Source of the DNA: an uncultured Bacilli bacterium
GTDB taxonomy: Bacteria > Bacillota_I > Bacilli_A > ML615J-28 > CAG-313
Length of the DNA: 64,000 nt
Direction of reading: 5' to 3'
Assembly (NCBI GenBank): GCA_934133195.1
Contig: CAKPAZ010000003.1
Location: 10,682-74,681 of the forward strand
The position numbers and the translations under genes are program-made. Shown in pieces: positions 1 to 64,000 of this stretch (the first letter of the stretch is position 1; every line of letters begins with the position of its first letter). The notes under the pieces are model-generated. The model was not told where the DNA came from. It did no database searches and saw only the letters and a list, made by a program, of their open reading frames with translations.

Positions 1-210
1 CAAACAGGAACTAAGTTCAAACTTGCGGGAAAGGGTATTCAAAACAAAATTACTAATCGTACTGGTAATCAATTTGTTACCGTTAAAGTTGTTACGCCTA
101 CTAACCTTTCAAGTAAACAAAAAGAGATTTTCCAAGAATTATCAACAACCGATGAAACCGCAAATAGTAGTTTCTTCGATCGTATCAAGAAATTCTTTGG
201 TAAAAAATAA
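1..210 (+). CDS. dnaJ: DnaJ co-chaperone, C-terminal fragment (gene runs off left edge)
   Basis: Frame 1 reads QTGTKFKLAGKGIQNKITNRTGNQFVTVKVVTPTNLSSKQKEIFQELS...FFDRIKKFFGKK then TAA at 208-210. This is a typical DnaJ C-terminal tail. The listed ORF 23..253 is a different frame. Confidence 0.85.
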   Translation, partial: QTGTKFKLAGKGIQNKITNRTGNQFVTVKVVTPTNLSSKQKEIFQELSTTDETANSSFFDRIKKFFGKK

Positions 211-223
211 TCATCCTTTTAAA

Positions 224-249
224 AAGTCACCTTCGGGTGGCTTTTTTTT
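224..249 (+). terminator. Rho-independent terminator after dnaJ
   Basis: Stem AAGTCACC (224-231), loop TTCG, stem GGTGGCTT (236-243), followed by a T-run. Confidence 0.8.
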
Positions 250-251
250 AT

Positions 252-286
252 AAAAAAAACAAGCAAGAATAAAAACTCTTGCTTGT
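252..286 (-). terminator. Rho-independent terminator of the 303..3116 gene
   Basis: 10-bp stem ACAAGCAAGA (259-268) / TCTTGCTTGT (277-286). The A-run 252-258 gives a U-run on the minus strand. Confidence 0.7.
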
Positions 287-302
287 ATATATTTTATGAT
301 AA

Positions 303-3116
303 TTAACTTATTACTTGTAATTCTTCAATACTTGTAATTACAAAAGTATACTCATTATTGTAAACATTATAAGAAATAACACTAAGTTTAACCTTTTTAC
401 CATTTAAGGCTTCTAAATTCTTATAGTTATAAGCATAGTATTTAGCATTAGTATAGTAATACATTGTTGCTTCATGTTCACCATCAGTAATATAAACTTT
501 ACTTTCAGAAACATAAATAGTTACAACAATATCTTTCCAGCCTACAGCACCTAGTTTTGCGGCTTCACCGGCAGCATTTGCATCGGACAAATCTTTTACA
601 GTTGCATTTTCTTTAAAAGCTCCATCAGGAAGAGGATTACCACTTGAAATAATCTCTATTGTTGCACCTTTAGCAATTTGTGGCATGCCATAGTATAAAT
701 CAAGGGAACCAGTAACTGTTACTTTATCTCCAACTACAACAGTAGATGGTTCTTTAACGAAGATGATTCCACTTTCATCAGCAAGATAGAATCCCCAAGT
801 ACTTGCCCCTTCACTTCTAGTGATTCCAACCACAATTCCTTCAAGAGATACGGTTTCTCCATTTTTCTTAGCTTTATCACGTGCATCAGCAACCGTCATA
901 CTTTCAAGTTTAGTAACTTTAAAAGTAACATTAATAATTGTTTCTGATTTATCTGTTTTATAAGAAAGGGTTAAAGTTACATCCATAGATACAACGGGTT
1001 CAGGAATTGAAACTGTAAATGTATGAGCTTCTTTACTGATAGTAACACCATCTAAAGTTGATGATTTAATTTCTACATTACCTTGTTCTAACTCAAATGA
1101 TACTTCACTTGCTTTAGTGTATTCTTTACTGAAAGCTGAAGTAATAATATTCTTGGCTTGATAGTTTAATACACTATATGGTGTATCAATAACGCTTAAT
1201 ACTTCTAGTACCGCAGATTTCCAAACAAACTTTTTACTAGATACAGCTCCAATACGTAAAGTTACATAAGCTTCAACACATTTATTAACATAATCATCTA
1301 ACCAACTATATTCAGGTACACCATTTGAACCTGAATTTTGTGAATAAACAATCATAGATAGAGATGGATCATCAAGATCATGAATGTAGTAATTCTTGTA
1401 TGAACCATTGGATTTTTCTAAATAAAGTCTTGTTTTATAAACAATATTAGTAATATTATTATTTGATGGATTTTGAATTAAATCTTTTAAATCTTTACTT
1501 TCAACATATGAACTTGGAATTTCATGTTCTTGATAATCATGATATAATACTTCAGCGTTATTTAATCTAATGGAACCATTATGATTATTATCAAGACGTG
1601 GTTGATACAAATCATAACTACCAGTTACATAAACAAACTCACCCTTAGAAAGCTTTGTAATGTCAGTAACACGGTCAACAGCTGTAGAAATGAAAACGGC
1701 GATTGAACCAGTTTCATCGATAAGTTCAAATCCAGCAGGAGTTTTAGAACCTGATAAATATAAGAAACCAACAATGATTCCTTTAATAGTAACAACATCA
1801 CCTTTTTCCTTTTCTCTCGCATCACAAATATCAATTGTTTCAATTTCTGGTATTTCTTCAACACAATCAAATTCTACAACTTCACTTAATACTACTTCAT
1901 TGTATGTAATAGTAACTTTGATGGAAGCCTTTTGTAATGTAGGAGTACAAGTAATATTAAGAGTATTACCATCAAGAGCAATTGGACCAGATATTACTTC
2001 ATAAGTAACGGAAGAAGTAGTAAGAATTTCATCTTTAGTAAGTAATTCTAAACGACAACTTGCTGAATAAGTAGAACTAAATTCTCTTAATACACGTTTT
2101 AAAGCATAAGCAGTTAATTCTTGATCAGTAACAGTAACTTCCTCATGAATTTCAAGAGGAACAATTCTCCAAAATGAACCACTAGCACTGATTTTACAGT
2201 TTTGTACGGCGATCATACATTTTCTAGTTTGTCCATCATATTTTTCAAGCCAACTTAAATCCTTTCCATTAGCTGTAGTGTAAGCATAGAAAGAATTAAT
2301 ACCATTTAAATCATTAAAGTAATAATTAACAAAACCATTTCCAGGTACTTTCTTGATTGTTGCAGTTACTTCATAAACATTAGAAGTAATGTTTTCAGAC
2401 ACACTTGTTAAAGCTAACTCTTCGATTGATGATTGTTTAACCCCACTTGTAGGTAGAGCATTACCACTAGTGATAACTTCAACACTGCTTGCGACAATTT
2501 GACGAGCTCCAGTATATCCAACTATTTCTGCTGCTGACTTTGATGCTTCATCAATATACATAGTGTAAGTACCTTTTACGATTACTTCTTCACCAAACAT
2601 TACAGTTTCAGCGTCACTACTTGAATAAATGTAGATGGCATCAGTTTTATCAAATACATAAAAACCAACGGGAACATTCTTTTCTGTACCATTAATAATT
2701 CTTGAAACAATACCACGGATTGTTACTTCGGTATCTTTTTCTAAAGTTTTTACTTTTGAAATACTCATATATGAAGGAGCCGGTAAAGAAGCAATGGTAA
2801 TTGTATATTCTTTAGTCTTCTTATAACCATCAAGTTCAAAAGTAACTGTTAAAGTAACACTCTTACTAGTCTCACCAAGAGTTACCTTTCCTTCATTTGT
2901 TAAGGCATCTTCATCAGATGATTGGTAAGTAAGCTTAACGCCACTTATAGTTGTAACAAAATTTAAGTCAGTTGAAACATTGCTGAGATCAGTATCTTGA
3001 AATAATTGATTAATTACTTCATCAACTTGTTTAATCTTAGCATCATCTGGATTCTTACAAGATACAAAAGCAAAACATGTAACTAGTAAGAAAAGAAATG
3101 TTAAAAATTTTTTCAT
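303..3116 (-). CDS. Large surface lipoprotein with three OB-fold-like modules alternating with Ig-like modules; no catalytic domain recognised
   Basis: 937-aa ORF with RBS GGAGAAAAAAACATG and lipobox signal MKKFLTFLFLLVTCFAFVSC. Three similar segments fit the OB-fold pattern of extracellular nuclease/YhcR-type proteins (e.g. EVTIRGIVSRI..VGFYVFDKTDAIYIYS, VVTIKGIIVGF..AGFELIDETGSIAVFIS, TVSLEGIVVGI..WGFYLADESGIIFV). Confidence 0.8.
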   Translation of the reverse strand: MKKFLTFLFLLVTCFAFVSCKNPDDAKIKQVDEVINQLFQDTDLSNVSTDLNFVTTISGVKLTYQSSDEDALTNEGKVTLGETSKSVTLTVTFELDGYKKTKEYTITIASLPAPSYMSISKVKTLEKDTEVTIRGIVSRIINGTEKNVPVGFYVFDKTDAIYIYSSSDAETVMFGEEVIVKGTYTMYIDEASKSAAEIVGYTGARQIVASSVEVITSGNALPTSGVKQSSIEELALTSVSENITSNVYEVTATIKKVPGNGFVNYYFNDLNGINSFYAYTTANGKDLSWLEKYDGQTRKCMIAVQNCKISASGSFWRIVPLEIHEEVTVTDQELTAYALKRVLREFSSTYSASCRLELLTKDEILTTSSVTYEVISGPIALDGNTLNITCTPTLQKASIKVTITYNEVVLSEVVEFDCVEEIPEIETIDICDAREKEKGDVVTIKGIIVGFLYLSGSKTPAGFELIDETGSIAVFISTAVDRVTDITKLSKGEFVYVTGSYDLYQPRLDNNHNGSIRLNNAEVLYHDYQEHEIPSSYVESKDLKDLIQNPSNNNITNIVYKTRLYLEKSNGSYKNYYIHDLDDPSLSMIVYSQNSGSNGVPEYSWLDDYVNKCVEAYVTLRIGAVSSKKFVWKSAVLEVLSVIDTPYSVLNYQAKNIITSAFSKEYTKASEVSFELEQGNVEIKSSTLDGVTISKEAHTFTVSIPEPVVSMDVTLTLSYKTDKSETIINVTFKVTKLESMTVADARDKAKKNGETVSLEGIVVGITRSEGASTWGFYLADESGIIFVKEPSTVVVGDKVTVTGSLDLYYGMPQIAKGATIEIISSGNPLPDGAFKENATVKDLSDANAAGEAAKLGAVGWKDIVVTIYVSESKVYITDGEHEATMYYYTNAKYYAYNYKNLEALNGKKVKLSVISYNVYNNEYTFVITSIEELQVIS

Positions 3117-3249
3117 GTTTTTTTCTCCTATTTTTAAATTTTAGTTTGCTAAAAGACTTAGCAATATAATTATACCTTATATATGTTTTTAGTTCTTTAG
3201 TTTTATACTAGAAAACGCTTTATTAAAAAATCTTTGCTGGTGCAATTTC

Positions 3250-3278
3250 TTGAAAAATATTTATGAAAACGTTATAAT
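3250..3278 (+). promoter_or_regulatory. Sigma-A type promoter of the 3303 gene
   Basis: TTGAAA (3250-3255), 17-nt spacer, TATAAT (3273-3278); RBS AAGGAAGG lies before the ATG at 3303. Confidence 0.6.
3263..3277. promoter_or_regulatory. cre-like (CcpA operator-like) motif overlapping the -10
   Basis: ATGAAAACGTTATAA has one mismatch to WTGNAANCGNWNNCW. A weaker copy lies at 3209-3223 (two mismatches). Confidence 0.3.
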
Positions 3279-3302
3279 ATTGTTGATAAGGAAGGTAAGA
3301 CA

Positions 3303-6300
3303 ATGAAAAACATCAAAACTTTTACAAAATACTTAAGCTTATTCTTGTTTATTATGACCCTTTGTTTAATAACTAGTTGTAAAAAACATGAAGATGAAAA
3401 TCCGATTGATCCCGATGATGAAATCGAAGAAATTACATTTGTACTTCCATCAACCTTAAAAGTACATGAAACTCACAAGATTGTTGGGATTGAATCTGAT
3501 TATGAAGTAAAATCAACAAATGATGAAATCATCAAAGTACATGATGACTATACTTTAGAAGCCTTAGGCGTAGGTAAAGCTATCATTACAATCACATACG
3601 TAAAAAATCAAGAAGTATCAAAAAAATATACTATTGAAGTTCTTGATGAATTAAGCGTTGGACTCCCTGATAAAATAAATCAATATGCTTTATTTGAACC
3701 ACTTGTAACCTCACTTGCTGAAGGTGAACTTAAAGACTATGCTCTTAAGTCAAGTGATGAAAGCATCTTAAAAGTTGTAAATGGAAAACTAGAAGCTCTT
3801 CAAGCTGGTAAATCAACCATTACAGTTACTCGTGGTGATTTTACATATTCAAAAGAAATTGAAGTAGAATATGATGAAGATGCTATGAAAGTAGATCTAC
3901 CTGAAACTCTTGCATGCTACAATATGGTTGAAGTTCTTGTGTATATTGAAAATAGAGGCTATGTAAAAGATTTTACAGTAACTTCATCTAATACAAGATC
4001 AATCAAATATAATGCTGGTTACTTAAATAGCTATCGTGTAGGTGAATCTACCATTGAAATTACTTATGGTACAATTACTAAAAAATATACCATCAATGTT
4101 ATAAATGAATTATATTTAGAAGTACCTGAAGAAATCCGTGTATTTGATAAAGTTGATATTAAATATAGTAATGCAATGAAGAAAAATATGAGTGACGCAG
4201 TAATTACATCAAGTAATCCTGAAATCTTAAATATCATTGATAAAAACCAAATTGAAGGTCTTGCTCCAGGAACTGTTACTATAATTTTAGAGTTTGATGG
4301 TATGAAAATATCAAAAGAAGTAAAAGTTACAACAGGATATAAGTATGAATACAAAAATGCTTTACTTCCAGCCCAAGAAACTATCATGAAAGTAATCGAT
4401 TACTTGAATAATGAAGTTACTAACTTTACTTTATCAACAACAAATAATGATATTATCAAAATTGAAAACAATAAAATCACTGCTTTAAAAGAAGGTACTG
4501 CAACTCTAACTATTGAAATTGGTGAATTTAAAGATGAACTTGAAATCATGGTTATCGGTATGGAAGTTTCAGCCGCATCAACAATGAAACGTGGTGGAAT
4601 TCAAGATTTAAGTATTAACTTTACACCTAATACTTACAGTGAAGGATATACTTTAGAAAGTAGTAACCCTGAAATCATTGAAGTAGTAGAAAAAAATCGT
4701 ATTCGTGCCTTAAAACCAGGTAGTGCAGATATCGTTGTTGTATCAGTAAGTGGTTTAAGAGAAACCTTAACAATCACTGTAGAAGATGTTTACTACTCAA
4801 TTACATTTAATATCACTGATGAAGAAAAAGCCTTACTTCCTGAAGGCTATCTTGAAAATCATCAAAAATTCTCTGTTGATGATCTTCCAATTGCCCTTCC
4901 TAATATGGAAAAAGAGATGAGTTCTTTCTTAGGTTGGAAAATCAACAACAATAGTCAAGACTATGATTTAGAAGATTTAACTTTTGAAATCCCTGTTGGT
5001 ACTAACTACAATGTAACTTTAACATCTGTATGGGGTAACTCTCATATTGAGTTATATCATGAAAATGTTCAAGTAATTGAACCAGAACAAACCTTAAAAC
5101 TTCTTGTTAAAACCTTCATGATTCCAAAAGGCATTGATGTAAATAACCTTGTTTGGGAATCAGCTAATGAAAAGATTGCAATCGTAAAAGATGGTATTGT
5201 AACTGGCGTTAGCGATGGTACCGTTTTAATTAAAGTAAGTCTAAAAGAAAAACCAAATATTAACACAACAATAGGAGTAACAATTATGAGTAACATGAAG
5301 GAAATGGATGAATTATTAAATTACTTTGTTGAAAATGCTATTGATGAAGTAATCGCCAAGAACATTACAGTAACAGGATATCAATTTATCTATCAACATC
5401 GTTTACTTGGTAGTGTTACAAAATACTTATTTACTCCATTTGTGGTAAATAATGATTTCTATCCAATTCCATCATCTAATGCCAACCGTCCAGGAGTTGT
5501 TTATCCTAAGTATTACATTACTGTTCATGATACAGCCTCAGCTGCGGAAACTGCCGATGGAAAAGCTCATGCAAGATACGTTACAGAAGGTGGCGGCGGA
5601 ACTTCATGGCATTATTCAGTTGGTAATGATGGTATTTATCATCAAATTCCTGATAATGAAAATGCATATCATGCAGGTGATGGTGGAAGACCATACATTC
5701 TATATGAAACTGGTGTAAAAGCAGAAGACACAACTAAACTTCCTGTAGTTACTATCAGTGAAGATGGCTACTATGAAATCAATGGAACTAAGACTAAAGT
5801 ATTAGCACCAACTAATGATGGTAAAATTCTAACAACTAAAGATATCAATGATGTTGGTATTCGTACAGTAGTTCAAAATGGTTACTACTATATTGGTAAT
5901 ACTTATTACAATACAACATATCATAAAATATCTAATGCTGGTGGAAACAATAACTCAATCGGTATGGAAACAATGGTAAATAAAGGTTCTGACTTATACT
6001 TAACTTGGCATAATACTGCAAAACTTGTAGCTAACTTAATGTATCAAAACAATTTAGGTATTAACGATGTTCGTCCTCACCATTTCTTTAGTGGTAAGAA
6101 CTGCCCTCAAACAATGCGTGATAACGGTTTATGGGATAACTTTATTACAATGGTTCAATTTGAATATGATGTTTTAACTAAATATAAAGATTATGAAATT
6201 ACTTTTGAATCTCATGATTTAGAATATGTAAATAATGTTGGTCGTGTAATTAAACAAGATAAATACACAAAAACTGTTACTTACACCATTACAGTAACTA

Positions 6301-6374
6301 AGAATGGAGTATCAAAATCAGTAACATTATCATCTAATATTCCAGGTAGTTTAGACCTAAAAGACATCATGTAA
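3303..6374 (+). CDS. Surface lipoprotein: Big_2 Ig-like repeats, one Listeria-Bacteroides (Flg_new) repeat, C-terminal Amidase_2 (N-acetylmuramoyl-L-alanine amidase) domain
   Basis: 1023-aa ORF with lipobox LCLITSC. It has repeated SSN/STN..I..V......ALxxGxxTITV Big_2-like units and a FLGWKINN Flg_new-like unit. Amidase_2 motifs are ITVHDTAS, WHYSVG, AYHAGDG, NSIGMET and PHHFFSGKNCPQ. Confidence 0.85.
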   Translation: MKNIKTFTKYLSLFLFIMTLCLITSCKKHEDENPIDPDDEIEEITFVLPSTLKVHETHKIVGIESDYEVKSTNDEIIKVHDDYTLEALGVGKAIITITYVKNQEVSKKYTIEVLDELSVGLPDKINQYALFEPLVTSLAEGELKDYALKSSDESILKVVNGKLEALQAGKSTITVTRGDFTYSKEIEVEYDEDAMKVDLPETLACYNMVEVLVYIENRGYVKDFTVTSSNTRSIKYNAGYLNSYRVGESTIEITYGTITKKYTINVINELYLEVPEEIRVFDKVDIKYSNAMKKNMSDAVITSSNPEILNIIDKNQIEGLAPGTVTIILEFDGMKISKEVKVTTGYKYEYKNALLPAQETIMKVIDYLNNEVTNFTLSTTNNDIIKIENNKITALKEGTATLTIEIGEFKDELEIMVIGMEVSAASTMKRGGIQDLSINFTPNTYSEGYTLESSNPEIIEVVEKNRIRALKPGSADIVVVSVSGLRETLTITVEDVYYSITFNITDEEKALLPEGYLENHQKFSVDDLPIALPNMEKEMSSFLGWKINNNSQDYDLEDLTFEIPVGTNYNVTLTSVWGNSHIELYHENVQVIEPEQTLKLLVKTFMIPKGIDVNNLVWESANEKIAIVKDGIVTGVSDGTVLIKVSLKEKPNINTTIGVTIMSNMKEMDELLNYFVENAIDEVIAKNITVTGYQFIYQHRLLGSVTKYLFTPFVVNNDFYPIPSSNANRPGVVYPKYYITVHDTASAAETADGKAHARYVTEGGGGTSWHYSVGNDGIYHQIPDNENAYHAGDGGRPYILYETGVKAEDTTKLPVVTISEDGYYEINGTKTKVLAPTNDGKILTTKDINDVGIRTVVQNGYYYIGNTYYNTTYHKISNAGGNNNSIGMETMVNKGSDLYLTWHNTAKLVANLMYQNNLGINDVRPHHFFSGKNCPQTMRDNGLWDNFITMVQFEYDVLTKYKDYEITFESHDLEYVNNVGRVIKQDKYTKTVTYTITVTKNGVSKSVTLSSNIPGSLDLKDIM
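5511..6110 (+). other. Amidase_2 catalytic module (domain of the 3303..6374 protein) with about 85-aa insertion
   Basis: His (ITVHDT), His-x7-Lys-x-Cys (HHFFSGKNCP) and NSIGxE motifs are present. About 85 aa (about 5688-5945) separate HAGDG from NSIG. Confidence 0.75.
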
Positions 6375-6385
6375 AATAAAAATAT

Positions 6386-6429
6386 AGACTTTTTCAAAAC
6401 CTTAGGCTTTTGGGAAAGTCTTTTTTTTA
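6386..6429 (+). terminator. Rho-independent terminator
   Basis: Outer stem AGACTTT (6386-6392) / AAAGTCT (6415-6421) with an inner imperfect stem, followed by a T8 run. Confidence 0.7.
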
Positions 6430-6437
6430 AAAAAAGT

Positions 6438-6452
6438 ATGAAAACGCTTGCT
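6438..6452. promoter_or_regulatory. cre-like (CcpA operator-like) motif overlapping the -35 of the 6513 gene
   Basis: ATGAAAACGCTTGCT matches every defined position of WTGNAANCGNWNNCW. Confidence 0.4.
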
Positions 6453-6476
6453 AAAAAATGTTAAAAGTGCTATAAT
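6448..6476 (+). promoter_or_regulatory. Sigma-A type promoter of the 6513 gene
   Basis: TTGCTA (6448-6453), 17-nt spacer, TATAAT (6471-6476) with an upstream TG; RBS AAAGGAGAAAAATATG. Confidence 0.65.
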
Positions 6477-6512
6477 AAGGTGTAAAAATAATGAAAGGAA
6501 AAGGAGAAAAAT

Positions 6513-9500
6513 ATGCTAAACTTTAGAAAAAGAATTTTCTTATTTTTAACACTCATTATGACTGCTTTATGTTTAGTAAGTTGTACAGATGTAAAAAATA
6601 CAGTTCGTATTAATTTCGAAGAAGATGAATACACTGTAAGAATGCAATCTACTTTAACAGTTAAACCAGTCATTAAAGCTTCTGCCGATTTCGACATGAA
6701 TGGATTTGAAGTAGTTTATGAATCTTCAAATGAAGATGTTGTACGTTACGTTAATGGTATTTTATATCCTGTTAGCGAAGGCGAAGCACAAATTAAAGCT
6801 TATTGGAAGGATAAAGATGTAATCTTTGATAAGGCTACAGTTAAAGTTATTAAACCTGCTTTACCAGAATTACTAGTTGAAGATCCTATCAATGTATTGA
6901 AAAACGATGAGGTTCTACTACCTTACACTTTATATAAAAACTACACTGATGCTAAAGCAACATTCAAAGCTTTAACACCTGAAATCGCAACAATCGATGA
7001 AACAGGTAGAGTTAAAGCTCTTAAAGTTGGTCAAGCTCTATTTGAAGCAGTAGTTAGTGACTACGCAGAAACAAGTGAAGTTTATACAATAAAAGTTAAC
7101 GTTGTTGAATCTGACTTCTCTATCAAGTATGTTCTTGATGGTGGTGTAAATGCTGAAACTAACCCTGTTGGTTACAACACTTTAGATTGCCCTATTGAAC
7201 TTGCTCCTGCAACAAAAGAAGGTTATGACTTTGTTGGTTGGAATTTAGATGGTCAAATCGTTAATGAAATTCCTGCTAATACTACAGGTGATCTTGTACT
7301 TGTAGCAGTATGGAAAGCTATTGAATACAAACTTGAATTTGACGTTGATGGTGGTGTATTTGAAGGTGACCTACCTACATCTTATACTGCTGATTTACTA
7401 CCTCTTGCTCTTCCAACTTTAACAAAAGAAGGATATGAATTCCAAGGTTGGAAACTTGACAAAGCTGTAGTTACTGAAATTAAAGAAGGTACTACTGGTG
7501 ATTTAACACTTAAAGCTGTATGGAAAGCTCTTGAATGGAATGTTTCATTCGATCTTGATGGTGGTGAATTCCCTGGTACATATGCAACAAGAGAAGAAAT
7601 GGTAAATGACTTTATGAAAGACTTTGGTGCTTTCGCAAAGATCGACATGACTACTCCTGCTCAATACTGGGCTCAAGATCCTGCTAGAACAAACTTCTGG
7701 AAAGATGCAAAAATGCATGCTAAATGGTCTTGGATCTTCAAAGCATTAATTCCTTTTGCAAAAGCTCAAGGTATTGATACTAAGTATTTAGCTGGTATGA
7801 ATGCAGACCCTATCTCAATCATAACATATGCAACTCAAAACGTAGCTATCTACTTATTAGGTATTAACAATGCTAAATGGAATGAAACTTATAAAGCAAC
7901 ATATGGTGGCTTAGCAAGTAAATGGACTACAGTTGACTGTACAAGTGAAGCTGTATTAAATAGTTGGGTTCAATATGTTGGTGTTAAGACAACTCGTAAC
8001 ACTGATGAAGAATTCGTTCTTCCTACACCTGCTAAACCTGGTTATGATTTCGCTGGTTGGTTCGATGCTGAAGATAATAAAGTTGAAACAGTTGCTGCTG
8101 GTACATTAACTGATGTTGCTGTAAAAGCTAAATGGACTCTTGCAAACTACAATATCAACTTTGATTATGCTGGTGGTACACTTGTTGGTAAATATGCAAC
8201 AAGAGAAGACCTGGTAAATGACTTTATGAAAGACTTTGGTGCTTTCGCAAAGATTACTATGACTACACCTGCTGAATACTGGGCTTCTGATTATAAGACA
8301 AGTTTCTGGAGAGATGCAAAGATGTATGCTAAATGGTCTTGGATCTTTAAAGCATTAGTTCCACTTGCTAAATCTCAATATCAAGAAACAACATACTTAG
8401 ATAATATGCTTGCAGATCCTATCTCAATTTCTGGATATGCAACTCAAAACGTAGCTATCTACTTATTAGGTATTAACAATGCTAAATGGAATGAAACTTA
8501 TGCTTCAACATATAAAGGTTTATCTAGTAGATTTACTACTGTTGATTGTACAAGTGAAAAAGCATTAAATAGCTGGATTGAATATGTTGGTGTTAAATCT
8601 ACATATACAATCTTTGATGAAGTTACACTTCCAACTCTAACAAAAGAAGGTTATACATTTGTTGGTTGGTTCAATGGTGACCAAAAGGTTGAAAAAATTG
8701 CTGCTGGTACATATGGAGAATTAAATTTAGTTGCTAAATTTGAAGGCAATAAATATGAAATTGAATATGTATTAGAAGAAGGTGCAACACTTCCTGAAGG
8801 TGCTGCAAAAGAATATGTATTTGGTACTGGACTTGCTACACTTCCTGTTCCAACAAAAGAAGGTTATGATTTCTTAGGTTGGTATGAAGGTGAAACTAAA
8901 GTTGAAACTATCGCAGCTGATAGAACTGGTAAAGTTACTTTAACTGCAAAATTTGAAAAGAAAGCCGAAGTTACTGAATATGAAATTACTTATAATCTAG
9001 ACGGTGGAACTCTTCCTGAAGATGCTCCTACTAAATACACAAAAGGCGTTGGTCTTGCATCACTTGTAACTCCAACAAAAGAAGGTTACACATTCTTAGG
9101 ATGGTACTTAAATGGTGAATTAGTAACTGCTATTAGTGCTTCTCAAGAAGGTAACATTACTCTTGAAGCTAGATGGGAAGAAATCGTTCAAGAAGAAGAA
9201 TATGAAATTACTTATGACTTAGATGGTGGTTCTTGGCCAGTAACTAAGATTGAATCATATGAAGACTTTGCTGCTGCATTCGCTGCTGCATATTCTGAAT
9301 ATGTTGGTAAAGAAGTTACTCCTGAAACTTTCATGGATGTATCTTTCAACTATGGTAATTTAGATGATTTCTTCGACAATGCTAAATACTCTGCTGATTG
9401 GGCATGGGTTAGAACATTTGTTGTTGAATATTGTAACAAAACTGATAACCAATATAAATCAAATATTGCTGATAAGACTGCTGATTATCATAACACAATC

Positions 9501-12500
9501 TTAAGAGCAAACGTTCACGGATTTATTAATCAAGCACAATGGTCAAAATGGCCTGCAAGTGCTAACTATTCAAGTGTTAAATTTGAAGACTTCCAAGACA
9601 AAGTTCCTGGTGGAAAAACTATCGCTGGTCCTGATAAATATGTAAATACTAAAGGTGCTACATTAGTTACTCCTGTTAAAGAAGGATTCGACTTTGCAGG
9701 TTGGATTTGTGGTGATGAAATTATTACTGAAATCGCTGCTGGTACAACTGGTAACTTAACACTTAAAGCTAAATGGCGTGCATCTTCAGGTGAACAAGGC
9801 GTTATCCTTGTAGGTCCTGAAAGAGCATACAAGACAATTGATGAAGCTATGGCAGTTGCAATGCCTGGTGATGTAATCAAACTAGATGCTGGAACTTATG
9901 AAGGCGGAACAATCACTGTTGCTAATGTAAAATTAGTTGGTCCTAATGCTGGTATCAACCCTGTTAACACTACAAGAAGTGCAGAAGCTATCATTACTGG
10001 TGATATCACTGTTGCTGCAAACTATGTAACAATCGATGGTATTAGATTAACTGGTAAAGCTCGTATTGTTGGTTCTGCTAACGGTATTGAAGATTTAACA
10101 ATTACTAATGTTCACATTTTTGAATGTGCTCTTAATGAAACTTCTGCAGACTCATCAAATGCTCCTTTCTACTTCTATACTTCACAAGAAAATGCTGAAT
10201 TTAAGAATATTGTTATTACAAACTGCTTAAATTCTGATACTAAAGAAGGAAGAGGCATGATCCTTTATGGTGCTCATATCAATGGCTTAACTATGAAAGA
10301 TAACAAATTCGTAGGTAAGAGAATTAACTATAACGATGGTATTAAAATCGACAGTAATGCTGGCTGGGGTATCAAAGGTAAAGTTGAAATCGTAAGTAAC
10401 CATTTCGAAAACTACGCTCAATATGTAATTTGGGTACGTCTATATGGCGATGGTGAATATGATATTCAAAACAACGTATTTATTAACAATGGTCAAACTG
10501 CTGGAAGCCATGCTGCTATATCATTTATTACATATAAAGGTGATGGTGGAAAAGTTAGTATTAACTTTATGTACAATACAGTTGACAACTCTTACATGGC
10601 TGCAAGAATTGACAAGGCTGATCGTACAGCTGAAAATTTAATCGTACATATTAACTATAATAAGATTAAAAATTGTAAAGCTTCATACTACGTAAAGAAT
10701 GCCAATGCTTTCAACGTAGATGCTGCAAACAACTATTATGACAAAACTCCAGTTGCTCAAATGTTTAGTGGTGCTGTTTGGGAACCTTACTACACTGATG
10801 AAGATAAAGTTCCTCTATGGGGTCAACCTTTAACATTCAAAGCAATTAATTATGAACTTGACGGTGGTGAATTAGATGAAGCTGCTCCTAGATCATTTGA
10901 TTCTACAACAGGTCTTTCTGTTCTTCCAATTCCAACAAAACGTAATCGTATTTTCGTTGGTTGGTTAATGAATGGTGAATTCGTAACTAGCATTCCTGCT
11001 GGTACTGATACTGCTGTTACATTAACAGCTGTATGGCGTGAAGACGCTATCTATGTAAGTAAGAATGGTGAAAGCTATGCTGTTGCAACTTTAGCAGAAG
11101 CTATCGCAAAAGCAAAAGCTGGCGACAAGATTATCGTTCTTGCTGGTGTATATGAAGAAAACATCACAATTAGTGTTGCTAACTTAACTCTTGTTGGTGT
11201 TAACCAAGGTATCAACCCTAACACTGGAACAAGAGGTGCTGAAGCAATCATTAAAGGTGTTATTACAATTACTGCAAGTGCTACTGACCTTACAATTGAT
11301 GGTTTAGCATTTACTGGTAATGCAAAAGTTAAAAACGCTTCTAATAATGATACAATTAGTGGATTAACATTCCAAAACAACGTTGTATATGATATGGAAG
11401 CTACAACTGCTTGGATTTTAAATAGATATCAAATGGATGCCTTCTTAGAAATCAAAGTTTCTGGTGGATCATCTAATAATATCGGTGTTTATAACAACAA
11501 GTTTACAAACGTTGGTAATGTTAACGTTCTAGTAAACAGAGTTGAAAACTTAAGTGTTGATGGTAACGTATTTAAAGACTTCGGTCGTGATGCCATTCGT
11601 TCTGAAGGTGGTTACTCTTATGGAATCTTAGCATTCACAAACAACCATTTCGAACAAACAACTGCTGGTCATGGTTATGCTGGTATCTTCACATATTCAA
11701 TCGCTGGTGGAGCTGGCACTAACGCTAAAGCCGTAGTTAGAGGTAACACATTTGTTAAAGTTGGTTCAAATGATACTTCAATTGCTCCATACAATGGTGC
11801 ATTAATATCACACGTATACCAAGAAAATCAATTAGCATGGATCGTTGAAGATAACGTATTTGATCATTGTTCAAATATTATGTGGCTTCGTAACAATGGT
11901 GCTAAAGAATCTACTTGGTCTTGTACAGTTCAAAATAACCAATTCTTAGGTATTCCTCAAACTTATTACTTTGGAACATATCGTGGTACTGATACTGCAT
12001 CTACAAATCCACATCTTGCTGTATTTGGTGCTAACTACTATGAAGATAATGATGGTAATGTAATTACTGACTTAACTCAATATGCTGATATGTTTAAACA
12101 CTTAAAGACTTATGGAACAGCTCTAGCTACAAAACCTGGTGAAGCAACAGTTGAAGCATATGAATTCTGGAGAATTTCATATGACCTAGATGGCGGTACT
12201 GCAAAAGGTCTTGTAACTCATTACAATAGAGAAACTGGCGCTATTAAACTTCCTACTCCTACATGGAATATTTACCATGAATTTAAAGGATGGACATTAG
12301 ATGGCGTTACAATCACAGAAATTCCTGAAGGAACAAAAGGAGACTTACACATCGTGGCTGTTTGGGAAGAAATCGAAGGTAACCCTGTTACAATTGAATT
12401 TGAATTAAACGGTGGTAACTGGAACTATTCATCATTTGATGAAATTAGTTTAGATTTATTAAAAGATTACAACACTTATGGTGGAACAAACTATACACAA

Positions 12501-14651
12501 GACAATGTACCATCAGGTGCATGGGAAAACATCAACGTTCATACATTCTTCTATAGTGAAGGTATGTCTGAAAAATGGGGATGGCTTGCTGAATGGCTTG
12601 GTCAAGTAGGTGGAACTCCTAACAAAGCTGCATGTACAGCTCTTACAACAAAAGCAACAGTTGAAGAATTCAATGCTGCTAATGGAAACTACAAATATGC
12701 TGTATCTTATGAATTTAGAGCATTCATGAAGGGTAGTTCAGTTACATCTAATGGTAACTATAAGACTAGTGATTATAGTGACCCACAATTAAGAGAACAA
12801 GTTTGGGAACCATATAATGCAACTGTAAAAACAACTCTTGATACTACAGAAGGTAAGATTCTTACTCTTCCAACTCCTAAGAAACCTTTCTTAACATTCG
12901 TTGGATGGTATGACAATGCTGAATTTACAGGTGATCCTGTTACAACTATTACTGTAGGTGCAACAAATCCTAAATATTATGCTAAGTTTATCGACCCTAA
13001 TCCTGTAACTGGTATTAATATTCTTAATGGTATAACTGAAACTAAACGTTTCACTGAATTACAATTACAATGGGAAGTATTACCTGGTAATGCAACAAAT
13101 AGAGATGTTAAATTCCTTGTTAGTGATTCTAAGATTGCTACTGTAACATCTGAAGGTTTAATCAACTTCTTAGTTGCTGGTACAGTTACAATTAAAGTTG
13201 TTTCTAGCTCAAATCCAAGTATTTATGCAGAAATGACAGTTAATGTATATGTTCCTCAACATATCGAAGGTTCATTCAAGACTAACTCATATGTAGTTTT
13301 AGGTCAAACTATTGAACTACTTGCTGAAGTTATGAATGGTGAAGGCCAAATCGAATGGACAAGTAAAGATGAATCAATCGCAACAGTAAATAATGGTATC
13401 GTTACTCCAGTTAAAGCTGGTACAGTAACTATCGTTGCATCCCTTGTTGGTGCTCCAGAAGTTAAACTTGAATATGTAGTTGTTGTTCTTGAAGAAATGC
13501 CTGAAGGTGTTCTTGAATACTTATTAAGACAAAATAATAGTAATATCTTCTTAAGATCTGAACTTGGTATCGGTGCTGGTAACTATGCTTATTATTCAGA
13601 CATCTTAAGTAGTGTATCTAAATTATTATTCGTTGACTATATAGTTGATAAAACATACTATCAAGAAACTCCTACTCGTAATAATCATGGTGGCGTAAGA
13701 ACTGGTGCGTTAGAATTTATCACTGTTCACTACACTGGTAATATGGCTGCAGGTTCATATGCATCAAGTAATGCTAACTACTTCACTAACTTATCAACTG
13801 ATTCTTCAATTCACTATGTAACTGGTAATGAAGGTATCTATGCTTGTTATGATGAAAAATATGTAACATGGCATGCTGGTGATGGTACTGATACTCCATT
13901 TGAATGGTATCCAACAGGTGTATTAGTAAAAGAAGATGATCCAACTCGTCCAGTTGTAACTATTACAGCTAACTCTAAGTTTGCGATCAATGGTACTGAG
14001 TCAATCGTTCAATGTCCTAGTGGTAAGTCACGTGTTTGGGATCCAGTTACTAAGAAAATGGTAGATGGTCCTGAAGTTATTCCAACTGATAGTAAATATC
14101 TTACTGATTTAGGTCCAGCTGTTAAAGTTGTTGATGGTCAATACTACATTGGTAGAACATGGTGGTGTACTAGTCAAGTTGCTGAAGGACGCGTATGTTC
14201 TTTAGGTGGTAACTTAAATAGTATCGGTATTGAAACTGCATGTAACGAAGGTTCTGACCTATGGTTAACATGGCAAAAGACTGCACAACTAGTTGCTGAC
14301 TTAATGATTAGATATAACCTTGACATCGAAAGAGTTAAAGGTCATAACTTCTACTCAGCAAAAGATTGTCCTCAACCAATGCTTGAAAATGAAGATGAAA
14401 TTTGGTGGGAATTTATCGATCTTTGTAAGGCAGAATATGAAGCAATGTCTACTTATAAAGGCTGGAAGTTCACAATGGTATCAAATAATCCTGATATCGT
14501 TGATAACACTGGTCGTGTAATCAATCAACCTGAATATGACACATGTGTTACATACACTGTAACTTGTGTTAACGGTGAAGAAACTAAGACTATCACTCTT
14601 TCTTCAATGGTTCCTGGTTATTACAGAAATCTTGCACGTGGTGAAAGATAG
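6513..14651 (+). CDS. Giant (2712 aa) multidomain surface lipoprotein: Big_2, many Flg_new repeats, four copies of an unknown helical insert domain, two right-handed beta-helix modules, Big_2 pair, C-terminal Amidase_2
   Basis: Uninterrupted ORF with lipobox LCLVSC. It has repeated EGY(D/T/E)F(V/L/A)GW...G(D/N)LTL.A.W Flg_new units. Beta-helix signatures include ITNVHIFEC, IVITNCLNS, VEIVSNHFENY and YDIQNNVFINNG. C-terminal amidase motifs are ITVHYTGN, IHYVTG, TWHAGDG, NSIGIET and GHNFYSAKDCPQ. Confidence 0.85.
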   Translation: MLNFRKRIFLFLTLIMTALCLVSCTDVKNTVRINFEEDEYTVRMQSTLTVKPVIKASADFDMNGFEVVYESSNEDVVRYVNGILYPVSEGEAQIKAYWKDKDVIFDKATVKVIKPALPELLVEDPINVLKNDEVLLPYTLYKNYTDAKATFKALTPEIATIDETGRVKALKVGQALFEAVVSDYAETSEVYTIKVNVVESDFSIKYVLDGGVNAETNPVGYNTLDCPIELAPATKEGYDFVGWNLDGQIVNEIPANTTGDLVLVAVWKAIEYKLEFDVDGGVFEGDLPTSYTADLLPLALPTLTKEGYEFQGWKLDKAVVTEIKEGTTGDLTLKAVWKALEWNVSFDLDGGEFPGTYATREEMVNDFMKDFGAFAKIDMTTPAQYWAQDPARTNFWKDAKMHAKWSWIFKALIPFAKAQGIDTKYLAGMNADPISIITYATQNVAIYLLGINNAKWNETYKATYGGLASKWTTVDCTSEAVLNSWVQYVGVKTTRNTDEEFVLPTPAKPGYDFAGWFDAEDNKVETVAAGTLTDVAVKAKWTLANYNINFDYAGGTLVGKYATREDLVNDFMKDFGAFAKITMTTPAEYWASDYKTSFWRDAKMYAKWSWIFKALVPLAKSQYQETTYLDNMLADPISISGYATQNVAIYLLGINNAKWNETYASTYKGLSSRFTTVDCTSEKALNSWIEYVGVKSTYTIFDEVTLPTLTKEGYTFVGWFNGDQKVEKIAAGTYGELNLVAKFEGNKYEIEYVLEEGATLPEGAAKEYVFGTGLATLPVPTKEGYDFLGWYEGETKVETIAADRTGKVTLTAKFEKKAEVTEYEITYNLDGGTLPEDAPTKYTKGVGLASLVTPTKEGYTFLGWYLNGELVTAISASQEGNITLEARWEEIVQEEEYEITYDLDGGSWPVTKIESYEDFAAAFAAAYSEYVGKEVTPETFMDVSFNYGNLDDFFDNAKYSADWAWVRTFVVEYCNKTDNQYKSNIADKTADYHNTILRANVHGFINQAQWSKWPASANYSSVKFEDFQDKVPGGKTIAGPDKYVNTKGATLVTPVKEGFDFAGWICGDEIITEIAAGTTGNLTLKAKWRASSGEQGVILVGPERAYKTIDEAMAVAMPGDVIKLDAGTYEGGTITVANVKLVGPNAGINPVNTTRSAEAIITGDITVAANYVTIDGIRLTGKARIVGSANGIEDLTITNVHIFECALNETSADSSNAPFYFYTSQENAEFKNIVITNCLNSDTKEGRGMILYGAHINGLTMKDNKFVGKRINYNDGIKIDSNAGWGIKGKVEIVSNHFENYAQYVIWVRLYGDGEYDIQNNVFINNGQTAGSHAAISFITYKGDGGKVSINFMYNTVDNSYMAARIDKADRTAENLIVHINYNKIKNCKASYYVKNANAFNVDAANNYYDKTPVAQMFSGAVWEPYYTDEDKVPLWGQPLTFKAINYELDGGELDEAAPRSFDSTTGLSVLPIPTKRNRIFVGWLMNGEFVTSIPAGTDTAVTLTAVWREDAIYVSKNGESYAVATLAEAIAKAKAGDKIIVLAGVYEENITISVANLTLVGVNQGINPNTGTRGAEAIIKGVITITASATDLTIDGLAFTGNAKVKNASNNDTISGLTFQNNVVYDMEATTAWILNRYQMDAFLEIKVSGGSSNNIGVYNNKFTNVGNVNVLVNRVENLSVDGNVFKDFGRDAIRSEGGYSYGILAFTNNHFEQTTAGHGYAGIFTYSIAGGAGTNAKAVVRGNTFVKVGSNDTSIAPYNGALISHVYQENQLAWIVEDNVFDHCSNIMWLRNNGAKESTWSCTVQNNQFLGIPQTYYFGTYRGTDTASTNPHLAVFGANYYEDNDGNVITDLTQYADMFKHLKTYGTALATKPGEATVEAYEFWRISYDLDGGTAKGLVTHYNRETGAIKLPTPTWNIYHEFKGWTLDGVTITEIPEGTKGDLHIVAVWEEIEGNPVTIEFELNGGNWNYSSFDEISLDLLKDYNTYGGTNYTQDNVPSGAWENINVHTFFYSEGMSEKWGWLAEWLGQVGGTPNKAACTALTTKATVEEFNAANGNYKYAVSYEFRAFMKGSSVTSNGNYKTSDYSDPQLREQVWEPYNATVKTTLDTTEGKILTLPTPKKPFLTFVGWYDNAEFTGDPVTTITVGATNPKYYAKFIDPNPVTGINILNGITETKRFTELQLQWEVLPGNATNRDVKFLVSDSKIATVTSEGLINFLVAGTVTIKVVSSSNPSIYAEMTVNVYVPQHIEGSFKTNSYVVLGQTIELLAEVMNGEGQIEWTSKDESIATVNNGIVTPVKAGTVTIVASLVGAPEVKLEYVVVVLEEMPEGVLEYLLRQNNSNIFLRSELGIGAGNYAYYSDILSSVSKLLFVDYIVDKTYYQETPTRNNHGGVRTGALEFITVHYTGNMAAGSYASSNANYFTNLSTDSSIHYVTGNEGIYACYDEKYVTWHAGDGTDTPFEWYPTGVLVKEDDPTRPVVTITANSKFAINGTESIVQCPSGKSRVWDPVTKKMVDGPEVIPTDSKYLTDLGPAVKVVDGQYYIGRTWWCTSQVAEGRVCSLGGNLNSIGIETACNEGSDLWLTWQKTAQLVADLMIRYNLDIERVKGHNFYSAKDCPQPMLENEDEIWWEFIDLCKAEYEAMSTYKGWKFTMVSNNPDIVDNTGRVINQPEYDTCVTYTVTCVNGEETKTITLSSMVPGYYRNLARGER
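7534..8757 (+). repeat. Internal tandem duplication, 2 x 612 bp (204 aa), inside the 6513 gene
   Basis: TATGCAACAAGAGAAGA at 7581 recurs at 8193 (offset 612). The encoded YATRE(E/D)(M/L)VNDFMKDFGAFAKI.MTTPA.YWA...NVAIYLLGINNAKWNETY... is near-identical in both copies. Confidence 0.85.
13716..14375 (+). other. Amidase_2 catalytic module (domain of the 6513..14651 protein) with about 107-aa insertion
   Basis: Same motif set as 5511-6110; the insertion (about 13889-14210) lies between HAGDG and NSIGIE. Confidence 0.75.
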
Positions 14652-14665
14652 AAATTAACAAAAAA

Positions 14666-14697
14666 GGCGGTTATAGTAAAACTATAATCGTCTTTTC
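14666..14697 (+). terminator. Rho-independent terminator
   Basis: 12-bp stem GGCGGTTATAGT / ACTATAATCGTC (two G-U pairs), loop AAA, then TTTT. Confidence 0.7.
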
Positions 14698-14803
14698 TTA
14701 TTTAAAGAATTGAAAAAAATTTTAAAATGTGGTATATTAATAATTGAAGTGTGGGGCCCTCTACTATTAGTTTTACTAATATAATAATAGAAGAGGAGTG
14801 TTT

Positions 14804-15388
14804 ATGAATATTAAAATAGAACTAGATGATTCATTAAAAATGTATAATCCATTATGTACAATTAATGATCAATTAATTGAAATTAACAAATTAGAAGAAT
14901 TAGATATCGAAAAAAACTGTAAATTAACACTTAATTTCACAATAAAAGAAAATAAGGAAAAAGAGAAATTAGTAAAACGAATTAGTAAAGCTATTATCTT
15001 ATTATCATCTTTTCTTAAAAAAAGTGATTACCTAACAACTAAAGCTACAGAATATACTAATACTTTAGAACTTGAAACCATTCAAGAAGATGTGACTTTA
15101 AAGTATACATTAGATAATGAAAATACTTTAAATGTAAGTAGTGATCACTCAAATGTAATTTTAAATGAAACAGTAAAAACGACTAATCTTTCATATTTAG
15201 AAAAAAGCCGAAAGTTAGTGCTTAAGACCTTTTCAATTACATTTGCAGTTTTAACACTTATTATTATTAGCATTCTTGGTGCAGCTATCTTTAATGGCAG
15301 TATCTTAGTCTTTCTACTTGGTGCTATAATTAGTATTTTCTTAGTGGTAATCTCCGTAGTTTTCACAAGAAGACTTGACAAAGAATAA
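14804..15388 (+). CDS. Hypothetical membrane protein (soluble N-terminal about 140 aa, two C-terminal TM helices)
   Basis: ORF with RBS AGAGGAG 7 nt before the ATG at 14804 (the track start at 14798 is a GTG). The hydrophobic C-terminus is FSITFAVLTLIIISILGAAIF / ILVFLLGAIISIFLVVISVVF. No recognisable domain. Confidence 0.55.
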   Translation: MNIKIELDDSLKMYNPLCTINDQLIEINKLEELDIEKNCKLTLNFTIKENKEKEKLVKRISKAIILLSSFLKKSDYLTTKATEYTNTLELETIQEDVTLKYTLDNENTLNVSSDHSNVILNETVKTTNLSYLEKSRKLVLKTFSITFAVLTLIIISILGAAIFNGSILVFLLGAIISIFLVVISVVFTRRLDKE

Positions 15389-15445
15389 AAATTTTAAGTA
15401 TGTTTAAGGTTTAAATGCTATAATGCTTACAAGGTGGTGAATAAT

Positions 15446-16120
15446 ATGCGTTTATTACTTGTAGAAGATGAAAAAGCATTATCAAATGCTTTAGTTACAA
15501 TCCTAAAACATAACAATTACTCGGTTGATGCTGTGTACAACGGAGCTGATGCCTTAGATTATCTTGATTCAGAAATTTATGATGGTGTAATTCTTGATAT
15601 CATGTTACCGAAAGTTGATGGAATAACGGTACTTAAAACAATTAGAGCCAAAGGAAACAAAATACCGGTATTACTCCTAACGGCGAAGTCAGAAATCGAT
15701 GATAAGGTATCAGGCCTTGATTCAGGAGCTGATGACTATCTTACCAAACCATTTGTGACCGAAGAACTCCTTGCTCGTTTAAGAGCCATTACTCGTCGTC
15801 AAAAAGACATTCAAGATAATTCACTAAAATACTATGATTTAAAACTTGATAGAGTAAGTTTTGAATTAATCTCTACCAAAGGTAAAGTCTTACTTACCTC
15901 AAAAGAGTTTCAAATTATGGAAATGTTCTTAAAAAATCCAACCATGATTATATCTGTAGATATCTTTATGGATAAAGTCTGGGGATTTGATAGTGAAACT
16001 GATATGTCAGTTGTTTGGACTTATATTTCATATCTAAGAAAAAAACTAAAACTTATTGGATCAGCAGTTAGTATTAAAGCTGTAAGAAATATTGGCTATA
16101 CTTTGGAGACAAAAGCATGA
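15446..16120 (+). CDS. OmpR-family response regulator
   Basis: MRLLLVEDE start, receiver Asp in VILDIMLP, LLLTAK, and a winged-helix C-terminus (VRNIGYTL). RBS AAGGTGGTGA; TGcTATAAT -10 at 15416-15424. Confidence 0.9.
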   Translation: MRLLLVEDEKALSNALVTILKHNNYSVDAVYNGADALDYLDSEIYDGVILDIMLPKVDGITVLKTIRAKGNKIPVLLLTAKSEIDDKVSGLDSGADDYLTKPFVTEELLARLRAITRRQKDIQDNSLKYYDLKLDRVSFELISTKGKVLLTSKEFQIMEMFLKNPTMIISVDIFMDKVWGFDSETDMSVVWTYISYLRKKLKLIGSAVSIKAVRNIGYTLETKA

Positions 16121-17331
16121 TTAAAAAACTAAGATTTAAAATTATTATTGTTATGATGATTGCGGTGGTGGTTGTTTTATCAGTAATTATTGGTGGTATT
16201 AACATCAAAAACTATCATGATTTAACGAAAAGAGCTGACAGTACATTAGAAATCTTAAAGATTAATGATGGTAAGTTTCCTCAAAAACCAATACCTGGCA
16301 GTAATAATCCTTTTGAAATGTCACCAGAACTCCCATTTGAAAGTAGATTCTTTACCATAACCTACAATGAATCAAAGGAAGTATTAGAAGTAAACATTGA
16401 TAAAGTTGCTTCCATTAATAAAGATGAAGCCATCACATATGGTAATAAAGCCATCAAAAATAAAAAAACTAAAGGATTCATGGATTCTTATCGTTTTCTT
16501 GTTGTTGAAAAAGAAAATCAAACATCAATGGTAATTTTCTTAGATTGTAACCGAGAATTAGATAGTTTTAGTAAAGTTCTTAATACGAGTATTATAATTA
16601 GTATTATTGGTGTTTGTGTAGTTTTTGTCTTAGTCTTAATCTTTTCAAAAATTGTGACTAAGCCAGTTGTTCAAACCTACCAAAAACAAAAAAGCTTTAT
16701 AACTGATGCTTCTCATGAACTTAAGACACCACTTACGATCATCAACGCAAGTTGTGAAATTCTTGAATATAACAATGAAGATAATGAATGGATTAAAACC
16801 ATCAAAGATCAAACTAAACGTTTAACCGATCTTACCAATAAACTTGTCTTTTTATCCAAAATGGATGAAGAGTCAAAAAAAGTTATGATGACAGACTTTA
16901 GCTTAAGTGAAGTAATGAATGAAGTAATTACTACCTACCTACCATTATCCGTAACAACCAATAAAAAAATCATCTACAACATTTTACCAAATGTCTCAAT
17001 GACAGGTGATTTAGGGATGATCAAGGAAATGTTAAATCTTCTCATTGATAACGCCTTTAAATATTCAAGTAGTAATAGTGATATTGAAATTAACTTAAAA
17101 ACCCAAGGAAAGTCAAAAATAATTACCATGTCTAACCTTGGAGAAAACCTACCAAGCGGTGATTTAAAGGTTTTATTTGATCGTTTCTATCGTTTAGATT
17201 CATCACGTAATAGTGAAACTGGTGGCCATGGAATTGGACTTTCAGTTGTAAAAGCAATCGTCGAACTTCACAAAGGAAAAATAACTGTCTTCTCAGATAC
17301 TAAAAAGATAACTTTTACCATTATCTTTTAA
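16117..17331 (+). CDS. Sensor histidine kinase (two TM helices, about 125-aa extracytoplasmic loop)
   Basis: ATGA overlap with the response regulator gene. H-box ASHELKTPLT, N-box LIDNAFKYS, DRFYRLD and GGHGIGLSVV are present. Confidence 0.9.
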   Translation: MIKKLRFKIIIVMMIAVVVVLSVIIGGINIKNYHDLTKRADSTLEILKINDGKFPQKPIPGSNNPFEMSPELPFESRFFTITYNESKEVLEVNIDKVASINKDEAITYGNKAIKNKKTKGFMDSYRFLVVEKENQTSMVIFLDCNRELDSFSKVLNTSIIISIIGVCVVFVLVLIFSKIVTKPVVQTYQKQKSFITDASHELKTPLTIINASCEILEYNNEDNEWIKTIKDQTKRLTDLTNKLVFLSKMDEESKKVMMTDFSLSEVMNEVITTYLPLSVTTNKKIIYNILPNVSMTGDLGMIKEMLNLLIDNAFKYSSSNSDIEINLKTQGKSKIITMSNLGENLPSGDLKVLFDRFYRLDSSRNSETGGHGIGLSVVKAIVELHKGKITVFSDTKKITFTIIF

Positions 17332-17569
17332 GCGTGATAACAATTAAACAAACTTAAAATTTTTTAACAAACGTGTGAAAAAGCTAAAAGATTAAAATTT
17401 TAGATAACTAAAGAATTATACTTACCTTACTAAATTAGCAATGTAGATATAATCCTAATAGTCATCTAGGATTTTAGTCTTTTTTTATATATTTTTAAAA
17501 ATATTTAATTTTTTAAACTTCGTTTTAGGTTTGAATATTATAATATTGGTGTGTTTAGGAGGAATCAAT

Positions 17570-20197
17570 ATGAAAAAGCATAAATTTCTATTAATTTTAT
17601 CAATTCTATTAATTATGATTACAATCACAGGATGTGGTACAACATCTAATGAATGTAGTAATGGTCATACCTGGGATGATGGTGTAGTCCAAAAAGAAGC
17701 TACATGTGAAGATACAGGTACAATCCTTTATACATGTACAGTATGTGAAAAAACAAAGACGGAATCAATCAAAGCTCTTGGTCATACTCCAAGTTCTACT
17801 TGGACTGTCTCTACAAATACTCATTATCACATTTGTACAAGATGTGGAGCAACCTTAGATGAAGAAAATCATTCCTATGATGAAACAACTAAAACTTGTA
17901 TTTGTGGTAAGAGTGAAGAAGAAGATACTGGTTATACAGTAACATTTAGTATAGATGATAACGTTCAAATCATCATTTATGAAACTCAAGATACATCTGG
18001 AGAAGGTACTATATATAATAAGGAAGAAACCTTTTTCGCAAGACTTTCAACTGGTGAAGTTTCATCATCAGGTGATGCTCAAGTAAACTTTAAAGTTGTA
18101 GTACCTGATGGTTATATAATTGATACCATTACAATTAGTCCAAGTGCATACAAAAATATTAAAACCATTGATACTTTAACTTATCGTGTAACTAAAGTTA
18201 CTGGTAATATCGAAATAGCTGTAACAATTAAAGAACAACAAACAGTTGAAGAAACTTACTTTATTACGGAAATTAGTGAAACTTCTGCGACACTAACTCA
18301 CAATGATGAAGTTTTAACCTTTAGTTTCCCACTTGGTACAACCTATCAAGTAAATCAAGAAACTGGTGCTTTAACTTTAGCTTTTAGTGAAGTATCAACT
18401 GAGGAATTAACTTTCAGCTTTAGTGGTAACTTACTTGGATCATTAATCTTTAATGTTAATGAAGAAAATGACATTGTAATTGAACTTTCAAATGTAAGTA
18501 TTATAAGTGAAACAAATACTCCAATTTATATCTTAAGTGCTGGTAATTGTGATATTTCTGCGAAAAAAGGAACTGTTAATGAAATTACTGACAATCGTGA
18601 AGCAGTTGAAGATATGAAAGGAGCAATCTATGCAACATGTGATTTAAAGCTAAAAGGAACTGGAACTCTAAATGTTTATTCTAAAAATAATAACGGAATT
18701 CAAACTAAAGATGATTTAGAAATTCAAAAATTAACCCTTTTAGTAAATGTTTGTGACAATGCTTTAAAAGGAAATGATAGTGTTACAATTACATCTGGTA
18801 ACTTAACTTTGATTGCGAGAGTTGGTGATGGTATTAAAACATCTAATACTGACCTTTCAAGTAAAGGAAAACAACGTGGTACAATTACTATTAATGGCGG
18901 AACCATTGACATCTTTGCTGCATGTGATGGTATTGATGCTTCCTTTGATGTAATCATCAACGGTGGTACAATTAACATTTATACTGATAAGTATTCAGAA
19001 TACTCAGAAGAAGTAATTAAAGTTACCGAAAGTATTTACTACATTCGTTCTAATACAACAAGTTATAAATATTCAATTTATTATTACAATACCGAAACTG
19101 ATGGTGTATGGGTAAACGCTGAAACATCATATACTACAAAATCAAATGGTCGTGAAAACTATTATTACTATAAAATAAATAAACTTTCTGAATATAGTTA
19201 TCTAAAGGTTTATGTGTATAACGCAAATCAAGAAAGTGGTCAAAATACTAATTACTATAAAGTATCATCACAAATGACTCTAAATAATAACTATGATACA
19301 ATCGCTTTTGGTACAACTGGCCGTCCTGGAAGTACTAGTCAATCATTTAGTTGGACAACATACTCAACAACTACTCCTGGTGGTGGTATGGGACCAAATG
19401 ATCAAGGTAATACTGATAAAGGTGATTACTCAACTAAAGGTATTAAAGCTGATAATGAAATTACTATCAATAATGGCACTATCACCATCAAATCATATGA
19501 TGATGCTATGCATACTAACAATGATAATACTTTAGAAAGTGGAGTAACTCCTACTGGTAATATTACAATTGTTGATGGTACAATTACCTTATATTCAAAT
19601 GATGATGCTATTCATGCTGATGGCACCGCAATAATTAATGGTGGCACCATTATCATTACTAATTCCTATGAAGGTATTGAAGGAGGAAGTGTTGAAATTA
19701 ATGGTGGTAACATCAGTGTAATCTCAAGTGATGATGGAGTTAATGGTACTAACACAACCGGTACAAGTATTAAAGTTACTGGTGGTACGCTATATGTTTA
19801 TGCGGGAGGCGATGGCCTTGATTCAAACAGCCAAGACTCATATGGTGGTATCTTATTTAGTGGTGGTAAAGCCGTAATCATATCTTATGGACGTAGTGAT
19901 TCATCCATAGATACTGAACGTGGTTACACTTATACAGGGGGAACAATCATTGGTATTGGTCTTTCTGGTGGTATGAGCAGTGAATCAACAAACTGTAAAA
20001 ACTTCTCAAGTGTTGGTACTTCTAAAACTATGAGTTTAACAAAAGATAACTTTCTTAATGTTGAAGATGTTGTTACAATAAAAATTCCTTTCTCGACAAA
20101 TTCTCTAATAGTAGTTCTTGGATCTACTAATTCCTCAATCTCAACAACAACATCTTCAACTTCACTACTTGATAGTAATGGGGTATGCTGGAAATAA
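17570..20197 (+). CDS. Lipoprotein with N-terminal Cys/His-rich modules and a Cthe_2159-like (carbohydrate-binding beta-helix) domain
   Basis: RBS TAGGAGGAATCAATATG and lipobox ITITGCG. Repeated units include NGG(T)I.I....DGI(D/H)A, NGGTINIYTD, DDAIHADGTAIINGG and GGDGLDSN, typical of PF14262-type proteins. The track start at 17531 (TTG) is unlikely. Confidence 0.75.
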   Translation: MKKHKFLLILSILLIMITITGCGTTSNECSNGHTWDDGVVQKEATCEDTGTILYTCTVCEKTKTESIKALGHTPSSTWTVSTNTHYHICTRCGATLDEENHSYDETTKTCICGKSEEEDTGYTVTFSIDDNVQIIIYETQDTSGEGTIYNKEETFFARLSTGEVSSSGDAQVNFKVVVPDGYIIDTITISPSAYKNIKTIDTLTYRVTKVTGNIEIAVTIKEQQTVEETYFITEISETSATLTHNDEVLTFSFPLGTTYQVNQETGALTLAFSEVSTEELTFSFSGNLLGSLIFNVNEENDIVIELSNVSIISETNTPIYILSAGNCDISAKKGTVNEITDNREAVEDMKGAIYATCDLKLKGTGTLNVYSKNNNGIQTKDDLEIQKLTLLVNVCDNALKGNDSVTITSGNLTLIARVGDGIKTSNTDLSSKGKQRGTITINGGTIDIFAACDGIDASFDVIINGGTINIYTDKYSEYSEEVIKVTESIYYIRSNTTSYKYSIYYYNTETDGVWVNAETSYTTKSNGRENYYYYKINKLSEYSYLKVYVYNANQESGQNTNYYKVSSQMTLNNNYDTIAFGTTGRPGSTSQSFSWTTYSTTTPGGGMGPNDQGNTDKGDYSTKGIKADNEITINNGTITIKSYDDAMHTNNDNTLESGVTPTGNITIVDGTITLYSNDDAIHADGTAIINGGTIIITNSYEGIEGGSVEINGGNISVISSDDGVNGTNTTGTSIKVTGGTLYVYAGGDGLDSNSQDSYGGILFSGGKAVIISYGRSDSSIDTERGYTYTGGTIIGIGLSGGMSSESTNCKNFSSVGTSKTMSLTKDNFLNVEDVVTIKIPFSTNSLIVVLGSTNSSISTTTSSTSLLDSNGVCWK

Positions 20198-20218
20198 TTA
20201 TAAAAAGGGGATAATAAA

Positions 20219-20734
20219 ATGAAAAAAATTGGAAAATTATGTACATTAATAATAATGTTAATATGTGTAATTATGATTTCCTCATGCAAAGGAAAAACTG
20301 CATCCTATGCATGTAGTACAATATATGGAAAAATAACCAAAATAAATGACACAAAAATTACTTTAGTGCTTCTTGATACAACAAATCAAACCCAAGGACC
20401 AATGAATCCAAATGGTGAAGAACCACCAACAAAACCAGATGGTGATACAACTAACCCAAGTGGTGAAGAAACTCCACCAACTCCTCCCGATGGAGATTTC
20501 AACCCAGGTGAAAATAGAGGTGAAATGAACAATTTCACAGAATCAAGTATTACCATTACCATTGATCTTGCGGGGGTAAGTATTACCAAAAATAATGAAA
20601 CCATCAATTTAGATGAAATCAAAGAAAATGATATTATTCAAATTGTATTTGATGAATCATCAAATCCTAAATTAGTAAGTTTGATGACTAACGACCCTGG
20701 TGATAAACCAGAACAAGAAGTACAACCTAACTAA
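20219..20734 (+). CDS. Small Pro/Glu-rich lipoprotein
   Basis: Lipobox VIMISSC and a low-complexity NPNGEEPPTKPDGDTTNPSGEETPPTPPDG segment. RBS AAGGGGATAATAAAATG. Confidence 0.7.
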   Translation: MKKIGKLCTLIIMLICVIMISSCKGKTASYACSTIYGKITKINDTKITLVLLDTTNQTQGPMNPNGEEPPTKPDGDTTNPSGEETPPTPPDGDFNPGENRGEMNNFTESSITITIDLAGVSITKNNETINLDEIKENDIIQIVFDESSNPKLVSLMTNDPGDKPEQEVQPN

Positions 20735-20741
20735 CCAACAA

Positions 20742-20776
20742 AAGAATTACTTATCTTTTTAAGTAATTCTTTTTAT
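20742..20776 (+). terminator. Rho-independent terminator
   Basis: Perfect 12-bp stem AAGAATTACTTA / TAAGTAATTCTT followed by a T-run. Confidence 0.8.
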
Positions 20777-20895
20777 TATATAATAAGGAAGAAATAAATG
20801 TAAAATAGTCGTAAAGAAAGTAAAAAGATATTAATTAATATTGTTATATAATAATTAAATATGTTAAAATATAGATATGAAAAGAGGAAATAAAA

Positions 20896-21102
20896 ATGAA
20901 AAAAATAAAAATAGGAATTGGATTAATTATTCTAGGTAATCTTTTATATCTTTTAAATGAAATATTTAATTTTAGTTCATCAAACTTTGGTGATTTTATA
21001 AATGGATTATTACTAGGAATATCAGTTGGAACTAATTTTGTAGGTATTGTATTAATCATTTTATCAGTTAAAAAAGAGGATGACCATGAAAAACAAAGAT
21101 AG
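20896..21102 (+). CDS. Small two-TM membrane protein
   Basis: 68-aa ORF with RBS AAAGAGGAAATAAAAATG and two hydrophobic helices. Confidence 0.5.
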   Translation: MKKIKIGIGLIILGNLLYLLNEIFNFSSSNFGDFINGLLLGISVGTNFVGIVLIILSVKKEDDHEKQR

Positions 21103-21274
21103 TTATATGACAATAGGAATGTTTATAGGATTAATACTAGGCTCTTTAATTGGTCTTGTAATTGGAATCATTCAAAAAGATTTAACCTTTTGGCTATGTA
21201 TTGGTCTTTCTGCAGGCTTATGTCTTGGTATGTTTGTAGGATTACTAATTCCTAAAAAAACTAACAAAAAATAA
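21086..21274 (+). CDS. Small two-TM membrane protein
   Basis: Overlaps the end of the previous ORF. The ATG at 21086 sits 5 nt after AAGAGGA (the track start at 21080 has no spacing). Two hydrophobic helices and a KKTNKK tail. Confidence 0.5.
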   Translation: MKNKDSYMTIGMFIGLILGSLIGLVIGIIQKDLTFWLCIGLSAGLCLGMFVGLLIPKKTNKK

Positions 21275-21276
21275 TG

Positions 21277-21319
21277 GAAACTAGTAAATTAAATAAGATT
21301 GCCTAGTTTCTATTTTTTA
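21277..21319 (+). terminator. Probable terminator
   Basis: Stem GAAACTAG (21277-21284) / CTAGTTTC (21303-21310), then TATTTTTT. Confidence 0.5.
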
Positions 21320-21399
21320 TTGCGATTAATTTGACATAATAACTAAACAAGAGTATAATTAGTATGAAAAGTAGGAAAAGTATAACTAGGAGGTATAAT

Positions 21400-21612
21400 A
21401 TGATAGAAAGTCCAAATAACGATGGAAAATACATATTTGGTGTATGTAAGGTTGGAGAAAAAGGTCAAGTCGTAATTCCTAAGGAAGCAAGAGAAGTGTT
21501 TAATATTAAACCTGGCGATATGCTTGTAATGCTTGGTGACATTAATTCAGGAATTGCGATAGTAAAGACCGATGTCTTTTCAGCCGTTACTGATCAAGTA
21601 TTTAAAAAATAA
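21400..21612 (+). CDS. AbrB/SpoVT-type DNA-binding protein
   Basis: RBS TAGGAGGTATAATATG. The VGEKGQVVIPKEAREVFNIKPGDMLVMLGD swapped-hairpin motif is present. The track start at 21364 lacks an RBS. Confidence 0.75.
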   Translation: MIESPNNDGKYIFGVCKVGEKGQVVIPKEAREVFNIKPGDMLVMLGDINSGIAIVKTDVFSAVTDQVFKK

Positions 21613-21635
21613 GGAAATAAGAAAAGAGGAGTACT

Positions 21636-22559
21636 ATGGAAAATATTATTGAAATTAAGCATTTACATAAATTATTTAAAGATGTACATGCGGTTAATGA
21701 TTTATCCCTTCATGTAAAAAAAGGTGAATTCTTTGCCTTTTTAGGTATCAATGGAGCTGGTAAATCTACCACCATCTCAATCATGTGTGGAAAACTAAAA
21801 AAAGACGAAGGTGAAGTATTAATAAATGGTTATAATATTGATACTGACCTTGACAAAATTAAATCAACAATTGGAGTTGTTTTTCAATCATCAATTTTAG
21901 ATAAAAACTTATCAGTTAAAGATAATCTTGAAGTAAGAGCATCCCTTTATGGAATTACTGGTGAAGCTTTTAAAAATCGATTGAATGAACTTTCAGAACT
22001 ACTTGAATTTAAAGATATCTTAAATCGCCCTTTTGGTAAATTATCAGGTGGTCAAAAACGAAGAATCGATATTGCGAGAGCATTAATTAATCATCCAAGT
22101 ATCTTGATTCTTGATGAACCTACAACAGGACTTGATCCCCAAACAAGAAAACTTGTATGGAATGTAATTCATGAGTTAAGAGAAAAAGAAGGAATAACAG
22201 TTTTTCTAACTACTCACTATATGGAAGAAACTGTCGATGCTGACTATGTTGTAATCCTAGATAGTGGAATAATTGTTGGTGAAGGTAGTCCTGTTGAATT
22301 AAAAAATAAATATACAGGTGACTTTATTACCCTTTATAACGTAACTGATGATGTTAAAGAATTATTAACATCTCTTGGTAAAACATATGAAAATGTACCA
22401 AGTGGAATTAGAATTAGTGTTAAAAACACAGAAGAAGCAACAAACTTAATTATTGAACATCCCGAAATCTTTAAAGATTATGAAATAATAAAAGGTAAGA
22501 TGGATGATGTTTTTCTAAACATTACAGGAAAGAAACTAACAGAAGGTGATCTAAAATGA
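21636..22559 (+). CDS. ABC transporter ATP-binding protein (ABC-2/DrrA-like)
   Basis: Walker A GINGAGKST, signature LSGGQKRR and Walker B ILILDEPT. Confidence 0.9.
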   Translation: MENIIEIKHLHKLFKDVHAVNDLSLHVKKGEFFAFLGINGAGKSTTISIMCGKLKKDEGEVLINGYNIDTDLDKIKSTIGVVFQSSILDKNLSVKDNLEVRASLYGITGEAFKNRLNELSELLEFKDILNRPFGKLSGGQKRRIDIARALINHPSILILDEPTTGLDPQTRKLVWNVIHELREKEGITVFLTTHYMEETVDADYVVILDSGIIVGEGSPVELKNKYTGDFITLYNVTDDVKELLTSLGKTYENVPSGIRISVKNTEEATNLIIEHPEIFKDYEIIKGKMDDVFLNITGKKLTEGDLK

Positions 22560-23455
22560 AAACATTAGGTACTTTAATTAAAAGAAATATCAAATTATTC
22601 TTTAAAGATAAAGGTTTATTCTTTACATCTTTAATTACTCCATTTATTTTGTTAATTTTATATGCAACATTCTTAGGTAAAGTATATCGTGATTCCTTTA
22701 CTTCAAGTCTTCCTGAAGGCTTTAATCTAAGTGATAAAGTCATTAATGGTATTGTTGGTGGAGAATTATTCTCATCATTGCTTGCGGTAAGCTGTATTAC
22801 TGTAGCCTTTTGTTCAAACATGTTAATGGTTCAAGATAAGATAACTAACGCCATAGATGACTTCCATGTCACTCCTGTTAAAGCATCTACACTTGCAGTA
22901 AGCTACTATGTTGCGACATTTGTTTCAACCTTAATTGTTTGTCTTGCAGCATTTATTGGTTCCCTCATCTATGTTGCGGCCATTGGTGGTTGGTGTTTTT
23001 CAGCTCTAGACATAGTATTAATAATTCTTGATATTATTATTCTTGTAATGTTTGGTACTGCCCTTTCTTCAATCATCAATTACTTCTTAACATCACAAGG
23101 TCAAGTATCAGCTGTAGGTACAATCGTAAGTTCATGCTATGGTTTCATTTGTGGTGCATACATGCCAATAAGTTCATTCAATGTTGGACTTCAAAAGGTA
23201 ATTATGTTTTTACCAGGAACCTATGGTACAAGCTTACTAAGAAATCATGCTTTAAGAGGTAGCTTTGAACTAATGGGAAAAGAAGGAGTACCATCAGAAG
23301 TAATAACATCAATCAAAAAATCAATAGACTGTAACCTTGAATTTTTTGGACATAATGTTTCAATGCTAGGTTTATATCTAGTAATTTGCTTAACAGTTGT
23401 AGGTTTACTTACCATATACATTTTAATCAATAAGTTTGTAAAAAGAAACAAATAA
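22556..23455 (+). CDS. ABC-2 type transporter permease
   Basis: ATGA overlap with the ATPase gene; a 299-aa protein with about six TM helices. Confidence 0.8.
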   Translation: MKTLGTLIKRNIKLFFKDKGLFFTSLITPFILLILYATFLGKVYRDSFTSSLPEGFNLSDKVINGIVGGELFSSLLAVSCITVAFCSNMLMVQDKITNAIDDFHVTPVKASTLAVSYYVATFVSTLIVCLAAFIGSLIYVAAIGGWCFSALDIVLIILDIIILVMFGTALSSIINYFLTSQGQVSAVGTIVSSCYGFICGAYMPISSFNVGLQKVIMFLPGTYGTSLLRNHALRGSFELMGKEGVPSEVITSIKKSIDCNLEFFGHNVSMLGLYLVICLTVVGLLTIYILINKFVKRNK

Positions 23456-23487
23456 AACTTTAGGATAACACCTAAAGTTTTTTTAAG
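23455..23487 (+). terminator. Rho-independent terminator
   Basis: Stem AAACTTTAGG / CCTAAAGTTT, loop ATAACA, followed by a T-run. Confidence 0.8.
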
Positions 23488-23568
23488 TTTTTGAAACTTC
23501 TTCACTCTTTATTTTTGCTTTTTTGTTTACTTTTTGGTATAATATTAAGACAAGAGAGGATGAAGTTT

Positions 23569-24312
23569 ATGCAACGTTATATGATTAATAAGAATAACTC
23601 ATATGTTGATTTTGATAACCATATTATCAAAATGATGTCGGAAGATGCTCATCATATGAAGAATGTTATGAGAATGAACATAAATGATAAAGTAATCGTT
23701 GTGTATGAAGAAAAGAGTTACCAATGTATAATTTTAACCCTAACAAACAATGAAGTAACTCTTGAGATAGAACATTCTCTTGAAGAAAATAAAGAACTAG
23801 ATTGTGAAGTTTGTATTGCACAAGGACTAGTGAGAAAAGAAAAAATGGAAGAAGTTATTGATCATATCTCAGAACTTGGAGCAACCCTTTATCAACCAGT
23901 TGTTTTAAGAAGATGTAATGTAAAGGTAAGTAATGAAAATATTGATAAAAAACTTATCCGTTTAAATAAAATTGCGAAAGAAGCATCAGAACAAGCCCAT
24001 CGCTTAAAGGTTTTAGAAGTAAAGGCTCCAATTAGCTTTAAACAATTTTTATCTTTCTCAAAATCATTTGATTTATGTTTAGTTGCTCATGTAGATTTAG
24101 ATAATCCCCTTTATATAGGTGATGCCATAAAAGATGAAAAACGCATCCTAGTACTTGTAGGACCTGAAGGTGGATTTGATCAAGAAGAATTAGATGAATT
24201 AAAAAATAATAATTTTAAAATGATATCACTTGGAAAAAGAGTCTTAAGAACCGAAGTTGCACCAAGTTATATTATGAGTATAATTGATTACTTAAGAGGT
24301 GAAAACAAGTGA
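23569..24312 (+). CDS. rsmE: 16S rRNA (uracil1498-N3)-methyltransferase RsmE
   Basis: MQRYMI start is typical of RsmE, with GAGAGG 9 nt upstream. GPEGGF and LGKRVLRTEVAP motifs are present. The TGgTATAAT promoter at 23535-23543 lies inside the longer track ORF. Confidence 0.85.
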   Translation: MQRYMINKNNSYVDFDNHIIKMMSEDAHHMKNVMRMNINDKVIVVYEEKSYQCIILTLTNNEVTLEIEHSLEENKELDCEVCIAQGLVRKEKMEEVIDHISELGATLYQPVVLRRCNVKVSNENIDKKLIRLNKIAKEASEQAHRLKVLEVKAPISFKQFLSFSKSFDLCLVAHVDLDNPLYIGDAIKDEKRILVLVGPEGGFDQEELDELKNNNFKMISLGKRVLRTEVAPSYIMSIIDYLRGENK

Positions 24313-25628
24313 AATTTAGCGTAATATCGTTAGGATGTAAAGTAAATAGCTATGAAACGGAAGTCCTAATAAATGATTTAAATAACAAAGGATGGGAATA
24401 CTGCCTAAAAGATGATGATGTTGATGTCATCATTATTAATACTTGTACGGTAACATCGACTAGTGATCAAAAGTCAAGACAAATAATCAGAAGTACAAAA
24501 AGAAAACATCCAAACGCAATCATTGTTGCGATGGGATGCTTTGTTCAACTTAATCCCGATGTCGCATCAAACATTGCTGATATCATTATCGGTACAAACA
24601 ATCGCTTAAAAGTATATGAACTTGTCAACTCATACCTTAAAACAAAAGATGAAATTGATAGTTTAGTTAAACCCTTATCAATCGTTGAAGATATTAAAAA
24701 TGTCAAAACATATGAAGAAATGAAACTAAATAGTGTGACTACACACACTAGAGGTTTTGTTAAAATTCAAGATGGTTGTGAAAACTTCTGTAGCTACTGT
24801 GCTATCCCTTATTCAAGAGGGGGAATCAGAAGTAGACTACCAGATGATGTTGTAAATGAAATCAAAAGTTTAGTTAAAAATGGAACCAAAGAAGTAATAA
24901 TTGCAGGGATAAATACTGGTACATACGGTCAAGACTTAGGAAATATTTCTTTAGCAAATCTTATAGAAAGAATCATGAATGAGACCACTTTATACCGTTT
25001 ACGTCTATCATCCATTGAATTAATGGAGGTAACTGATGAACTTCTTGCGACAATCAAGAAGTATGAATCACGTGTAGCTCATCATCTTCATATCCCTCTT
25101 CAAGGTGGATGTGACACAGTCTTAAAGAGAATGCACCGTAAATATCTAACCAAAGATTATGAAGAATTAATTAAAAAGATTCGTTTAATGTTTCCAAACA
25201 TTGCGATTACGACTGACCTTTTAGCGGGATTTGTTGGTGAAACCATAGATGAATTTAATCAAACATGTGAATTCATCAAAAGAATAAACTTCTCATCAAT
25301 GCATATTTTCCCATATTCTCGCCGTAAAGGAACTGAGGCAGATAAAATGGAAGGTCATTTAGACCCTAAAGTAATAAATGAAAGAACCCACATTCTGCTA
25401 GGTATTGCTGGGGAAATGAAATATAATTATGAAAAACAATTTGTAGGAACCATTCAAAATGTTATTACCGAAACCATCAAAAATGGTTATATGACATCAC
25501 ATAGTAGTAACTATCTTGAAATTGATGTTATCTTAGAAGAAGATATTGTTCCTAATATGATAATAGATGTTGAGATTCTAGATGTTCAAAAAAATAAAAT
25601 TATTGGAAGGAGAGTAAAACATGAGTAG
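24309..25628 (+). CDS. mtaB: tRNA t6A37 methylthiotransferase MtaB (radical SAM, YqeV-like)
   Basis: GTG start overlaps the rsmE stop. UPF0004 N-domain, CENFCSYCAIP radical-SAM motif and TRAM-like C-terminus. The rsmE-mtaB order matches B. subtilis yqeU-yqeV. Confidence 0.85.
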   Translation: MKFSVISLGCKVNSYETEVLINDLNNKGWEYCLKDDDVDVIIINTCTVTSTSDQKSRQIIRSTKRKHPNAIIVAMGCFVQLNPDVASNIADIIIGTNNRLKVYELVNSYLKTKDEIDSLVKPLSIVEDIKNVKTYEEMKLNSVTTHTRGFVKIQDGCENFCSYCAIPYSRGGIRSRLPDDVVNEIKSLVKNGTKEVIIAGINTGTYGQDLGNISLANLIERIMNETTLYRLRLSSIELMEVTDELLATIKKYESRVAHHLHIPLQGGCDTVLKRMHRKYLTKDYEELIKKIRLMFPNIAITTDLLAGFVGETIDEFNQTCEFIKRINFSSMHIFPYSRRKGTEADKMEGHLDPKVINERTHILLGIAGEMKYNYEKQFVGTIQNVITETIKNGYMTSHSSNYLEIDVILEEDIVPNMIIDVEILDVQKNKIIGRRVKHE

Positions 25629-26970
25629 TTTTAAAGATTATCATCTAAAAAAAGAATTACTAGAAGGTATTAAAGCTATTGGTTTTGAATCACCAACAGA
25701 AGTACAAAAACAAGTAATCCCTCGAGCTATGAAAAAAGAAAGCTTGATTGTTCAAAGTGCAACTGGAAGTGGTAAAACTCACGCTTTCTTAATTCCGATT
25801 ATTCAAAACTTAGATCCAACCTTACAAGAAGTACAAAATGTAATTATCTCACCTACTAGAGAACTTGCTATGCAGTTATATGATGTTTTTATGGAGTTAA
25901 TCTCCCATCTAGGATATGAAGTAAACGTTCAAAAAGTAATTGGTGGTGGAAATCGTGAAGCCGAGATTAAACGCTTTGAAAAGTCCCAACCACAAATTGT
26001 AATTGGAACACTAGGCAGACTTAATGATTTAGTTGTAAACACTAATGTTCTAAAAATACATAATGCTAAAACCGTTGTAATCGATGAAGCAGATATGATA
26101 TTTGAAGAAAAAGAATTAGTGGAAGTAGATAAGATAATTGGTAAAGTTCAAGGTAATCCCCAATTTTTAATCTTTAGTGCCACCCTTCCCAAAGGCCTAA
26201 GATCATTCTTAAAGAAATACCTTGAAAATGCTCAAACAATAGCTCTAGAAGAAAAAAATCTTACAGCCGCAACCATTGAGCATATCATGCTTCAATGTAA
26301 AGCTAAAGATAAGAGAAACGTTCTTTTAGACCTACTTAAGATAATTAATCCCTATCTTGCTTTAATATTTGTAAATACAAAAGAAGGTGTCGATGAATTA
26401 TCGATGTATCTCGCAAAAGAAGGATACCGCGTAGGTAAACTTCATGGAGCAATGGACGACAGGTCCCGTAAACAAATGATTAAACGTATTCAAAACTTAG
26501 AGTTTCAATATGTAGTTGCTAGTGATATTGCGGCACGTGGTATTGACATTGAAGGTGTAAGTCATGTAATTAACTTTGACCTACCTAAAGATGTTGAATT
26601 CTTCATCCATAGAACTGGACGTACAGCAAGAAACTCCCAAACTGGTATTTCCTATAGCCTTTATGCTTATGAAGATGATGAATATATCAAAGCCCTTCAA
26701 AAGAAAGGTTTGATATGTAAATTCTATCAAATCAAAGATGGTGCGTTAATAGAATCAACCTTCAAAAAAAGAGTAAGAAAACTTTCTAAAAATGAAGAGA
26801 TTGAACAACATATTCATCAAAAAACTCCAATGCCAAAAAAGGTAAAACCAGGTTACAAGAAAAAACGAAATGAAAAAATCAAAAAAGAAATCAAAAAAGC
26901 TAAAAAAGAACGTATAAGTGCAATCTATCGTCGTCGTGCTAAAGAAAGAAAAGAAGAACAAGATAACTAG
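25621..26970 (+). CDS. DEAD-box ATP-dependent RNA helicase with Lys-rich tail
   Basis: ATGSGKT, PTRELA, DEAD (VIDEADMI), SAT and HRTGRTAR motifs. Confidence 0.9.
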   Translation: MSSFKDYHLKKELLEGIKAIGFESPTEVQKQVIPRAMKKESLIVQSATGSGKTHAFLIPIIQNLDPTLQEVQNVIISPTRELAMQLYDVFMELISHLGYEVNVQKVIGGGNREAEIKRFEKSQPQIVIGTLGRLNDLVVNTNVLKIHNAKTVVIDEADMIFEEKELVEVDKIIGKVQGNPQFLIFSATLPKGLRSFLKKYLENAQTIALEEKNLTAATIEHIMLQCKAKDKRNVLLDLLKIINPYLALIFVNTKEGVDELSMYLAKEGYRVGKLHGAMDDRSRKQMIKRIQNLEFQYVVASDIAARGIDIEGVSHVINFDLPKDVEFFIHRTGRTARNSQTGISYSLYAYEDDEYIKALQKKGLICKFYQIKDGALIESTFKKRVRKLSKNEEIEQHIHQKTPMPKKVKPGYKKKRNEKIKKEIKKAKKERISAIYRRRAKERKEEQDN

Positions 26971-26984
26971 AAAGGAAACGTACC

Positions 26985-27896
26985 ATGAAAATAGGAAGTC
27001 ATGTAAGTAATAATGGATTTAAAATGCTTCAAGGAAGTGTTGAAGAAGCTTTAAGCTATGGAGCTAATGCCTTAATGGTGTATTTAGGAGCTCCTCAAAA
27101 TACAATACGAAAACCATATACCGAAATGCATATTGAAGAAGCATTAACATTATGTGATTTAAATGATATAAATCCTGATGATATCATTGTTCATGCTCCA
27201 TATATTGTAAATCTCGCTCAAAGTGATGACCAAAAGTGGGATTACGCTATTACCTTCTTAGGTAATGAATTAATGGGTACCGCGATGATTGGTGCTAAAT
27301 ATATGGTCTTACATCCGGGAGCTCACGTTGGCATGGGTAAAGACTATGCCATTGAAAGAATTGCTACCGGTATTAACTATATTTTATCAGATACCATCAA
27401 TTATAATTCAGTAATCTTACTAGAAACTATGGCAGGTAAAGGAACTGAATGTGGAAGAACATTTGAAGAAATTGCTGAAATTATCAGTAAAGTTCATAAC
27501 AAAAAAAGAATCGGGGTATGTTTAGATACTTGTCATATTAATGATGCTGGTTATGATATAGTTAATCACTATGAAGATGTAATAAAAGAATTTGATCGAA
27601 TCATTGGTCTAGACTACTTAAAAGTAATCCACCTAAATGATTCCAAAAATCCATGTGGTTCACATAAAGACCGTCATGAAAACATTGGGTTTGGAACTAT
27701 TGGTTTTGATACATTAATGAAATTTGTAAATGATGAAAGATTTAAGGATATTCCAAAAATCCTTGAAACTCCATATATTCCATATTCAAAACTAGTTAGT
27801 TTTGCACCATACAAAGAAGAAATTGAAATGATTAAGAAAGGGGAATTCAATCCTTCTTTAAAAGAAGAAGTATTGAAAAATAATTCAGTTGAATAA
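26985..27896 (+). CDS. nfo: Endonuclease IV
   Basis: HAPYIVNLA, LHPG, LETMAGKG, CLDTCH and HLNDSK motifs. Confidence 0.9.
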   Translation: MKIGSHVSNNGFKMLQGSVEEALSYGANALMVYLGAPQNTIRKPYTEMHIEEALTLCDLNDINPDDIIVHAPYIVNLAQSDDQKWDYAITFLGNELMGTAMIGAKYMVLHPGAHVGMGKDYAIERIATGINYILSDTINYNSVILLETMAGKGTECGRTFEEIAEIISKVHNKKRIGVCLDTCHINDAGYDIVNHYEDVIKEFDRIIGLDYLKVIHLNDSKNPCGSHKDRHENIGFGTIGFDTLMKFVNDERFKDIPKILETPYIPYSKLVSFAPYKEEIEMIKKGEFNPSLKEEVLKNNSVE

Positions 27897-28803
27897 GATT
27901 AATAAAAATTATATAAAAGAAAGATTAAATGAACAATCTGAAAACAAAATTAAAGAAGCATATCAATTAATGCAAACTTATGCCTCAGATAATGAAGAAA
28001 TCATTGAAGCAATTGAAGACATCTACTATGGATACCTAGGATATTGTGAAAGTAACAATATTCCTTATGTAGAAGAAGAGTTTCTTGATGAATTAATTAC
28101 AACTGTAAATGAAATGAATGAAAGATATGCTCAACTTGAAAAAGACTTAGAAAATCCAAGTGATGCGAAAGTACTAAGAGTTAAAGTTTGGTTAAATGAC
28201 TTAAAATCAAAGTTCAATCGTATAATTGATATTCCAGTATGTTACCGTCTTTGTGATCTTGCTTATACTGTCTTTTATTCATTTAAGATGATTGGTTTCA
28301 AACCATTCTCTGTTGAAATTGGTAATGTAACAGCCTACTCTAGAAATGCGGTAGAACCTGAAGAACTTGAAAGAGTACCAATCACTGATGAGGTTCACCT
28401 TGTCCATATAGGATTCCAAGAACATGAACTATTTACTATCTACTATGACATGCATCATAAAGATCCATGGGTAATAAAAGGTGAAGTACTTGGCATTCTA
28501 GATAATGAGCATCAAATCGACTGTCCTCAAGTAGTAAAAGGAAAAGGTAATGGTGTATTTGAAAATAATCAAGATTTCTTTAATTTACTTGTGACTAAAT
28601 CAAAAGAAGAAATCATTGAAGAAAATAACCTAGATGAAAAGACTGCTAAATTACTTGATAAAATTAATATGGAAGGCTTCCAAAGAAGAGATTGTAACGA
28701 AACTTTAAATGAAGTTTTAACATATTATGTAGATCATTATGAAAATGATGTCGATGAAGACGAAGAAACTATTGATGAATTTTATGGTGATATCGAGATT
28801 TAA
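27889..28803 (+). CDS. Acidic hypothetical protein, possible pRiA4b ORF-3-like (PRiA4_ORF3) domain
   Basis: 304-aa ORF with a TTG start overlapping the nfo stop. The central LRVKVWLNDLKSKFNRIIDIPVCYRLCDLAYTVFYSF loosely resembles the PRiA4_ORF3 N-terminal pattern. The C-terminus is very acidic. Confidence 0.55.
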   Translation: MNKINKNYIKERLNEQSENKIKEAYQLMQTYASDNEEIIEAIEDIYYGYLGYCESNNIPYVEEEFLDELITTVNEMNERYAQLEKDLENPSDAKVLRVKVWLNDLKSKFNRIIDIPVCYRLCDLAYTVFYSFKMIGFKPFSVEIGNVTAYSRNAVEPEELERVPITDEVHLVHIGFQEHELFTIYYDMHHKDPWVIKGEVLGILDNEHQIDCPQVVKGKGNGVFENNQDFFNLLVTKSKEEIIEENNLDEKTAKLLDKINMEGFQRRDCNETLNEVLTYYVDHYENDVDEDEETIDEFYGDIEI

Positions 28804-28811
28804 ATAAAATC

Positions 28812-28846
28812 AGAAGTTGTGTTTTATGAACATAACTTCTTTTTTT
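28812..28846 (+). terminator. Rho-independent terminator
   Basis: 10-bp stem AGAAGTTGTG / CATAACTTCT (one G-U pair) followed by T6. Confidence 0.75.
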
Positions 28847-29031
28847 AAAGTTAATTAAATTAAGAAAGTCAAACAAAATGCTAATGTAAATATTTCTTAA
28901 ATTTTCATTAGCAAATATAAAACAAATTATTTCAATTTATGTTATAATTCATTTACATTATTTTTAAAAAAGTATCGAAAAAATAGAGGTTTTTTGACCT
29001 TTGTTTTTTATTGTTGAGGGAGGAAAAAAAG

Positions 29032-31398
29032 ATGTTACAAGTAAAAAAACGTGATGGTAAAGTTGTTGAATTCAACATTACAAAAATTGAAAATGCAATA
29101 AAGAAAGCTTTTGAAGCCGTTAATAAAGCTTACTCTCAAGATATAATTGAACTTCTAGCTTTAAGAGTTACTGCTAACTTTAATGATAAAGTCGTAAATG
29201 GCGTAATCTCTGTTGAAGATATTCAAGACAGCGTAGAAGTTATCCTAATTCAAGCAAGTTATGTAGATGTTGCTAAAGCATATATTTTATATCGTAAACA
29301 ACATGAAAATATGCGAAACATCAAATCTACAATTCTTGACTATAAAGATGCGGTAAATAACTATTTAAAGATTAATGACTGGCGTGTAAAAGAAAACTCA
29401 ACTGTTACATACTCTGTTGGTGGTTTAATTCTTTCTAACTCTGGTGCTATTACAGCTAACTACTGGTTATCAGAAATCTATGATTCAGAAATTGAAGCCG
29501 CTCACAGAAATGCAGATATCCATATTCATGATTTATCAATGTTAACAGGATATTGTGCTGGTTGGTCTATTAAACAATTAATTCAAGAAGGATTAGGTGG
29601 TGTACCTGGTAAGATTACCTCAGCACCTGCTGCTCACCTTTCAACTTTATGTAATCAAATGACTAACTTTTTAGGTATCATGCAAAATGAATGGGCAGGA
29701 GCACAAGCTTTCTCTTCATTTGATACTTATCTTGCACCATTTGTAAAAGTTGATAATCTATCATATAAAGAAGTTAAACAATGCATCCAATCTTTCATTT
29801 ATGGTGTTAACACTCCAAGCCGTTGGGGTACACAAGCTCCATTCACTAATATTACATTAGACTGGACAGTACCAAACGACCTTGCAGAACTAAATGCTAT
29901 TGTTGGTGGTAAAGAACAAAACTTCAAATACAAAGATTGTGTTAATGAAATGGCAATGGTTAATAAAGCTTTCATCGAAATAATGATTGAAGGCGATGCT
30001 AATGGTCGTGGATTCCAATACCCAATTCCTACATACTCAATTACTCGTGATTTCGACTGGTCCCCAACTGAAAACAATAAATTACTATTTGAAATGACTG
30101 CTAAATATGGTACTCCATATTTCTCAAATTATATCAATAGTGATATGGAACCTAGTGATGTACGTAGTATGTGCTGTCGTTTACGTCTTGACTTAAGAGA
30201 ATTAAGAAAGAAATCTGGTGGTTTCTTTGGTAGTGGTGAAAGCACTGGCTCAGTTGGTGTTGTTACTATCAATATGCCACGTATAGCTTACCTTTCTAAG
30301 AATGAAGATGAATTCTTTGAAAGATTAACCAAGATGATGGACATTGCAGCAAGATCATTAAAGATTAAGCGTAATGTAATTACTAAACTTCTTGATGAAG
30401 GTCTATATCCATATACAAAGAGATACCTTGGAACATTTAACAATCACTTCTCAACAATTGGTCTTGTTGGTATGAATGAAGCTTGTCTAAATGCTAACTG
30501 GATTCATGAAGATTTAACTCATAAGAATGCTCAAGAATTCACCAAGAAAGTACTAAACTTCATGCGTGAAAAACTATCTGATTATCAAGAAGAATATGGA
30601 GATTTATATAACCTAGAAGCAACTCCAGCTGAATCTACTTCATATCGTCTTGCTAAACACGATGTAAAACGTTACCCTGATATTATTACAGCATCTAAAG
30701 ATGGTGGAACTCCATACTATACAAATAGTTCTCACCTACCTGTTGGATATACAGAAGATGTCTTCACAGCTCTTGATATCCAAGATGAATTACAAGTTCT
30801 ATACACATCAGGAACTGTATTCCATACTTTCCTTGGCCAAAAACTTCCATCTTGGGAAGCTACAGCTAAACTTGTAAGAAAGATTGCTGAAAACTATCGT
30901 CTTCCTTATTATACAATTTCACCAACTTACTCTGTATGTCCTGTTCATGGATATATCACAGGTGAAGTTTACAAATGTCCTGAATGTGGAAGAAAAACTG
31001 AAGTATACAGTCGTATAACTGGATATTATCGTCCTGTTCAAAACTGGAATGATGGTAAAGCTGAAGAATTCAAACAAAGAAAGACTTATGACATTGATCA
31101 TTCTAGTATTGTTGGTAAAGGTATTCATAAAGAAGAAACTAAACATGAAGAAGTACAACCACTAAATGAAATCTTACTATTTACAACTAAGACTTGTCCA
31201 AACTGTAAGATGGCTAAGATGCTTCTTGATAAAGCTCAAGTAAAATATGTCGCAGTAGATGCTGAAGATAACGCAGAAGCAACAAAACACTACGGCATCA
31301 AAAAAGCTCCAACTCTACTTGTTCCAACATCAAATGGTGTAGAAGTATATGATAATGTAAGTTTAATCAAAGGATATATTGAAAAAAATGTCAAATAG
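29032..31398 (+). CDS. nrdD: Anaerobic (class III) ribonucleoside-triphosphate reductase NrdD with fused C-terminal glutaredoxin/NrdH-like domain
   Basis: RBS GAGGGAGGAAAAAAAGATG. ATP-cone N-terminus (MLQVKKRDGKVVEF), SMCCRLRL finger-loop motif, Zn ribbon CPVHG..CPECG and glycyl-radical motif SRITGYYRPV. A CPNC redoxin domain follows. Confidence 0.9.
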   Translation: MLQVKKRDGKVVEFNITKIENAIKKAFEAVNKAYSQDIIELLALRVTANFNDKVVNGVISVEDIQDSVEVILIQASYVDVAKAYILYRKQHENMRNIKSTILDYKDAVNNYLKINDWRVKENSTVTYSVGGLILSNSGAITANYWLSEIYDSEIEAAHRNADIHIHDLSMLTGYCAGWSIKQLIQEGLGGVPGKITSAPAAHLSTLCNQMTNFLGIMQNEWAGAQAFSSFDTYLAPFVKVDNLSYKEVKQCIQSFIYGVNTPSRWGTQAPFTNITLDWTVPNDLAELNAIVGGKEQNFKYKDCVNEMAMVNKAFIEIMIEGDANGRGFQYPIPTYSITRDFDWSPTENNKLLFEMTAKYGTPYFSNYINSDMEPSDVRSMCCRLRLDLRELRKKSGGFFGSGESTGSVGVVTINMPRIAYLSKNEDEFFERLTKMMDIAARSLKIKRNVITKLLDEGLYPYTKRYLGTFNNHFSTIGLVGMNEACLNANWIHEDLTHKNAQEFTKKVLNFMREKLSDYQEEYGDLYNLEATPAESTSYRLAKHDVKRYPDIITASKDGGTPYYTNSSHLPVGYTEDVFTALDIQDELQVLYTSGTVFHTFLGQKLPSWEATAKLVRKIAENYRLPYYTISPTYSVCPVHGYITGEVYKCPECGRKTEVYSRITGYYRPVQNWNDGKAEEFKQRKTYDIDHSSIVGKGIHKEETKHEEVQPLNEILLFTTKTCPNCKMAKMLLDKAQVKYVAVDAEDNAEATKHYGIKKAPTLLVPTSNGVEVYDNVSLIKGYIEKNVK
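31165..31395 (+). other. Thioredoxin-fold (glutaredoxin/NrdH-like) domain fused to the NrdD C-terminus
   Basis: ILLFTTKTCPNCKMAKMLLDKAQVKYVAVDAEDN..KKAPTLLVP, with CPNC at 31195-31206, downstream of the Gly radical codon (31021-31023). Confidence 0.75.
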
Positions 31399-32299
31399 TA
31401 TTTATGATATTATCATCGTCGGAGCAGGACCTGCAGGAATGACTGCTGCCTTATATGCAAGACGCAGTGATAAGACAGTCTTAATTCTTGAAAAAGAAAA
31501 CTTTGGTGGTCAAATAGCTCTAGCCCCAAAAGTAGAAAACTTCCCTACCCTTGAATCTACAACGGGACAAGAACTAGCTGATAAATTACTTAATCAAATC
31601 ATAGAACTTGGTACAGAATTTGAGCTTGAAGAAGTCTTAAAAATTGAAAAAGAAAATGATATATTTACAGTTACAACAAACTATAATGAATATCAATCAA
31701 GAACAGTAATTATCGCAACTGGTGCAAAACATAAAAAAATGGGACTTGAAAAAGAAGAAGAATTCCTTGGAAAAGGCCTATCTTACTGTGCCGTATGTGA
31801 TGGTGCTTTCTTCAAAAATGAAGAAGTCGCTGTAGTAGGTGATGCTAACTCAGCCTTACAGTATGCCCTTGATTTAAGCACATACTGTCCTAAAGTTTAC
31901 GTATGCACATTATTTGATTGCTTCTTTGGCGATCAAATCTTAGTTGATCGTTTACTCCAAAAAGACAACATTGAAATTATTCACAATATTTCATTGATTG
32001 ACTTAGAAGGAACTGACTCTCTAGAAGGTTTAGTATTTGAAAATACTAAGACAAAAGAACATTTAACAATCCCAGTAAAAGGAGTATTCATTGCGATTGG
32101 TCAAGTACCAAACAATGATATAGTTAAAAACCTTGTTGATATCGACAACCAAGGTTATGTAATTACTGATGAAAACCTTCTAACTAAAACCAAAGGATTA
32201 TTTGTTGCGGGGGACTGCCGTACAAAAAATGTACGTCAAGCAACCACAGCTGTAAGTGATGGAGCAATAGCTGCTATCCAGGCAATAAAATTACTATAA
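31388..32299 (+). CDS. trxB: Thioredoxin reductase-like flavoprotein lacking the canonical NADPH-binding HRRxxxR motif
   Basis: Overlaps the nrdD 3' end (alternative TTG start at 31379). FAD motif IIIVGAGPAGMTAA and redox CAVC (31787-31798) are present. The position aligned with E. coli HLIHRRDGFRAE reads VYVCTLFDCFFGD. Confidence 0.85.
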   Translation: MSNSIYDIIIVGAGPAGMTAALYARRSDKTVLILEKENFGGQIALAPKVENFPTLESTTGQELADKLLNQIIELGTEFELEEVLKIEKENDIFTVTTNYNEYQSRTVIIATGAKHKKMGLEKEEEFLGKGLSYCAVCDGAFFKNEEVAVVGDANSALQYALDLSTYCPKVYVCTLFDCFFGDQILVDRLLQKDNIEIIHNISLIDLEGTDSLEGLVFENTKTKEHLTIPVKGVFIAIGQVPNNDIVKNLVDIDNQGYVITDENLLTKTKGLFVAGDCRTKNVRQATTAVSDGAIAAIQAIKLL

Positions 32300-32307
32300 A
32301 AACAAAC

Positions 32308-32350
32308 CCCTAAGCAAATTAGAAACGATACTTTGCTTAGGGATTTTTTA
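32308..32350 (+). terminator. Rho-independent terminator
   Basis: Perfect 11-bp stem CCCTAAGCAAA / TTTGCTTAGGG followed by a T-run. Confidence 0.8.
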
Positions 32351-32386
32351 AAATAACGAGAAGAAAACAAGAAAGAGGATAAATTT

Positions 32387-32938
32387 ATGGTTATTGAAAA
32401 AGTAGTTGATAAAGATGAAATGATAAGAGATATAAAATTATTTAAAAGATATTGTCTTTTACCATTTAAAAGGGGATTATTAGTATTTCCAATTAGTTTA
32501 GTTGTAGCATTTCTTCTTCTTCTTTTTGGATATATCATTGACTCTAGTTCACCTATAGATTATATTGTTATTGGAATAGCATTACTATATTTTGTTCTTG
32601 CGGCAGCTCGTGTTCTAATAAAATCCAATAAAGAAATTAAGAAACTAATAAATGATAGAACGAAAATCTACAATACCAGAGATTATATTATTAGAAAATT
32701 TACTTTTAATAATAATCAATTAGTTATTGAAGGAAACGATGGAACTAATCAAGTAACTGAGACATTTTCATTGGATGATCTTTATGTAGCATGGATTGAT
32801 AAAAAAAGAACAGCTTTTATTCTTCAATTTAAAGCAGGAAAAAACAAAAAGATAGTTGCAGCTCATTCAGATAAAATAGATGAATTAGAAGCATATTTTA
32901 TAAATAATAATATAAGGTATCATATAGTAAAAAAATAA
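32387..32938 (+). CDS. YcxB-like membrane protein (paralogue 1)
   Basis: 183-aa ORF with RBS AAGAGGATAAATTTATG. Two central TM helices are followed by a soluble C-terminal domain. Tandem paralogue of 32994..33554. Confidence 0.6.
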   Translation: MVIEKVVDKDEMIRDIKLFKRYCLLPFKRGLLVFPISLVVAFLLLLFGYIIDSSSPIDYIVIGIALLYFVLAAARVLIKSNKEIKKLINDRTKIYNTRDYIIRKFTFNNNQLVIEGNDGTNQVTETFSLDDLYVAWIDKKRTAFILQFKAGKNKKIVAAHSDKIDELEAYFINNNIRYHIVKK

Positions 32939-32993
32939 TAATATTTATAATATAATAACCATAAAGTTTAATACAAAAAGGAGAAAATATTTT

Positions 32994-33554
32994 ATGATTA
33001 TTGAAAAAGTAGTTGATAAAAATGAAATGATAAGAGACTTAAAATTATTTAAGAAATATTATCTTTTACCATTTAAAACTCAATCATTGATATTTCTATT
33101 TCTTATTATTTATGGTGCCATTAATTTTCTTTTTGCATATTTATTTTCAATTGAATCAAAGTTTGTAGATATAAGTATGATTATTGTTGCACTAGCAGTA
33201 CTATATTATTTAATTATAGCGGCTCGTACTTTGATAAAAACCAATAAAGATATTAAGATGCTAATAAATGATAGAACGAAAATCTACGATACTAGAGATT
33301 ATATTATTAGAAGATTTACCTTTACTGCTGATGAATTAATTATTGAAAAAGATGATGGAACTAATCAAGTAACTGATAAGTTTTTATTAGATGATCTTTA
33401 TATAGTATGGATTGATAAAAAAAGAAAAGCTTTTATCATGCAATTTAAAACTGGTAAAAATAAAAGGATACTAGCAGTTTATTCAGATAAAATAGATGAA
33501 TTAGAAACATATTTCATAAATAATAATATAAGGTATCATATAGTAAAAAGATAA
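32994..33554 (+). CDS. YcxB-like membrane protein (paralogue 2)
   Basis: 186-aa ORF with RBS AAAGGAGAAAATATTTTATG. N- and C-terminal thirds are near-identical to the upstream gene (MIIEKVVDKNEMIRD..., ...YFINNNIRYHIVK). Confidence 0.6.
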   Translation: MIIEKVVDKNEMIRDLKLFKKYYLLPFKTQSLIFLFLIIYGAINFLFAYLFSIESKFVDISMIIVALAVLYYLIIAARTLIKTNKDIKMLINDRTKIYDTRDYIIRRFTFTADELIIEKDDGTNQVTDKFLLDDLYIVWIDKKRKAFIMQFKTGKNKRILAVYSDKIDELETYFINNNIRYHIVKR

Positions 33555-33583
33555 TGATACTTAAATATAATCACTAATAAAAT

Positions 33584-33634
33584 AAAAAGCTCTTAAGTTA
33601 ACAAGTTCATGACTTGAAAACTTAAGGCTTTTTT
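33584..33634 (+). terminator. Terminator hairpin, copy A of a 51-bp direct repeat
   Basis: AAAAAGCTCTTAAGTTAACAAGTTCATGACTTGAAAACTTAAGGCTTTTTT. Outer stem CTTAAGTT/AACTTAAG, inner stem CAAGT/ACTTG, flanked by an A-run and a T-run. Confidence 0.8.
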
Positions 33635-33672
33635 ATATTGTAAAATTATATTGTAAAATTATATTGATAAAA
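33633..33672. repeat. 13-bp tandem direct repeat x3 upstream of the giant gene
   Basis: TTATATTGTAAAA (33633-33645), TTATATTGTAAAA (33646-33658), TTATATTGATAAAA (33659-33672). Confidence 0.85.
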
Positions 33673-33684
33673 ATTTATCAATAT
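33661..33684. promoter_or_regulatory. Perfect 11-2-11 palindrome (operator-like) abutting the -35 of the giant gene promoter
   Basis: ATATTGATAAA AA TTTATCAATAT; the arms are exact reverse complements. Confidence 0.45.
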
Positions 33685-33687
33685 AGT

Positions 33688-33716
33688 TTTACAGAATAAT
33701 TAATTTGTGGTAAAAT
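33688..33716 (+). promoter_or_regulatory. Candidate promoter of the 33760 gene
   Basis: TTTACA (33688-33693), 17-nt spacer, TGgTAAAAT extended -10 (33708-33716). RBS GGAGGAAATATG lies at 33749-33762. Confidence 0.5.
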
Positions 33717-33759
33717 ATAATGGTAGAGAGATAGAGGGATATAAATTAGAGGAGGAAAT

Positions 33760-36700
33760 ATGAAGAATAAAATTTTAAGAATCTTTACAGCTGTTTTATT
33801 GTTAACTACTATATTGGTTGTTACCCTTTCATCTTACAAGAAAAAAGATGATTATGAAGATAATAAACCAACAATACAAGAAGATTTAAATAAGTATGCA
33901 GGTAGCTATGACATACATAAAATTGTATTACAAAATACAAATGAAGTAACGGCGAAAAAATTAGCTGAAAGATTTAATGCTAAATTGAGAATTACTTCAG
34001 ATGGAAGTTATGCTACACTAACTCTTCCTGATGATATAACAATAAACGATATTGTTAAAAGTAATAAAAATAGAGATATTTTAAGCTTAATTGCGCCTGA
34101 CTATAAGGCTACTCTATCAGAACTAACTGAAGAAAGAACAACTAACTTTCCTACTGTTTCTGTAGAGGATGAATATTATGATTTACAAACATACTTAAAA
34201 TATTTAAATTTACAAGATGTTTGGAAAAATTATAAGGGCAGTGGAAAAACTATTGCTGTTATAGATACAGGTATAGATACAGACCACCCTGAATTTGCAG
34301 GCCGAATAAGCGAATATTCATATAATGCTACATTAGATAAGATAGTTAAAGACTGTGTCAATGAAGATGGCAGTTATGACTGGAGCATTATAGAAGATGA
34401 ACAAGGACATGGTACCGCTGTATCAGGTGTAATAGCTGCATCAATGAACAATGAAATTGGTATTGCTGGTATTGCTCCGGAAGCTAAAATTCTAACTATT
34501 AAAGCTGAATGTGATAAAAATGGTAATTTCAAGAACACATCAGACTTAGTATTTGGTTTATATTATGCAATTGAACAAAATGTTGATGTTGTAAACATGA
34601 GTTTTGGAAGTCCAGTCAATGTATTTTCAACTCCTGCTAAACTTGCTGTTGATAGTGACATAGTTTGTATTGCCGCTGCAGGAAATGAATCAACTGCAAA
34701 ACTTACATATCCAGCAGCAGATGAAAACGTCATAGGTGTTGGTGCTTTAGCTGATAATTCTTGGGAACTTGCATCTTACTCTAACTATGGTGATAATACT
34801 GATGTTGTTGCTCCAGGAACTGTTTATACAACATATCTAAATGGCACTTACAAAACAATGTCAGGAACAAGTTTTTCAGCTCCTATTGTTTCATCTTTAA
34901 TTGCTTTATTCTATAATCATTACATGACAACTGATTATGCAAAAGAAGTATTATATGCCGCAAGTTATGATTTAGAAAGTAAGGGAAAAGACTTTTACTT
35001 TGGATATGGTGCTGTTGATGCAAGTGCTTTAATTTTAGAAGAAAAAGGAACAGTCACATTTAACTATTTAACTGATGAAATTAATCCAACAACACAAATA
35101 TTTATCAAAAATCATCCATTACAAAATATTCCTCAACCGGAAAGATTATATTCAGTTTTTGATGGTTGGTATTATGATATTAATTGTAAAGATGAAATTG
35201 ACCTATATGTTGATGCATGGACAAGCGATTTAACTCTATATTGTAGTTGGGGTAATGAAGATGATGTTCTTCCTTATACATATACTACTTTAGATGATAA
35301 TTCTATTGAAATAACATCATACATTGGTAAGAGAAAATATATCACAATTCCTGAATATATTGATAACAAAAAAGTAACAAGCATTGGAAGATCAGCTTTC
35401 GCAAACAATACTAAATTAGTAAACGTAAATCTACCTAGTGGTTTAAAATCAATTAAAGATTACGCTTTTGATGGATGTATTAATATCAAGAATTTTGAAA
35501 TTCCATCAAGTGTTATAAGTATTGGAATTAATGCTTTTAGAAATAATATAAGTCTTTATAATATTAATTTCTTAAGTGATAGTAAACTTGAAGTAATTGA
35601 TGAATATGCATTTATAAATTGCTCATCTCTTACTAGATTTGATATTCCTAAAAATGTAAAATATAATGAAGAAAATAATTACTTCACAGGTAGTGCCTTT
35701 GTTGGATGTACTAATCTAAGACAAGTTAACGCAAGTAGAGATAGTAAATATTTAACATCAATTAATGGTGTTTTATATAACAAAGCATCTTCAACAATCA
35801 TTTTATACCCTGCTGGTTTATCAAATGAAACATATGATTTACCAACATCAGTAACTAAACTTGGTAAGTACTCATTCGCATTTTCTAATATTGATACAAT
35901 TGATTTAAAGAATGTAACAGCGATTAATTCAAATGCATTTGAATCATCTCGAATAAGAAAAATAACCTTAAGTGATAAAGTAACAACCCTTGGAAGTTTT
36001 GCTTTTATAAACTCACAAATTAACGATATTACTTTAGGACATGGCCTAAAGGCTTTAGAATCTGGTACTTTCAGACAATGTAATAACTTATATTCAATAA
36101 CTATACCAAATTCAATAGTTTATATTAGAGGTCCTATTGGAGCCTTTTTCGAAAGTTCACTTACAGACATTACTTTTGAAGAAGAATCTAAACTTTTATT
36201 AATCGATGATTATACATTTGCTAATTCTAATTTACATAAAATTGAAATTCCATCTTCAGTTGTAAAAATTGGTATGTCAGCTTTTTATGGATGTTCAAAT
36301 CTAACCGAAGTAATAATTAATAATGATTCAGCTTTGTCAGTAATTGATGAAAATGCATTTAGTTATACATCAATAAAAACTATCAACTTAACTAGTCATC
36401 TTTATACAATAGGTGCAGGTGCATTCTTTGCGACAAAACTAGAAGAAGTAACAATACCTAGTAGTGTTAATCAAATATATGGAAGTTCATTTGCTGGAAA
36501 CATATACTTAAAAAACATCTTTGTATCACCAGATAACAAGATGTTAACATCCATTGATGGAGTGGTTTACACTAAAGATTATTCAACCCTTTTCGCATAT
36601 CCAGCTGGTAAAGATTTATCATCATATACCATTGATGGAAGAGTAACTGAAATAGGTGAATATGCTTTCTATGGTGCATGCAATTTAACTAGTATTGATT

Positions 36701-39700
36701 TTCCTGAAAATCTAATAATTATAAATGATTATGCTTTTTCTTCATTATCGAATATTTCCTATTATAATTTACCTTCTAGTTTAACTTCAATTGGTGAATA
36801 TGCATTCAGTGACAATGAAAAGTTACAAGGAACTACAATCCCAGGCAATGTTGAAACTATAGGAAGATATGCCTTTAAAGGAAATTATAATTGTATAAAT
36901 ATTAATATTACAACACCATCTAAACTTGATAGATTACCATATGGAGTTTTCGCGTATACAGGAATCTATAGTTTTAGAATTCCTTCAAGTATTTCAAGTA
37001 TTTCTCAAGATGTCTTTTTAGGATGTAATAATCTAGATTCCATCACCTTTGAAGAAAATAGTAAATTACAAGCAATTAGTGCTTACACATTCTCTGGATG
37101 TGATCAGTTAAGAGTAATTACTTTTGAAAATGGTTCTAACCTAGAAACCATTGAAGCCCATGCTTTTGAAGGCTTGAAAAACTTAACAACTATTGATTTT
37201 GGTGATGCTAGTGTAAAAACAATTAGTAACTATGCTTTTAGATTTTGTACTTCATTACAAAATATTACGCTTCCTGAAACATTAACATTTATTGGACGTT
37301 ATGCCTTTTATGGTTGTAAATCCTTAACTAAATTAACTATCCCTTCATCAGTTGATTATATCGGAAGATATGCATTTAATCTTGCTTCATCATTAGATAT
37401 TTACTTTGAAAGTGATACCTTACCTTCTAATATCCAAGAATACTGGGATAAAGGTATTAATAGTTATCACATAGGAGTTAAAGAAATTAAACAAGATGAA
37501 AATTTTGAATATGCTATATTAAGAAATAATACTATATCAATTATTAAATACCTTGGAAATGAAAAAACTCTTGATTTAACAAACTTATCAATTGGAACTG
37601 TTTCATCTATTGGTGGTCATGCTTTCATGAATTCAAGTGTTGAAAGTATAGTTTTACCAGAAACATTAATAGAAATTCAATATTATGCCTTCAAAAATTC
37701 ACGTATTAAAACATTAATCATTCCTGATAGCGTTATAAGAATTGGCAATAATGCCTTTGAAGCATCAAGTATTGAAACAATTACTATTAATGAAACAAGT
37801 AATTTAAAATATATCGATCAATATGCCTTTAGTTTATGTACTTCATTAAAGAGTATATATTTACCAAGTTCTTTAATTAAGCTTGGAACTGGAGCTTTTG
37901 AAAAGAGTTCACTAGAAACTGTAAACTTTGATGAAAATATTACTATAAATGAAATCCCTGAGGATTGTTTCTTAGGAACAAAATTGGTAAATGTTGTTTT
38001 ACCTAATACTGTTACATTAATTAATAACAGTGCGTTTAGAGAAGTAGAAACATTATTAAATATAACATTTGGAACATCTAAACTTTCAATTTTATCAAAT
38101 GCCTTTTATAATTCTGGCTTACAAGAAGTATATCTTCCTGAAAACATTGAATATGTTGGTGAATATAGTTTTGTAGGTTTAAAGAATTTAAAAGAATTTA
38201 AAGTAAGTGAAAATAATAAATATTATCAACAAATTGATGGTGCGTTATATACAAAAGATGGTAAAAAAATAATAGCCTACCCAGCTGGAAAAACGGGTAG
38301 CATTACGCTTCCAACGTCTATTGAAACAATTGGATTTGGAGCTTTTGAAAACTCTAGTTTAACAAACATAGAGTTTGGTGCAGAATCTAATATTTTAAAT
38401 ATTGGATATAGAGCGTTCTTTAACGCTAAAAATTTAGTAGAAATAACAATACCTGATAGTGTTATTTCCATAGATTATTATGCTTTTGCTAATTGTGATA
38501 GATTAGAAAGTGTAAATATCAGTGAAAACTCAAAATTAGCAGGAATTTATGAAGGTGCATTCTACGGATGTATTAACTTAAAATACATCACTTTACCTGA
38601 TACATTATATGTAATTAGTGATTACTGTTTCAGTGGATGCTCATCACTTACTCGTATACCTGTTAATGAAACATCTAGCTTAATTGATATAGCTAGTTAT
38701 GCCTTTGCTTACTCAGGATTAACCGAAGTAAATATTCCACTTTCAATAGTTAATCTTGGTGCATATAGTTTCAAAGGAATAAAAGCAACAACAATAGTAA
38801 TTCCTTCTGAAAATCAAGAAATTCTCAAGATTGGTATTGGTGCCTTTGAAGAATGCGAATACCTAGAAGAAATTACATTACCATTTATTGGTGGTAGCTT
38901 TGAAGATGAAACTAATTATTGGGTAGGATATGTATTTGGTGCTGGAACATATGAAGCTAACGAAGATTATCTACCTGATTTATTAAAAAAGATTACTATC
39001 GATGAAGGTATAAAAGTAGTAAAAAACAATTCGTTTTATAATATTAAAAAATTAGAAGAAATTGATCTTCCTTATAGTTTGGAATTAATAAATGCTTATG
39101 CTTTCTATCTTTGTGAAAGTAGACATCAATTTAAAAGTTCGATATCATTGTCAGGTGATTTTCAAGATTTAAATATGAATTTGGGATCAAATCTATATGG
39201 AACATTGAATATAACGTCATTTGTCACTAGCCTAACTGTAGAAAAAATACAATTAGATTGTTATGATTTAACAAGTGTATCATTACCTGCAACAAAGAGA
39301 TTTCCATATTTTAAAAATTGTAACCGATTACAAGAAATTATTATTCCCGAAGGAACTGAAATTATAGCAGATGACACATGCAATAGTAGCATAATAAAAG
39401 AAATTACATTACCTAGTTCTTTAAAATATATATATGATGAAGCTTTTGGAGGTTCGATATATATTTATAGAATTATCAATAATAGTTCATTAGACATTAA
39501 ACTTGGAGATAGATCATGTGGATGGGCAACTACCTACGCAAATGAATTAATTGATAAAGATGGTAACAAAATAGTATCAAATGATGACTATAGTATAATT
39601 GATTATAATAACTTTAGATTTACATATAAAGATAATAAATATACTTTAGTAGACTATTTAGGATCTGAAGTAGATGTAGTATTACCTGAATTTATATATG

Positions 39701-42700
39701 GAACTAGTTACGAAATAAATTTACAATACAATAGAAAACTAGAAAAAGTTGAAATTCCTAATACTTTTACAACTATTAATGAATACGCATTTTATGATTG
39801 TTCTTCGTTAAAAACCGTTATTATTCCAGATTCAATAATCAAAATAGCATATTCTGCGTTTAGTAGCTGTGAATTATTAACAAATGTAAAACTTCCTAAT
39901 TTTCTTGAAACTATTGAATCTTTTTCTTTTTCTGGTTGCGAATCTATAACATCAATTGTAATACCAAATTCTGTTAGTCGTATAGGTAGATATGCCTTTA
40001 GAGATACATCAATTAAAGAAATAACAATTCCAAATTCAGTAAAAGAATTAGATGGTTTTCAGGATTGTAAATCGCTAGAAACAGTTAATTTACCTGATAC
40101 AGATATTATAATTTATGATGAGGCATTTAATAATTGTGAAAATTTGAAATATATTAAACTTGGCGCTAGAACTAAAATTAATGGAAGTATTATCAATAGT
40201 AATGATTGTATACTTGATTTTAGTAATAGTGAAATTTACAATTATGATAATGGAATAACATATGATGAAACATTCAAAAAAATTATATATGTCGATAAAA
40301 GAATTAAAGGTGAAGTAACTATTAAAGATGGAGTTGAATCGATTAGTAATGCTTTTTCTTATTGTAAAGATGTGACATCAATAATATTACCGGATTCAAT
40401 CACATCAATTTCAGAAAGTGCTTTTTCATATTGTACATCATTAACAACAGTTAAAATGTCAAGTAAAGTCACTAATATAGGTTCATACGCCTTTGAAAAT
40501 TGTACATCACTTGTTGATATTGAATTGCCAAATACAATTGAGACGATTCATAGTTACGCCTTTAAAGATTGTACATCATTAATAACTTTCAAAATTCCAA
40601 ATTTAGTTACAAGTATAGAAGATTCTACTTTTTATGGATGTACATCATTAATTAATATTGAAATTTCCGAAACAGTTACGAAAATAGGGCAATCTGCATT
40701 TAATCAGTGTTCTTCATTACAAAGTATCGCAATACCAACATCAGTTACAAGTATAAATGTTTTGGCATTTGCTGGTTGCAAATCATTAGTAGATATTGAA
40801 ATTCCTGATTCAGTTACAGAATTAGGATGGGGAATCTTTTTAGGATGTAATTCACTAATCTCAGTAAAATTACCTAATTCAATGGATAAAATTGGAGAAT
40901 TCTTTTTTGAAGAATGTATATCTTTAGAAACAGTGGATATTCCAGCAGCAATCACAAGCATAGAACGTTTTGCATTTAATTGTTGTATATCATTAAAAAA
41001 TATTATTTTACCAGATACAGTTAAGAGTATTGAAGATAGTGCATTTACTGATTGTATTTCGTTAAAAAATATTAAAATGTCTACAAATATTACTAATATA
41101 GGAACTTTTGCATTTAATGGCTGTGTTTCATTAGTAGACATACAAATACCAGCTGGTATTACCAGAATAGAAAAATCAAGTTTTGATTCTTGTAGTTCAT
41201 TAAAATCAATTACTTTGCCTGATACAATTAATGAGATTAGAGATTCAGCATTTAAAAATTGTACATCATTATCAAGTATAACAATTTCAAATAATATAAA
41301 TTATATTTCAAGTAATGCATTTTATGGATGTCAATTATTATTCACAGTTATCAATAATTCTGACTTAAAAGTTGGTTTCCAAAATTCAAGTGATGGTATT
41401 ATTTTTGAATATGCTAAGAAAATAATTGAAAAGGATGGAACTATAAGATATTATAACGATGAAGAACTTGGTGATTTAAAAGATACAGAGTATATTGTTA
41501 AAAATAATTTTAAATTTTCATATAATGGACTATTCTACATTTTGATAGAATATGAAGGAAATGAAACAAGTATAGTATTTCCTGAAAATATAAATGGTGA
41601 GAATTACTTCATAAATTTTTCTTCTGATTCAGTTAAAGAAATTAAATTTCCAGACAATTTAATTGAATTAAAAAGTTATTATGTGATTAACGAACAAAGG
41701 TATTCGTTTACTAATAAAATTTATGGTAATAAACTCGAAACAATTGATTTTAATAATTTAACGAAAATAACACATAATTTATTAGAAGATAATAGAAGTT
41801 TGGAAAATGTTATATGTAATAATGTTATTCGTATTGAGTATCAAGCTTTTGAATGGTGTCTTAATTTAAAAAGTGTTAAATTTTTAGAAACGCTTGAGGA
41901 AATAGAATCTAGAGCATTTTATAATTGTACATCGTTAACAACTATAACTATACCAGAATCAGTATCATATTTAGGTGGTGATTCATTTGCCCATTGTTCA
42001 AATTTAATTGATGTAATTCTTCCTAAAAATATTAAATATTTTGCATCTAGTACATTTGATGACACTCCATATATGGAAAATACTAAAGTTATAGATGGCG
42101 TTAAGCATTTAGGTAATTATATTATTGATATTGATAAAAATAAAACACAATTTTCATATGATCCGGGTTATCAAATTACAAATAATGCCTTGAATGGTTG
42201 TACTAGAATAAAAGATTTTATATTAAATAAAACTGATAGTCAATTTATGGAAAGTGGGTTAAGATATTTAACAAATTTAGAAAAATTATATATTAATATA
42301 AATTTAGAAAATCCTATTAGAAACTATCTATATTCTTTCCCTGAAACTTTTAAAACTATTATTATTTCAAGTAGCGTTACAGAAGTAGTAGATAATCAAT
42401 TTAATGGATTTAATGGTGTAATTTACGTTGATCAATATAAAGACAATGTAATGTGGGATTATGAACATCCAAATTGGAATGGAAATAATAAAGTTTATTA
42501 TAAAGGTGAATGGATTAAAGCTTCATTTTATAATAATGATGATACAGAAATTACAACAGATTTCTATTTAGTTAATCAAATAATTAGACAGCCAATAATG
42601 AAAGATTATGTTAAAGATGGAATCAATTACAAATTTATTGGTTGGGATACAGATGGTGATAATAAAGTTAATTCTTTGCCAGCAAATTCTAAAACTAATG

Positions 42701-45700
42701 TAACTGCTAAAGCAATATATGAAGAACAAATAAAGAACTACACTGTCACATTTATGGATAAAGATGGAGTAACAATTCTTGAACAATTAAGTTTACCTTA
42801 TGGTTCTACATTTACTTTAATAACACCAGCTGAAAAACAAGGTTATACTTTTGTTGGTTGGAGAGATTATCCAAAAGATTTAGTTGTAACTGAAGATTTA
42901 ATAATATATTCTGTATGGACTCATAATGGAAATCATGAATATACAATTGATGAAGTAATTGATCCAACATGTACAGAGGCTGGATATACAAAACATATTT
43001 GTTCAATATGTAATGAATATTACATATCTGATTATGTAGATAAACTTGGTCATAACTTTACTCAAGAGGACATAGTAGATCCAACATGTACAGAAGATGG
43101 TTATACAAAACATACATGTTCAGTATGTGACTATACATATTCTGATAATTATGTTAATAAACTTGGTCATACATTTGGTGATTACATAATTGATGAAGAT
43201 CCTACATGTGAAAACTCAGGTTTAAAACATAAAGAATGTCATACATGTCAACATAAAGAAGAAGAAACAATTGCCCCATTAGGTCATAATTATGAAGAAA
43301 CTGATATAGTTGAATCAACATGTACCCATGGTGGCTCAATAACATATACATGTACAAGATGTGAAGATGTTATAACATCATACACAGATTTAAAAGATCA
43401 TGAATATGTTAAAAAATATGTATCATTAACATGGTTAGAAAGACTATTAAAATTCTTAATTAAGATATTTTATGGAATAGAAAATGATAATGCATACTAT
43501 TTTGAATGTGTTAATTGTAAACACATAATGACAGCGAATGAAAATCAAGCAAATTCATCTATTCAAGGCACTTGTTCACATGAAACCTGTGAATGGGTAG
43601 TAGTATTTACAAGTTGTGATGATAATGGATTAAAGACATATAAATGTACAAATTGTGATGAAGTACTTGAAATTGAATTATTAGATCCAATAGGTCATGA
43701 TTTAGTACATCATGAAAAGTTAGATGCTACTTGTGAAGAAGCAGGACATGAAGCATATGATACATGTACAAGATGTGATTATACAACATTCAAAGAAATC
43801 CAAGCAGCAGGTCATACTTCAAGTGATTGGATTATTGACAAAAAATCTAACTGTACTGAAGATGGTTCAAAACATAAAGAATGTACAGTTTGTCATAAAG
43901 TACTTAAAACAGAAGTTATAGATAAACTAGGCCATAATCTTGTTCATCATGAAAAACTAAATCCTACTTGTGAAGAAGCAGGACATGAAGCATATGATAC
44001 ATGTACAAGATGTGACTACACAACATTTAAAGAGATTCCTTCAACAGGTCATACAACGAGTGATTGGATCATTGATAAAGAATCTAACTGTACAGAAGAT
44101 GGAACTAAACATAAAGAATGTACAGTATGTCATAAAGTTTTAGAAACAGAAGTTATAGAAAAACTTGGACACGATTTAGTACATCACGAAAAGTTAGATC
44201 CTACTTGTGAAGAAGTAGGCCATGAAGCATATGATACATGTACAAGATGTGACTACACAACATTCAAAGAAATCCCATCCACAGGTCATACTTCAAGTGA
44301 TTGGATTATTGACAAAGAATCAAATTGTACAGAAGATGGCTCAAAACATAAAGAATGTACAGTTTGTCATAAGATTTTAGAAACAGAAGTTATAGAAAAA
44401 CTAGGTCATAATCTTGTTCATCATGAAAAGTTAGATCCCACTTGTGAAGAAGCAGGACATGAAGCATATGACACATGTACAAGATGTGACTACACAACCT
44501 TCAAAGAAATCCCAGCAACCGGACATAGATCAAGTGATTGGATTATTGACAAAGAATCAAATTGTACAGAAGATGGCTCAAAACATAAAGAATGTACAGT
44601 CTGTCATAAAGTACTTGAAACAGAAACAATAGATATGTTAGGCCATGATCTTGTTCACCATGAAAAGTTAGATTCTACTTGTGAAGAAGTTGGTCATGAA
44701 GAGTATGATACTTGTACAAGATGTGATTATACAACCTTCAAAGAAATCCCAGCAACTGGTCACACATCAAGTGAATGGATTATTGATAAAGAATCAAATT
44801 GTACAGAAGATGGCTCAAAACATAAAGAATGTACAGTATGTCATAAAGTTTTAGAGACAGAAGTTATTGATAAACTTGGACACGATTTAGTACACCATGA
44901 AAAGTTAGATCCAACATGTGAAGAGAATGGCCATGAAGCATATGATACTTGTACAAGATGTGATTATACAACCTTCAAAGAAATTCCTTCAACTGGTCAT
45001 ACTTCAAGTGATTGGATTATAGATCAAAAATCAAATTGTACTGAAAATGGTTCAAAACACAAAGAATGTACAGTATGTCATAAAGTACTTGAAACAGAAA
45101 TCATAAGTAAATTAGGACATGATTTAGTACATCATGAAAAACAAGATCCTACTTGTGAAGAAGCAGGCCATGAAGCATATGATACATGTACAAGATGTGA
45201 TTATACAACCTTCAAAGAAATATCTGCAACTGGTCATACATCAAGTGAATGGATTATTGACAAAGAATCTAACTGTACAGAAGATGGATCAAAACACAAA
45301 GAATGTACAGTATGTCATAAAGTACTTGAAACAGAAGTTATTGATAAACTTGGTCATAATCTTGTTCATCATGAAAAGTTAGATCCTACTTGTGAAGAAG
45401 CAGGCCATGAAGCATATGATACTTGTACAAGATGTGATTATACAACCTTCAAAGAAATCCCAGCAACCGGACATACTTCAAGTGATTGGATTATCGATCA
45501 AGATTCTAACTGTACAGAAACTGGTTCAAAACATAAAGAATGTACAGTATGTCATAAAGCACTTGAAACAGAAGTTATAGAAAAACTAGGACATGATTTA
45601 GTACATCATGAAAAACTAGATCCAACTTGTGAAGAAGTAGGCCATGAAGCATACGATACATGTACAAGATGTGATTATACAACTTTCATAGAAATTCCTT

Positions 45701-46164
45701 CAACAGGTCATACAACAAGTGAATGGATAGTGGATGTTGAGGCTACTTGTACTGAAACTGGTTCAAAACACAAAGAATGTACAGTTTGTCATAAAGTTTT
45801 AGAGACAGAAATTCTTGAAAAACTAGGACATAATCTTGTTCATCATGAAAAGTTAGATGCTACTTGTGAAGAAGTAGGACATGAAGCATATGACACATGT
45901 ACAAGATGTGATTATACAACATTTAAAGAAATCCCATCCACAGGACATACAACAAGTGAATGGATAGTAGATGTTGAGCCTACTCATAAAAAGGAAGGTT
46001 CAAAGCATAAAGAATGTACAACCTGTCATAAAGTTTTAGAGACTGAAACAATCAGTAAGATTTCTAGTAAATGCTGTAACATTAGTTCAAATTCAGTAGT
46101 AATATTTACTCTTATATCAATTTGTAGTTTAATGACTTTTGTTATAAGACGTAAAAAATATTAG
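33760..46164 (+). CDS. Giant (4134 aa) surface protein: signal/anchor, S8 subtilase, Flg_new, four BspA-type LRR cassettes, 2 Flg_new, Cys/His-rich repeat array, C-terminal TM anchor
   Basis: Single uninterrupted 12.4-kb ORF with a strong RBS. The S8 triad motifs are AVIDTGID, HGTAVSG and SGTSFSAP. Dozens of 22-24-aa units follow the pattern IP.SV..IG..AF..C..L. Ten 79-aa repeats follow, and the terminal VVIFTLISICSLMTFVIRRKKY is hydrophobic with a basic end. Confidence 0.9.
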   Translation: MKNKILRIFTAVLLLTTILVVTLSSYKKKDDYEDNKPTIQEDLNKYAGSYDIHKIVLQNTNEVTAKKLAERFNAKLRITSDGSYATLTLPDDITINDIVKSNKNRDILSLIAPDYKATLSELTEERTTNFPTVSVEDEYYDLQTYLKYLNLQDVWKNYKGSGKTIAVIDTGIDTDHPEFAGRISEYSYNATLDKIVKDCVNEDGSYDWSIIEDEQGHGTAVSGVIAASMNNEIGIAGIAPEAKILTIKAECDKNGNFKNTSDLVFGLYYAIEQNVDVVNMSFGSPVNVFSTPAKLAVDSDIVCIAAAGNESTAKLTYPAADENVIGVGALADNSWELASYSNYGDNTDVVAPGTVYTTYLNGTYKTMSGTSFSAPIVSSLIALFYNHYMTTDYAKEVLYAASYDLESKGKDFYFGYGAVDASALILEEKGTVTFNYLTDEINPTTQIFIKNHPLQNIPQPERLYSVFDGWYYDINCKDEIDLYVDAWTSDLTLYCSWGNEDDVLPYTYTTLDDNSIEITSYIGKRKYITIPEYIDNKKVTSIGRSAFANNTKLVNVNLPSGLKSIKDYAFDGCINIKNFEIPSSVISIGINAFRNNISLYNINFLSDSKLEVIDEYAFINCSSLTRFDIPKNVKYNEENNYFTGSAFVGCTNLRQVNASRDSKYLTSINGVLYNKASSTIILYPAGLSNETYDLPTSVTKLGKYSFAFSNIDTIDLKNVTAINSNAFESSRIRKITLSDKVTTLGSFAFINSQINDITLGHGLKALESGTFRQCNNLYSITIPNSIVYIRGPIGAFFESSLTDITFEEESKLLLIDDYTFANSNLHKIEIPSSVVKIGMSAFYGCSNLTEVIINNDSALSVIDENAFSYTSIKTINLTSHLYTIGAGAFFATKLEEVTIPSSVNQIYGSSFAGNIYLKNIFVSPDNKMLTSIDGVVYTKDYSTLFAYPAGKDLSSYTIDGRVTEIGEYAFYGACNLTSIDFPENLIIINDYAFSSLSNISYYNLPSSLTSIGEYAFSDNEKLQGTTIPGNVETIGRYAFKGNYNCININITTPSKLDRLPYGVFAYTGIYSFRIPSSISSISQDVFLGCNNLDSITFEENSKLQAISAYTFSGCDQLRVITFENGSNLETIEAHAFEGLKNLTTIDFGDASVKTISNYAFRFCTSLQNITLPETLTFIGRYAFYGCKSLTKLTIPSSVDYIGRYAFNLASSLDIYFESDTLPSNIQEYWDKGINSYHIGVKEIKQDENFEYAILRNNTISIIKYLGNEKTLDLTNLSIGTVSSIGGHAFMNSSVESIVLPETLIEIQYYAFKNSRIKTLIIPDSVIRIGNNAFEASSIETITINETSNLKYIDQYAFSLCTSLKSIYLPSSLIKLGTGAFEKSSLETVNFDENITINEIPEDCFLGTKLVNVVLPNTVTLINNSAFREVETLLNITFGTSKLSILSNAFYNSGLQEVYLPENIEYVGEYSFVGLKNLKEFKVSENNKYYQQIDGALYTKDGKKIIAYPAGKTGSITLPTSIETIGFGAFENSSLTNIEFGAESNILNIGYRAFFNAKNLVEITIPDSVISIDYYAFANCDRLESVNISENSKLAGIYEGAFYGCINLKYITLPDTLYVISDYCFSGCSSLTRIPVNETSSLIDIASYAFAYSGLTEVNIPLSIVNLGAYSFKGIKATTIVIPSENQEILKIGIGAFEECEYLEEITLPFIGGSFEDETNYWVGYVFGAGTYEANEDYLPDLLKKITIDEGIKVVKNNSFYNIKKLEEIDLPYSLELINAYAFYLCESRHQFKSSISLSGDFQDLNMNLGSNLYGTLNITSFVTSLTVEKIQLDCYDLTSVSLPATKRFPYFKNCNRLQEIIIPEGTEIIADDTCNSSIIKEITLPSSLKYIYDEAFGGSIYIYRIINNSSLDIKLGDRSCGWATTYANELIDKDGNKIVSNDDYSIIDYNNFRFTYKDNKYTLVDYLGSEVDVVLPEFIYGTSYEINLQYNRKLEKVEIPNTFTTINEYAFYDCSSLKTVIIPDSIIKIAYSAFSSCELLTNVKLPNFLETIESFSFSGCESITSIVIPNSVSRIGRYAFRDTSIKEITIPNSVKELDGFQDCKSLETVNLPDTDIIIYDEAFNNCENLKYIKLGARTKINGSIINSNDCILDFSNSEIYNYDNGITYDETFKKIIYVDKRIKGEVTIKDGVESISNAFSYCKDVTSIILPDSITSISESAFSYCTSLTTVKMSSKVTNIGSYAFENCTSLVDIELPNTIETIHSYAFKDCTSLITFKIPNLVTSIEDSTFYGCTSLINIEISETVTKIGQSAFNQCSSLQSIAIPTSVTSINVLAFAGCKSLVDIEIPDSVTELGWGIFLGCNSLISVKLPNSMDKIGEFFFEECISLETVDIPAAITSIERFAFNCCISLKNIILPDTVKSIEDSAFTDCISLKNIKMSTNITNIGTFAFNGCVSLVDIQIPAGITRIEKSSFDSCSSLKSITLPDTINEIRDSAFKNCTSLSSITISNNINYISSNAFYGCQLLFTVINNSDLKVGFQNSSDGIIFEYAKKIIEKDGTIRYYNDEELGDLKDTEYIVKNNFKFSYNGLFYILIEYEGNETSIVFPENINGENYFINFSSDSVKEIKFPDNLIELKSYYVINEQRYSFTNKIYGNKLETIDFNNLTKITHNLLEDNRSLENVICNNVIRIEYQAFEWCLNLKSVKFLETLEEIESRAFYNCTSLTTITIPESVSYLGGDSFAHCSNLIDVILPKNIKYFASSTFDDTPYMENTKVIDGVKHLGNYIIDIDKNKTQFSYDPGYQITNNALNGCTRIKDFILNKTDSQFMESGLRYLTNLEKLYININLENPIRNYLYSFPETFKTIIISSSVTEVVDNQFNGFNGVIYVDQYKDNVMWDYEHPNWNGNNKVYYKGEWIKASFYNNDDTEITTDFYLVNQIIRQPIMKDYVKDGINYKFIGWDTDGDNKVNSLPANSKTNVTAKAIYEEQIKNYTVTFMDKDGVTILEQLSLPYGSTFTLITPAEKQGYTFVGWRDYPKDLVVTEDLIIYSVWTHNGNHEYTIDEVIDPTCTEAGYTKHICSICNEYYISDYVDKLGHNFTQEDIVDPTCTEDGYTKHTCSVCDYTYSDNYVNKLGHTFGDYIIDEDPTCENSGLKHKECHTCQHKEEETIAPLGHNYEETDIVESTCTHGGSITYTCTRCEDVITSYTDLKDHEYVKKYVSLTWLERLLKFLIKIFYGIENDNAYYFECVNCKHIMTANENQANSSIQGTCSHETCEWVVVFTSCDDNGLKTYKCTNCDEVLEIELLDPIGHDLVHHEKLDATCEEAGHEAYDTCTRCDYTTFKEIQAAGHTSSDWIIDKKSNCTEDGSKHKECTVCHKVLKTEVIDKLGHNLVHHEKLNPTCEEAGHEAYDTCTRCDYTTFKEIPSTGHTTSDWIIDKESNCTEDGTKHKECTVCHKVLETEVIEKLGHDLVHHEKLDPTCEEVGHEAYDTCTRCDYTTFKEIPSTGHTSSDWIIDKESNCTEDGSKHKECTVCHKILETEVIEKLGHNLVHHEKLDPTCEEAGHEAYDTCTRCDYTTFKEIPATGHRSSDWIIDKESNCTEDGSKHKECTVCHKVLETETIDMLGHDLVHHEKLDSTCEEVGHEEYDTCTRCDYTTFKEIPATGHTSSEWIIDKESNCTEDGSKHKECTVCHKVLETEVIDKLGHDLVHHEKLDPTCEENGHEAYDTCTRCDYTTFKEIPSTGHTSSDWIIDQKSNCTENGSKHKECTVCHKVLETEIISKLGHDLVHHEKQDPTCEEAGHEAYDTCTRCDYTTFKEISATGHTSSEWIIDKESNCTEDGSKHKECTVCHKVLETEVIDKLGHNLVHHEKLDPTCEEAGHEAYDTCTRCDYTTFKEIPATGHTSSDWIIDQDSNCTETGSKHKECTVCHKALETEVIEKLGHDLVHHEKLDPTCEEVGHEAYDTCTRCDYTTFIEIPSTGHTTSEWIVDVEATCTETGSKHKECTVCHKVLETEILEKLGHNLVHHEKLDATCEEVGHEAYDTCTRCDYTTFKEIPSTGHTTSEWIVDVEPTHKKEGSKHKECTTCHKVLETETISKISSKCCNISSNSVVIFTLISICSLMTFVIRRKKY
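34200..35040 (+). other. Peptidase S8 (subtilisin-like) catalytic domain of the giant protein
   Basis: Asp codon 34264-34266, His 34408-34410 and Ser 34870-34872, in D-H-S order. Preceded by an I9-propeptide-like segment. Confidence 0.8.
40387..41335 (+). repeat. Highly regular 69-bp (23-aa) LRR tandem array, about 14 units
   Basis: Units such as LPDSITSISESAFSYCTSLTTVKM and SSKVTNIGSYAFENCTSLVDIEL. The DNA motif TGTACATCATTA recurs. Confidence 0.8.
43690..46059 (+). repeat. Ten tandem 237-bp (79-aa) Cys/His-rich coding repeats
   Basis: GGTCAT at 43693 and GGCCAT at 43930 give an offset of 237, and 10 x 237 = 2370 nt ends exactly at 46059. The unit is LGH(D/N)LVHHEKLDPTCEE.GHEAYDTCTRCDYTTFKEIP.TGHTSS.WIIDKESNCTEDGSKHKECTVCHKVLETEVI.K. 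Confidence 0.95.
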
Positions 46165-46170
46165 AATATA

Positions 46171-46223
46171 AAAAAAGCCCTTAAGTTAACAAGTTCATGA
46201 CTTGAAAACTTAAGGGTTTTTTT
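46171..46223. terminator. Bidirectional terminator, copy B of the 51-bp direct repeat
   Basis: AAAAAGCCCTTAAGTTAACAAGTTCATGACTTGAAAACTTAAGGGTTTTTTT is identical to copy A at 49 of 51 aligned positions. It serves the giant gene (+) and nrdG (-). Confidence 0.85.
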
Positions 46224-46917
46224 AATAACCTCTTAGATATACATTTGTTATAAATTGTTCTAAGTATTCTTTATATTCGATAGCAGTTTCTTTTTTTACT
46301 TCATGAAAGCCTTTAGAAAGAGAAGAATCTCTTTCAACAAAATGTTGTAGATAGTAAGTTTTGGTTCCGTTAATTAAATCTTTGATTTCTTTAATACTAT
46401 CAAAATCATGAAATTCTTTAACAAGGGTAGTTCTAAATTCATGATGAATATTAGATGTTTCTAAAATGTTAATGGTTTCTTTGATTTTTTCTAGAGGAAC
46501 TTTATTTATTCCTGCTACCATACTATAGTTAGAAGTACCACTCTTGATGTCCATCGCAATGTAATCAACTAAGTGATTGTCGATTAATTCTTTGACCATT
46601 TTAGGATTGGTACCATTGGTATCAAGTTTTATGACAAAACCTAAATCTTTAATTTTCTTTATATAATAAGGAAGTGATGCCATTAGGGTTGGTTCCCCAC
46701 CAGTGATGCAGACGGCTTCAATTATTTTTTTTCTACTAGTAAGGTAATCAATGATTTCGTTAAAATCAAGGGGTTTTTCGACATCATTATTTACAAGAGG
46801 GCCATTGTGACACCATGGACATCTGAAGTTGCAACCACTAGTAAATAGTGTACATGTAACATATCCTTCAAAATCTACAAGCGATATTTTTTCAATTCCA
46901 ACAAATCCATCAATCAT
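46222..46917 (-). CDS. nrdG: Anaerobic ribonucleotide reductase activating protein (radical SAM)
   Basis: GCNFRCPWCHN CxxxCxxC motif and CITGGEPT; 231 aa. ATGA overlap with ispG upstream. Confidence 0.85.
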   Translation of the reverse strand: MIDGFVGIEKISLVDFEGYVTCTLFTSGCNFRCPWCHNGPLVNNDVEKPLDFNEIIDYLTSRKKIIEAVCITGGEPTLMASLPYYIKKIKDLGFVIKLDTNGTNPKMVKELIDNHLVDYIAMDIKSGTSNYSMVAGINKVPLEKIKETINILETSNIHHEFRTTLVKEFHDFDSIKEIKDLINGTKTYYLQHFVERDSSLSKGFHEVKKETAIEYKEYLEQFITNVYLRGY

Positions 46918-47969
46918 TTTGTATTTATCATTTTCAAGATTTCTTCCTTTAAACAGTCGACAATCTTATCTTCAGGAATCTTCTTAATGATTTCTCCTTT
47001 CTTGAATAATACGCCACATCCATTTCCTCCTGCAATTCCAAGATCAGCTTCTCTTGCTTCCCCAGGACCATTGACTACACATCCCATAATGGCGATGGTT
47101 AAGTTTTTGTTAATTGATTCACAAAAACTTTCAATTTCTTTTACGACGGGTTCCATATTATAGTTGGTTCTACCACAAGTAGGACAAACAATCAATCTTG
47201 GTTTTTGGTAAAGATGGCACATGGAAAGAATTTCTTTACATACAGGAATTTCATTTAAAGGTGATCCATGTAAAGATACTCTAATAGTGTTACCAATACC
47301 TTCAAAAAGAAGTGTACCAAGAACATAACTAGAAGCAATGGTTCCACTAAATGTGGTTCCCGATTCGGTAAGTCCAATATGGATAGGATATGGGTAACGG
47401 GCTGCTAAAGCTCTATTTACTTCAATAGTTGATTCAATGTCAGTGGCTTTAATGGATAAAACTAAATCTTTAAAATCAAAACTCTCCATAAGTTTTACTG
47501 CTCGGTCCATACTTTCTAAAAGTGCAAGTGTGGTAACATGATGATATTTTTCAAGTAAATCTTTTTCAAGAGATCCACTATTAATTCCAATACGAATAGG
47601 AACATGATACTCTTTACATTTATCTACTATTTGTTTAACTTTATCATCTGAACCGATGTTTCCAGGATTAATTCTAATTTTATCAGCTCCACTTGTTATA
47701 GCAAGAATTGCGAGTTTATAATCAAAGTGGATGTCCGCAACAATTGGTATTCTAACTTGTTTTTTTATTTCTTTGATCGCAAGCGCATCTTCCTCATCAA
47801 GGACTGCTACTCTAACGATTTCACATCCTAGAAGTGTTAAATCATTAATTTGTTTAACCGTCTTTTCAATGTCTTTAGTTTTGGTGTTAGTCATTGATTG
47901 AATGACAACTTTATTAGATCCTCCAATTATGACATTTCCAACTTTTACTTTTATGGTATCAGATCTCAT
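46914..47969 (-). CDS. ispG: 4-hydroxy-3-methylbut-2-en-1-yl diphosphate synthase (IspG/GcpE)
   Basis: Typical IspG sequence (VIQSMTNT, VRVAV, IPIVADIHFDYKLA, RINPGNIG, C-terminal CPTCGRT...GCVVNGPGE). The TGtTATAAT promoter complement lies at 47994-48002. Confidence 0.9.
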   Translation of the reverse strand: MRSDTIKVKVGNVIIGGSNKVVIQSMTNTKTKDIEKTVKQINDLTLLGCEIVRVAVLDEEDALAIKEIKKQVRIPIVADIHFDYKLAILAITSGADKIRINPGNIGSDDKVKQIVDKCKEYHVPIRIGINSGSLEKDLLEKYHHVTTLALLESMDRAVKLMESFDFKDLVLSIKATDIESTIEVNRALAARYPYPIHIGLTESGTTFSGTIASSYVLGTLLFEGIGNTIRVSLHGSPLNEIPVCKEILSMCHLYQKPRLIVCPTCGRTNYNMEPVVKEIESFCESINKNLTIAIMGCVVNGPGEAREADLGIAGGNGCGVLFKKGEIIKKIPEDKIVDCLKEEILKMINTK

Positions 47970-48009
47970 AATATCACATCCTTAAGTATAGTAATTATAA
48001 CATAAAATA

Positions 48010-48034
48010 AAGAAAAGAGCCCTTTGAAGGCTCT
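48010..48034 (-). terminator. Terminator of the 48033..48593 gene
   Basis: On the minus strand AGAGCC-TTCAAAG-GGCTCT followed by TTTTC; the stop codon lies inside the stem. Confidence 0.65.
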
Positions 48035-48593
48035 ATTTATTACTTGAAGTAGTCTTTTTAGTAGTAGTTTTCTTAGTTGTTTTTTTCTCATCAGGATTTG
48101 GTAAAACTGATGTAGTTGCATTTTCAACTACCACTTTTTTCTTTTTAGTCTTTCTTTGTGGAGAACGAATGTGACCACGTCTTAAAAAGTTATAGATGGT
48201 GCTACGACTTGCTTGTACACCATATTGAGCTTGGACGATACGTGCAAACTCTGAAAAGTTAGTGCCACGATATTCACGGCGATAAAGCTTACAAACAAAT
48301 GTTGAAATTTCAGTATCATATGTATTGTATGGCTTGTAGTTTTTATTTTTATGGATTACTCCATCACGGCCTTCTTCAATTACTTGACGTTTTAAGTTAC
48401 GAACTTGACGAGTAGTGATACCTAGTTTTTTAGCAGCTTGAGTACCATTAATCTCACCTTCGAGTAATTTAGTGATAACTCTTAGTTTTTTACGTTCAGT
48501 TTTAGAAAGCTTTTTCTTAGGTTTTTCTTCGACTAAAGTGACAGTCCCATCAGGGTTTACTACTTCAACCATCTTTGGTTTTACTATTGGCAT
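48033..48593 (-). CDS. HTH protein resembling the N-terminal DNA-binding region of ISNCY-type transposases, with Lys/Thr-rich tail; no DDE domain
   Basis: 186-aa ORF. ITKLLEGEINGTQAAKKLGITTRQVRNLKRQVIEEGRDGVIHKNKNYKPYN...SRSTIYNFLRRGHIRSPQRK matches, from memory, the HTH plus linker pattern of ISNCY/IS1202-group transposase N-termini. It ends in KKTTKKTTTKKTTSSNK. Confidence 0.55.
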   Translation of the reverse strand: MPIVKPKMVEVVNPDGTVTLVEEKPKKKLSKTERKKLRVITKLLEGEINGTQAAKKLGITTRQVRNLKRQVIEEGRDGVIHKNKNYKPYNTYDTEISTFVCKLYRREYRGTNFSEFARIVQAQYGVQASRSTIYNFLRRGHIRSPQRKTKKKKVVVENATTSVLPNPDEKKTTKKTTTKKTTSSNK

Positions 48594-48620
48594 AATATCA
48601 GTCCCTTTCTAACTATAGTT

Positions 48621-48649
48621 ATTATACCAAATTTAGACAATCATTTCAA
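48621..48649 (-). promoter_or_regulatory. Promoter of the 48033..48593 gene
   Basis: On the minus strand TTGAAA, 17-nt spacer, TGgTATAAT (complement of 48644-48649 and 48621-48626). Confidence 0.6.
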
Positions 48650-48750
48650 GTGTTTTGATAGGAAATATTTGTGTGAATACGTTTTTATAATAAAAACAAA
48701 AGATAAAATTTAAACAAAAATATTTATAAAAAAATTAAAAAATATTGTAA

Positions 48751-48778
48751 AAATAAAACCTTTATTTGTTATAAAGGT
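48751..48778 (-). terminator. Orphan terminator-like hairpin (minus-strand polarity)
   Basis: Stem ACCTTTAT (48758-48765) / ATAAAGGT (48771-48778). Only the minus strand has a U-run (TTTATTTT) after it. Confidence 0.45.
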
Positions 48779-49038
48779 GAACAGATAAAAAATAATGGTT
48801 CTAATGTTTTCTATTTAATATTTAATAAATACCAAACTGACTACCTAACTTTTTAGGAAAAACGTAATGTAGTCCTCCTCTATTTCCTTTCGATTAAAAA
48901 TAGAAAATAGCAAAAGTTAAACATTTTTAATCACACGTTTTAATGTTTAATAAAATCCTCTCACTAACCACAAAAAACTCACTTTCTTTTATGAATCATT
49001 AAATTTTATCGTTTATATACATTCACTCACAGTAAAAG

Positions 49039-49066
49039 GCATTATTCTAATTGAATAATGCTTTTT
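49039..49066 (+). terminator. Orphan terminator hairpin (plus-strand polarity) with no upstream CDS
   Basis: Stem GCATTATTC (49039-49047) / GAATAATGC (49053-49061) followed by TTTTTATTTT. Confidence 0.5.
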
Positions 49067-49115
49067 ATTTTATAAATAAACCTTTTAATGATATAATAAG
49101 TAAGTAGTATGGGAG

Positions 49116-49790
49116 GTGTACACATTGACCTACCAAGATTTAGAAGTCGTTTATGAAACTAATCACTTAATTGTAGTTGTAAAACCGGCAGGGATTTTAT
49201 CCCAAAAAGATGTAACTAATGATCTTGATATGATGACTCTTGTTAAAGAATATTTAAAGAATAAATATCATAAACCAGGAGATGTCTTTTTAGGCTTAGT
49301 TCATCGTCTTGACCGTATGACATCAGGATTGATGGTATTTGGTAAAACTTCAAAAGGGGCTAGTCGCCTTAGTGAACAAATCAGAAACCATGAATTCATT
49401 AAAAAGTATTTTACCGTCGTAGAAAATAAAGTAACAAAAGATGGAACGCTAACTAACAAAATGTCATATGATGAAAAAAACAAAAAAGCTTACCTTGATG
49501 AAAATGGTAAACTCGCGGTATTACACTATAAAGTCATAAAAAATGAATTTGGAGCCTTAGGCTTAAAGAACAATACTTTACTTGAAGTATTACTTGAAAC
49601 GGGAAGACATCACCAAATTAGATTACAGATGTCAGCTTTTTCTCACCCACTTTTAGGTGATACCTTATATGGAAGTAAAGTAAAATGTAAAATCTTTTTA
49701 CATGCTTACTACTTAAGCTTTAAAGACCCGGTAACTAAAGAAAAGCTAGAATTTATTAAATACCCTACATGGTATGAAAGGAGAAACTAA
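49116..49790 (+). CDS. RluA-family pseudouridine synthase
   Basis: VVVKPAG and [16 protein letters not shown] catalytic motifs and [10 protein letters not shown]. The start is uncertain (GTG 49116 or TTG 49125 after GGGAGG). TGaTATAAT -10 at 49089-49097. Confidence 0.85.
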
Positions 49791-49791
49791 G

Positions 49792-50949
49792 ATGAAAGAA
49801 TTTAAAGAAAGAAGAATATTTACCTCAGAATCGGTAACTGAAGGTCATCCTGATAAAGTATGCGACCAAATCGCTGATGCAATTCTTGATGATTTACTAT
49901 CAAAAGATAAACATGCGAAAGTAGCATGTGAAGTTGTCGCAACCACTGGTTTAGTCCTTGTTATGGGTGAAGTAACAACTAATAGCTATGTTGATGTTCA
50001 AAAAATTGTCCGTGAGACTGTTGATAGAATAGGCTACAACCGTGGTAAGTTTGGCTTTGACGCTGAAAACCTAAGTGTGCTTGTTGCTTTAGATGAACAA
50101 TCACCTGACATTGCGATGGGAGTAAGAGATGGTGAAGGTGCTGGTGACCAAGGTATTATGTTTGGTTATGCTTGTGATGAAACAGAAGAATTAATGCCTC
50201 TTCCTATTATGCTTGCACATAAACTTGCGAAGAGATTAAGTGATGTAAGAAAGACTAACCATCCAAAAGAACTTCGTCCTGATGGTAAAACTCAAGTATC
50301 AGTAGAATATGATGAAGAAGGAAATCCAGCAAGAATTGATGCTATCCTTGTTTCTACCCAACATGATGAAGATGTAACCATCGATTGGTTAAGAAATGTA
50401 ATTACCGAAGAAGTAATCAAACCAGTAGTACCTGCTCACTTAATGGATGAAAATACTAAAATTTATGTTAATCCAACTGGTCGTTTTGTAATTGGTGGAC
50501 CAAAGGGAGATTCTGGTTTAACTGGTCGTAAGATTATTGTTGACACCTATGGAGGTTATGCTCCTCATGGTGGTGGTTCCTTTAGTGGTAAGGACCCAAC
50601 TAAAGTTGACAGAAGTGCAAGTTATGCTTTAAGATGGATTGCTAAAAACATGGTTGCAGCAGGATTTGCTAAAAAAATTCAAATCCAAGTTTCTTATGGA
50701 ATTGGTATGGCTGAACCTATCTCCATCTGTGTTGACACATTTGGAACTAGTGATTACTCTGAACATGAATTAATTAAAATAATTCGTAAACATTTTGATT
50801 TAACCCCAAAAGGTATTATTGAAACTCTTGACCTACGTCGTCCTATCTACGAACAAACAGCCGCATACGGTCATTTTGGACGTAACGACTTAGACTTACC
50901 TTGGGAAAGACTAAATAAAGTAGAAGAATTAAAAAAGGAGATTAAATAA
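49792..50949 (+). CDS. metK: S-adenosylmethionine synthetase
   Basis: [33 protein letters not shown] and [16 protein letters not shown] motifs. RBS AAAGGAGAAACTAAGATG. The track start at 49774 overlaps the upstream gene. Confidence 0.95.
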
Positions 50950-52242
50950 ATGAAGATTTGTATTATTGGATCAGGAAGTACTTATACACCTGAGCTTATT
51001 GAAGGTTTAATTAATAAAAGAGATTCCCTACCTGTTACGGAATTATACTTAATGGATATTGATGAAAGAAAGTTAAGAATCGTTGGTGGCTTATGTCAAA
51101 GAATGATTGAAGCCGCAAATCTTCCATGTAAAGTTGTAATGACAATGGATTATGAAGAAGCTTTAATCAATGCAGACTTTGTACTTGCACAAATCCGTGT
51201 TGGTAAACTTCCTGCTCGTGTTAAAGATGAAAAGATTCCGCTTAAGTATAACTTAATTGGCCAAGAAACATGTGGTATTGGTGGTATGTTTAAAGGCTTA
51301 AGAACCATCCCTGCTTTAATTAAGATTGTTCACTTAATGGAAAAATGCTGTCCTGATGCATGGTTAATTAACTTCTCTAACCCATCTGGTATGATTGCTG
51401 AAGCTCTACTTAACTACACTAATGTTAAGATGATGGGATTATGTAACGTTCCAATCAACATGATTGATGGTATTAAACGCCAAATGAACTTACCTAATGC
51501 GGAAGTTGAATATTTTGGTCTTAACCACTTCACTTATGTAACTAAGATTATTGATAATGGTCATGATTACCTAGACGAAGCCATCAAAAAAGGTGTAAAC
51601 TCTGAAACAATGAAAAACATCCCTGCTAGTGGTTTCACTCCTGAAGATATCGCCGCAATCGGTGCTATTCCTTCTTGCTATCTTGAATACTACTACTTCA
51701 AAAATAGTAAACTTGAAAAACTTAAAGCTGCTCCTAAAACAAGAGGCGAAGTTTGTATGGAACTAGAAGAACAACTTCTTGCTTTATATGAAAATAGTGC
51801 ATTACACACTAAACCAGAACAACTATCTAAACGTGGTGGTGCCAGATACTCAGAAGTTGCCATCTCTTTAGTTGACTCAATCTGGAATGATAAAAATGAT
51901 ATTCAAGTAGTTAACATCTTAAATCATGGTGCTCTTGATTTCTTAGCTGATGATGATGCCATTGAAATTAGAGCTTACATTGGTAAGAATGGTGCAACTC
52001 CAATTCCTGCTCATTTTGATAATGATCATATTAAAGAATATATCAAACAAGTAAAAGCTTATGAAAAACATGCGGTTAAAGCTGCTATCTATGGTGACCG
52101 TAATGAAGCATTACGTGCCCTTGTAATGAACCCTCTTGTTGGTGATTTAAAGACTGCCGAAGCATGTTTTGATGAATTACTAGAAGCTCATAAAGAATAT
52201 TTACCACAATTCTTTGGTGAAAAGGTTGAGGTAAATAAGTAA
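50950..52242 (+). CDS. Glycoside hydrolase family 4 6-phospho-beta-glucosidase (CelF/ChbF-like)
   Basis: MKICIIGSGSTYTPELIEGL NAD-binding N-terminus, QIRVGKL, ETCGIGG and NFSNP motifs typical of GH4. TAAATG junction with metK. Confidence 0.85.
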   Translation: MKICIIGSGSTYTPELIEGLINKRDSLPVTELYLMDIDERKLRIVGGLCQRMIEAANLPCKVVMTMDYEEALINADFVLAQIRVGKLPARVKDEKIPLKYNLIGQETCGIGGMFKGLRTIPALIKIVHLMEKCCPDAWLINFSNPSGMIAEALLNYTNVKMMGLCNVPINMIDGIKRQMNLPNAEVEYFGLNHFTYVTKIIDNGHDYLDEAIKKGVNSETMKNIPASGFTPEDIAAIGAIPSCYLEYYYFKNSKLEKLKAAPKTRGEVCMELEEQLLALYENSALHTKPEQLSKRGGARYSEVAISLVDSIWNDKNDIQVVNILNHGALDFLADDDAIEIRAYIGKNGATPIPAHFDNDHIKEYIKQVKAYEKHAVKAAIYGDRNEALRALVMNPLVGDLKTAEACFDELLEAHKEYLPQFFGEKVEVNK

Positions 52243-53235
52243 ATGAAGCTGTATATCTTAGGCGTTGATGGTGGAAACACCAAAACAGATTACCTATTAT
52301 ATGATACTTTAGGAAACTTTATCGATGGAATTAGAAGTGGAACTTGTAGTCATGAGGCTAAAGGCTTAGGCTTTAATGGAGCCTACCTTGTGATGAAAGA
52401 AAATATCGAAAACCTCCTTCAAAGAAATAATGTAAACATCGAAGATGTCAAAGGTGCTTGCTTTGGACTTGCGGGAGTAGATGTTCCTTTTCAAAAGAAA
52501 GCTCTTGAAGAAATCGTTGAAAAAATTGGTTTTAAAAACTACATCGTTGTAAATGATGGCTTCCTAGGAATTAAAGCAGCCTCCCCTAATGGAACTGGTG
52601 TCTGCTCAATCAATGGTACTGGTACGGTTAATGTTGGAATCGACCATCATGGTAATGGTACCCAAGTAGGTGGCATTGGTTATTTATCAGGTGATGAAGC
52701 TGGTGGATCATTCCTTGCGAGAAGAACCATCCAAGCAGCTTTTGACGCAAGCTATCGTTTTGGTGAAGAAACATCACTTGTTGATGATGTCTTCAAAATG
52801 TATGAAATAAACCATAAATCAGAACTTGCTGATGCTTTATTACAAAAACCAATTGATTCCACTTACCTTATTAAATGTCTATGCAATAGAGCCAACGAAG
52901 GTGATAGTGTTGCTATCTCCATCTTAGAAACGGCTGGACATAATATGGCTCGTTCAACTGCTGGGGTTATTACTCATCTTGATTTTGAAGAACCTGTTCA
53001 TGTTATTCAAGCAGGTTCCGTATGGTCAAAAGCTACGGCGAATCATATGAATGATAAATTCAAAGATACCGTGTTAAAGTTATCAAAACGTAATTGTAAC
53101 TTTATCATTCTTAATGAACCTCCAGTTATGGGTGCTATCTTTTGGGCCTATGAACTCGCAAACAACACTCTTCCATCTGAAGAAGTAAAAGAAAATATCT
53201 TAAATAGTATAAAAGAATACCAAAAACAATTTTAA
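52243..53235 (+). CDS. BadF/BadG/BcrA/BcrD-type ATPase (N-acetylglucosamine kinase-like)
   Basis: ILGVDGGNTKTDYLL phosphate-1 motif and GLAGVD; ASKHA-fold pattern. TAAATG junction with the GH4 gene. Confidence 0.75.
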   Translation: MKLYILGVDGGNTKTDYLLYDTLGNFIDGIRSGTCSHEAKGLGFNGAYLVMKENIENLLQRNNVNIEDVKGACFGLAGVDVPFQKKALEEIVEKIGFKNYIVVNDGFLGIKAASPNGTGVCSINGTGTVNVGIDHHGNGTQVGGIGYLSGDEAGGSFLARRTIQAAFDASYRFGEETSLVDDVFKMYEINHKSELADALLQKPIDSTYLIKCLCNRANEGDSVAISILETAGHNMARSTAGVITHLDFEEPVHVIQAGSVWSKATANHMNDKFKDTVLKLSKRNCNFIILNEPPVMGAIFWAYELANNTLPSEEVKENILNSIKEYQKQF

Positions 53236-53240
53236 AACAA

Positions 53241-53264
53241 GCCTATAGAAATATAGGCTTTTTA
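53241..53264 (+). terminator. Rho-independent terminator
   Basis: Stem AGCCTATA, loop GAAA, stem TATAGGCT, followed by TTTT. Confidence 0.85.
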
Positions 53265-53354
53265 AATAAAAACTAAAAAAATTAAAAAATTTTTAAAAAA
53301 TAAAATAAAATTACATTTTTTTGGGTTATGTATAGTGAAGAAAGGTAAATAGCT

Positions 53355-53864
53355 ATGAAAATCACCAAATCTTTAATTGAAAAACTAAAACAAAAAGACG
53401 AAGAAGCATTTGAACTAGTTTATAATGAATATGAAAAACTGATATACTACATTGCTTTTTCAATTACAAGAAACAAAGAAAACGCGGAAGAAGTAGTCCA
53501 AGATACTTTCCTTAGAATGTTTAATTCTATTGATAATTATACAGATAAAGGAAAATTCAAAGAATGGCTTACCGAAATCGCCAGAAACATCAGTAAGAAT
53601 AAAGTCACTAGAGATAAAGAAAAAAACACTATCTATGATGATGAAATCATTGGTAGTGCGAAGTCAGAAAAATCAAATATAGATATTATTCTTACCATCG
53701 AGGGAATCTTAGAACCCCTTGAGGCTGATATTGTAATTCTAAGAATTGTTTATGATTTTTCATTTAAAGAAATTGCCAAGTATGAGAATATGACAATTGG
53801 AAAAATCCAAAGTCTATATTACTCATCAGTAAAAAAATTAAAGAAGGGATTTATGTATGAGTAA
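53355..53864 (+). CDS. Sigma-70 family (ECF-like) RNA polymerase sigma factor
   Basis: 169 aa. Region 2 (EEVVQDTFLRMF, FKEWLTEIARN) and region 4 HTH (FSFKEIAKYENMTIGKIQSLYYSSVKKLK). Confidence 0.8.
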   Translation: MKITKSLIEKLKQKDEEAFELVYNEYEKLIYYIAFSITRNKENAEEVVQDTFLRMFNSIDNYTDKGKFKEWLTEIARNISKNKVTRDKEKNTIYDDEIIGSAKSEKSNIDIILTIEGILEPLEADIVILRIVYDFSFKEIAKYENMTIGKIQSLYYSSVKKLKKGFMYE

Positions 53865-55215
53865 ACTAAAGAAAAGCCTAACTAAATATCTTAATGATAA
53901 ACTTCAACATAATGAGTGTTATAGTGAAGTCGTAGAAAAAGCCAATCTTCAAAAAAAGTATAAGGAGAATGTATTTTATATGAAAAAGTCATTTTTAAAA
54001 ATCGCATTACCATGTATTCTTGGTTTATGCTTAATCGTTGGTGTTGTTTTAGGTGTTACTCTAAGTAAGAAGAATGTAGAAAAGAGTGAACCTACTGCTG
54101 TTGTTCAAATGGATGTTAACCCAAGTGTTTCCTTTGTTGTTGATAACAATGGTAAAGTTGTTTCAATCTATGGGGAAAACGATGAAGGTAAGATGATTCT
54201 TACTGGTGAAACATTTACAGGATTAAAACTAGAAGTTGCAATTGAAAAAATCTTAAATGAAGAAAGCAAGACTGGTTATATTGTTAATATCTCAGGAACT
54301 GACTCTCAAAAGATTTCTTTCAACATTGAATGTGAAACTACCGCTATTTCTGATGAACTAGAAGCAAAAATTAGAGATTCAGTAGAAAAAACTTGTGAAA
54401 AGTTAAACATCAATGAAAAAATCGAAGTTACTAAAACACAAACTAAAGAAGCTTTAGTTAAACGTGCAATGGAACTTGATCCAACTCTAACTGAAGAAGC
54501 CGCAAACGCTAAATCAATTCAAGAACTTGTTTCTTACATCATGGGTTGCCAAATTGAAAAGATCAATATCCCTACAGAAGAACTTGAAAATTTATACAAC
54601 CAAGTAAAGATGGAAAAAATCAATATCGTAGAAAGAGAAGAAACTAAGAAAGTAATCGACACTCTTGATTCAACTTATCAAAAGGTTATCGCTCAATATG
54701 ATGATTTATATACAAAACTTGGTGAAGCAAATAAAACTCTAGATCAACTTTACTATGATTATTTCATTAAAGAAACATCTGATTATCAAGTTGCTTTAAA
54801 ATACTTACAAGAACAAAAGGCTGCTCTATTAAAGTTCAAAAATGAACTTGCAGAAATGGATGACAGTAACTTATTAAAACCTGCTAAACAAGCTCAACTT
54901 ACAATCTATGTTAACGCAGTTGCATACGCAGAAGAAGGCCTTGAAAGTGCTAAAAAAATAGCTCTTTCATTAATCGAAACTGCTAAAAACACTATTAATT
55001 CAATCATGGAAGAAATGGATAAAGTAAAAGCTGAACTTCCAGAAGAAATCAAGACTTCTTTAACTGCTCATTTAACAGATGTTGAAACAAAAGTTAACGA
55101 AGCTAAAGATAATGCTTTCAAATCATTCGAAGAAGAATATAAAGAAGATTTAACAAAAGCTTTAGCTGCAGTAGAAGCTTACAAAGCTCAACTAGTAGAA
55201 AACTTAAAAAAGTAA
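53857..55215 (+). CDS. Single-pass membrane protein, candidate anti-sigma factor (long coiled-coil ectodomain)
   Basis: Overlaps the sigma gene by 8 nt. One TM helix (ALPCILGLCLIVGVVLGV), then VVQMDVNPSVSFVVDNNGKVVSIYGENDEG, a pattern seen after the TM helix of clostridial anti-sigma-like proteins. Confidence 0.5.
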   Translation: MSKLKKSLTKYLNDKLQHNECYSEVVEKANLQKKYKENVFYMKKSFLKIALPCILGLCLIVGVVLGVTLSKKNVEKSEPTAVVQMDVNPSVSFVVDNNGKVVSIYGENDEGKMILTGETFTGLKLEVAIEKILNEESKTGYIVNISGTDSQKISFNIECETTAISDELEAKIRDSVEKTCEKLNINEKIEVTKTQTKEALVKRAMELDPTLTEEAANAKSIQELVSYIMGCQIEKINIPTEELENLYNQVKMEKINIVEREETKKVIDTLDSTYQKVIAQYDDLYTKLGEANKTLDQLYYDYFIKETSDYQVALKYLQEQKAALLKFKNELAEMDDSNLLKPAKQAQLTIYVNAVAYAEEGLESAKKIALSLIETAKNTINSIMEEMDKVKAELPEEIKTSLTAHLTDVETKVNEAKDNAFKSFEEEYKEDLTKALAAVEAYKAQLVENLKK

Positions 55216-55276
55216 AGATATAAAATCTGTTAGGTAAGGGTGTAAACCATAAAGGGAAAACAATAGTTTAATAGAA

Positions 55277-55312
55277 AAACATATTAAGTCGTGATGATTT
55301 GATATGTTTTTT
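55277..55312 (+). terminator. Probable terminator
   Basis: Stem AAACATAT (55277-55284) / ATATGTTT (55302-55309) followed by a T-run. Confidence 0.55.
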
Positions 55313-55383
55313 CTTAAGTAACAAAGCAAATATTTAGAATAAATAATTAAAATATGGTAGCATATTCAAAAAGGAGAATTTGG

Positions 55384-55722
55384 ATGAAGAAATTAGGAAT
55401 TTACTTGTTAATGTTTATTTTCGTTTTTACGGTAACAGGATGTAAAAAAAGAGATGAAGGTACATATAAAATACTCGTAAAAGATCCTTATAGCCTTTTA
55501 GCGAGAAGCCTAGATGAATCCTATCAAGCAGGAACCATCGTAAAAGTAGAATATATGAGAAAACCAAATTATAATTGTGGAGTTATAGCTAATGGTAAAG
55601 AATTAAAGACAAAAAGCTATCTTTTAACAACCGTTAAATCCGCGAAGTTTGTAATGCCAAATCATGACTGTGTAGTCGAACTTTATGCGGAAAAAATAAG
55701 TACGGACAATGATTCACAATAG
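55384..55722 (+). CDS. Small hypothetical lipoprotein
   Basis: RBS AAAAGGAGAATTTGGATG and lipobox FTVTGC. The track start at 55354 is less likely. Confidence 0.6.
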   Translation: MKKLGIYLLMFIFVFTVTGCKKRDEGTYKILVKDPYSLLARSLDESYQAGTIVKVEYMRKPNYNCGVIANGKELKTKSYLLTTVKSAKFVMPNHDCVVELYAEKISTDNDSQ

Positions 55723-55734
55723 GAGGAAAATAAG

Positions 55735-56364
55735 ATGAAAAAAGTATTGTCAAAACTTGCTATTTTATTAACAATTATTTGTTGTGTATTTTTAGTATCT
55801 TGTAAAGAAGAAACTATTATAACCCCAAGTAAGGACCCAGTACACAATAATAAAGAATGGTTCACAGATGATGAACTTAAAAAGATAGGATTATCAGGAT
55901 TAGATGCTCCTACAGGTTTAGAAGGAGAAATTATCTCATCAACTACATGGTTTAATGGTGGATACTCTTTTTCTCAAGTGTGTCCAAGTGAAGATGTTTT
56001 CTTTAAAAATGCTGAAGAATACTTTAAGTATTTAAAACAACACCGTTTATATAACCAAGGCTTTATTTATGGAGCGGTAAACATTGAAAAAACTTCAACT
56101 AGTACTAATGAAATATGGTACCGCTTTAACCAAAGTGAAGATCTAAATACTTACTATGATGATAATCCAAGTAAATTATATAAATTCTACTATGTAGCTA
56201 AAAATGAAGTATTAGATGGTTATTATAAACCTGATGCTGTCTACACGCTTGAAATTAGATATGAGTATGATACAAATAGAGAAACCTACTGTTTCAAACT
56301 ATTCATTGAAAATGCTACAAAATCACATAATGGTGTTTATACATACCATTACAAAATGGTGTAA
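55735..56364 (+). CDS. Hypothetical lipoprotein
   Basis: RBS TAGGAGGAAAATAAGATG and lipobox VFLVSC; 209 aa with no recognised domain. Confidence 0.6.
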   Translation: MKKVLSKLAILLTIICCVFLVSCKEETIITPSKDPVHNNKEWFTDDELKKIGLSGLDAPTGLEGEIISSTTWFNGGYSFSQVCPSEDVFFKNAEEYFKYLKQHRLYNQGFIYGAVNIEKTSTSTNEIWYRFNQSEDLNTYYDDNPSKLYKFYYVAKNEVLDGYYKPDAVYTLEIRYEYDTNRETYCFKLFIENATKSHNGVYTYHYKMV

Positions 56365-56367
56365 ATA

Positions 56368-56404
56368 GAAAAAAATGGGTTAAAATTTTAACCCATTTTT
56401 ATTT
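56368..56404. terminator. Bidirectional terminator between convergent genes
   Basis: Palindromic ATGGGTTAAAA/TTTTAACCCAT flanked by an A-run and a T-run. Confidence 0.75.
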
Positions 56405-56794
56405 TTAATCCATTTCTTCCATAAAATGTTTTTTTATAGCTTCAAATGTTTCCACACTTAAATCATGTTCAACCTTACAAGCATCAGCATAAGCGATGTC
56501 ATATGGAACCCCTAATTTCATAAAACATTTTGCGAGAACATTATGTCTTTCATATATTGAACTTGCAATCTTATATCCCTTTTCGGTAAGTGTTATGCCA
56601 CCATTGGTGTCAATTTCAATATAGCCATCATTCTTTAAGTTTTTCATAGCTCTTGAAATACTTGGCTTTGAATAATTCATTGATTTAGCAATATCTAATG
56701 AAATGACACGACCTTGTTCATTATGAAGAACTAAGATTCTTTCTAAATAGTCTTCAGCGGATTCATGAATTTTCAACTCAATCACTTCCTTCAT
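56405..56794 (-). CDS. mntR: DtxR/MntR-family metal-dependent transcriptional regulator
   Basis: ESAEDYLERILVL, an HTH (DIAKSMNYSKPSISRAMKNLKNDGYI) and a metal-binding/dimerisation region (RHNVLAKCFM...KVEHDLS). No SH3-like domain. Confidence 0.8.
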   Translation of the reverse strand: MKEVIELKIHESAEDYLERILVLHNEQGRVISLDIAKSMNYSKPSISRAMKNLKNDGYIEIDTNGGITLTEKGYKIASSIYERHNVLAKCFMKLGVPYDIAYADACKVEHDLSVETFEAIKKHFMEEMD

Positions 56795-56929
56795 TTAGTT
56801 ATTTTACCATATTTTCCAAAATAAAACAAGCATTTTAGTTTTATGAGATAAAAAAAGACTTTATTGCTTTATTTTTTTTCATATTTTTGGTATAATAAGT
56901 TGAATTTTATACAAAAGGAAGTACTAATT

Positions 56930-58591
56930 ATGCTTAATGAATTATTACAAAATATTAAAAATGAACTATATAAGGCTGTAGAAAAACTAGGATATCTTGA
57001 TGAAACAATTATTCCAAATGCTGATGCTATCCTTCTTGAACTACCAAAAGATAAAGATCATGGTGACTATGCAACTAACCTTGCGATGAAACTTGCGAGA
57101 GTAGCAAGAAAGAAACCTCAAGACATTGCCAAAGAAATCATTGAAAACAGTGATTTATCAAAAATGCATCTAACTAAAATGGAAGTTGCAGGTCCTGGTT
57201 TTATTAACCTATTTTTAGATTTAACTTATCTTCATGAAGTAATCTTTAAAATTAATGAAGAAAAAACTTCATATGGTAACCTTACTATTGGCGAAGGAGA
57301 AAACATCGACTTAGAATATGTAAGTGCTAACCCAACTGGCTATCTTCATGTTGGTCATGGTCGTGGTGCCGCTTACGGTGATTCTCTATCTCGTATTATG
57401 AAAAAAGCTGGCTTTAAAGTTAATCGTGAACACTATGTAAATGATGCTGGTAATCAAATTACTAATATGGCTTTAAGTGTTTATGAACGTTATAAAGAAT
57501 TATTTGGTTTACCTATTGAAATGAAAGATGATTACTATCATGGTAAAGAAATCATCAGTGTAGCCGAAGAACTAAAGGAAAAATATGGCGACAAGTTCAT
57601 TGAAAACTTTGATCTTGAATTCTTTAAAGAATATGGAACTAAACGTTTACTTGGTAATTTACAACATGACCTTGAACGTTTCAATGTAACCTTTGATACT
57701 TGGTTTAGTGAAAAAACATTATACAAAACTGGTGCTGTCGAAAAAGTTTTAAAGAAACTAACTGAAGATGGTAATACTTATGTTCTTGATGGAGCAACAT
57801 GGTTAAAGACAACTAAATATAATGATGAAAAAGACCGTGTAATCGTTAAGAGTGATGGTAGTTACACTTACCTTTTACCAGACATTGCTTATCATGCGAA
57901 CAAATTATCTCGTGGATATACTCATCTAATCGATGTTCTTGGAGCTGACCATCATGGTTACATCGAAAGACTTAAAGCTGCTGTTTCAATGGTTGGTGGT
58001 AACTCAGATTTAATTGATATTGAAATCCTTCAAATGGTTAGAGTAATGGAAAACGGCGAAGAAGTAAAAATGAGCAAACGTAGTGGTAAAGCCATTACCC
58101 TTGCTGACTTAATCGATGAAGTAGGTAGTGATGCTCTTCGTTATTTCTATGTTGCAAAATCTCTAAGTACACATATGGACTTAGACCTTGATTTAATGAA
58201 ACAAAAATCAAATGATAATCCTGTATTCTATGCTCAATATGCTCATGCGAGAATCTGCAGTGTTCTAAAGAACTTTGCATCTCTTGGTCATGAATTTAAA
58301 CCAGTAACTGAGTTTACTCATCTTGATCTAAATGTAACTAAGAGTATTTGTTTATTACTTCTTCAATATCCAAGTGTAATCGAAGAAGTCGCAACAAAAC
58401 GTATAGTTCATAAGATTACTCATTTTATCAATGAATTATCATACTTACTTCATAGTTACTATAATGATGAAAAGATTATCACCGACAATATTGAAGAAAC
58501 AATGGAAAAACTTACAATCATTAACGCAATCAAGATTGTCCTTGGTGATGCTCTAAACTTAATCGGTGTAAGTGCCCCTGAAAAAATGTAA
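56930..58591 (+). CDS. argS: Arginyl-tRNA synthetase
   Basis: ATG at 56930 is preceded by AAAAGGAAG and the TGgTATAAT -10 (56888-56896), which lies inside the longer track ORF. Class I motifs NPTGYLHVGHGR and KMSKRSGK. Confidence 0.95.
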   Translation: MLNELLQNIKNELYKAVEKLGYLDETIIPNADAILLELPKDKDHGDYATNLAMKLARVARKKPQDIAKEIIENSDLSKMHLTKMEVAGPGFINLFLDLTYLHEVIFKINEEKTSYGNLTIGEGENIDLEYVSANPTGYLHVGHGRGAAYGDSLSRIMKKAGFKVNREHYVNDAGNQITNMALSVYERYKELFGLPIEMKDDYYHGKEIISVAEELKEKYGDKFIENFDLEFFKEYGTKRLLGNLQHDLERFNVTFDTWFSEKTLYKTGAVEKVLKKLTEDGNTYVLDGATWLKTTKYNDEKDRVIVKSDGSYTYLLPDIAYHANKLSRGYTHLIDVLGADHHGYIERLKAAVSMVGGNSDLIDIEILQMVRVMENGEEVKMSKRSGKAITLADLIDEVGSDALRYFYVAKSLSTHMDLDLDLMKQKSNDNPVFYAQYAHARICSVLKNFASLGHEFKPVTEFTHLDLNVTKSICLLLLQYPSVIEEVATKRIVHKITHFINELSYLLHSYYNDEKIITDNIEETMEKLTIINAIKIVLGDALNLIGVSAPEKM

Positions 58592-58622
58592 AAAAGTAGG
58601 TACAAAAGTACCTACTTTTTTT
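58591..58622. terminator. Bidirectional terminator (argS / LysR gene)
   Basis: Stem GTAGGTAC, loop AAAA, stem GTACCTAC, flanked by A5 and T7. Confidence 0.85.
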
Positions 58623-59513
58623 CTATGATTCTTTGTTATTTAATTTTTCCAACATCATTTTTAAGAACACTCCACTTGCTTTTGAGAATACTTGATGTTT
58701 TTTCCAAGCAAAAACTAATGTTGAATATAGTGGTGGATTGAGTGGTTTAAAACATAATTTACTGTCACCACTAGTATTAATAATATTATCAAGACCGATT
58801 GCATAACCAACGCCTTCTTCAACTAAGATTGAAGCATTAAACAAAAGGTTATAAGTTGCAACAATGTTTAAATTAGTTGGATCTTTTTTGAACCAATCAA
58901 ATAAATTATTCTTTCTCATGGATTGATCAGATCTAATAAGTGGTTTATCCCACAAATCTTCGGGAGTGATATTCTCTTTTTCTGAAAGTTCACTATCTTT
59001 TCTCATCAACACTCCCCAGGTATCTTTTTGAGGGAGATTTACATATTCATATTTAGATAGGTCAACAGGATTTACAAAAATTCCAAAATCAATTAATCCA
59101 TGATCAAGTTTATCAAGGATGATTGAGGAATCTCCACTGTAAAAATGAAATTTAATGTTTGGGTATAAAGAAATAATCGACTTTGCTACTGAGGCAACAA
59201 TATCAATGGTTTTACTTTCCCCTCCACCAATATAGATATCTCCACTAATGTCATCTTGAGAAAAAGCAAGTTCGGCATTAGTTTTTTCATATAAGTCTAA
59301 GATTTCTTCTGCTCTTTTATATAAAAGAATTCCGGTTTCCGTTAAAGTTATCTTTTTAGTTCCTCTGGTAAATAGAGGCTTACCAATTTCATCTTCTAAA
59401 TTCTTCATTTGTCTAGAAAGACTAGGTTGGGTAATAAATAATGACTGAGCAGCCTTAAGAATACTACCTTCTTTAACGACTGCAATAAAGTATCTAAGTT
59501 CACGTAATTCCAT
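58623..59513 (-). CDS. LysR-family transcriptional regulator
   Basis: MELRELRYFIAVVKEGSILKAAQSLFITQPSLSRQMKNLE N-terminal HTH, followed by a substrate-binding domain of about 200 aa. Confidence 0.9.
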   Translation of the reverse strand: MELRELRYFIAVVKEGSILKAAQSLFITQPSLSRQMKNLEDEIGKPLFTRGTKKITLTETGILLYKRAEEILDLYEKTNAELAFSQDDISGDIYIGGGESKTIDIVASVAKSIISLYPNIKFHFYSGDSSIILDKLDHGLIDFGIFVNPVDLSKYEYVNLPQKDTWGVLMRKDSELSEKENITPEDLWDKPLIRSDQSMRKNNLFDWFKKDPTNLNIVATYNLLFNASILVEEGVGYAIGLDNIINTSGDSKLCFKPLNPPLYSTLVFAWKKHQVFSKASGVFLKMMLEKLNNKES

Positions 59514-59590
59514 AGCAATCTCCTTTCAATTAATATTATAATTAATAATGATATGCCTGTCAAGCATAGAATACTATAAAATATAGGTAT

Positions 59591-59619
59591 TTGACATATC
59601 TAATAAACTATAGTATACT
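59591..59619 (+). promoter_or_regulatory. Near-consensus promoter of the 59736 operon
   Basis: TTGACA (59591-59596), 17-nt spacer, TATACT (59614-59619). Divergent from the LysR gene. Confidence 0.6.
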
Positions 59620-59735
59620 TTTGTTGAAGACATAGATAAGAAGGAATAAGACTAACCTAATGACTAATGTTTCTTATTTAGTCTTCAAAAATTTGCACAA
59701 AAGTTGATGGATTAACTTTATAAAGGAGTAAAAGT

Positions 59736-60224
59736 ATGAAAAAAGTAAAATTTGTCCTTTTTCTTTTCGTTACCCTCTTCCTCATATGTAGTTGCTCTTT
59801 AAAAAATAAGGATCATCCATCAACTGATGTTCCAAAAAATGAGGTGGAAGAACAAGTGAATACAATCTATTTATATATTAATGACAAAGTCCTAACCGTA
59901 GAAATTGAAACAAATGTTGCGACTAAAGCATTACTGGAAAGATTAAATAATTCTGACATAACTTACATTGCTCATGATTATGGAGGATTTGAAAAAACTG
60001 GTGATCTTGATAAAAGTCTTCCTACCATTAATTCAAATATTAAAGCCACAACTTTTGATGTTATGCTTTATAATGCAAAAACTTTAGTCATTTTCTATGA
60101 AAGCAATACTTGGTCATATACACCTATTGGAAGAATAACTGGAGTAACCAAAGAAGAACTAAAAAAAATTTTAAAAGTAAATCAAGAAAATATAGAAATT
60201 ACCATCAGTAAGGAGAAAAAATAA
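59736..60224 (+). CDS. Cyclophilin-like fold lipoprotein
   Basis: Lipobox LFLICSC. IYLYINDKVLTVEIETNVATKALLERL...DYGGFEKTGDL..SLP...FDVMLYNAKTLVIFYES fits the cyclophilin-like (Cyclophil_like2) pattern as I recall it. Confidence 0.6.
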   Translation: MKKVKFVLFLFVTLFLICSCSLKNKDHPSTDVPKNEVEEQVNTIYLYINDKVLTVEIETNVATKALLERLNNSDITYIAHDYGGFEKTGDLDKSLPTINSNIKATTFDVMLYNAKTLVIFYESNTWSYTPIGRITGVTKEELKKILKVNQENIEITISKEKK

Positions 60225-60225
60225 A

Positions 60226-60819
60226 ATGAATAAAACATTAAAATCAATTTTGCTACTTATTATCTTATTATTTACATTATCTGGATGTACTACTCAAGCC
60301 CCTAGCGATGAGGATAAAAACAATGAAGGCGGAAATACTCCAAACCCCAATGCAACCGAAGTAGTTGTCTATTTTTCATGTACATCAACAACTAAAAACA
60401 TTGCTGAAAAAATAGGTAACCTTAAAAGTATTCCTGTAATAGAAATTTTACCAAAAGTTCCATATACTGCGGATGACTTAAAATATTATACAAATTGTCG
60501 TGCTGACAAAGAATATGCTGATCCAACTTCCAGACCAGAGATTGCGGAAAACATTGATATAAGTAAATATGATGTAATTTATTTAGGTTATCCAATATGG
60601 TATGGAGAGGCTCCTCGTATTATTTCTACTTTCCTTGAAAGTTATGATTTTGAAGAAAAAACAATTGTTCCATTTTGTACCTCCGCATCAAGTGGAATTG
60701 GAAGTAGTGATAAAAAACTTCAATCTCTAATCTCTGGTGCAACCTGGAAAACCGGAGCAAGTTTCTACAAAAACACATCTAACCAAGAAATCAGTAAATG
60801 GCTTGATGAAGTAAAATAA
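60226..60819 (+). CDS. Flavodoxin-like lipoprotein
   Basis: Lipobox FTLSGC. VVVYFSCTSTTKNIAEKI, YDVIYLGYPIWYGEAPRIISTFLESYDF and KTIVPFCTSASSGIG match the short flavodoxin family that commonly neighbours cyclophilin-like genes. Confidence 0.75.
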   Translation: MNKTLKSILLLIILLFTLSGCTTQAPSDEDKNNEGGNTPNPNATEVVVYFSCTSTTKNIAEKIGNLKSIPVIEILPKVPYTADDLKYYTNCRADKEYADPTSRPEIAENIDISKYDVIYLGYPIWYGEAPRIISTFLESYDFEEKTIVPFCTSASSGIGSSDKKLQSLISGATWKTGASFYKNTSNQEISKWLDEVK

Positions 60820-60835
60820 CTATATAAATAAAAAT

Positions 60836-60878
60836 ACACATTAGATTTGAAATTACTTTCATCTCTAATGTGTTTTTG
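60836..60878 (+). terminator. Terminator (usable by both convergent genes)
   Basis: 10-bp stem ACACATTAGA / TCTAATGTGT followed by a T-run. Confidence 0.7.
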
Positions 60879-60886
60879 TTTAAAGT

Positions 60887-61552
60887 TTAAGGTAATGGAA
60901 ACTCTTTAATTTTTCTATTCAAGAAACCATAAAGGAAATAAAGCCCCACACAGACTCCAAAAGTTAAAGCTGTCATTATGACAAATACGCCAATTGGAAT
61001 CAAATTACTTCCTCTAAATAAACGATAATAATCAGGCCATTTTTTAACACCAACGACCATAATTAAATAAACAAGGGAGTAAAAGCTGTTAAAAATAACA
61101 CTGAACCATGTTGTTTTAAAATCAATATCGTTTGTATTTTCAAAGAATAGGAAATTGTAAATACCAAGTAGTGGACAAATTAAATTAAGTGTTAATCGGT
61201 AACTACTAAAGGTACGTGAGAATCCTTCTTTGGGAGCAATAATACATAAAGCAAATATTAAAGTCATTACGCTAGCAGTTACTCCAATAAGTCTTAAGGA
61301 AAGACACCAACTTAAAGTTACGGCTCTCGTATCAAGTAAGTTTCTAAACTCCATTACCACCATTACACATGATGTAAGAGCAAGAAAGATCGTTGATAAG
61401 ACATTCAAGTAACGAAATACATAATAACTTAATGTGCCATTAAGGCTATAATACTTTGTAATCATACCTCCCGTTGCATAAATCGCGCCAACAATAATTA
61501 GAAAATTTAAAATTAGTGCAAAAGCGTTATTAATAATTCTTTTCATATTCAA
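60887..61552 (-). CDS. Multi-pass integral membrane protein, unknown function
   Basis: 221-aa ORF with about six hydrophobic helices; RBS AAAAGGGGAATTGAATATG on the minus strand. Confidence 0.6.
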   Translation of the reverse strand: MNMKRIINNAFALILNFLIIVGAIYATGGMITKYYSLNGTLSYYVFRYLNVLSTIFLALTSCVMVVMEFRNLLDTRAVTLSWCLSLRLIGVTASVMTLIFALCIIAPKEGFSRTFSSYRLTLNLICPLLGIYNFLFFENTNDIDFKTTWFSVIFNSFYSLVYLIMVVGVKKWPDYYRLFRGSNLIPIGVFVIMTALTFGVCVGLYFLYGFLNRKIKEFPLP

Positions 61553-61698
61553 TTCCCCTTTTACAATATAATTATATCACAAATTTTAAATAAGTCATAA
61601 CTTTGACATTTTTTTATCAAAAAAAAGTAATAAAAGTAGAAATTATGAGAAAAAAGTGGTATAATAGTTATACTTTTTTATAAAATCAAGGAGGAAAT

Positions 61699-62727
61699 AT
61701 GGAAACATTTTTAATGTATTTCTTATTTATTGTAGGTATTATCCTAATAGTTAAAGGTGGCGACTGGTTTGTTGATGGAGCAGTCTGGGTTGCGGAAGTA
61801 ACAAAGATTCCAAAGTTTATCATTGGTGCTACCATCATTAGTTTAGCTACTACCCTCCCTGAAATCATCGTATCAACGATTGCGGCTATCGATGGCCATC
61901 AAATCTTGATCTCAGGAGTTGGTGACTATATAGCTGCCTCTCAAGATAAAGTTGGAATGGCCATTGGTAATGGAATAGGATCAGTTATTTGTAATACTGC
62001 TATGATCCTTGCGATAAGTATTATCTTTATGCCAATTGGTGTAAACCGAAAAGACTTTATGCCAAAAGCTCTTTTACTCCTTACCGCTGTAGTGGTGCTA
62101 TTCATCTTTTCTCTAAATGGTTTATTCTCTATATGGGGAGCCTTTGCTTTATTAATTGTATTTGGTATCTACATATTTGAAAACATTCGTTCGGCTAAAC
62201 AAAGTGAAAATGAAGAACCAACTGAACTTCCAGATAAATCTAAAAAAAGCATTATTCTCAATATTTCTCGTGTTGTCGTTGGTGCAGCTGCAACCGTCAT
62301 TGGTTCACAACTCCTTGTTAATAATGGTAGTAAGATTGCTACCTCTTGGGGTGTTTCAGAAGCTATCATCGGAGTTACCATTGTTGCTGTTGGAACCTCA
62401 CTTCCTGAACTTGTAACGGCGATTGCTTCTATCATCAAAAAACAATCATCAATGTCAGTAGGTAATGTCATTGGTGCTAACGTAATCGATACAACCTTAA
62501 TCCTTGCATTATGTTCATTCATTTATGGAGGTAAATTACCGGTATCTGCTCAAAACATTTACCTAGATTTCCCTGTCGCAATCCTAGTAACTTTGATTGC
62601 GTCAATACCTACCATCATTCAAAAGAAGTTCTCCAGATGGCAAGGTATCTTAATGCTTGTAATCTATATAGCATACTTAGTAATTGTTACCACTAATCTA
62701 TCATGGTATCTATCACTATTTAAATAA
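61699..62727 (+). CDS. Ca2+/Na+ antiporter (CaCA family, YrbG-like)
   Basis: RBS AAGGAGGAAATATG. Two alpha-repeat motifs (ATTLPEIIVS and GTSLPELVTAI) in a 10-TM layout. Confidence 0.85.
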   Translation: METFLMYFLFIVGIILIVKGGDWFVDGAVWVAEVTKIPKFIIGATIISLATTLPEIIVSTIAAIDGHQILISGVGDYIAASQDKVGMAIGNGIGSVICNTAMILAISIIFMPIGVNRKDFMPKALLLLTAVVVLFIFSLNGLFSIWGAFALLIVFGIYIFENIRSAKQSENEEPTELPDKSKKSIILNISRVVVGAAATVIGSQLLVNNGSKIATSWGVSEAIIGVTIVAVGTSLPELVTAIASIIKKQSSMSVGNVIGANVIDTTLILALCSFIYGGKLPVSAQNIYLDFPVAILVTLIASIPTIIQKKFSRWQGILMLVIYIAYLVIVTTNLSWYLSLFK

Positions 62728-62733
62728 CAAAAA

Positions 62734-62758
62734 ATAGGAACCACGTGTTCCTATTTTT
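62734..62758. terminator. Bidirectional terminator
   Basis: Stem ATAGGAAC, loop CACGT, stem GTTCCTAT, followed by a T-run and preceded by an A-run. Confidence 0.8.
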
Positions 62759-63539
62759 CATTATATATAACATAATTATTTATTTTCTTTTTTAATTTTA
62801 TAACTTTCCATATAATAATAGAACCAAGAGAGAGACCTAATACATAAGCAAGTACACTAACATACCAGGTAGTATGGTTCCAAATGATTGAATAACCAAT
62901 AATATGACAGTCATAATATGGACTAATAAAAAACATATTAAAGGTATTAGTTAAATGATATTTTTGTTTAAAAAATTCAAAAGTAGCATTCATTAAAATG
63001 GCCATCGTTACCACAATCAAGAAAACGTAAACCCCAGGTTCTAGTTCAGTTAAGGATTTACCATAATCCATATTATAGATTAAATAACAAGCAAGACATA
63101 CCATACTACTATGCCAAATCATTGATTGAAAAGTAATTGATATTTCGGATACAATTACACTACTTGGAAAGATTAAAACGGAAAGTCCACCAAGCATACA
63201 AAATGACGATAAATAAACATAAAAAGCATTACGGATTTTACCCTTGGTAAAAGGAGCAATCAAGCAAACATAAAGAGGAGTAGAACATAGTTGAAAAGGA
63301 AAGATATTCCAATGATAGCCATTTCTTTCACTAAATACATTATAAAACAATTGTTTATATAGTTCTAAAACAAAGAAAATAAGTCCAAAAATAAAGACCG
63401 TTCGATCAATATTTGAATCCTTTTTTCTTGTTATAAGACGTGAAATAATGATGGTTAAAAGAATCACAACGACTTGGAAAGTAATATTTCCTTTAAAATA
63501 TTCGGTCTTAAAAGAAAAAATATTTTCAAAGAATAACAT
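62751..63539 (-). CDS. Multi-pass integral membrane protein (possibly YwaF/TIGR02206-like)
   Basis: 262-aa hydrophobic ORF; the family assignment is a weak recollection only. Confidence 0.55.
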   Translation of the reverse strand: MLFFENIFSFKTEYFKGNITFQVVVILLTIIISRLITRKKDSNIDRTVFIFGLIFFVLELYKQLFYNVFSERNGYHWNIFPFQLCSTPLYVCLIAPFTKGKIRNAFYVYLSSFCMLGGLSVLIFPSSVIVSEISITFQSMIWHSSMVCLACYLIYNMDYGKSLTELEPGVYVFLIVVTMAILMNATFEFFKQKYHLTNTFNMFFISPYYDCHIIGYSIIWNHTTWYVSVLAYVLGLSLGSIIIWKVIKLKKKINNYVIYNEK

Positions 63540-63615
63540 AATTTAACCATCTCTTAATCTTTATTTTTTTGAATAATGCTTGCATAAAAACTCCTAATTT
63601 AGTAATGTTTAAAGA

Positions 63616-63690
63616 TGGTGTGCTTAGAGAGAATCGAACTCTCATCATCAGGATCGGAACCTGTTGCCTTATCCGTTAGGCTATAAGCAC
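63616..63690 (-). tRNA. tRNA-Arg (anticodon CCG), CCA encoded
   Basis: The reverse complement folds as a cloverleaf: acceptor GTGCTTA/TAAGCAC, D-arm GCCT-AACGGATA-AGGC, anticodon arm ACAGG-TTCCGAT-CCTGA, T-arm GAGAG-TTCGATT-CTCTC, then discriminator A and CCA. Confidence 0.85.
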
Positions 63691-63698
63691 ATGGGATT

Positions 63699-63727
63699 AT
63701 TGTACCATATTTTTAAGAAAATAGCAA
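63699..63727 (-). promoter_or_regulatory. Promoter of tRNA-Arg
   Basis: On the minus strand TTGCTA, 17-nt spacer, TGgTACAAT, ending 8 nt before the mature 5' end. Confidence 0.6.
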
Positions 63728-63802
63728 TCCAAATACATAGGTATAGGTAGGAAATAATTATTTATTAAAAAATAGGTGTAAAAAACTAATGAACTAAAAA
63801 CC

Positions 63803-63831
63803 TTGTAAAAATCTGTAAGTTGTGGTATAAT
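63803..63831 (+). promoter_or_regulatory. Promoter of yggS
   Basis: TTGTAA (63803-63808), 17-nt spacer, TGgTATAAT (-10 at 63826-63831). Confidence 0.6.
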
Positions 63832-63867
63832 AAGTTCACAAATGAGAAACGTAGAAAGAGGTGGATT

Positions 63868-64000
63868 ATGAGTATAAAACAACAAGTTGAAATTGTTAGA
63901 GAAAGCTTAAAGGAGTATCCAAACGTAAAAGTAGTTGCGGCGGTAAAGTATTTTGATATTGATAAAACAAGAGAAATAGTTGAAGCTGGAATTACGGATA
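63868..64000 (+). CDS. yggS: YggS/YlmE-family pyridoxal-phosphate homeostasis protein, N-terminal fragment (runs off right edge)
   Basis: RBS AGAGGTGGATTATG. MSIKQQVEIVRESLKEYPNVKVVAAVKYFDIDKTREIVEAGITD matches the YlmE/YggS N-terminus (..V.AV.KY.....I.E....GI..FGEN). Confidence 0.75.
   Translation, partial: MSIKQQVEIVRESLKEYPNVKVVAAVKYFDIDKTREIVEAGITD

Follow-up and report, generated by a model that had tools for sequence, protein, structure and literature searches.

The window, a stretch of 64,000 nucleotides from an uncultured Bacilli bacterium, carries a giant open reading frame (ORF) of 4134 amino acids. From its N- to its C-terminus, the encoded protein presents a signal or anchor segment, a subtilase, BspA-type leucine-rich repeats (LRRs), Flg_new repeats, a putative Cys/His-rich stalk and a transmembrane (TM) anchor. 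The following features are located at or near this gene:

33584 to 33634, + strand: upstream copy of a 51-nucleotide terminator-like hairpin, which forms the left direct repeat of a strain-variable segment
33760 to 46164, + strand: giant ORF, 4134 amino acids (ORF list, translation)
34237 to 35010, + strand: Peptidase_S8 (subtilase), amino acids 160-417 (Pfam PF00082 and translation)
35350 to 42600, + strand: BspA-type LRR region, approximate bounds (Pfam; limits from the translation)
42739 to 42864, + strand: best-scoring Listeria-Bacteroides (Flg_new / InlB B-repeat) stretch, amino acids 2994-3035 (Pfam; weak InlB match)
42928 to 43689, + strand: five diverged single Cys/His modules, amino acids 3057-3310 (regular expression and HMM matches)
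43690 to 46059, + strand: array of 10 x 237 nucleotides, or 10 x 79 amino acids, with 20 alternating A and B modules
45943 to 46059, + strand: terminal B module in unit 10, with an EPTHKKEG context (codon 55 changed from TGT to CAT)
46060 to 46161, + strand: C-terminal tail ISSKCCNISSNS, TM helix VVIFTLISICSLMTFVI, then RRKKY (translation)
46172 to 46222, + strand: downstream copy of the hairpin, 49/51 identical to the upstream copy (-26.5 kcal/mol, z -7.8)

Pfam matches along the protein comprise Peptidase_S8 (1.4e-49), LRR_5 (E=0, 17 stretches), LRR_8 (4 stretches) and Flg_new (8e-14), the last of these directly upstream of the Cys/His modules; neither a cohesin nor a dockerin was detected in the giant protein by Pfam. 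The subtilase belongs to the S8 family, and its Asp-His-Ser triad motifs are readable in the translation (DTGID, HGTAVSG and GTSFSAP). An exact but unnamed entry for the protein exists in public collections (P0121). The host encodes NrdD and is a gut bacterium of the strict-anaerobe type.

The C-terminus appears to be a membrane anchor that lacks an LPXTG motif, and a similar CN..TM..RKK tail ends protein P0001. No C-terminal sorting signal scored above threshold in NCBIfam, where the sole match was to Loki-CTERM (sub-threshold, E 0.14). The N-terminal hydrophobic segment of the giant ORF might be an uncleaved anchor instead of a signal.

Geometry and divergence of the 237-nucleotide array

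An earlier note on this DNA described ten in-frame 237-nucleotide units, and the description is accurate, as evident by the fact that all ten lie in frame 0 of the giant ORF and are free of indels. Tandem Repeats Finder (TRF) places the array at 43636-46034, as 10.1 copies of a 237-nucleotide period with 85% matches and 0% indels. The six Cys residues attributed to each unit reside at codons 15, 26, 29, 55, 65 and 68 (except in unit 10, wherein Cys55 is replaced by His), and the approximately seven conserved His residues at codons 3, 7, 8, 20, 42, 62 and 69. Each 79-amino-acid unit is composed of two diverged modules of ~39 amino acids that share the pattern GH...C-x3-G-x5/6-C-x2-C. Module A reads LGH(D/N)LVHHEKLDPTCEEAGHEAYDTCTRCDYTTF... 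and module B reads GHTSSDWIIDKESNCTEDGSKHKECTVCHKVLETE....

The two ends of this region depart from the regular pattern. An unusual hydrophobic insert at about amino acids 3215-3275 breaks the five upstream modules, among which TRF also reports a period-117 row (42961-43171). At the downstream end, the suggestion that the last unit is altered in connection with its position at the array edge stands, and the segment replacement originally described can be narrowed to a Cys-to-His change at the first ligand position. This change generates an ‘EPTH..EG’ variant, and EPTH variants recur in other proteins.

Mean pairwise identity among the ten units is 0.84 for DNA and about 0.87 for protein, and the units differ mutually by 10-25%. 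This divergence is concentrated at third codon positions, as had been claimed, with 26, 16 and 55 of 79 sites variable at the first, second and third positions, respectively. Nei-Gojobori estimates among units yield a mean dN of 0.085 and a mean dS of 0.83 (pS 0.47). Pairwise comparison thus provides the predicted signature of purifying selection (pooled omega 0.113; bootstrap 95% CI 0.068-0.173). Synonymous codon mismatch at conserved residues stands at 75% of the ceiling that the codon usage of the gene itself would predict. The array is therefore old and under strong purifying selection, rather than the product of a recent slippage expansion, given an omega of about 0.11 and a pS of 0.47.

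The proposed history of the array as alternating flavours of a two-unit repeat fared less well. For the amino acids, the flavours follow the sequence D,N,D,N,D,D,D,N,D,N as stated, but the DNA departs from it at unit 5, which mixes the two (GAT CTT GTT); the DNA flavours are D-TTA-GTA in five units, N-CTT-GTT in four and a mixed form in one. Furthermore, the flavour difference is confined to a single patch of 9 nucleotides, and the remainder of the unit is sorted neither by flavour nor by odd or even position. The identity between units shows no periodicity in lag, and a 474-bp super-repeat is accordingly rejected. Once codons 4-6 are left out, 11 of the 40 informative sites agree with the N/D split, which ranks 115 among 210 possible splits, and the odd/even split ranks 202 among 252. 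The true two-part structure lies inside each unit, in the form of modules A and B.

The units also do not yield a clean tree. They are mosaics, with 62% of informative site pairs failing the four-gamete test and with incompatibility that grows with distance (PHI-like p=0.007). Units of L001, which derive from another gene in another metagenome-assembled genome (MAG), share a nucleotide identity of 0.834 with the window units, compared to 0.841 among the window units themselves. Because the L001 units are as close to the window units as the latter are to each other, the unit lineages predate the array. For the same reason, concerted evolution within the array is ruled out, and the window units interleave with those of L001.

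The module family and its conserved putative ligand residues

The repeating domain, or bead, is ‘dark’ in that it has neither a Pfam or NCBIfam model (no domain was detected even at E<=10) nor a solved structure, yet it is very widespread. At E<=1e-3, an exhaustive profile search recovered 75,792 protein clusters, and cut-offs of E<=1e-10 and E<=1e-30 left 49,470 and 19,637, respectively. These include proteins from gut and rumen Bacillota, reaching about 7,500 amino acids in length, in which dozens of modules form an array, and the modules are fused to very diverse heads. A classical C2H2 or other Pfam zinc finger was considered and rejected since none reached the gathering threshold (best Pfam matches E 0.035-6, all below cut-off; PDB zinc fingers E 0.07-0.8).

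The only sequence match in the PDB is to a construct of the Thomasclavelia ramosa IgA protease, 9qa6 (phmmer 1.8e-12; profile 1.1e-14). The alignment to chain 9qa6_A spans residues 844-981 and 1100-1142, over ZBD1 and ZBD2. By sequence comparison, the array modules are homologous to these predicted zinc-binding subdomains (ZBD1/ZBD2, or CTD2/CTD4). The subdomains have been described as carrying predicted Cys/His zinc sites at their interfaces and as a possible novel metal-binding fold, and are unresolved in the 9QA6 model, which ends at residue 876 (PMC12237041). Their zinc binding is a prediction in the literature as well (PMC12415215, PMC12237041). The bead type first came to notice in 2025, when it was flagged in a single protein as a potentially new zinc fold, and the window array is a further member of this recently noticed and uncharacterised kind of domain.

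Among relatives with 29-75% identity, the invariant columns are exactly the GH His, C1, the Gly, C2 and C3, and the invariant positions in 39 diverse fragments include H3, C15, G19, H42, G59, C65 and C68. Each unit supplies six Cys and two linker His, equivalent to two sets of four ligands; beyond this set, further conserved His residues occur in B modules (KH and CH) and in A modules (HH). Of 2257 modules, 96% have Cys at C1, and variants have His, Glu or Asp there, with possible misregistration of the module regular expression as a source of many ‘T’ calls at this position.

The exceptions to this pattern are distributed unevenly along arrays. A residue other than Cys occupies C1 in 22.6% of last-in-array modules versus 6.6% of internal modules (odds ratio 4.2, p 1e-49), such that loss of the C1 Cys is 3.4-fold commoner in the array-final module family-wide. 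At the opposite end, an extra Cys or His no more than 5 amino acids before the linker His is present in 17% of first-in-array modules versus 3.3% (odds ratio 6.1, p 2e-53), as exemplified by CKH in L001 and P0047 and by CSNGH in ORF 17531 of the window. The loss of C1 at the array end is probably a mechanistic edge effect rather than simple decay, and one zinc per module junction would fit these family statistics.

Arrays also adjoin the membrane anchor, whichever end of the protein carries it. In proteins with a C-terminal TM segment, the median distance between the end of the final module and the C-terminus is 100 amino acids. In those with an N-terminal lipobox, the first module is located at a median of 76 amino acids from the N-terminus, compared to 500 amino acids for proteins with a plain signal.

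An AlphaFold2 model of two units, computed from a 39-sequence alignment, has a pLDDT of 96.6 and a pTM of 0.61. It is all-beta, consisting of strands only, and places the CxxC at a hairpin turn. A Foldseek search of this model against the PDB returned nothing at E<=1e-3 (best TM-score 0.18). From the pTM value and the strand topology, we infer that the modules are arranged end to end; the ligand geometry proposed below is derived from this topology together with the family statistics, not from distances.

A predicted zinc-stapled stalk and its alternatives

Our preferred interpretation, to which we assign a probability of roughly two in three, is that the array is the membrane-proximal and probably zinc-stapled stalk of a giant surface protein with a subtilase and BspA-type LRRs. 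Each 79-amino-acid unit would fold as two small three-stranded beta modules, and one tetrahedral zinc per junction would probably staple successive modules end to end. The predicted ligands are the single Cys (PTC loop) of module i-1 and, from module i, the His of the linker ‘GH’ together with the CxxC knuckle. Twenty array modules plus five diverged modules might then form a stiff rod that pushes the protease and LRR head away from the C-terminal TM anchor, with a length of some tens of nanometres if a crude ~3 nm per module is assumed. The array probably grew long ago by duplication of a two-module block, after which synonymous divergence became almost saturated while nearly every residue remained constrained. 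The leftover identity tracts could permit occasional unequal recombination, as in a related protein.

Conservation in the array (87% of amino acids) is far above the needs of the fold, since across the family no residues but Cys, His and Gly are constant, and therefore the beads may also bind something. It is unlikely, however, that they serve mainly as multivalent binding modules (for host mucin, glycan, immunoglobulin or other cells) with stalk geometry being secondary. Omega is still 0.13 after the Cys, GH and Gly columns are removed, and LVHHEK, YDTCTRCDYTTF and KHKECTVCHK are invariant in 10 of 10 units and in the L001 units, which seems to be more constraint than a spacer needs; further functions were also left open by the authors of PMC12415215. 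Opposing this view, there is no known ligand, LRRs are already present in the head, and an anchor-adjacent site at either terminus suits a spacer over a distal binding head.

The high content of Cys and His invites other interpretations. The six Cys per unit are an even number, and extracellular Cys-rich repeats are often disulfide-bonded, but we find it improbable that the array is a spacer stabilised by disulfides in EGF-like, metal-free beads. Each module has three Cys with an invariant His, C1 is swapped for His, Glu or Asp in variants, the host has strict-anaerobe character and NrdD, and IgAse has neither observed nor predicted disulfides (PMC12237041). With some seven His and six Cys in each 79-amino-acid unit, and with conserved His left over beyond four ligands per site, the at least 20 sites and His-rich HHEK patches could in principle constitute a surface reservoir or scavenger of zinc or other metals. 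This role is very improbable as the main one, given that Cys3His structural sites hold zinc too tightly for exchange, the gene neighbourhood has no transporter linkage, and the domain is joined to very diverse heads. Finally, the DNA evidently comes from a metagenome assembly, and L086, a contig of 100% identity assembled from a different run, breaks 22 nucleotides after the stop codon of the giant gene. That the ten copies are a short-read artefact (collapse, expansion or strain chimera) is nonetheless scarcely credible. Exact repeats within the array reach at most 71 nucleotides and there are zero repeated 77-mers, so that an assembler with k >=77 traverses it unambiguously. Moreover, every pair of units differs, the reading frame is unbroken over 12.4 kb of 31%-GC DNA, and the L086 break falls in the 51-nucleotide flanking repeat, outside the array.

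Comparison with known systems, copy number and flanking elements

A close precedent for the proposed zinc-stapled stalk is the T. ramosa M64 enzyme (IgAse/ThomasA; UniProt Q9AES2; construct PDB 9QA6), which carries homologous ...GH-x-(E/D)W(I/V)VD...G(S/T)KHKECTVCH(K/R)VLET... modules. In both proteins, Cys/His-rich, all-beta modules are predicted to be placed end to end between a catalytic head and a C-terminal anchor, and in both the module is without an experimental structure. A new periscope or metal-binding fold has been suggested for the IgAse modules (PMC12415215, PMC12237041), and SAXS data on CTD2 (PMC12415215), which is homologous to the array, point together with the AlphaFold2 secondary structure to a possible anisotropic rod. 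IgAse differs in that it has 3 + 2 non-identical subdomains, mostly His2Cys2, with other domains between them and a sortase motif. In contrast, the window protein combines a subtilase/LRR head and a plain TM anchor with 25 modules, most of them Cys3His, of which 20 are in near-perfect A-B tandem.

Zinc ribbons and knuckles (such as the TFIIS C-terminal domain) and C2H2 fingers likewise place a CxxC knuckle at the turn of a beta-hairpin and use additional Cys/His ligands, and one IgAse subdomain has been noted to distantly resemble TFIIS (PMC12237041). However, the array is predicted to be extracellular, it has no significant sequence or fold match to these domains, and its ligands appear to be split across consecutive modules rather than held within one. 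A different parallel is offered by cohesin-dockerin (cellulosome-like) systems, in that the closest array-bearing relatives bear a cohesin on the same 79-amino-acid stalk, with a TM segment, and the adjoining gene encodes an S8 peptidase with a dockerin. The shared logic is a protease kept on a stalk, but in the window protein the protease is covalently fused to it.

Periscope Proteins (SasG/Aap G5-E, Rib and SHIRT repeats) resemble the window protein as single surface-anchored chains with small beta domains in tandem between anchor and head, which form an anisotropic stalk in Periscope Proteins and may do so here. Surface attachment with the head distal to the anchor, a Periscope criterion, is also a predicted property of the giant protein, with its location judged from sequence. 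Copy number varies in Periscope Proteins, and among the arrays considered here it does so in a near relative of the window array. Unlike classical Periscope repeats, which have very high DNA identity, the window array has only ~84% (nucleotide 0.84 versus protein 0.87), its synonymous sites are close to saturated, concerted evolution is absent, and it has another, probably metal-stapled, fold. Long protein-identical stalks can thus persist without DNA identity, which bears on how the length of bacterial-surface repeats is stabilised or varied.

We tentatively offer a broader reading that we regard as doubtful. The array may represent a distinct and very widespread class of stalk, whose rigidity derives from zinc shared between consecutive mini-domains, whose extension is metal-dependent, and whose repeats are near-identical in protein but synonymously scrambled. 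If so, this scrambling would keep a long array length-stable, opposite to the DNA-identical Periscope repeats, and the invariant His/Glu patches (HHEK, GHEAYD and KHKEC) could be further metal or ligand sites. The near-perfect 20-module array is an ideal construct for solving the bead fold, and would permit tests of the zinc staple and of zinc control over stalk rigidity.

Copy number, and with it stalk length, may plausibly vary, as was suggested. Neighbouring units have exact tracts of 23-71 nucleotides in common, and a related cohesin protein has 4 to 11 copies of the same 79-amino-acid unit among alleles with 94-100% identical termini (short-read assemblies). The giant gene is missing entirely from six contigs of other strains of this species that were fetched via a neighbouring gene. 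A metagenome scan found generic modules only and no orthologue; the homologue listing held entries up to about 1,900 amino acids and did not return P0121 itself, so its silence on orthologues is no evidence. Alignment and folding identify the downstream hairpin as a candidate bidirectional terminator, which separates the giant gene from a convergent radical-SAM gene. Consensus scans for promoters and terminators around the ends of the giant gene were uninformative, and Rfam and tRNA scans of the window returned a single tRNA-Arg.

The giant gene and its repeat module

The array occupies the 3′ portion of a giant gene whose product, as judged by translation, begins with a signal-like hydrophobic segment. 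The main features of this gene and protein are as follows:

33760-46164 (+): giant open reading frame (ORF), 12.4 kb, 4134 amino acids (aa)
aa 160-417: Peptidase_S8 domain (Pfam)
upstream of the modules: 17 stretches of BspA-type LRR_5, plus Flg_new repeats (Pfam)
aa 3057-3310, 5′ of the array: five diverged single modules that match the module pattern
~43402-43585 (aa ~3215-3275): hydrophobic, amphipathic-looking insert (YVKKYVSLTWLERLLKFLIKIFYGIEN...) that splits the run of diverged modules shortly before the array and has no relative in a metagenome scan

All ten 237-nt units are in frame in the register proposed by the earlier note, and each carries six Cys and seven conserved His residues, in keeping with the high Cys/His content described there. 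Tandem Repeats Finder reports a single array (43636-46034) with a period of 237, 10.1 copies, 85% matches and no indels. The 79 aa of each unit divide into one module of 40 aa and one of 39 aa; the two have diverged, and each conforms to the pattern GH-x(9-11)-(P/S/A)(T/N)C-x3-G-x(5-6)-C-x2-C-x(9-11).

The modules have no match in Pfam or NCBIfam, and in the PDB their sequences match a single entry, construct 9qa6 of the T. ramosa IgA protease (E 1.8e-12; profile 1.1e-14), across regions named ZBD1/ZBD2 or CTD2/CTD4. An AlphaFold2 model of two units, built from a 39-sequence alignment, is all-beta and places the CxxC at the turn of a hairpin (pLDDT 96.6), and a Foldseek search of the PDB with this model finds no structural neighbor (best E 0.028, TM-score 0.18). 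The module family has recently been proposed to form a zinc-stabilized periscope fold (PMC12415215, PMC12237041).

At least 4565 module-bearing proteins are found by a word-indexed search, and the domains fused to modules include cohesin, dockerin, SLH, Big_2, LRR_5, Flg_new, S8, CAP and others. An exhaustive profile search covering 1.84 billion cluster representatives returns 75,792 matching representatives at E<=1e-3, of which 49,470 reach E<=1e-10 and 19,637 reach E<=1e-30, with up to ~39 matched module stretches per protein and protein lengths up to ~7,500 aa. The hosts of genome matches are gut and rumen Bacillota (uncultured Bacilli/‘Mollicutes’, Anaeroplasmataceae, Acutalibacteraceae, Oscillospiraceae and Ruminococcus), and the uncultured ‘Bacilli bacterium’ MAG lineage of the window occurs in many human-gut samples. 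Four architectural homologues in other taxa (P0178, P0190, P0220 and P0157; 31-40% identity) carry arrays of other two- or three-module blocks, and three of the four end in a similar transmembrane (TM) helix and basic tail. The array is a new member, of unusual regularity, in a domain family that is very large and uncurated, and it offers an excellent handle on this ‘dark’ fold.

Divergence and history of the units

Identity between units is 0.84 for DNA and ~0.87 for protein, and the units vary at 26 first, 16 second and 55 third codon positions. Nei-Gojobori estimates average 0.085 for dN and 0.83 for dS. Pooled omega is 0.113 (bootstrap CI 0.068-0.173), as expected from the strong purifying selection that the earlier note had proposed, and is 0.13 when ligand columns are omitted. 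Synonymous codon mismatch at conserved residues has already reached 75% of that expected for random draws from the gene’s own codon usage, so the unit duplications are old, as the earlier note had also proposed. DNA-identical repeats are one criterion for Periscope Proteins, and from it this array, with its DNA identity of 0.84, departs; the array represents a contrasting way to maintain a long stalk.

At the amino-acid level, the flavors D (GHDLVHHEK) and N (GHNLVHHEK) do follow the order originally read (D,N,D,N,D,D,D,N,D,N). In DNA, the difference is limited to codons 4-6, where unit 5 combines both flavors (GAT CTT GTT). The 474-bp, two-unit super-repeat proposed from this order finds no support: identity does not alternate with the lag between units, the N/D partition outside codons 4-6 is no better than random (rank 115/210), and the odd/even partition ranks 202/252. 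Nor do the units yield a clean tree, with 62% of informative site pairs failing the four-gamete test and incompatibility growing with distance (p=0.007). The units are recombinant mosaics. The D/N choice recurs at the same position in A-type modules (the first module type of the unit) of unrelated proteins, such as LGHNLVHH in P0007.

L001, a different gene from another MAG, carries an N-terminal array after a lipobox. Its units are 0.834 identical to those of the window, which are 0.841 identical among themselves, and nearest-neighbor units interleave between the two genes. The unit lineages are therefore older than both arrays, with concerted evolution absent.

Exact repeats within the array reach at most 71 nt, and no 77-mer occurs twice; collapse or expansion of the array as an artefact is unlikely. 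An out-of-frame 82-aa ORF within the array (45134-45382, +) most likely arose by chance in repetitive sequence.

A predicted zinc staple and a probable spacer role

Five module columns are invariant across the family: the linker His (in the GH that starts each module), the single Cys (C1), a Gly, and both Cys of the CxxC (C2 and C3). The strand topology of the model would place the linker His beside the CxxC knuckle of its own module, and C1 at the other end of the module, close to the linker that follows. From this placement we predict one zinc per module junction, with C1 of module i-1 and the His, C2 and C3 of module i as ligands.

Two family-wide statistics for terminal modules fit this prediction. 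A residue other than Cys occupies C1 in 22.6% of last-in-array modules, compared with 6.6% of those inside arrays (odds ratio 4.2, p 1e-49). Among first-in-array modules, 17% have an extra Cys or His shortly before the linker His, versus 3.3% (odds ratio 6.1, p 2e-53). Examples of such extra residues are CKH in L001 and the database protein P0047, and CSNGH in the window lipoprotein encoded at 17531-20197. In unit 10, two nucleotide changes convert Cys55 to His, a recurrent EPTH..EG variant, exactly at the C1 position predicted to be dispensable in a last module.

In C-terminally TM-anchored proteins, a median of 100 aa separates the end of the last module from the C-terminus. In proteins with an N-terminal lipobox, the median distance from the N-terminus to the first module is 76 aa, compared to 500 aa with plain signals. 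Module arrays adjoin the anchor at whichever terminus carries it, which argues for a spacer role and agrees with the stalk potential the earlier note saw in the array.

In the giant protein, a TM helix and RRKKY directly follow unit 10 on translation. A Cys-Asn motif (KCCNIS, MNCNLS or GCNGT) stands a few residues before a TM helix and RKK tail at 46060-46161 and at the C-termini of the proteins P0001 and P0012. These tails lack LPXTG and may carry an undescribed sorting or anchoring signal, for which a sub-threshold Loki-CTERM match is the sole hit.

A second module protein is encoded in the window:

17531-20197 (+): lipobox signal (ITGC), two to three Cys/His modules from CSNGH, Cthe_2159 carbohydrate-binding domain

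Its modules likewise adjoin the anchor.

Strain variation, relatives and neighboring genes

A 12.6-kb segment with the whole giant gene is missing from six contigs of other strains, in which ~33635 (or ~32965) is joined directly to 46165 and the flanks are 92-97% identical. Sizing of the array across strains, as earlier proposed, thus gives no copy-number alleles of this gene, but six contigs without the entire segment. Direct repeats bound the segment:

33584-33634 and 46172-46222: 51-nt terminator hairpin, 49/51 identical between copies

The hairpin is strong (-26.5 kcal/mol, z -7.8). L086, a contig from a separate sequencing run, matches 46186-50172 at 100% identity and stops inside the flanking repeat, 22 nt beyond the stop codon of the giant gene; this break is at the repeat/indel junction, outside the array.

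In the closest array-bearing relatives, a cohesin sits on a stalk of the same 79-aa units and the neighboring gene codes for a dockerin-bearing S8 peptidase; the two together are a two-component counterpart of the window’s fused protein. Cohesin protein alleles hold 4 to 11 units (929-1562 aa; short-read assemblies), with N-termini 94-100% identical and C-termini 98-100% identical except in the shortest allele. Two cohesin loci with flanks 99.4-99.9% identical differ only inside the array (721 versus 370 nt; short-read assemblies). Copy number of this unit type therefore varies, as assembled from short reads.

Two contigs of a related gut bacterium (L080 1-6092 and L081 1-5741) carry a gene for an S8 peptidase with dockerin (1515 aa) and then, with a 4-nt overlap, a cohesin-stalk-TM gene whose protein is made of the same 79-aa unit type as the window array. 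This pair suggests that a Mollicutes-like Bacilli lineage has a protease display system based on cohesin and dockerin.

Other genes of the window include:

3303-6374 (+): large surface protein, 1023 aa
6513-14651 (+): large surface protein, 2712 aa
32387-32938 (+) and 32994-33554 (+): tandem paralogous small ORFs, 183 and 186 aa, ~80-84% nt identity, just upstream of the giant gene

Both surface proteins combine Amidase_2 (N-acetylmuramoyl-L-alanine amidase) with Flg_new, Big_2 and HL_N-beta domains, and genes for giant surface proteins cluster in the window amid housekeeping genes. The small ORFs have no Pfam match, and other strains carry one, two or fragmented copies.
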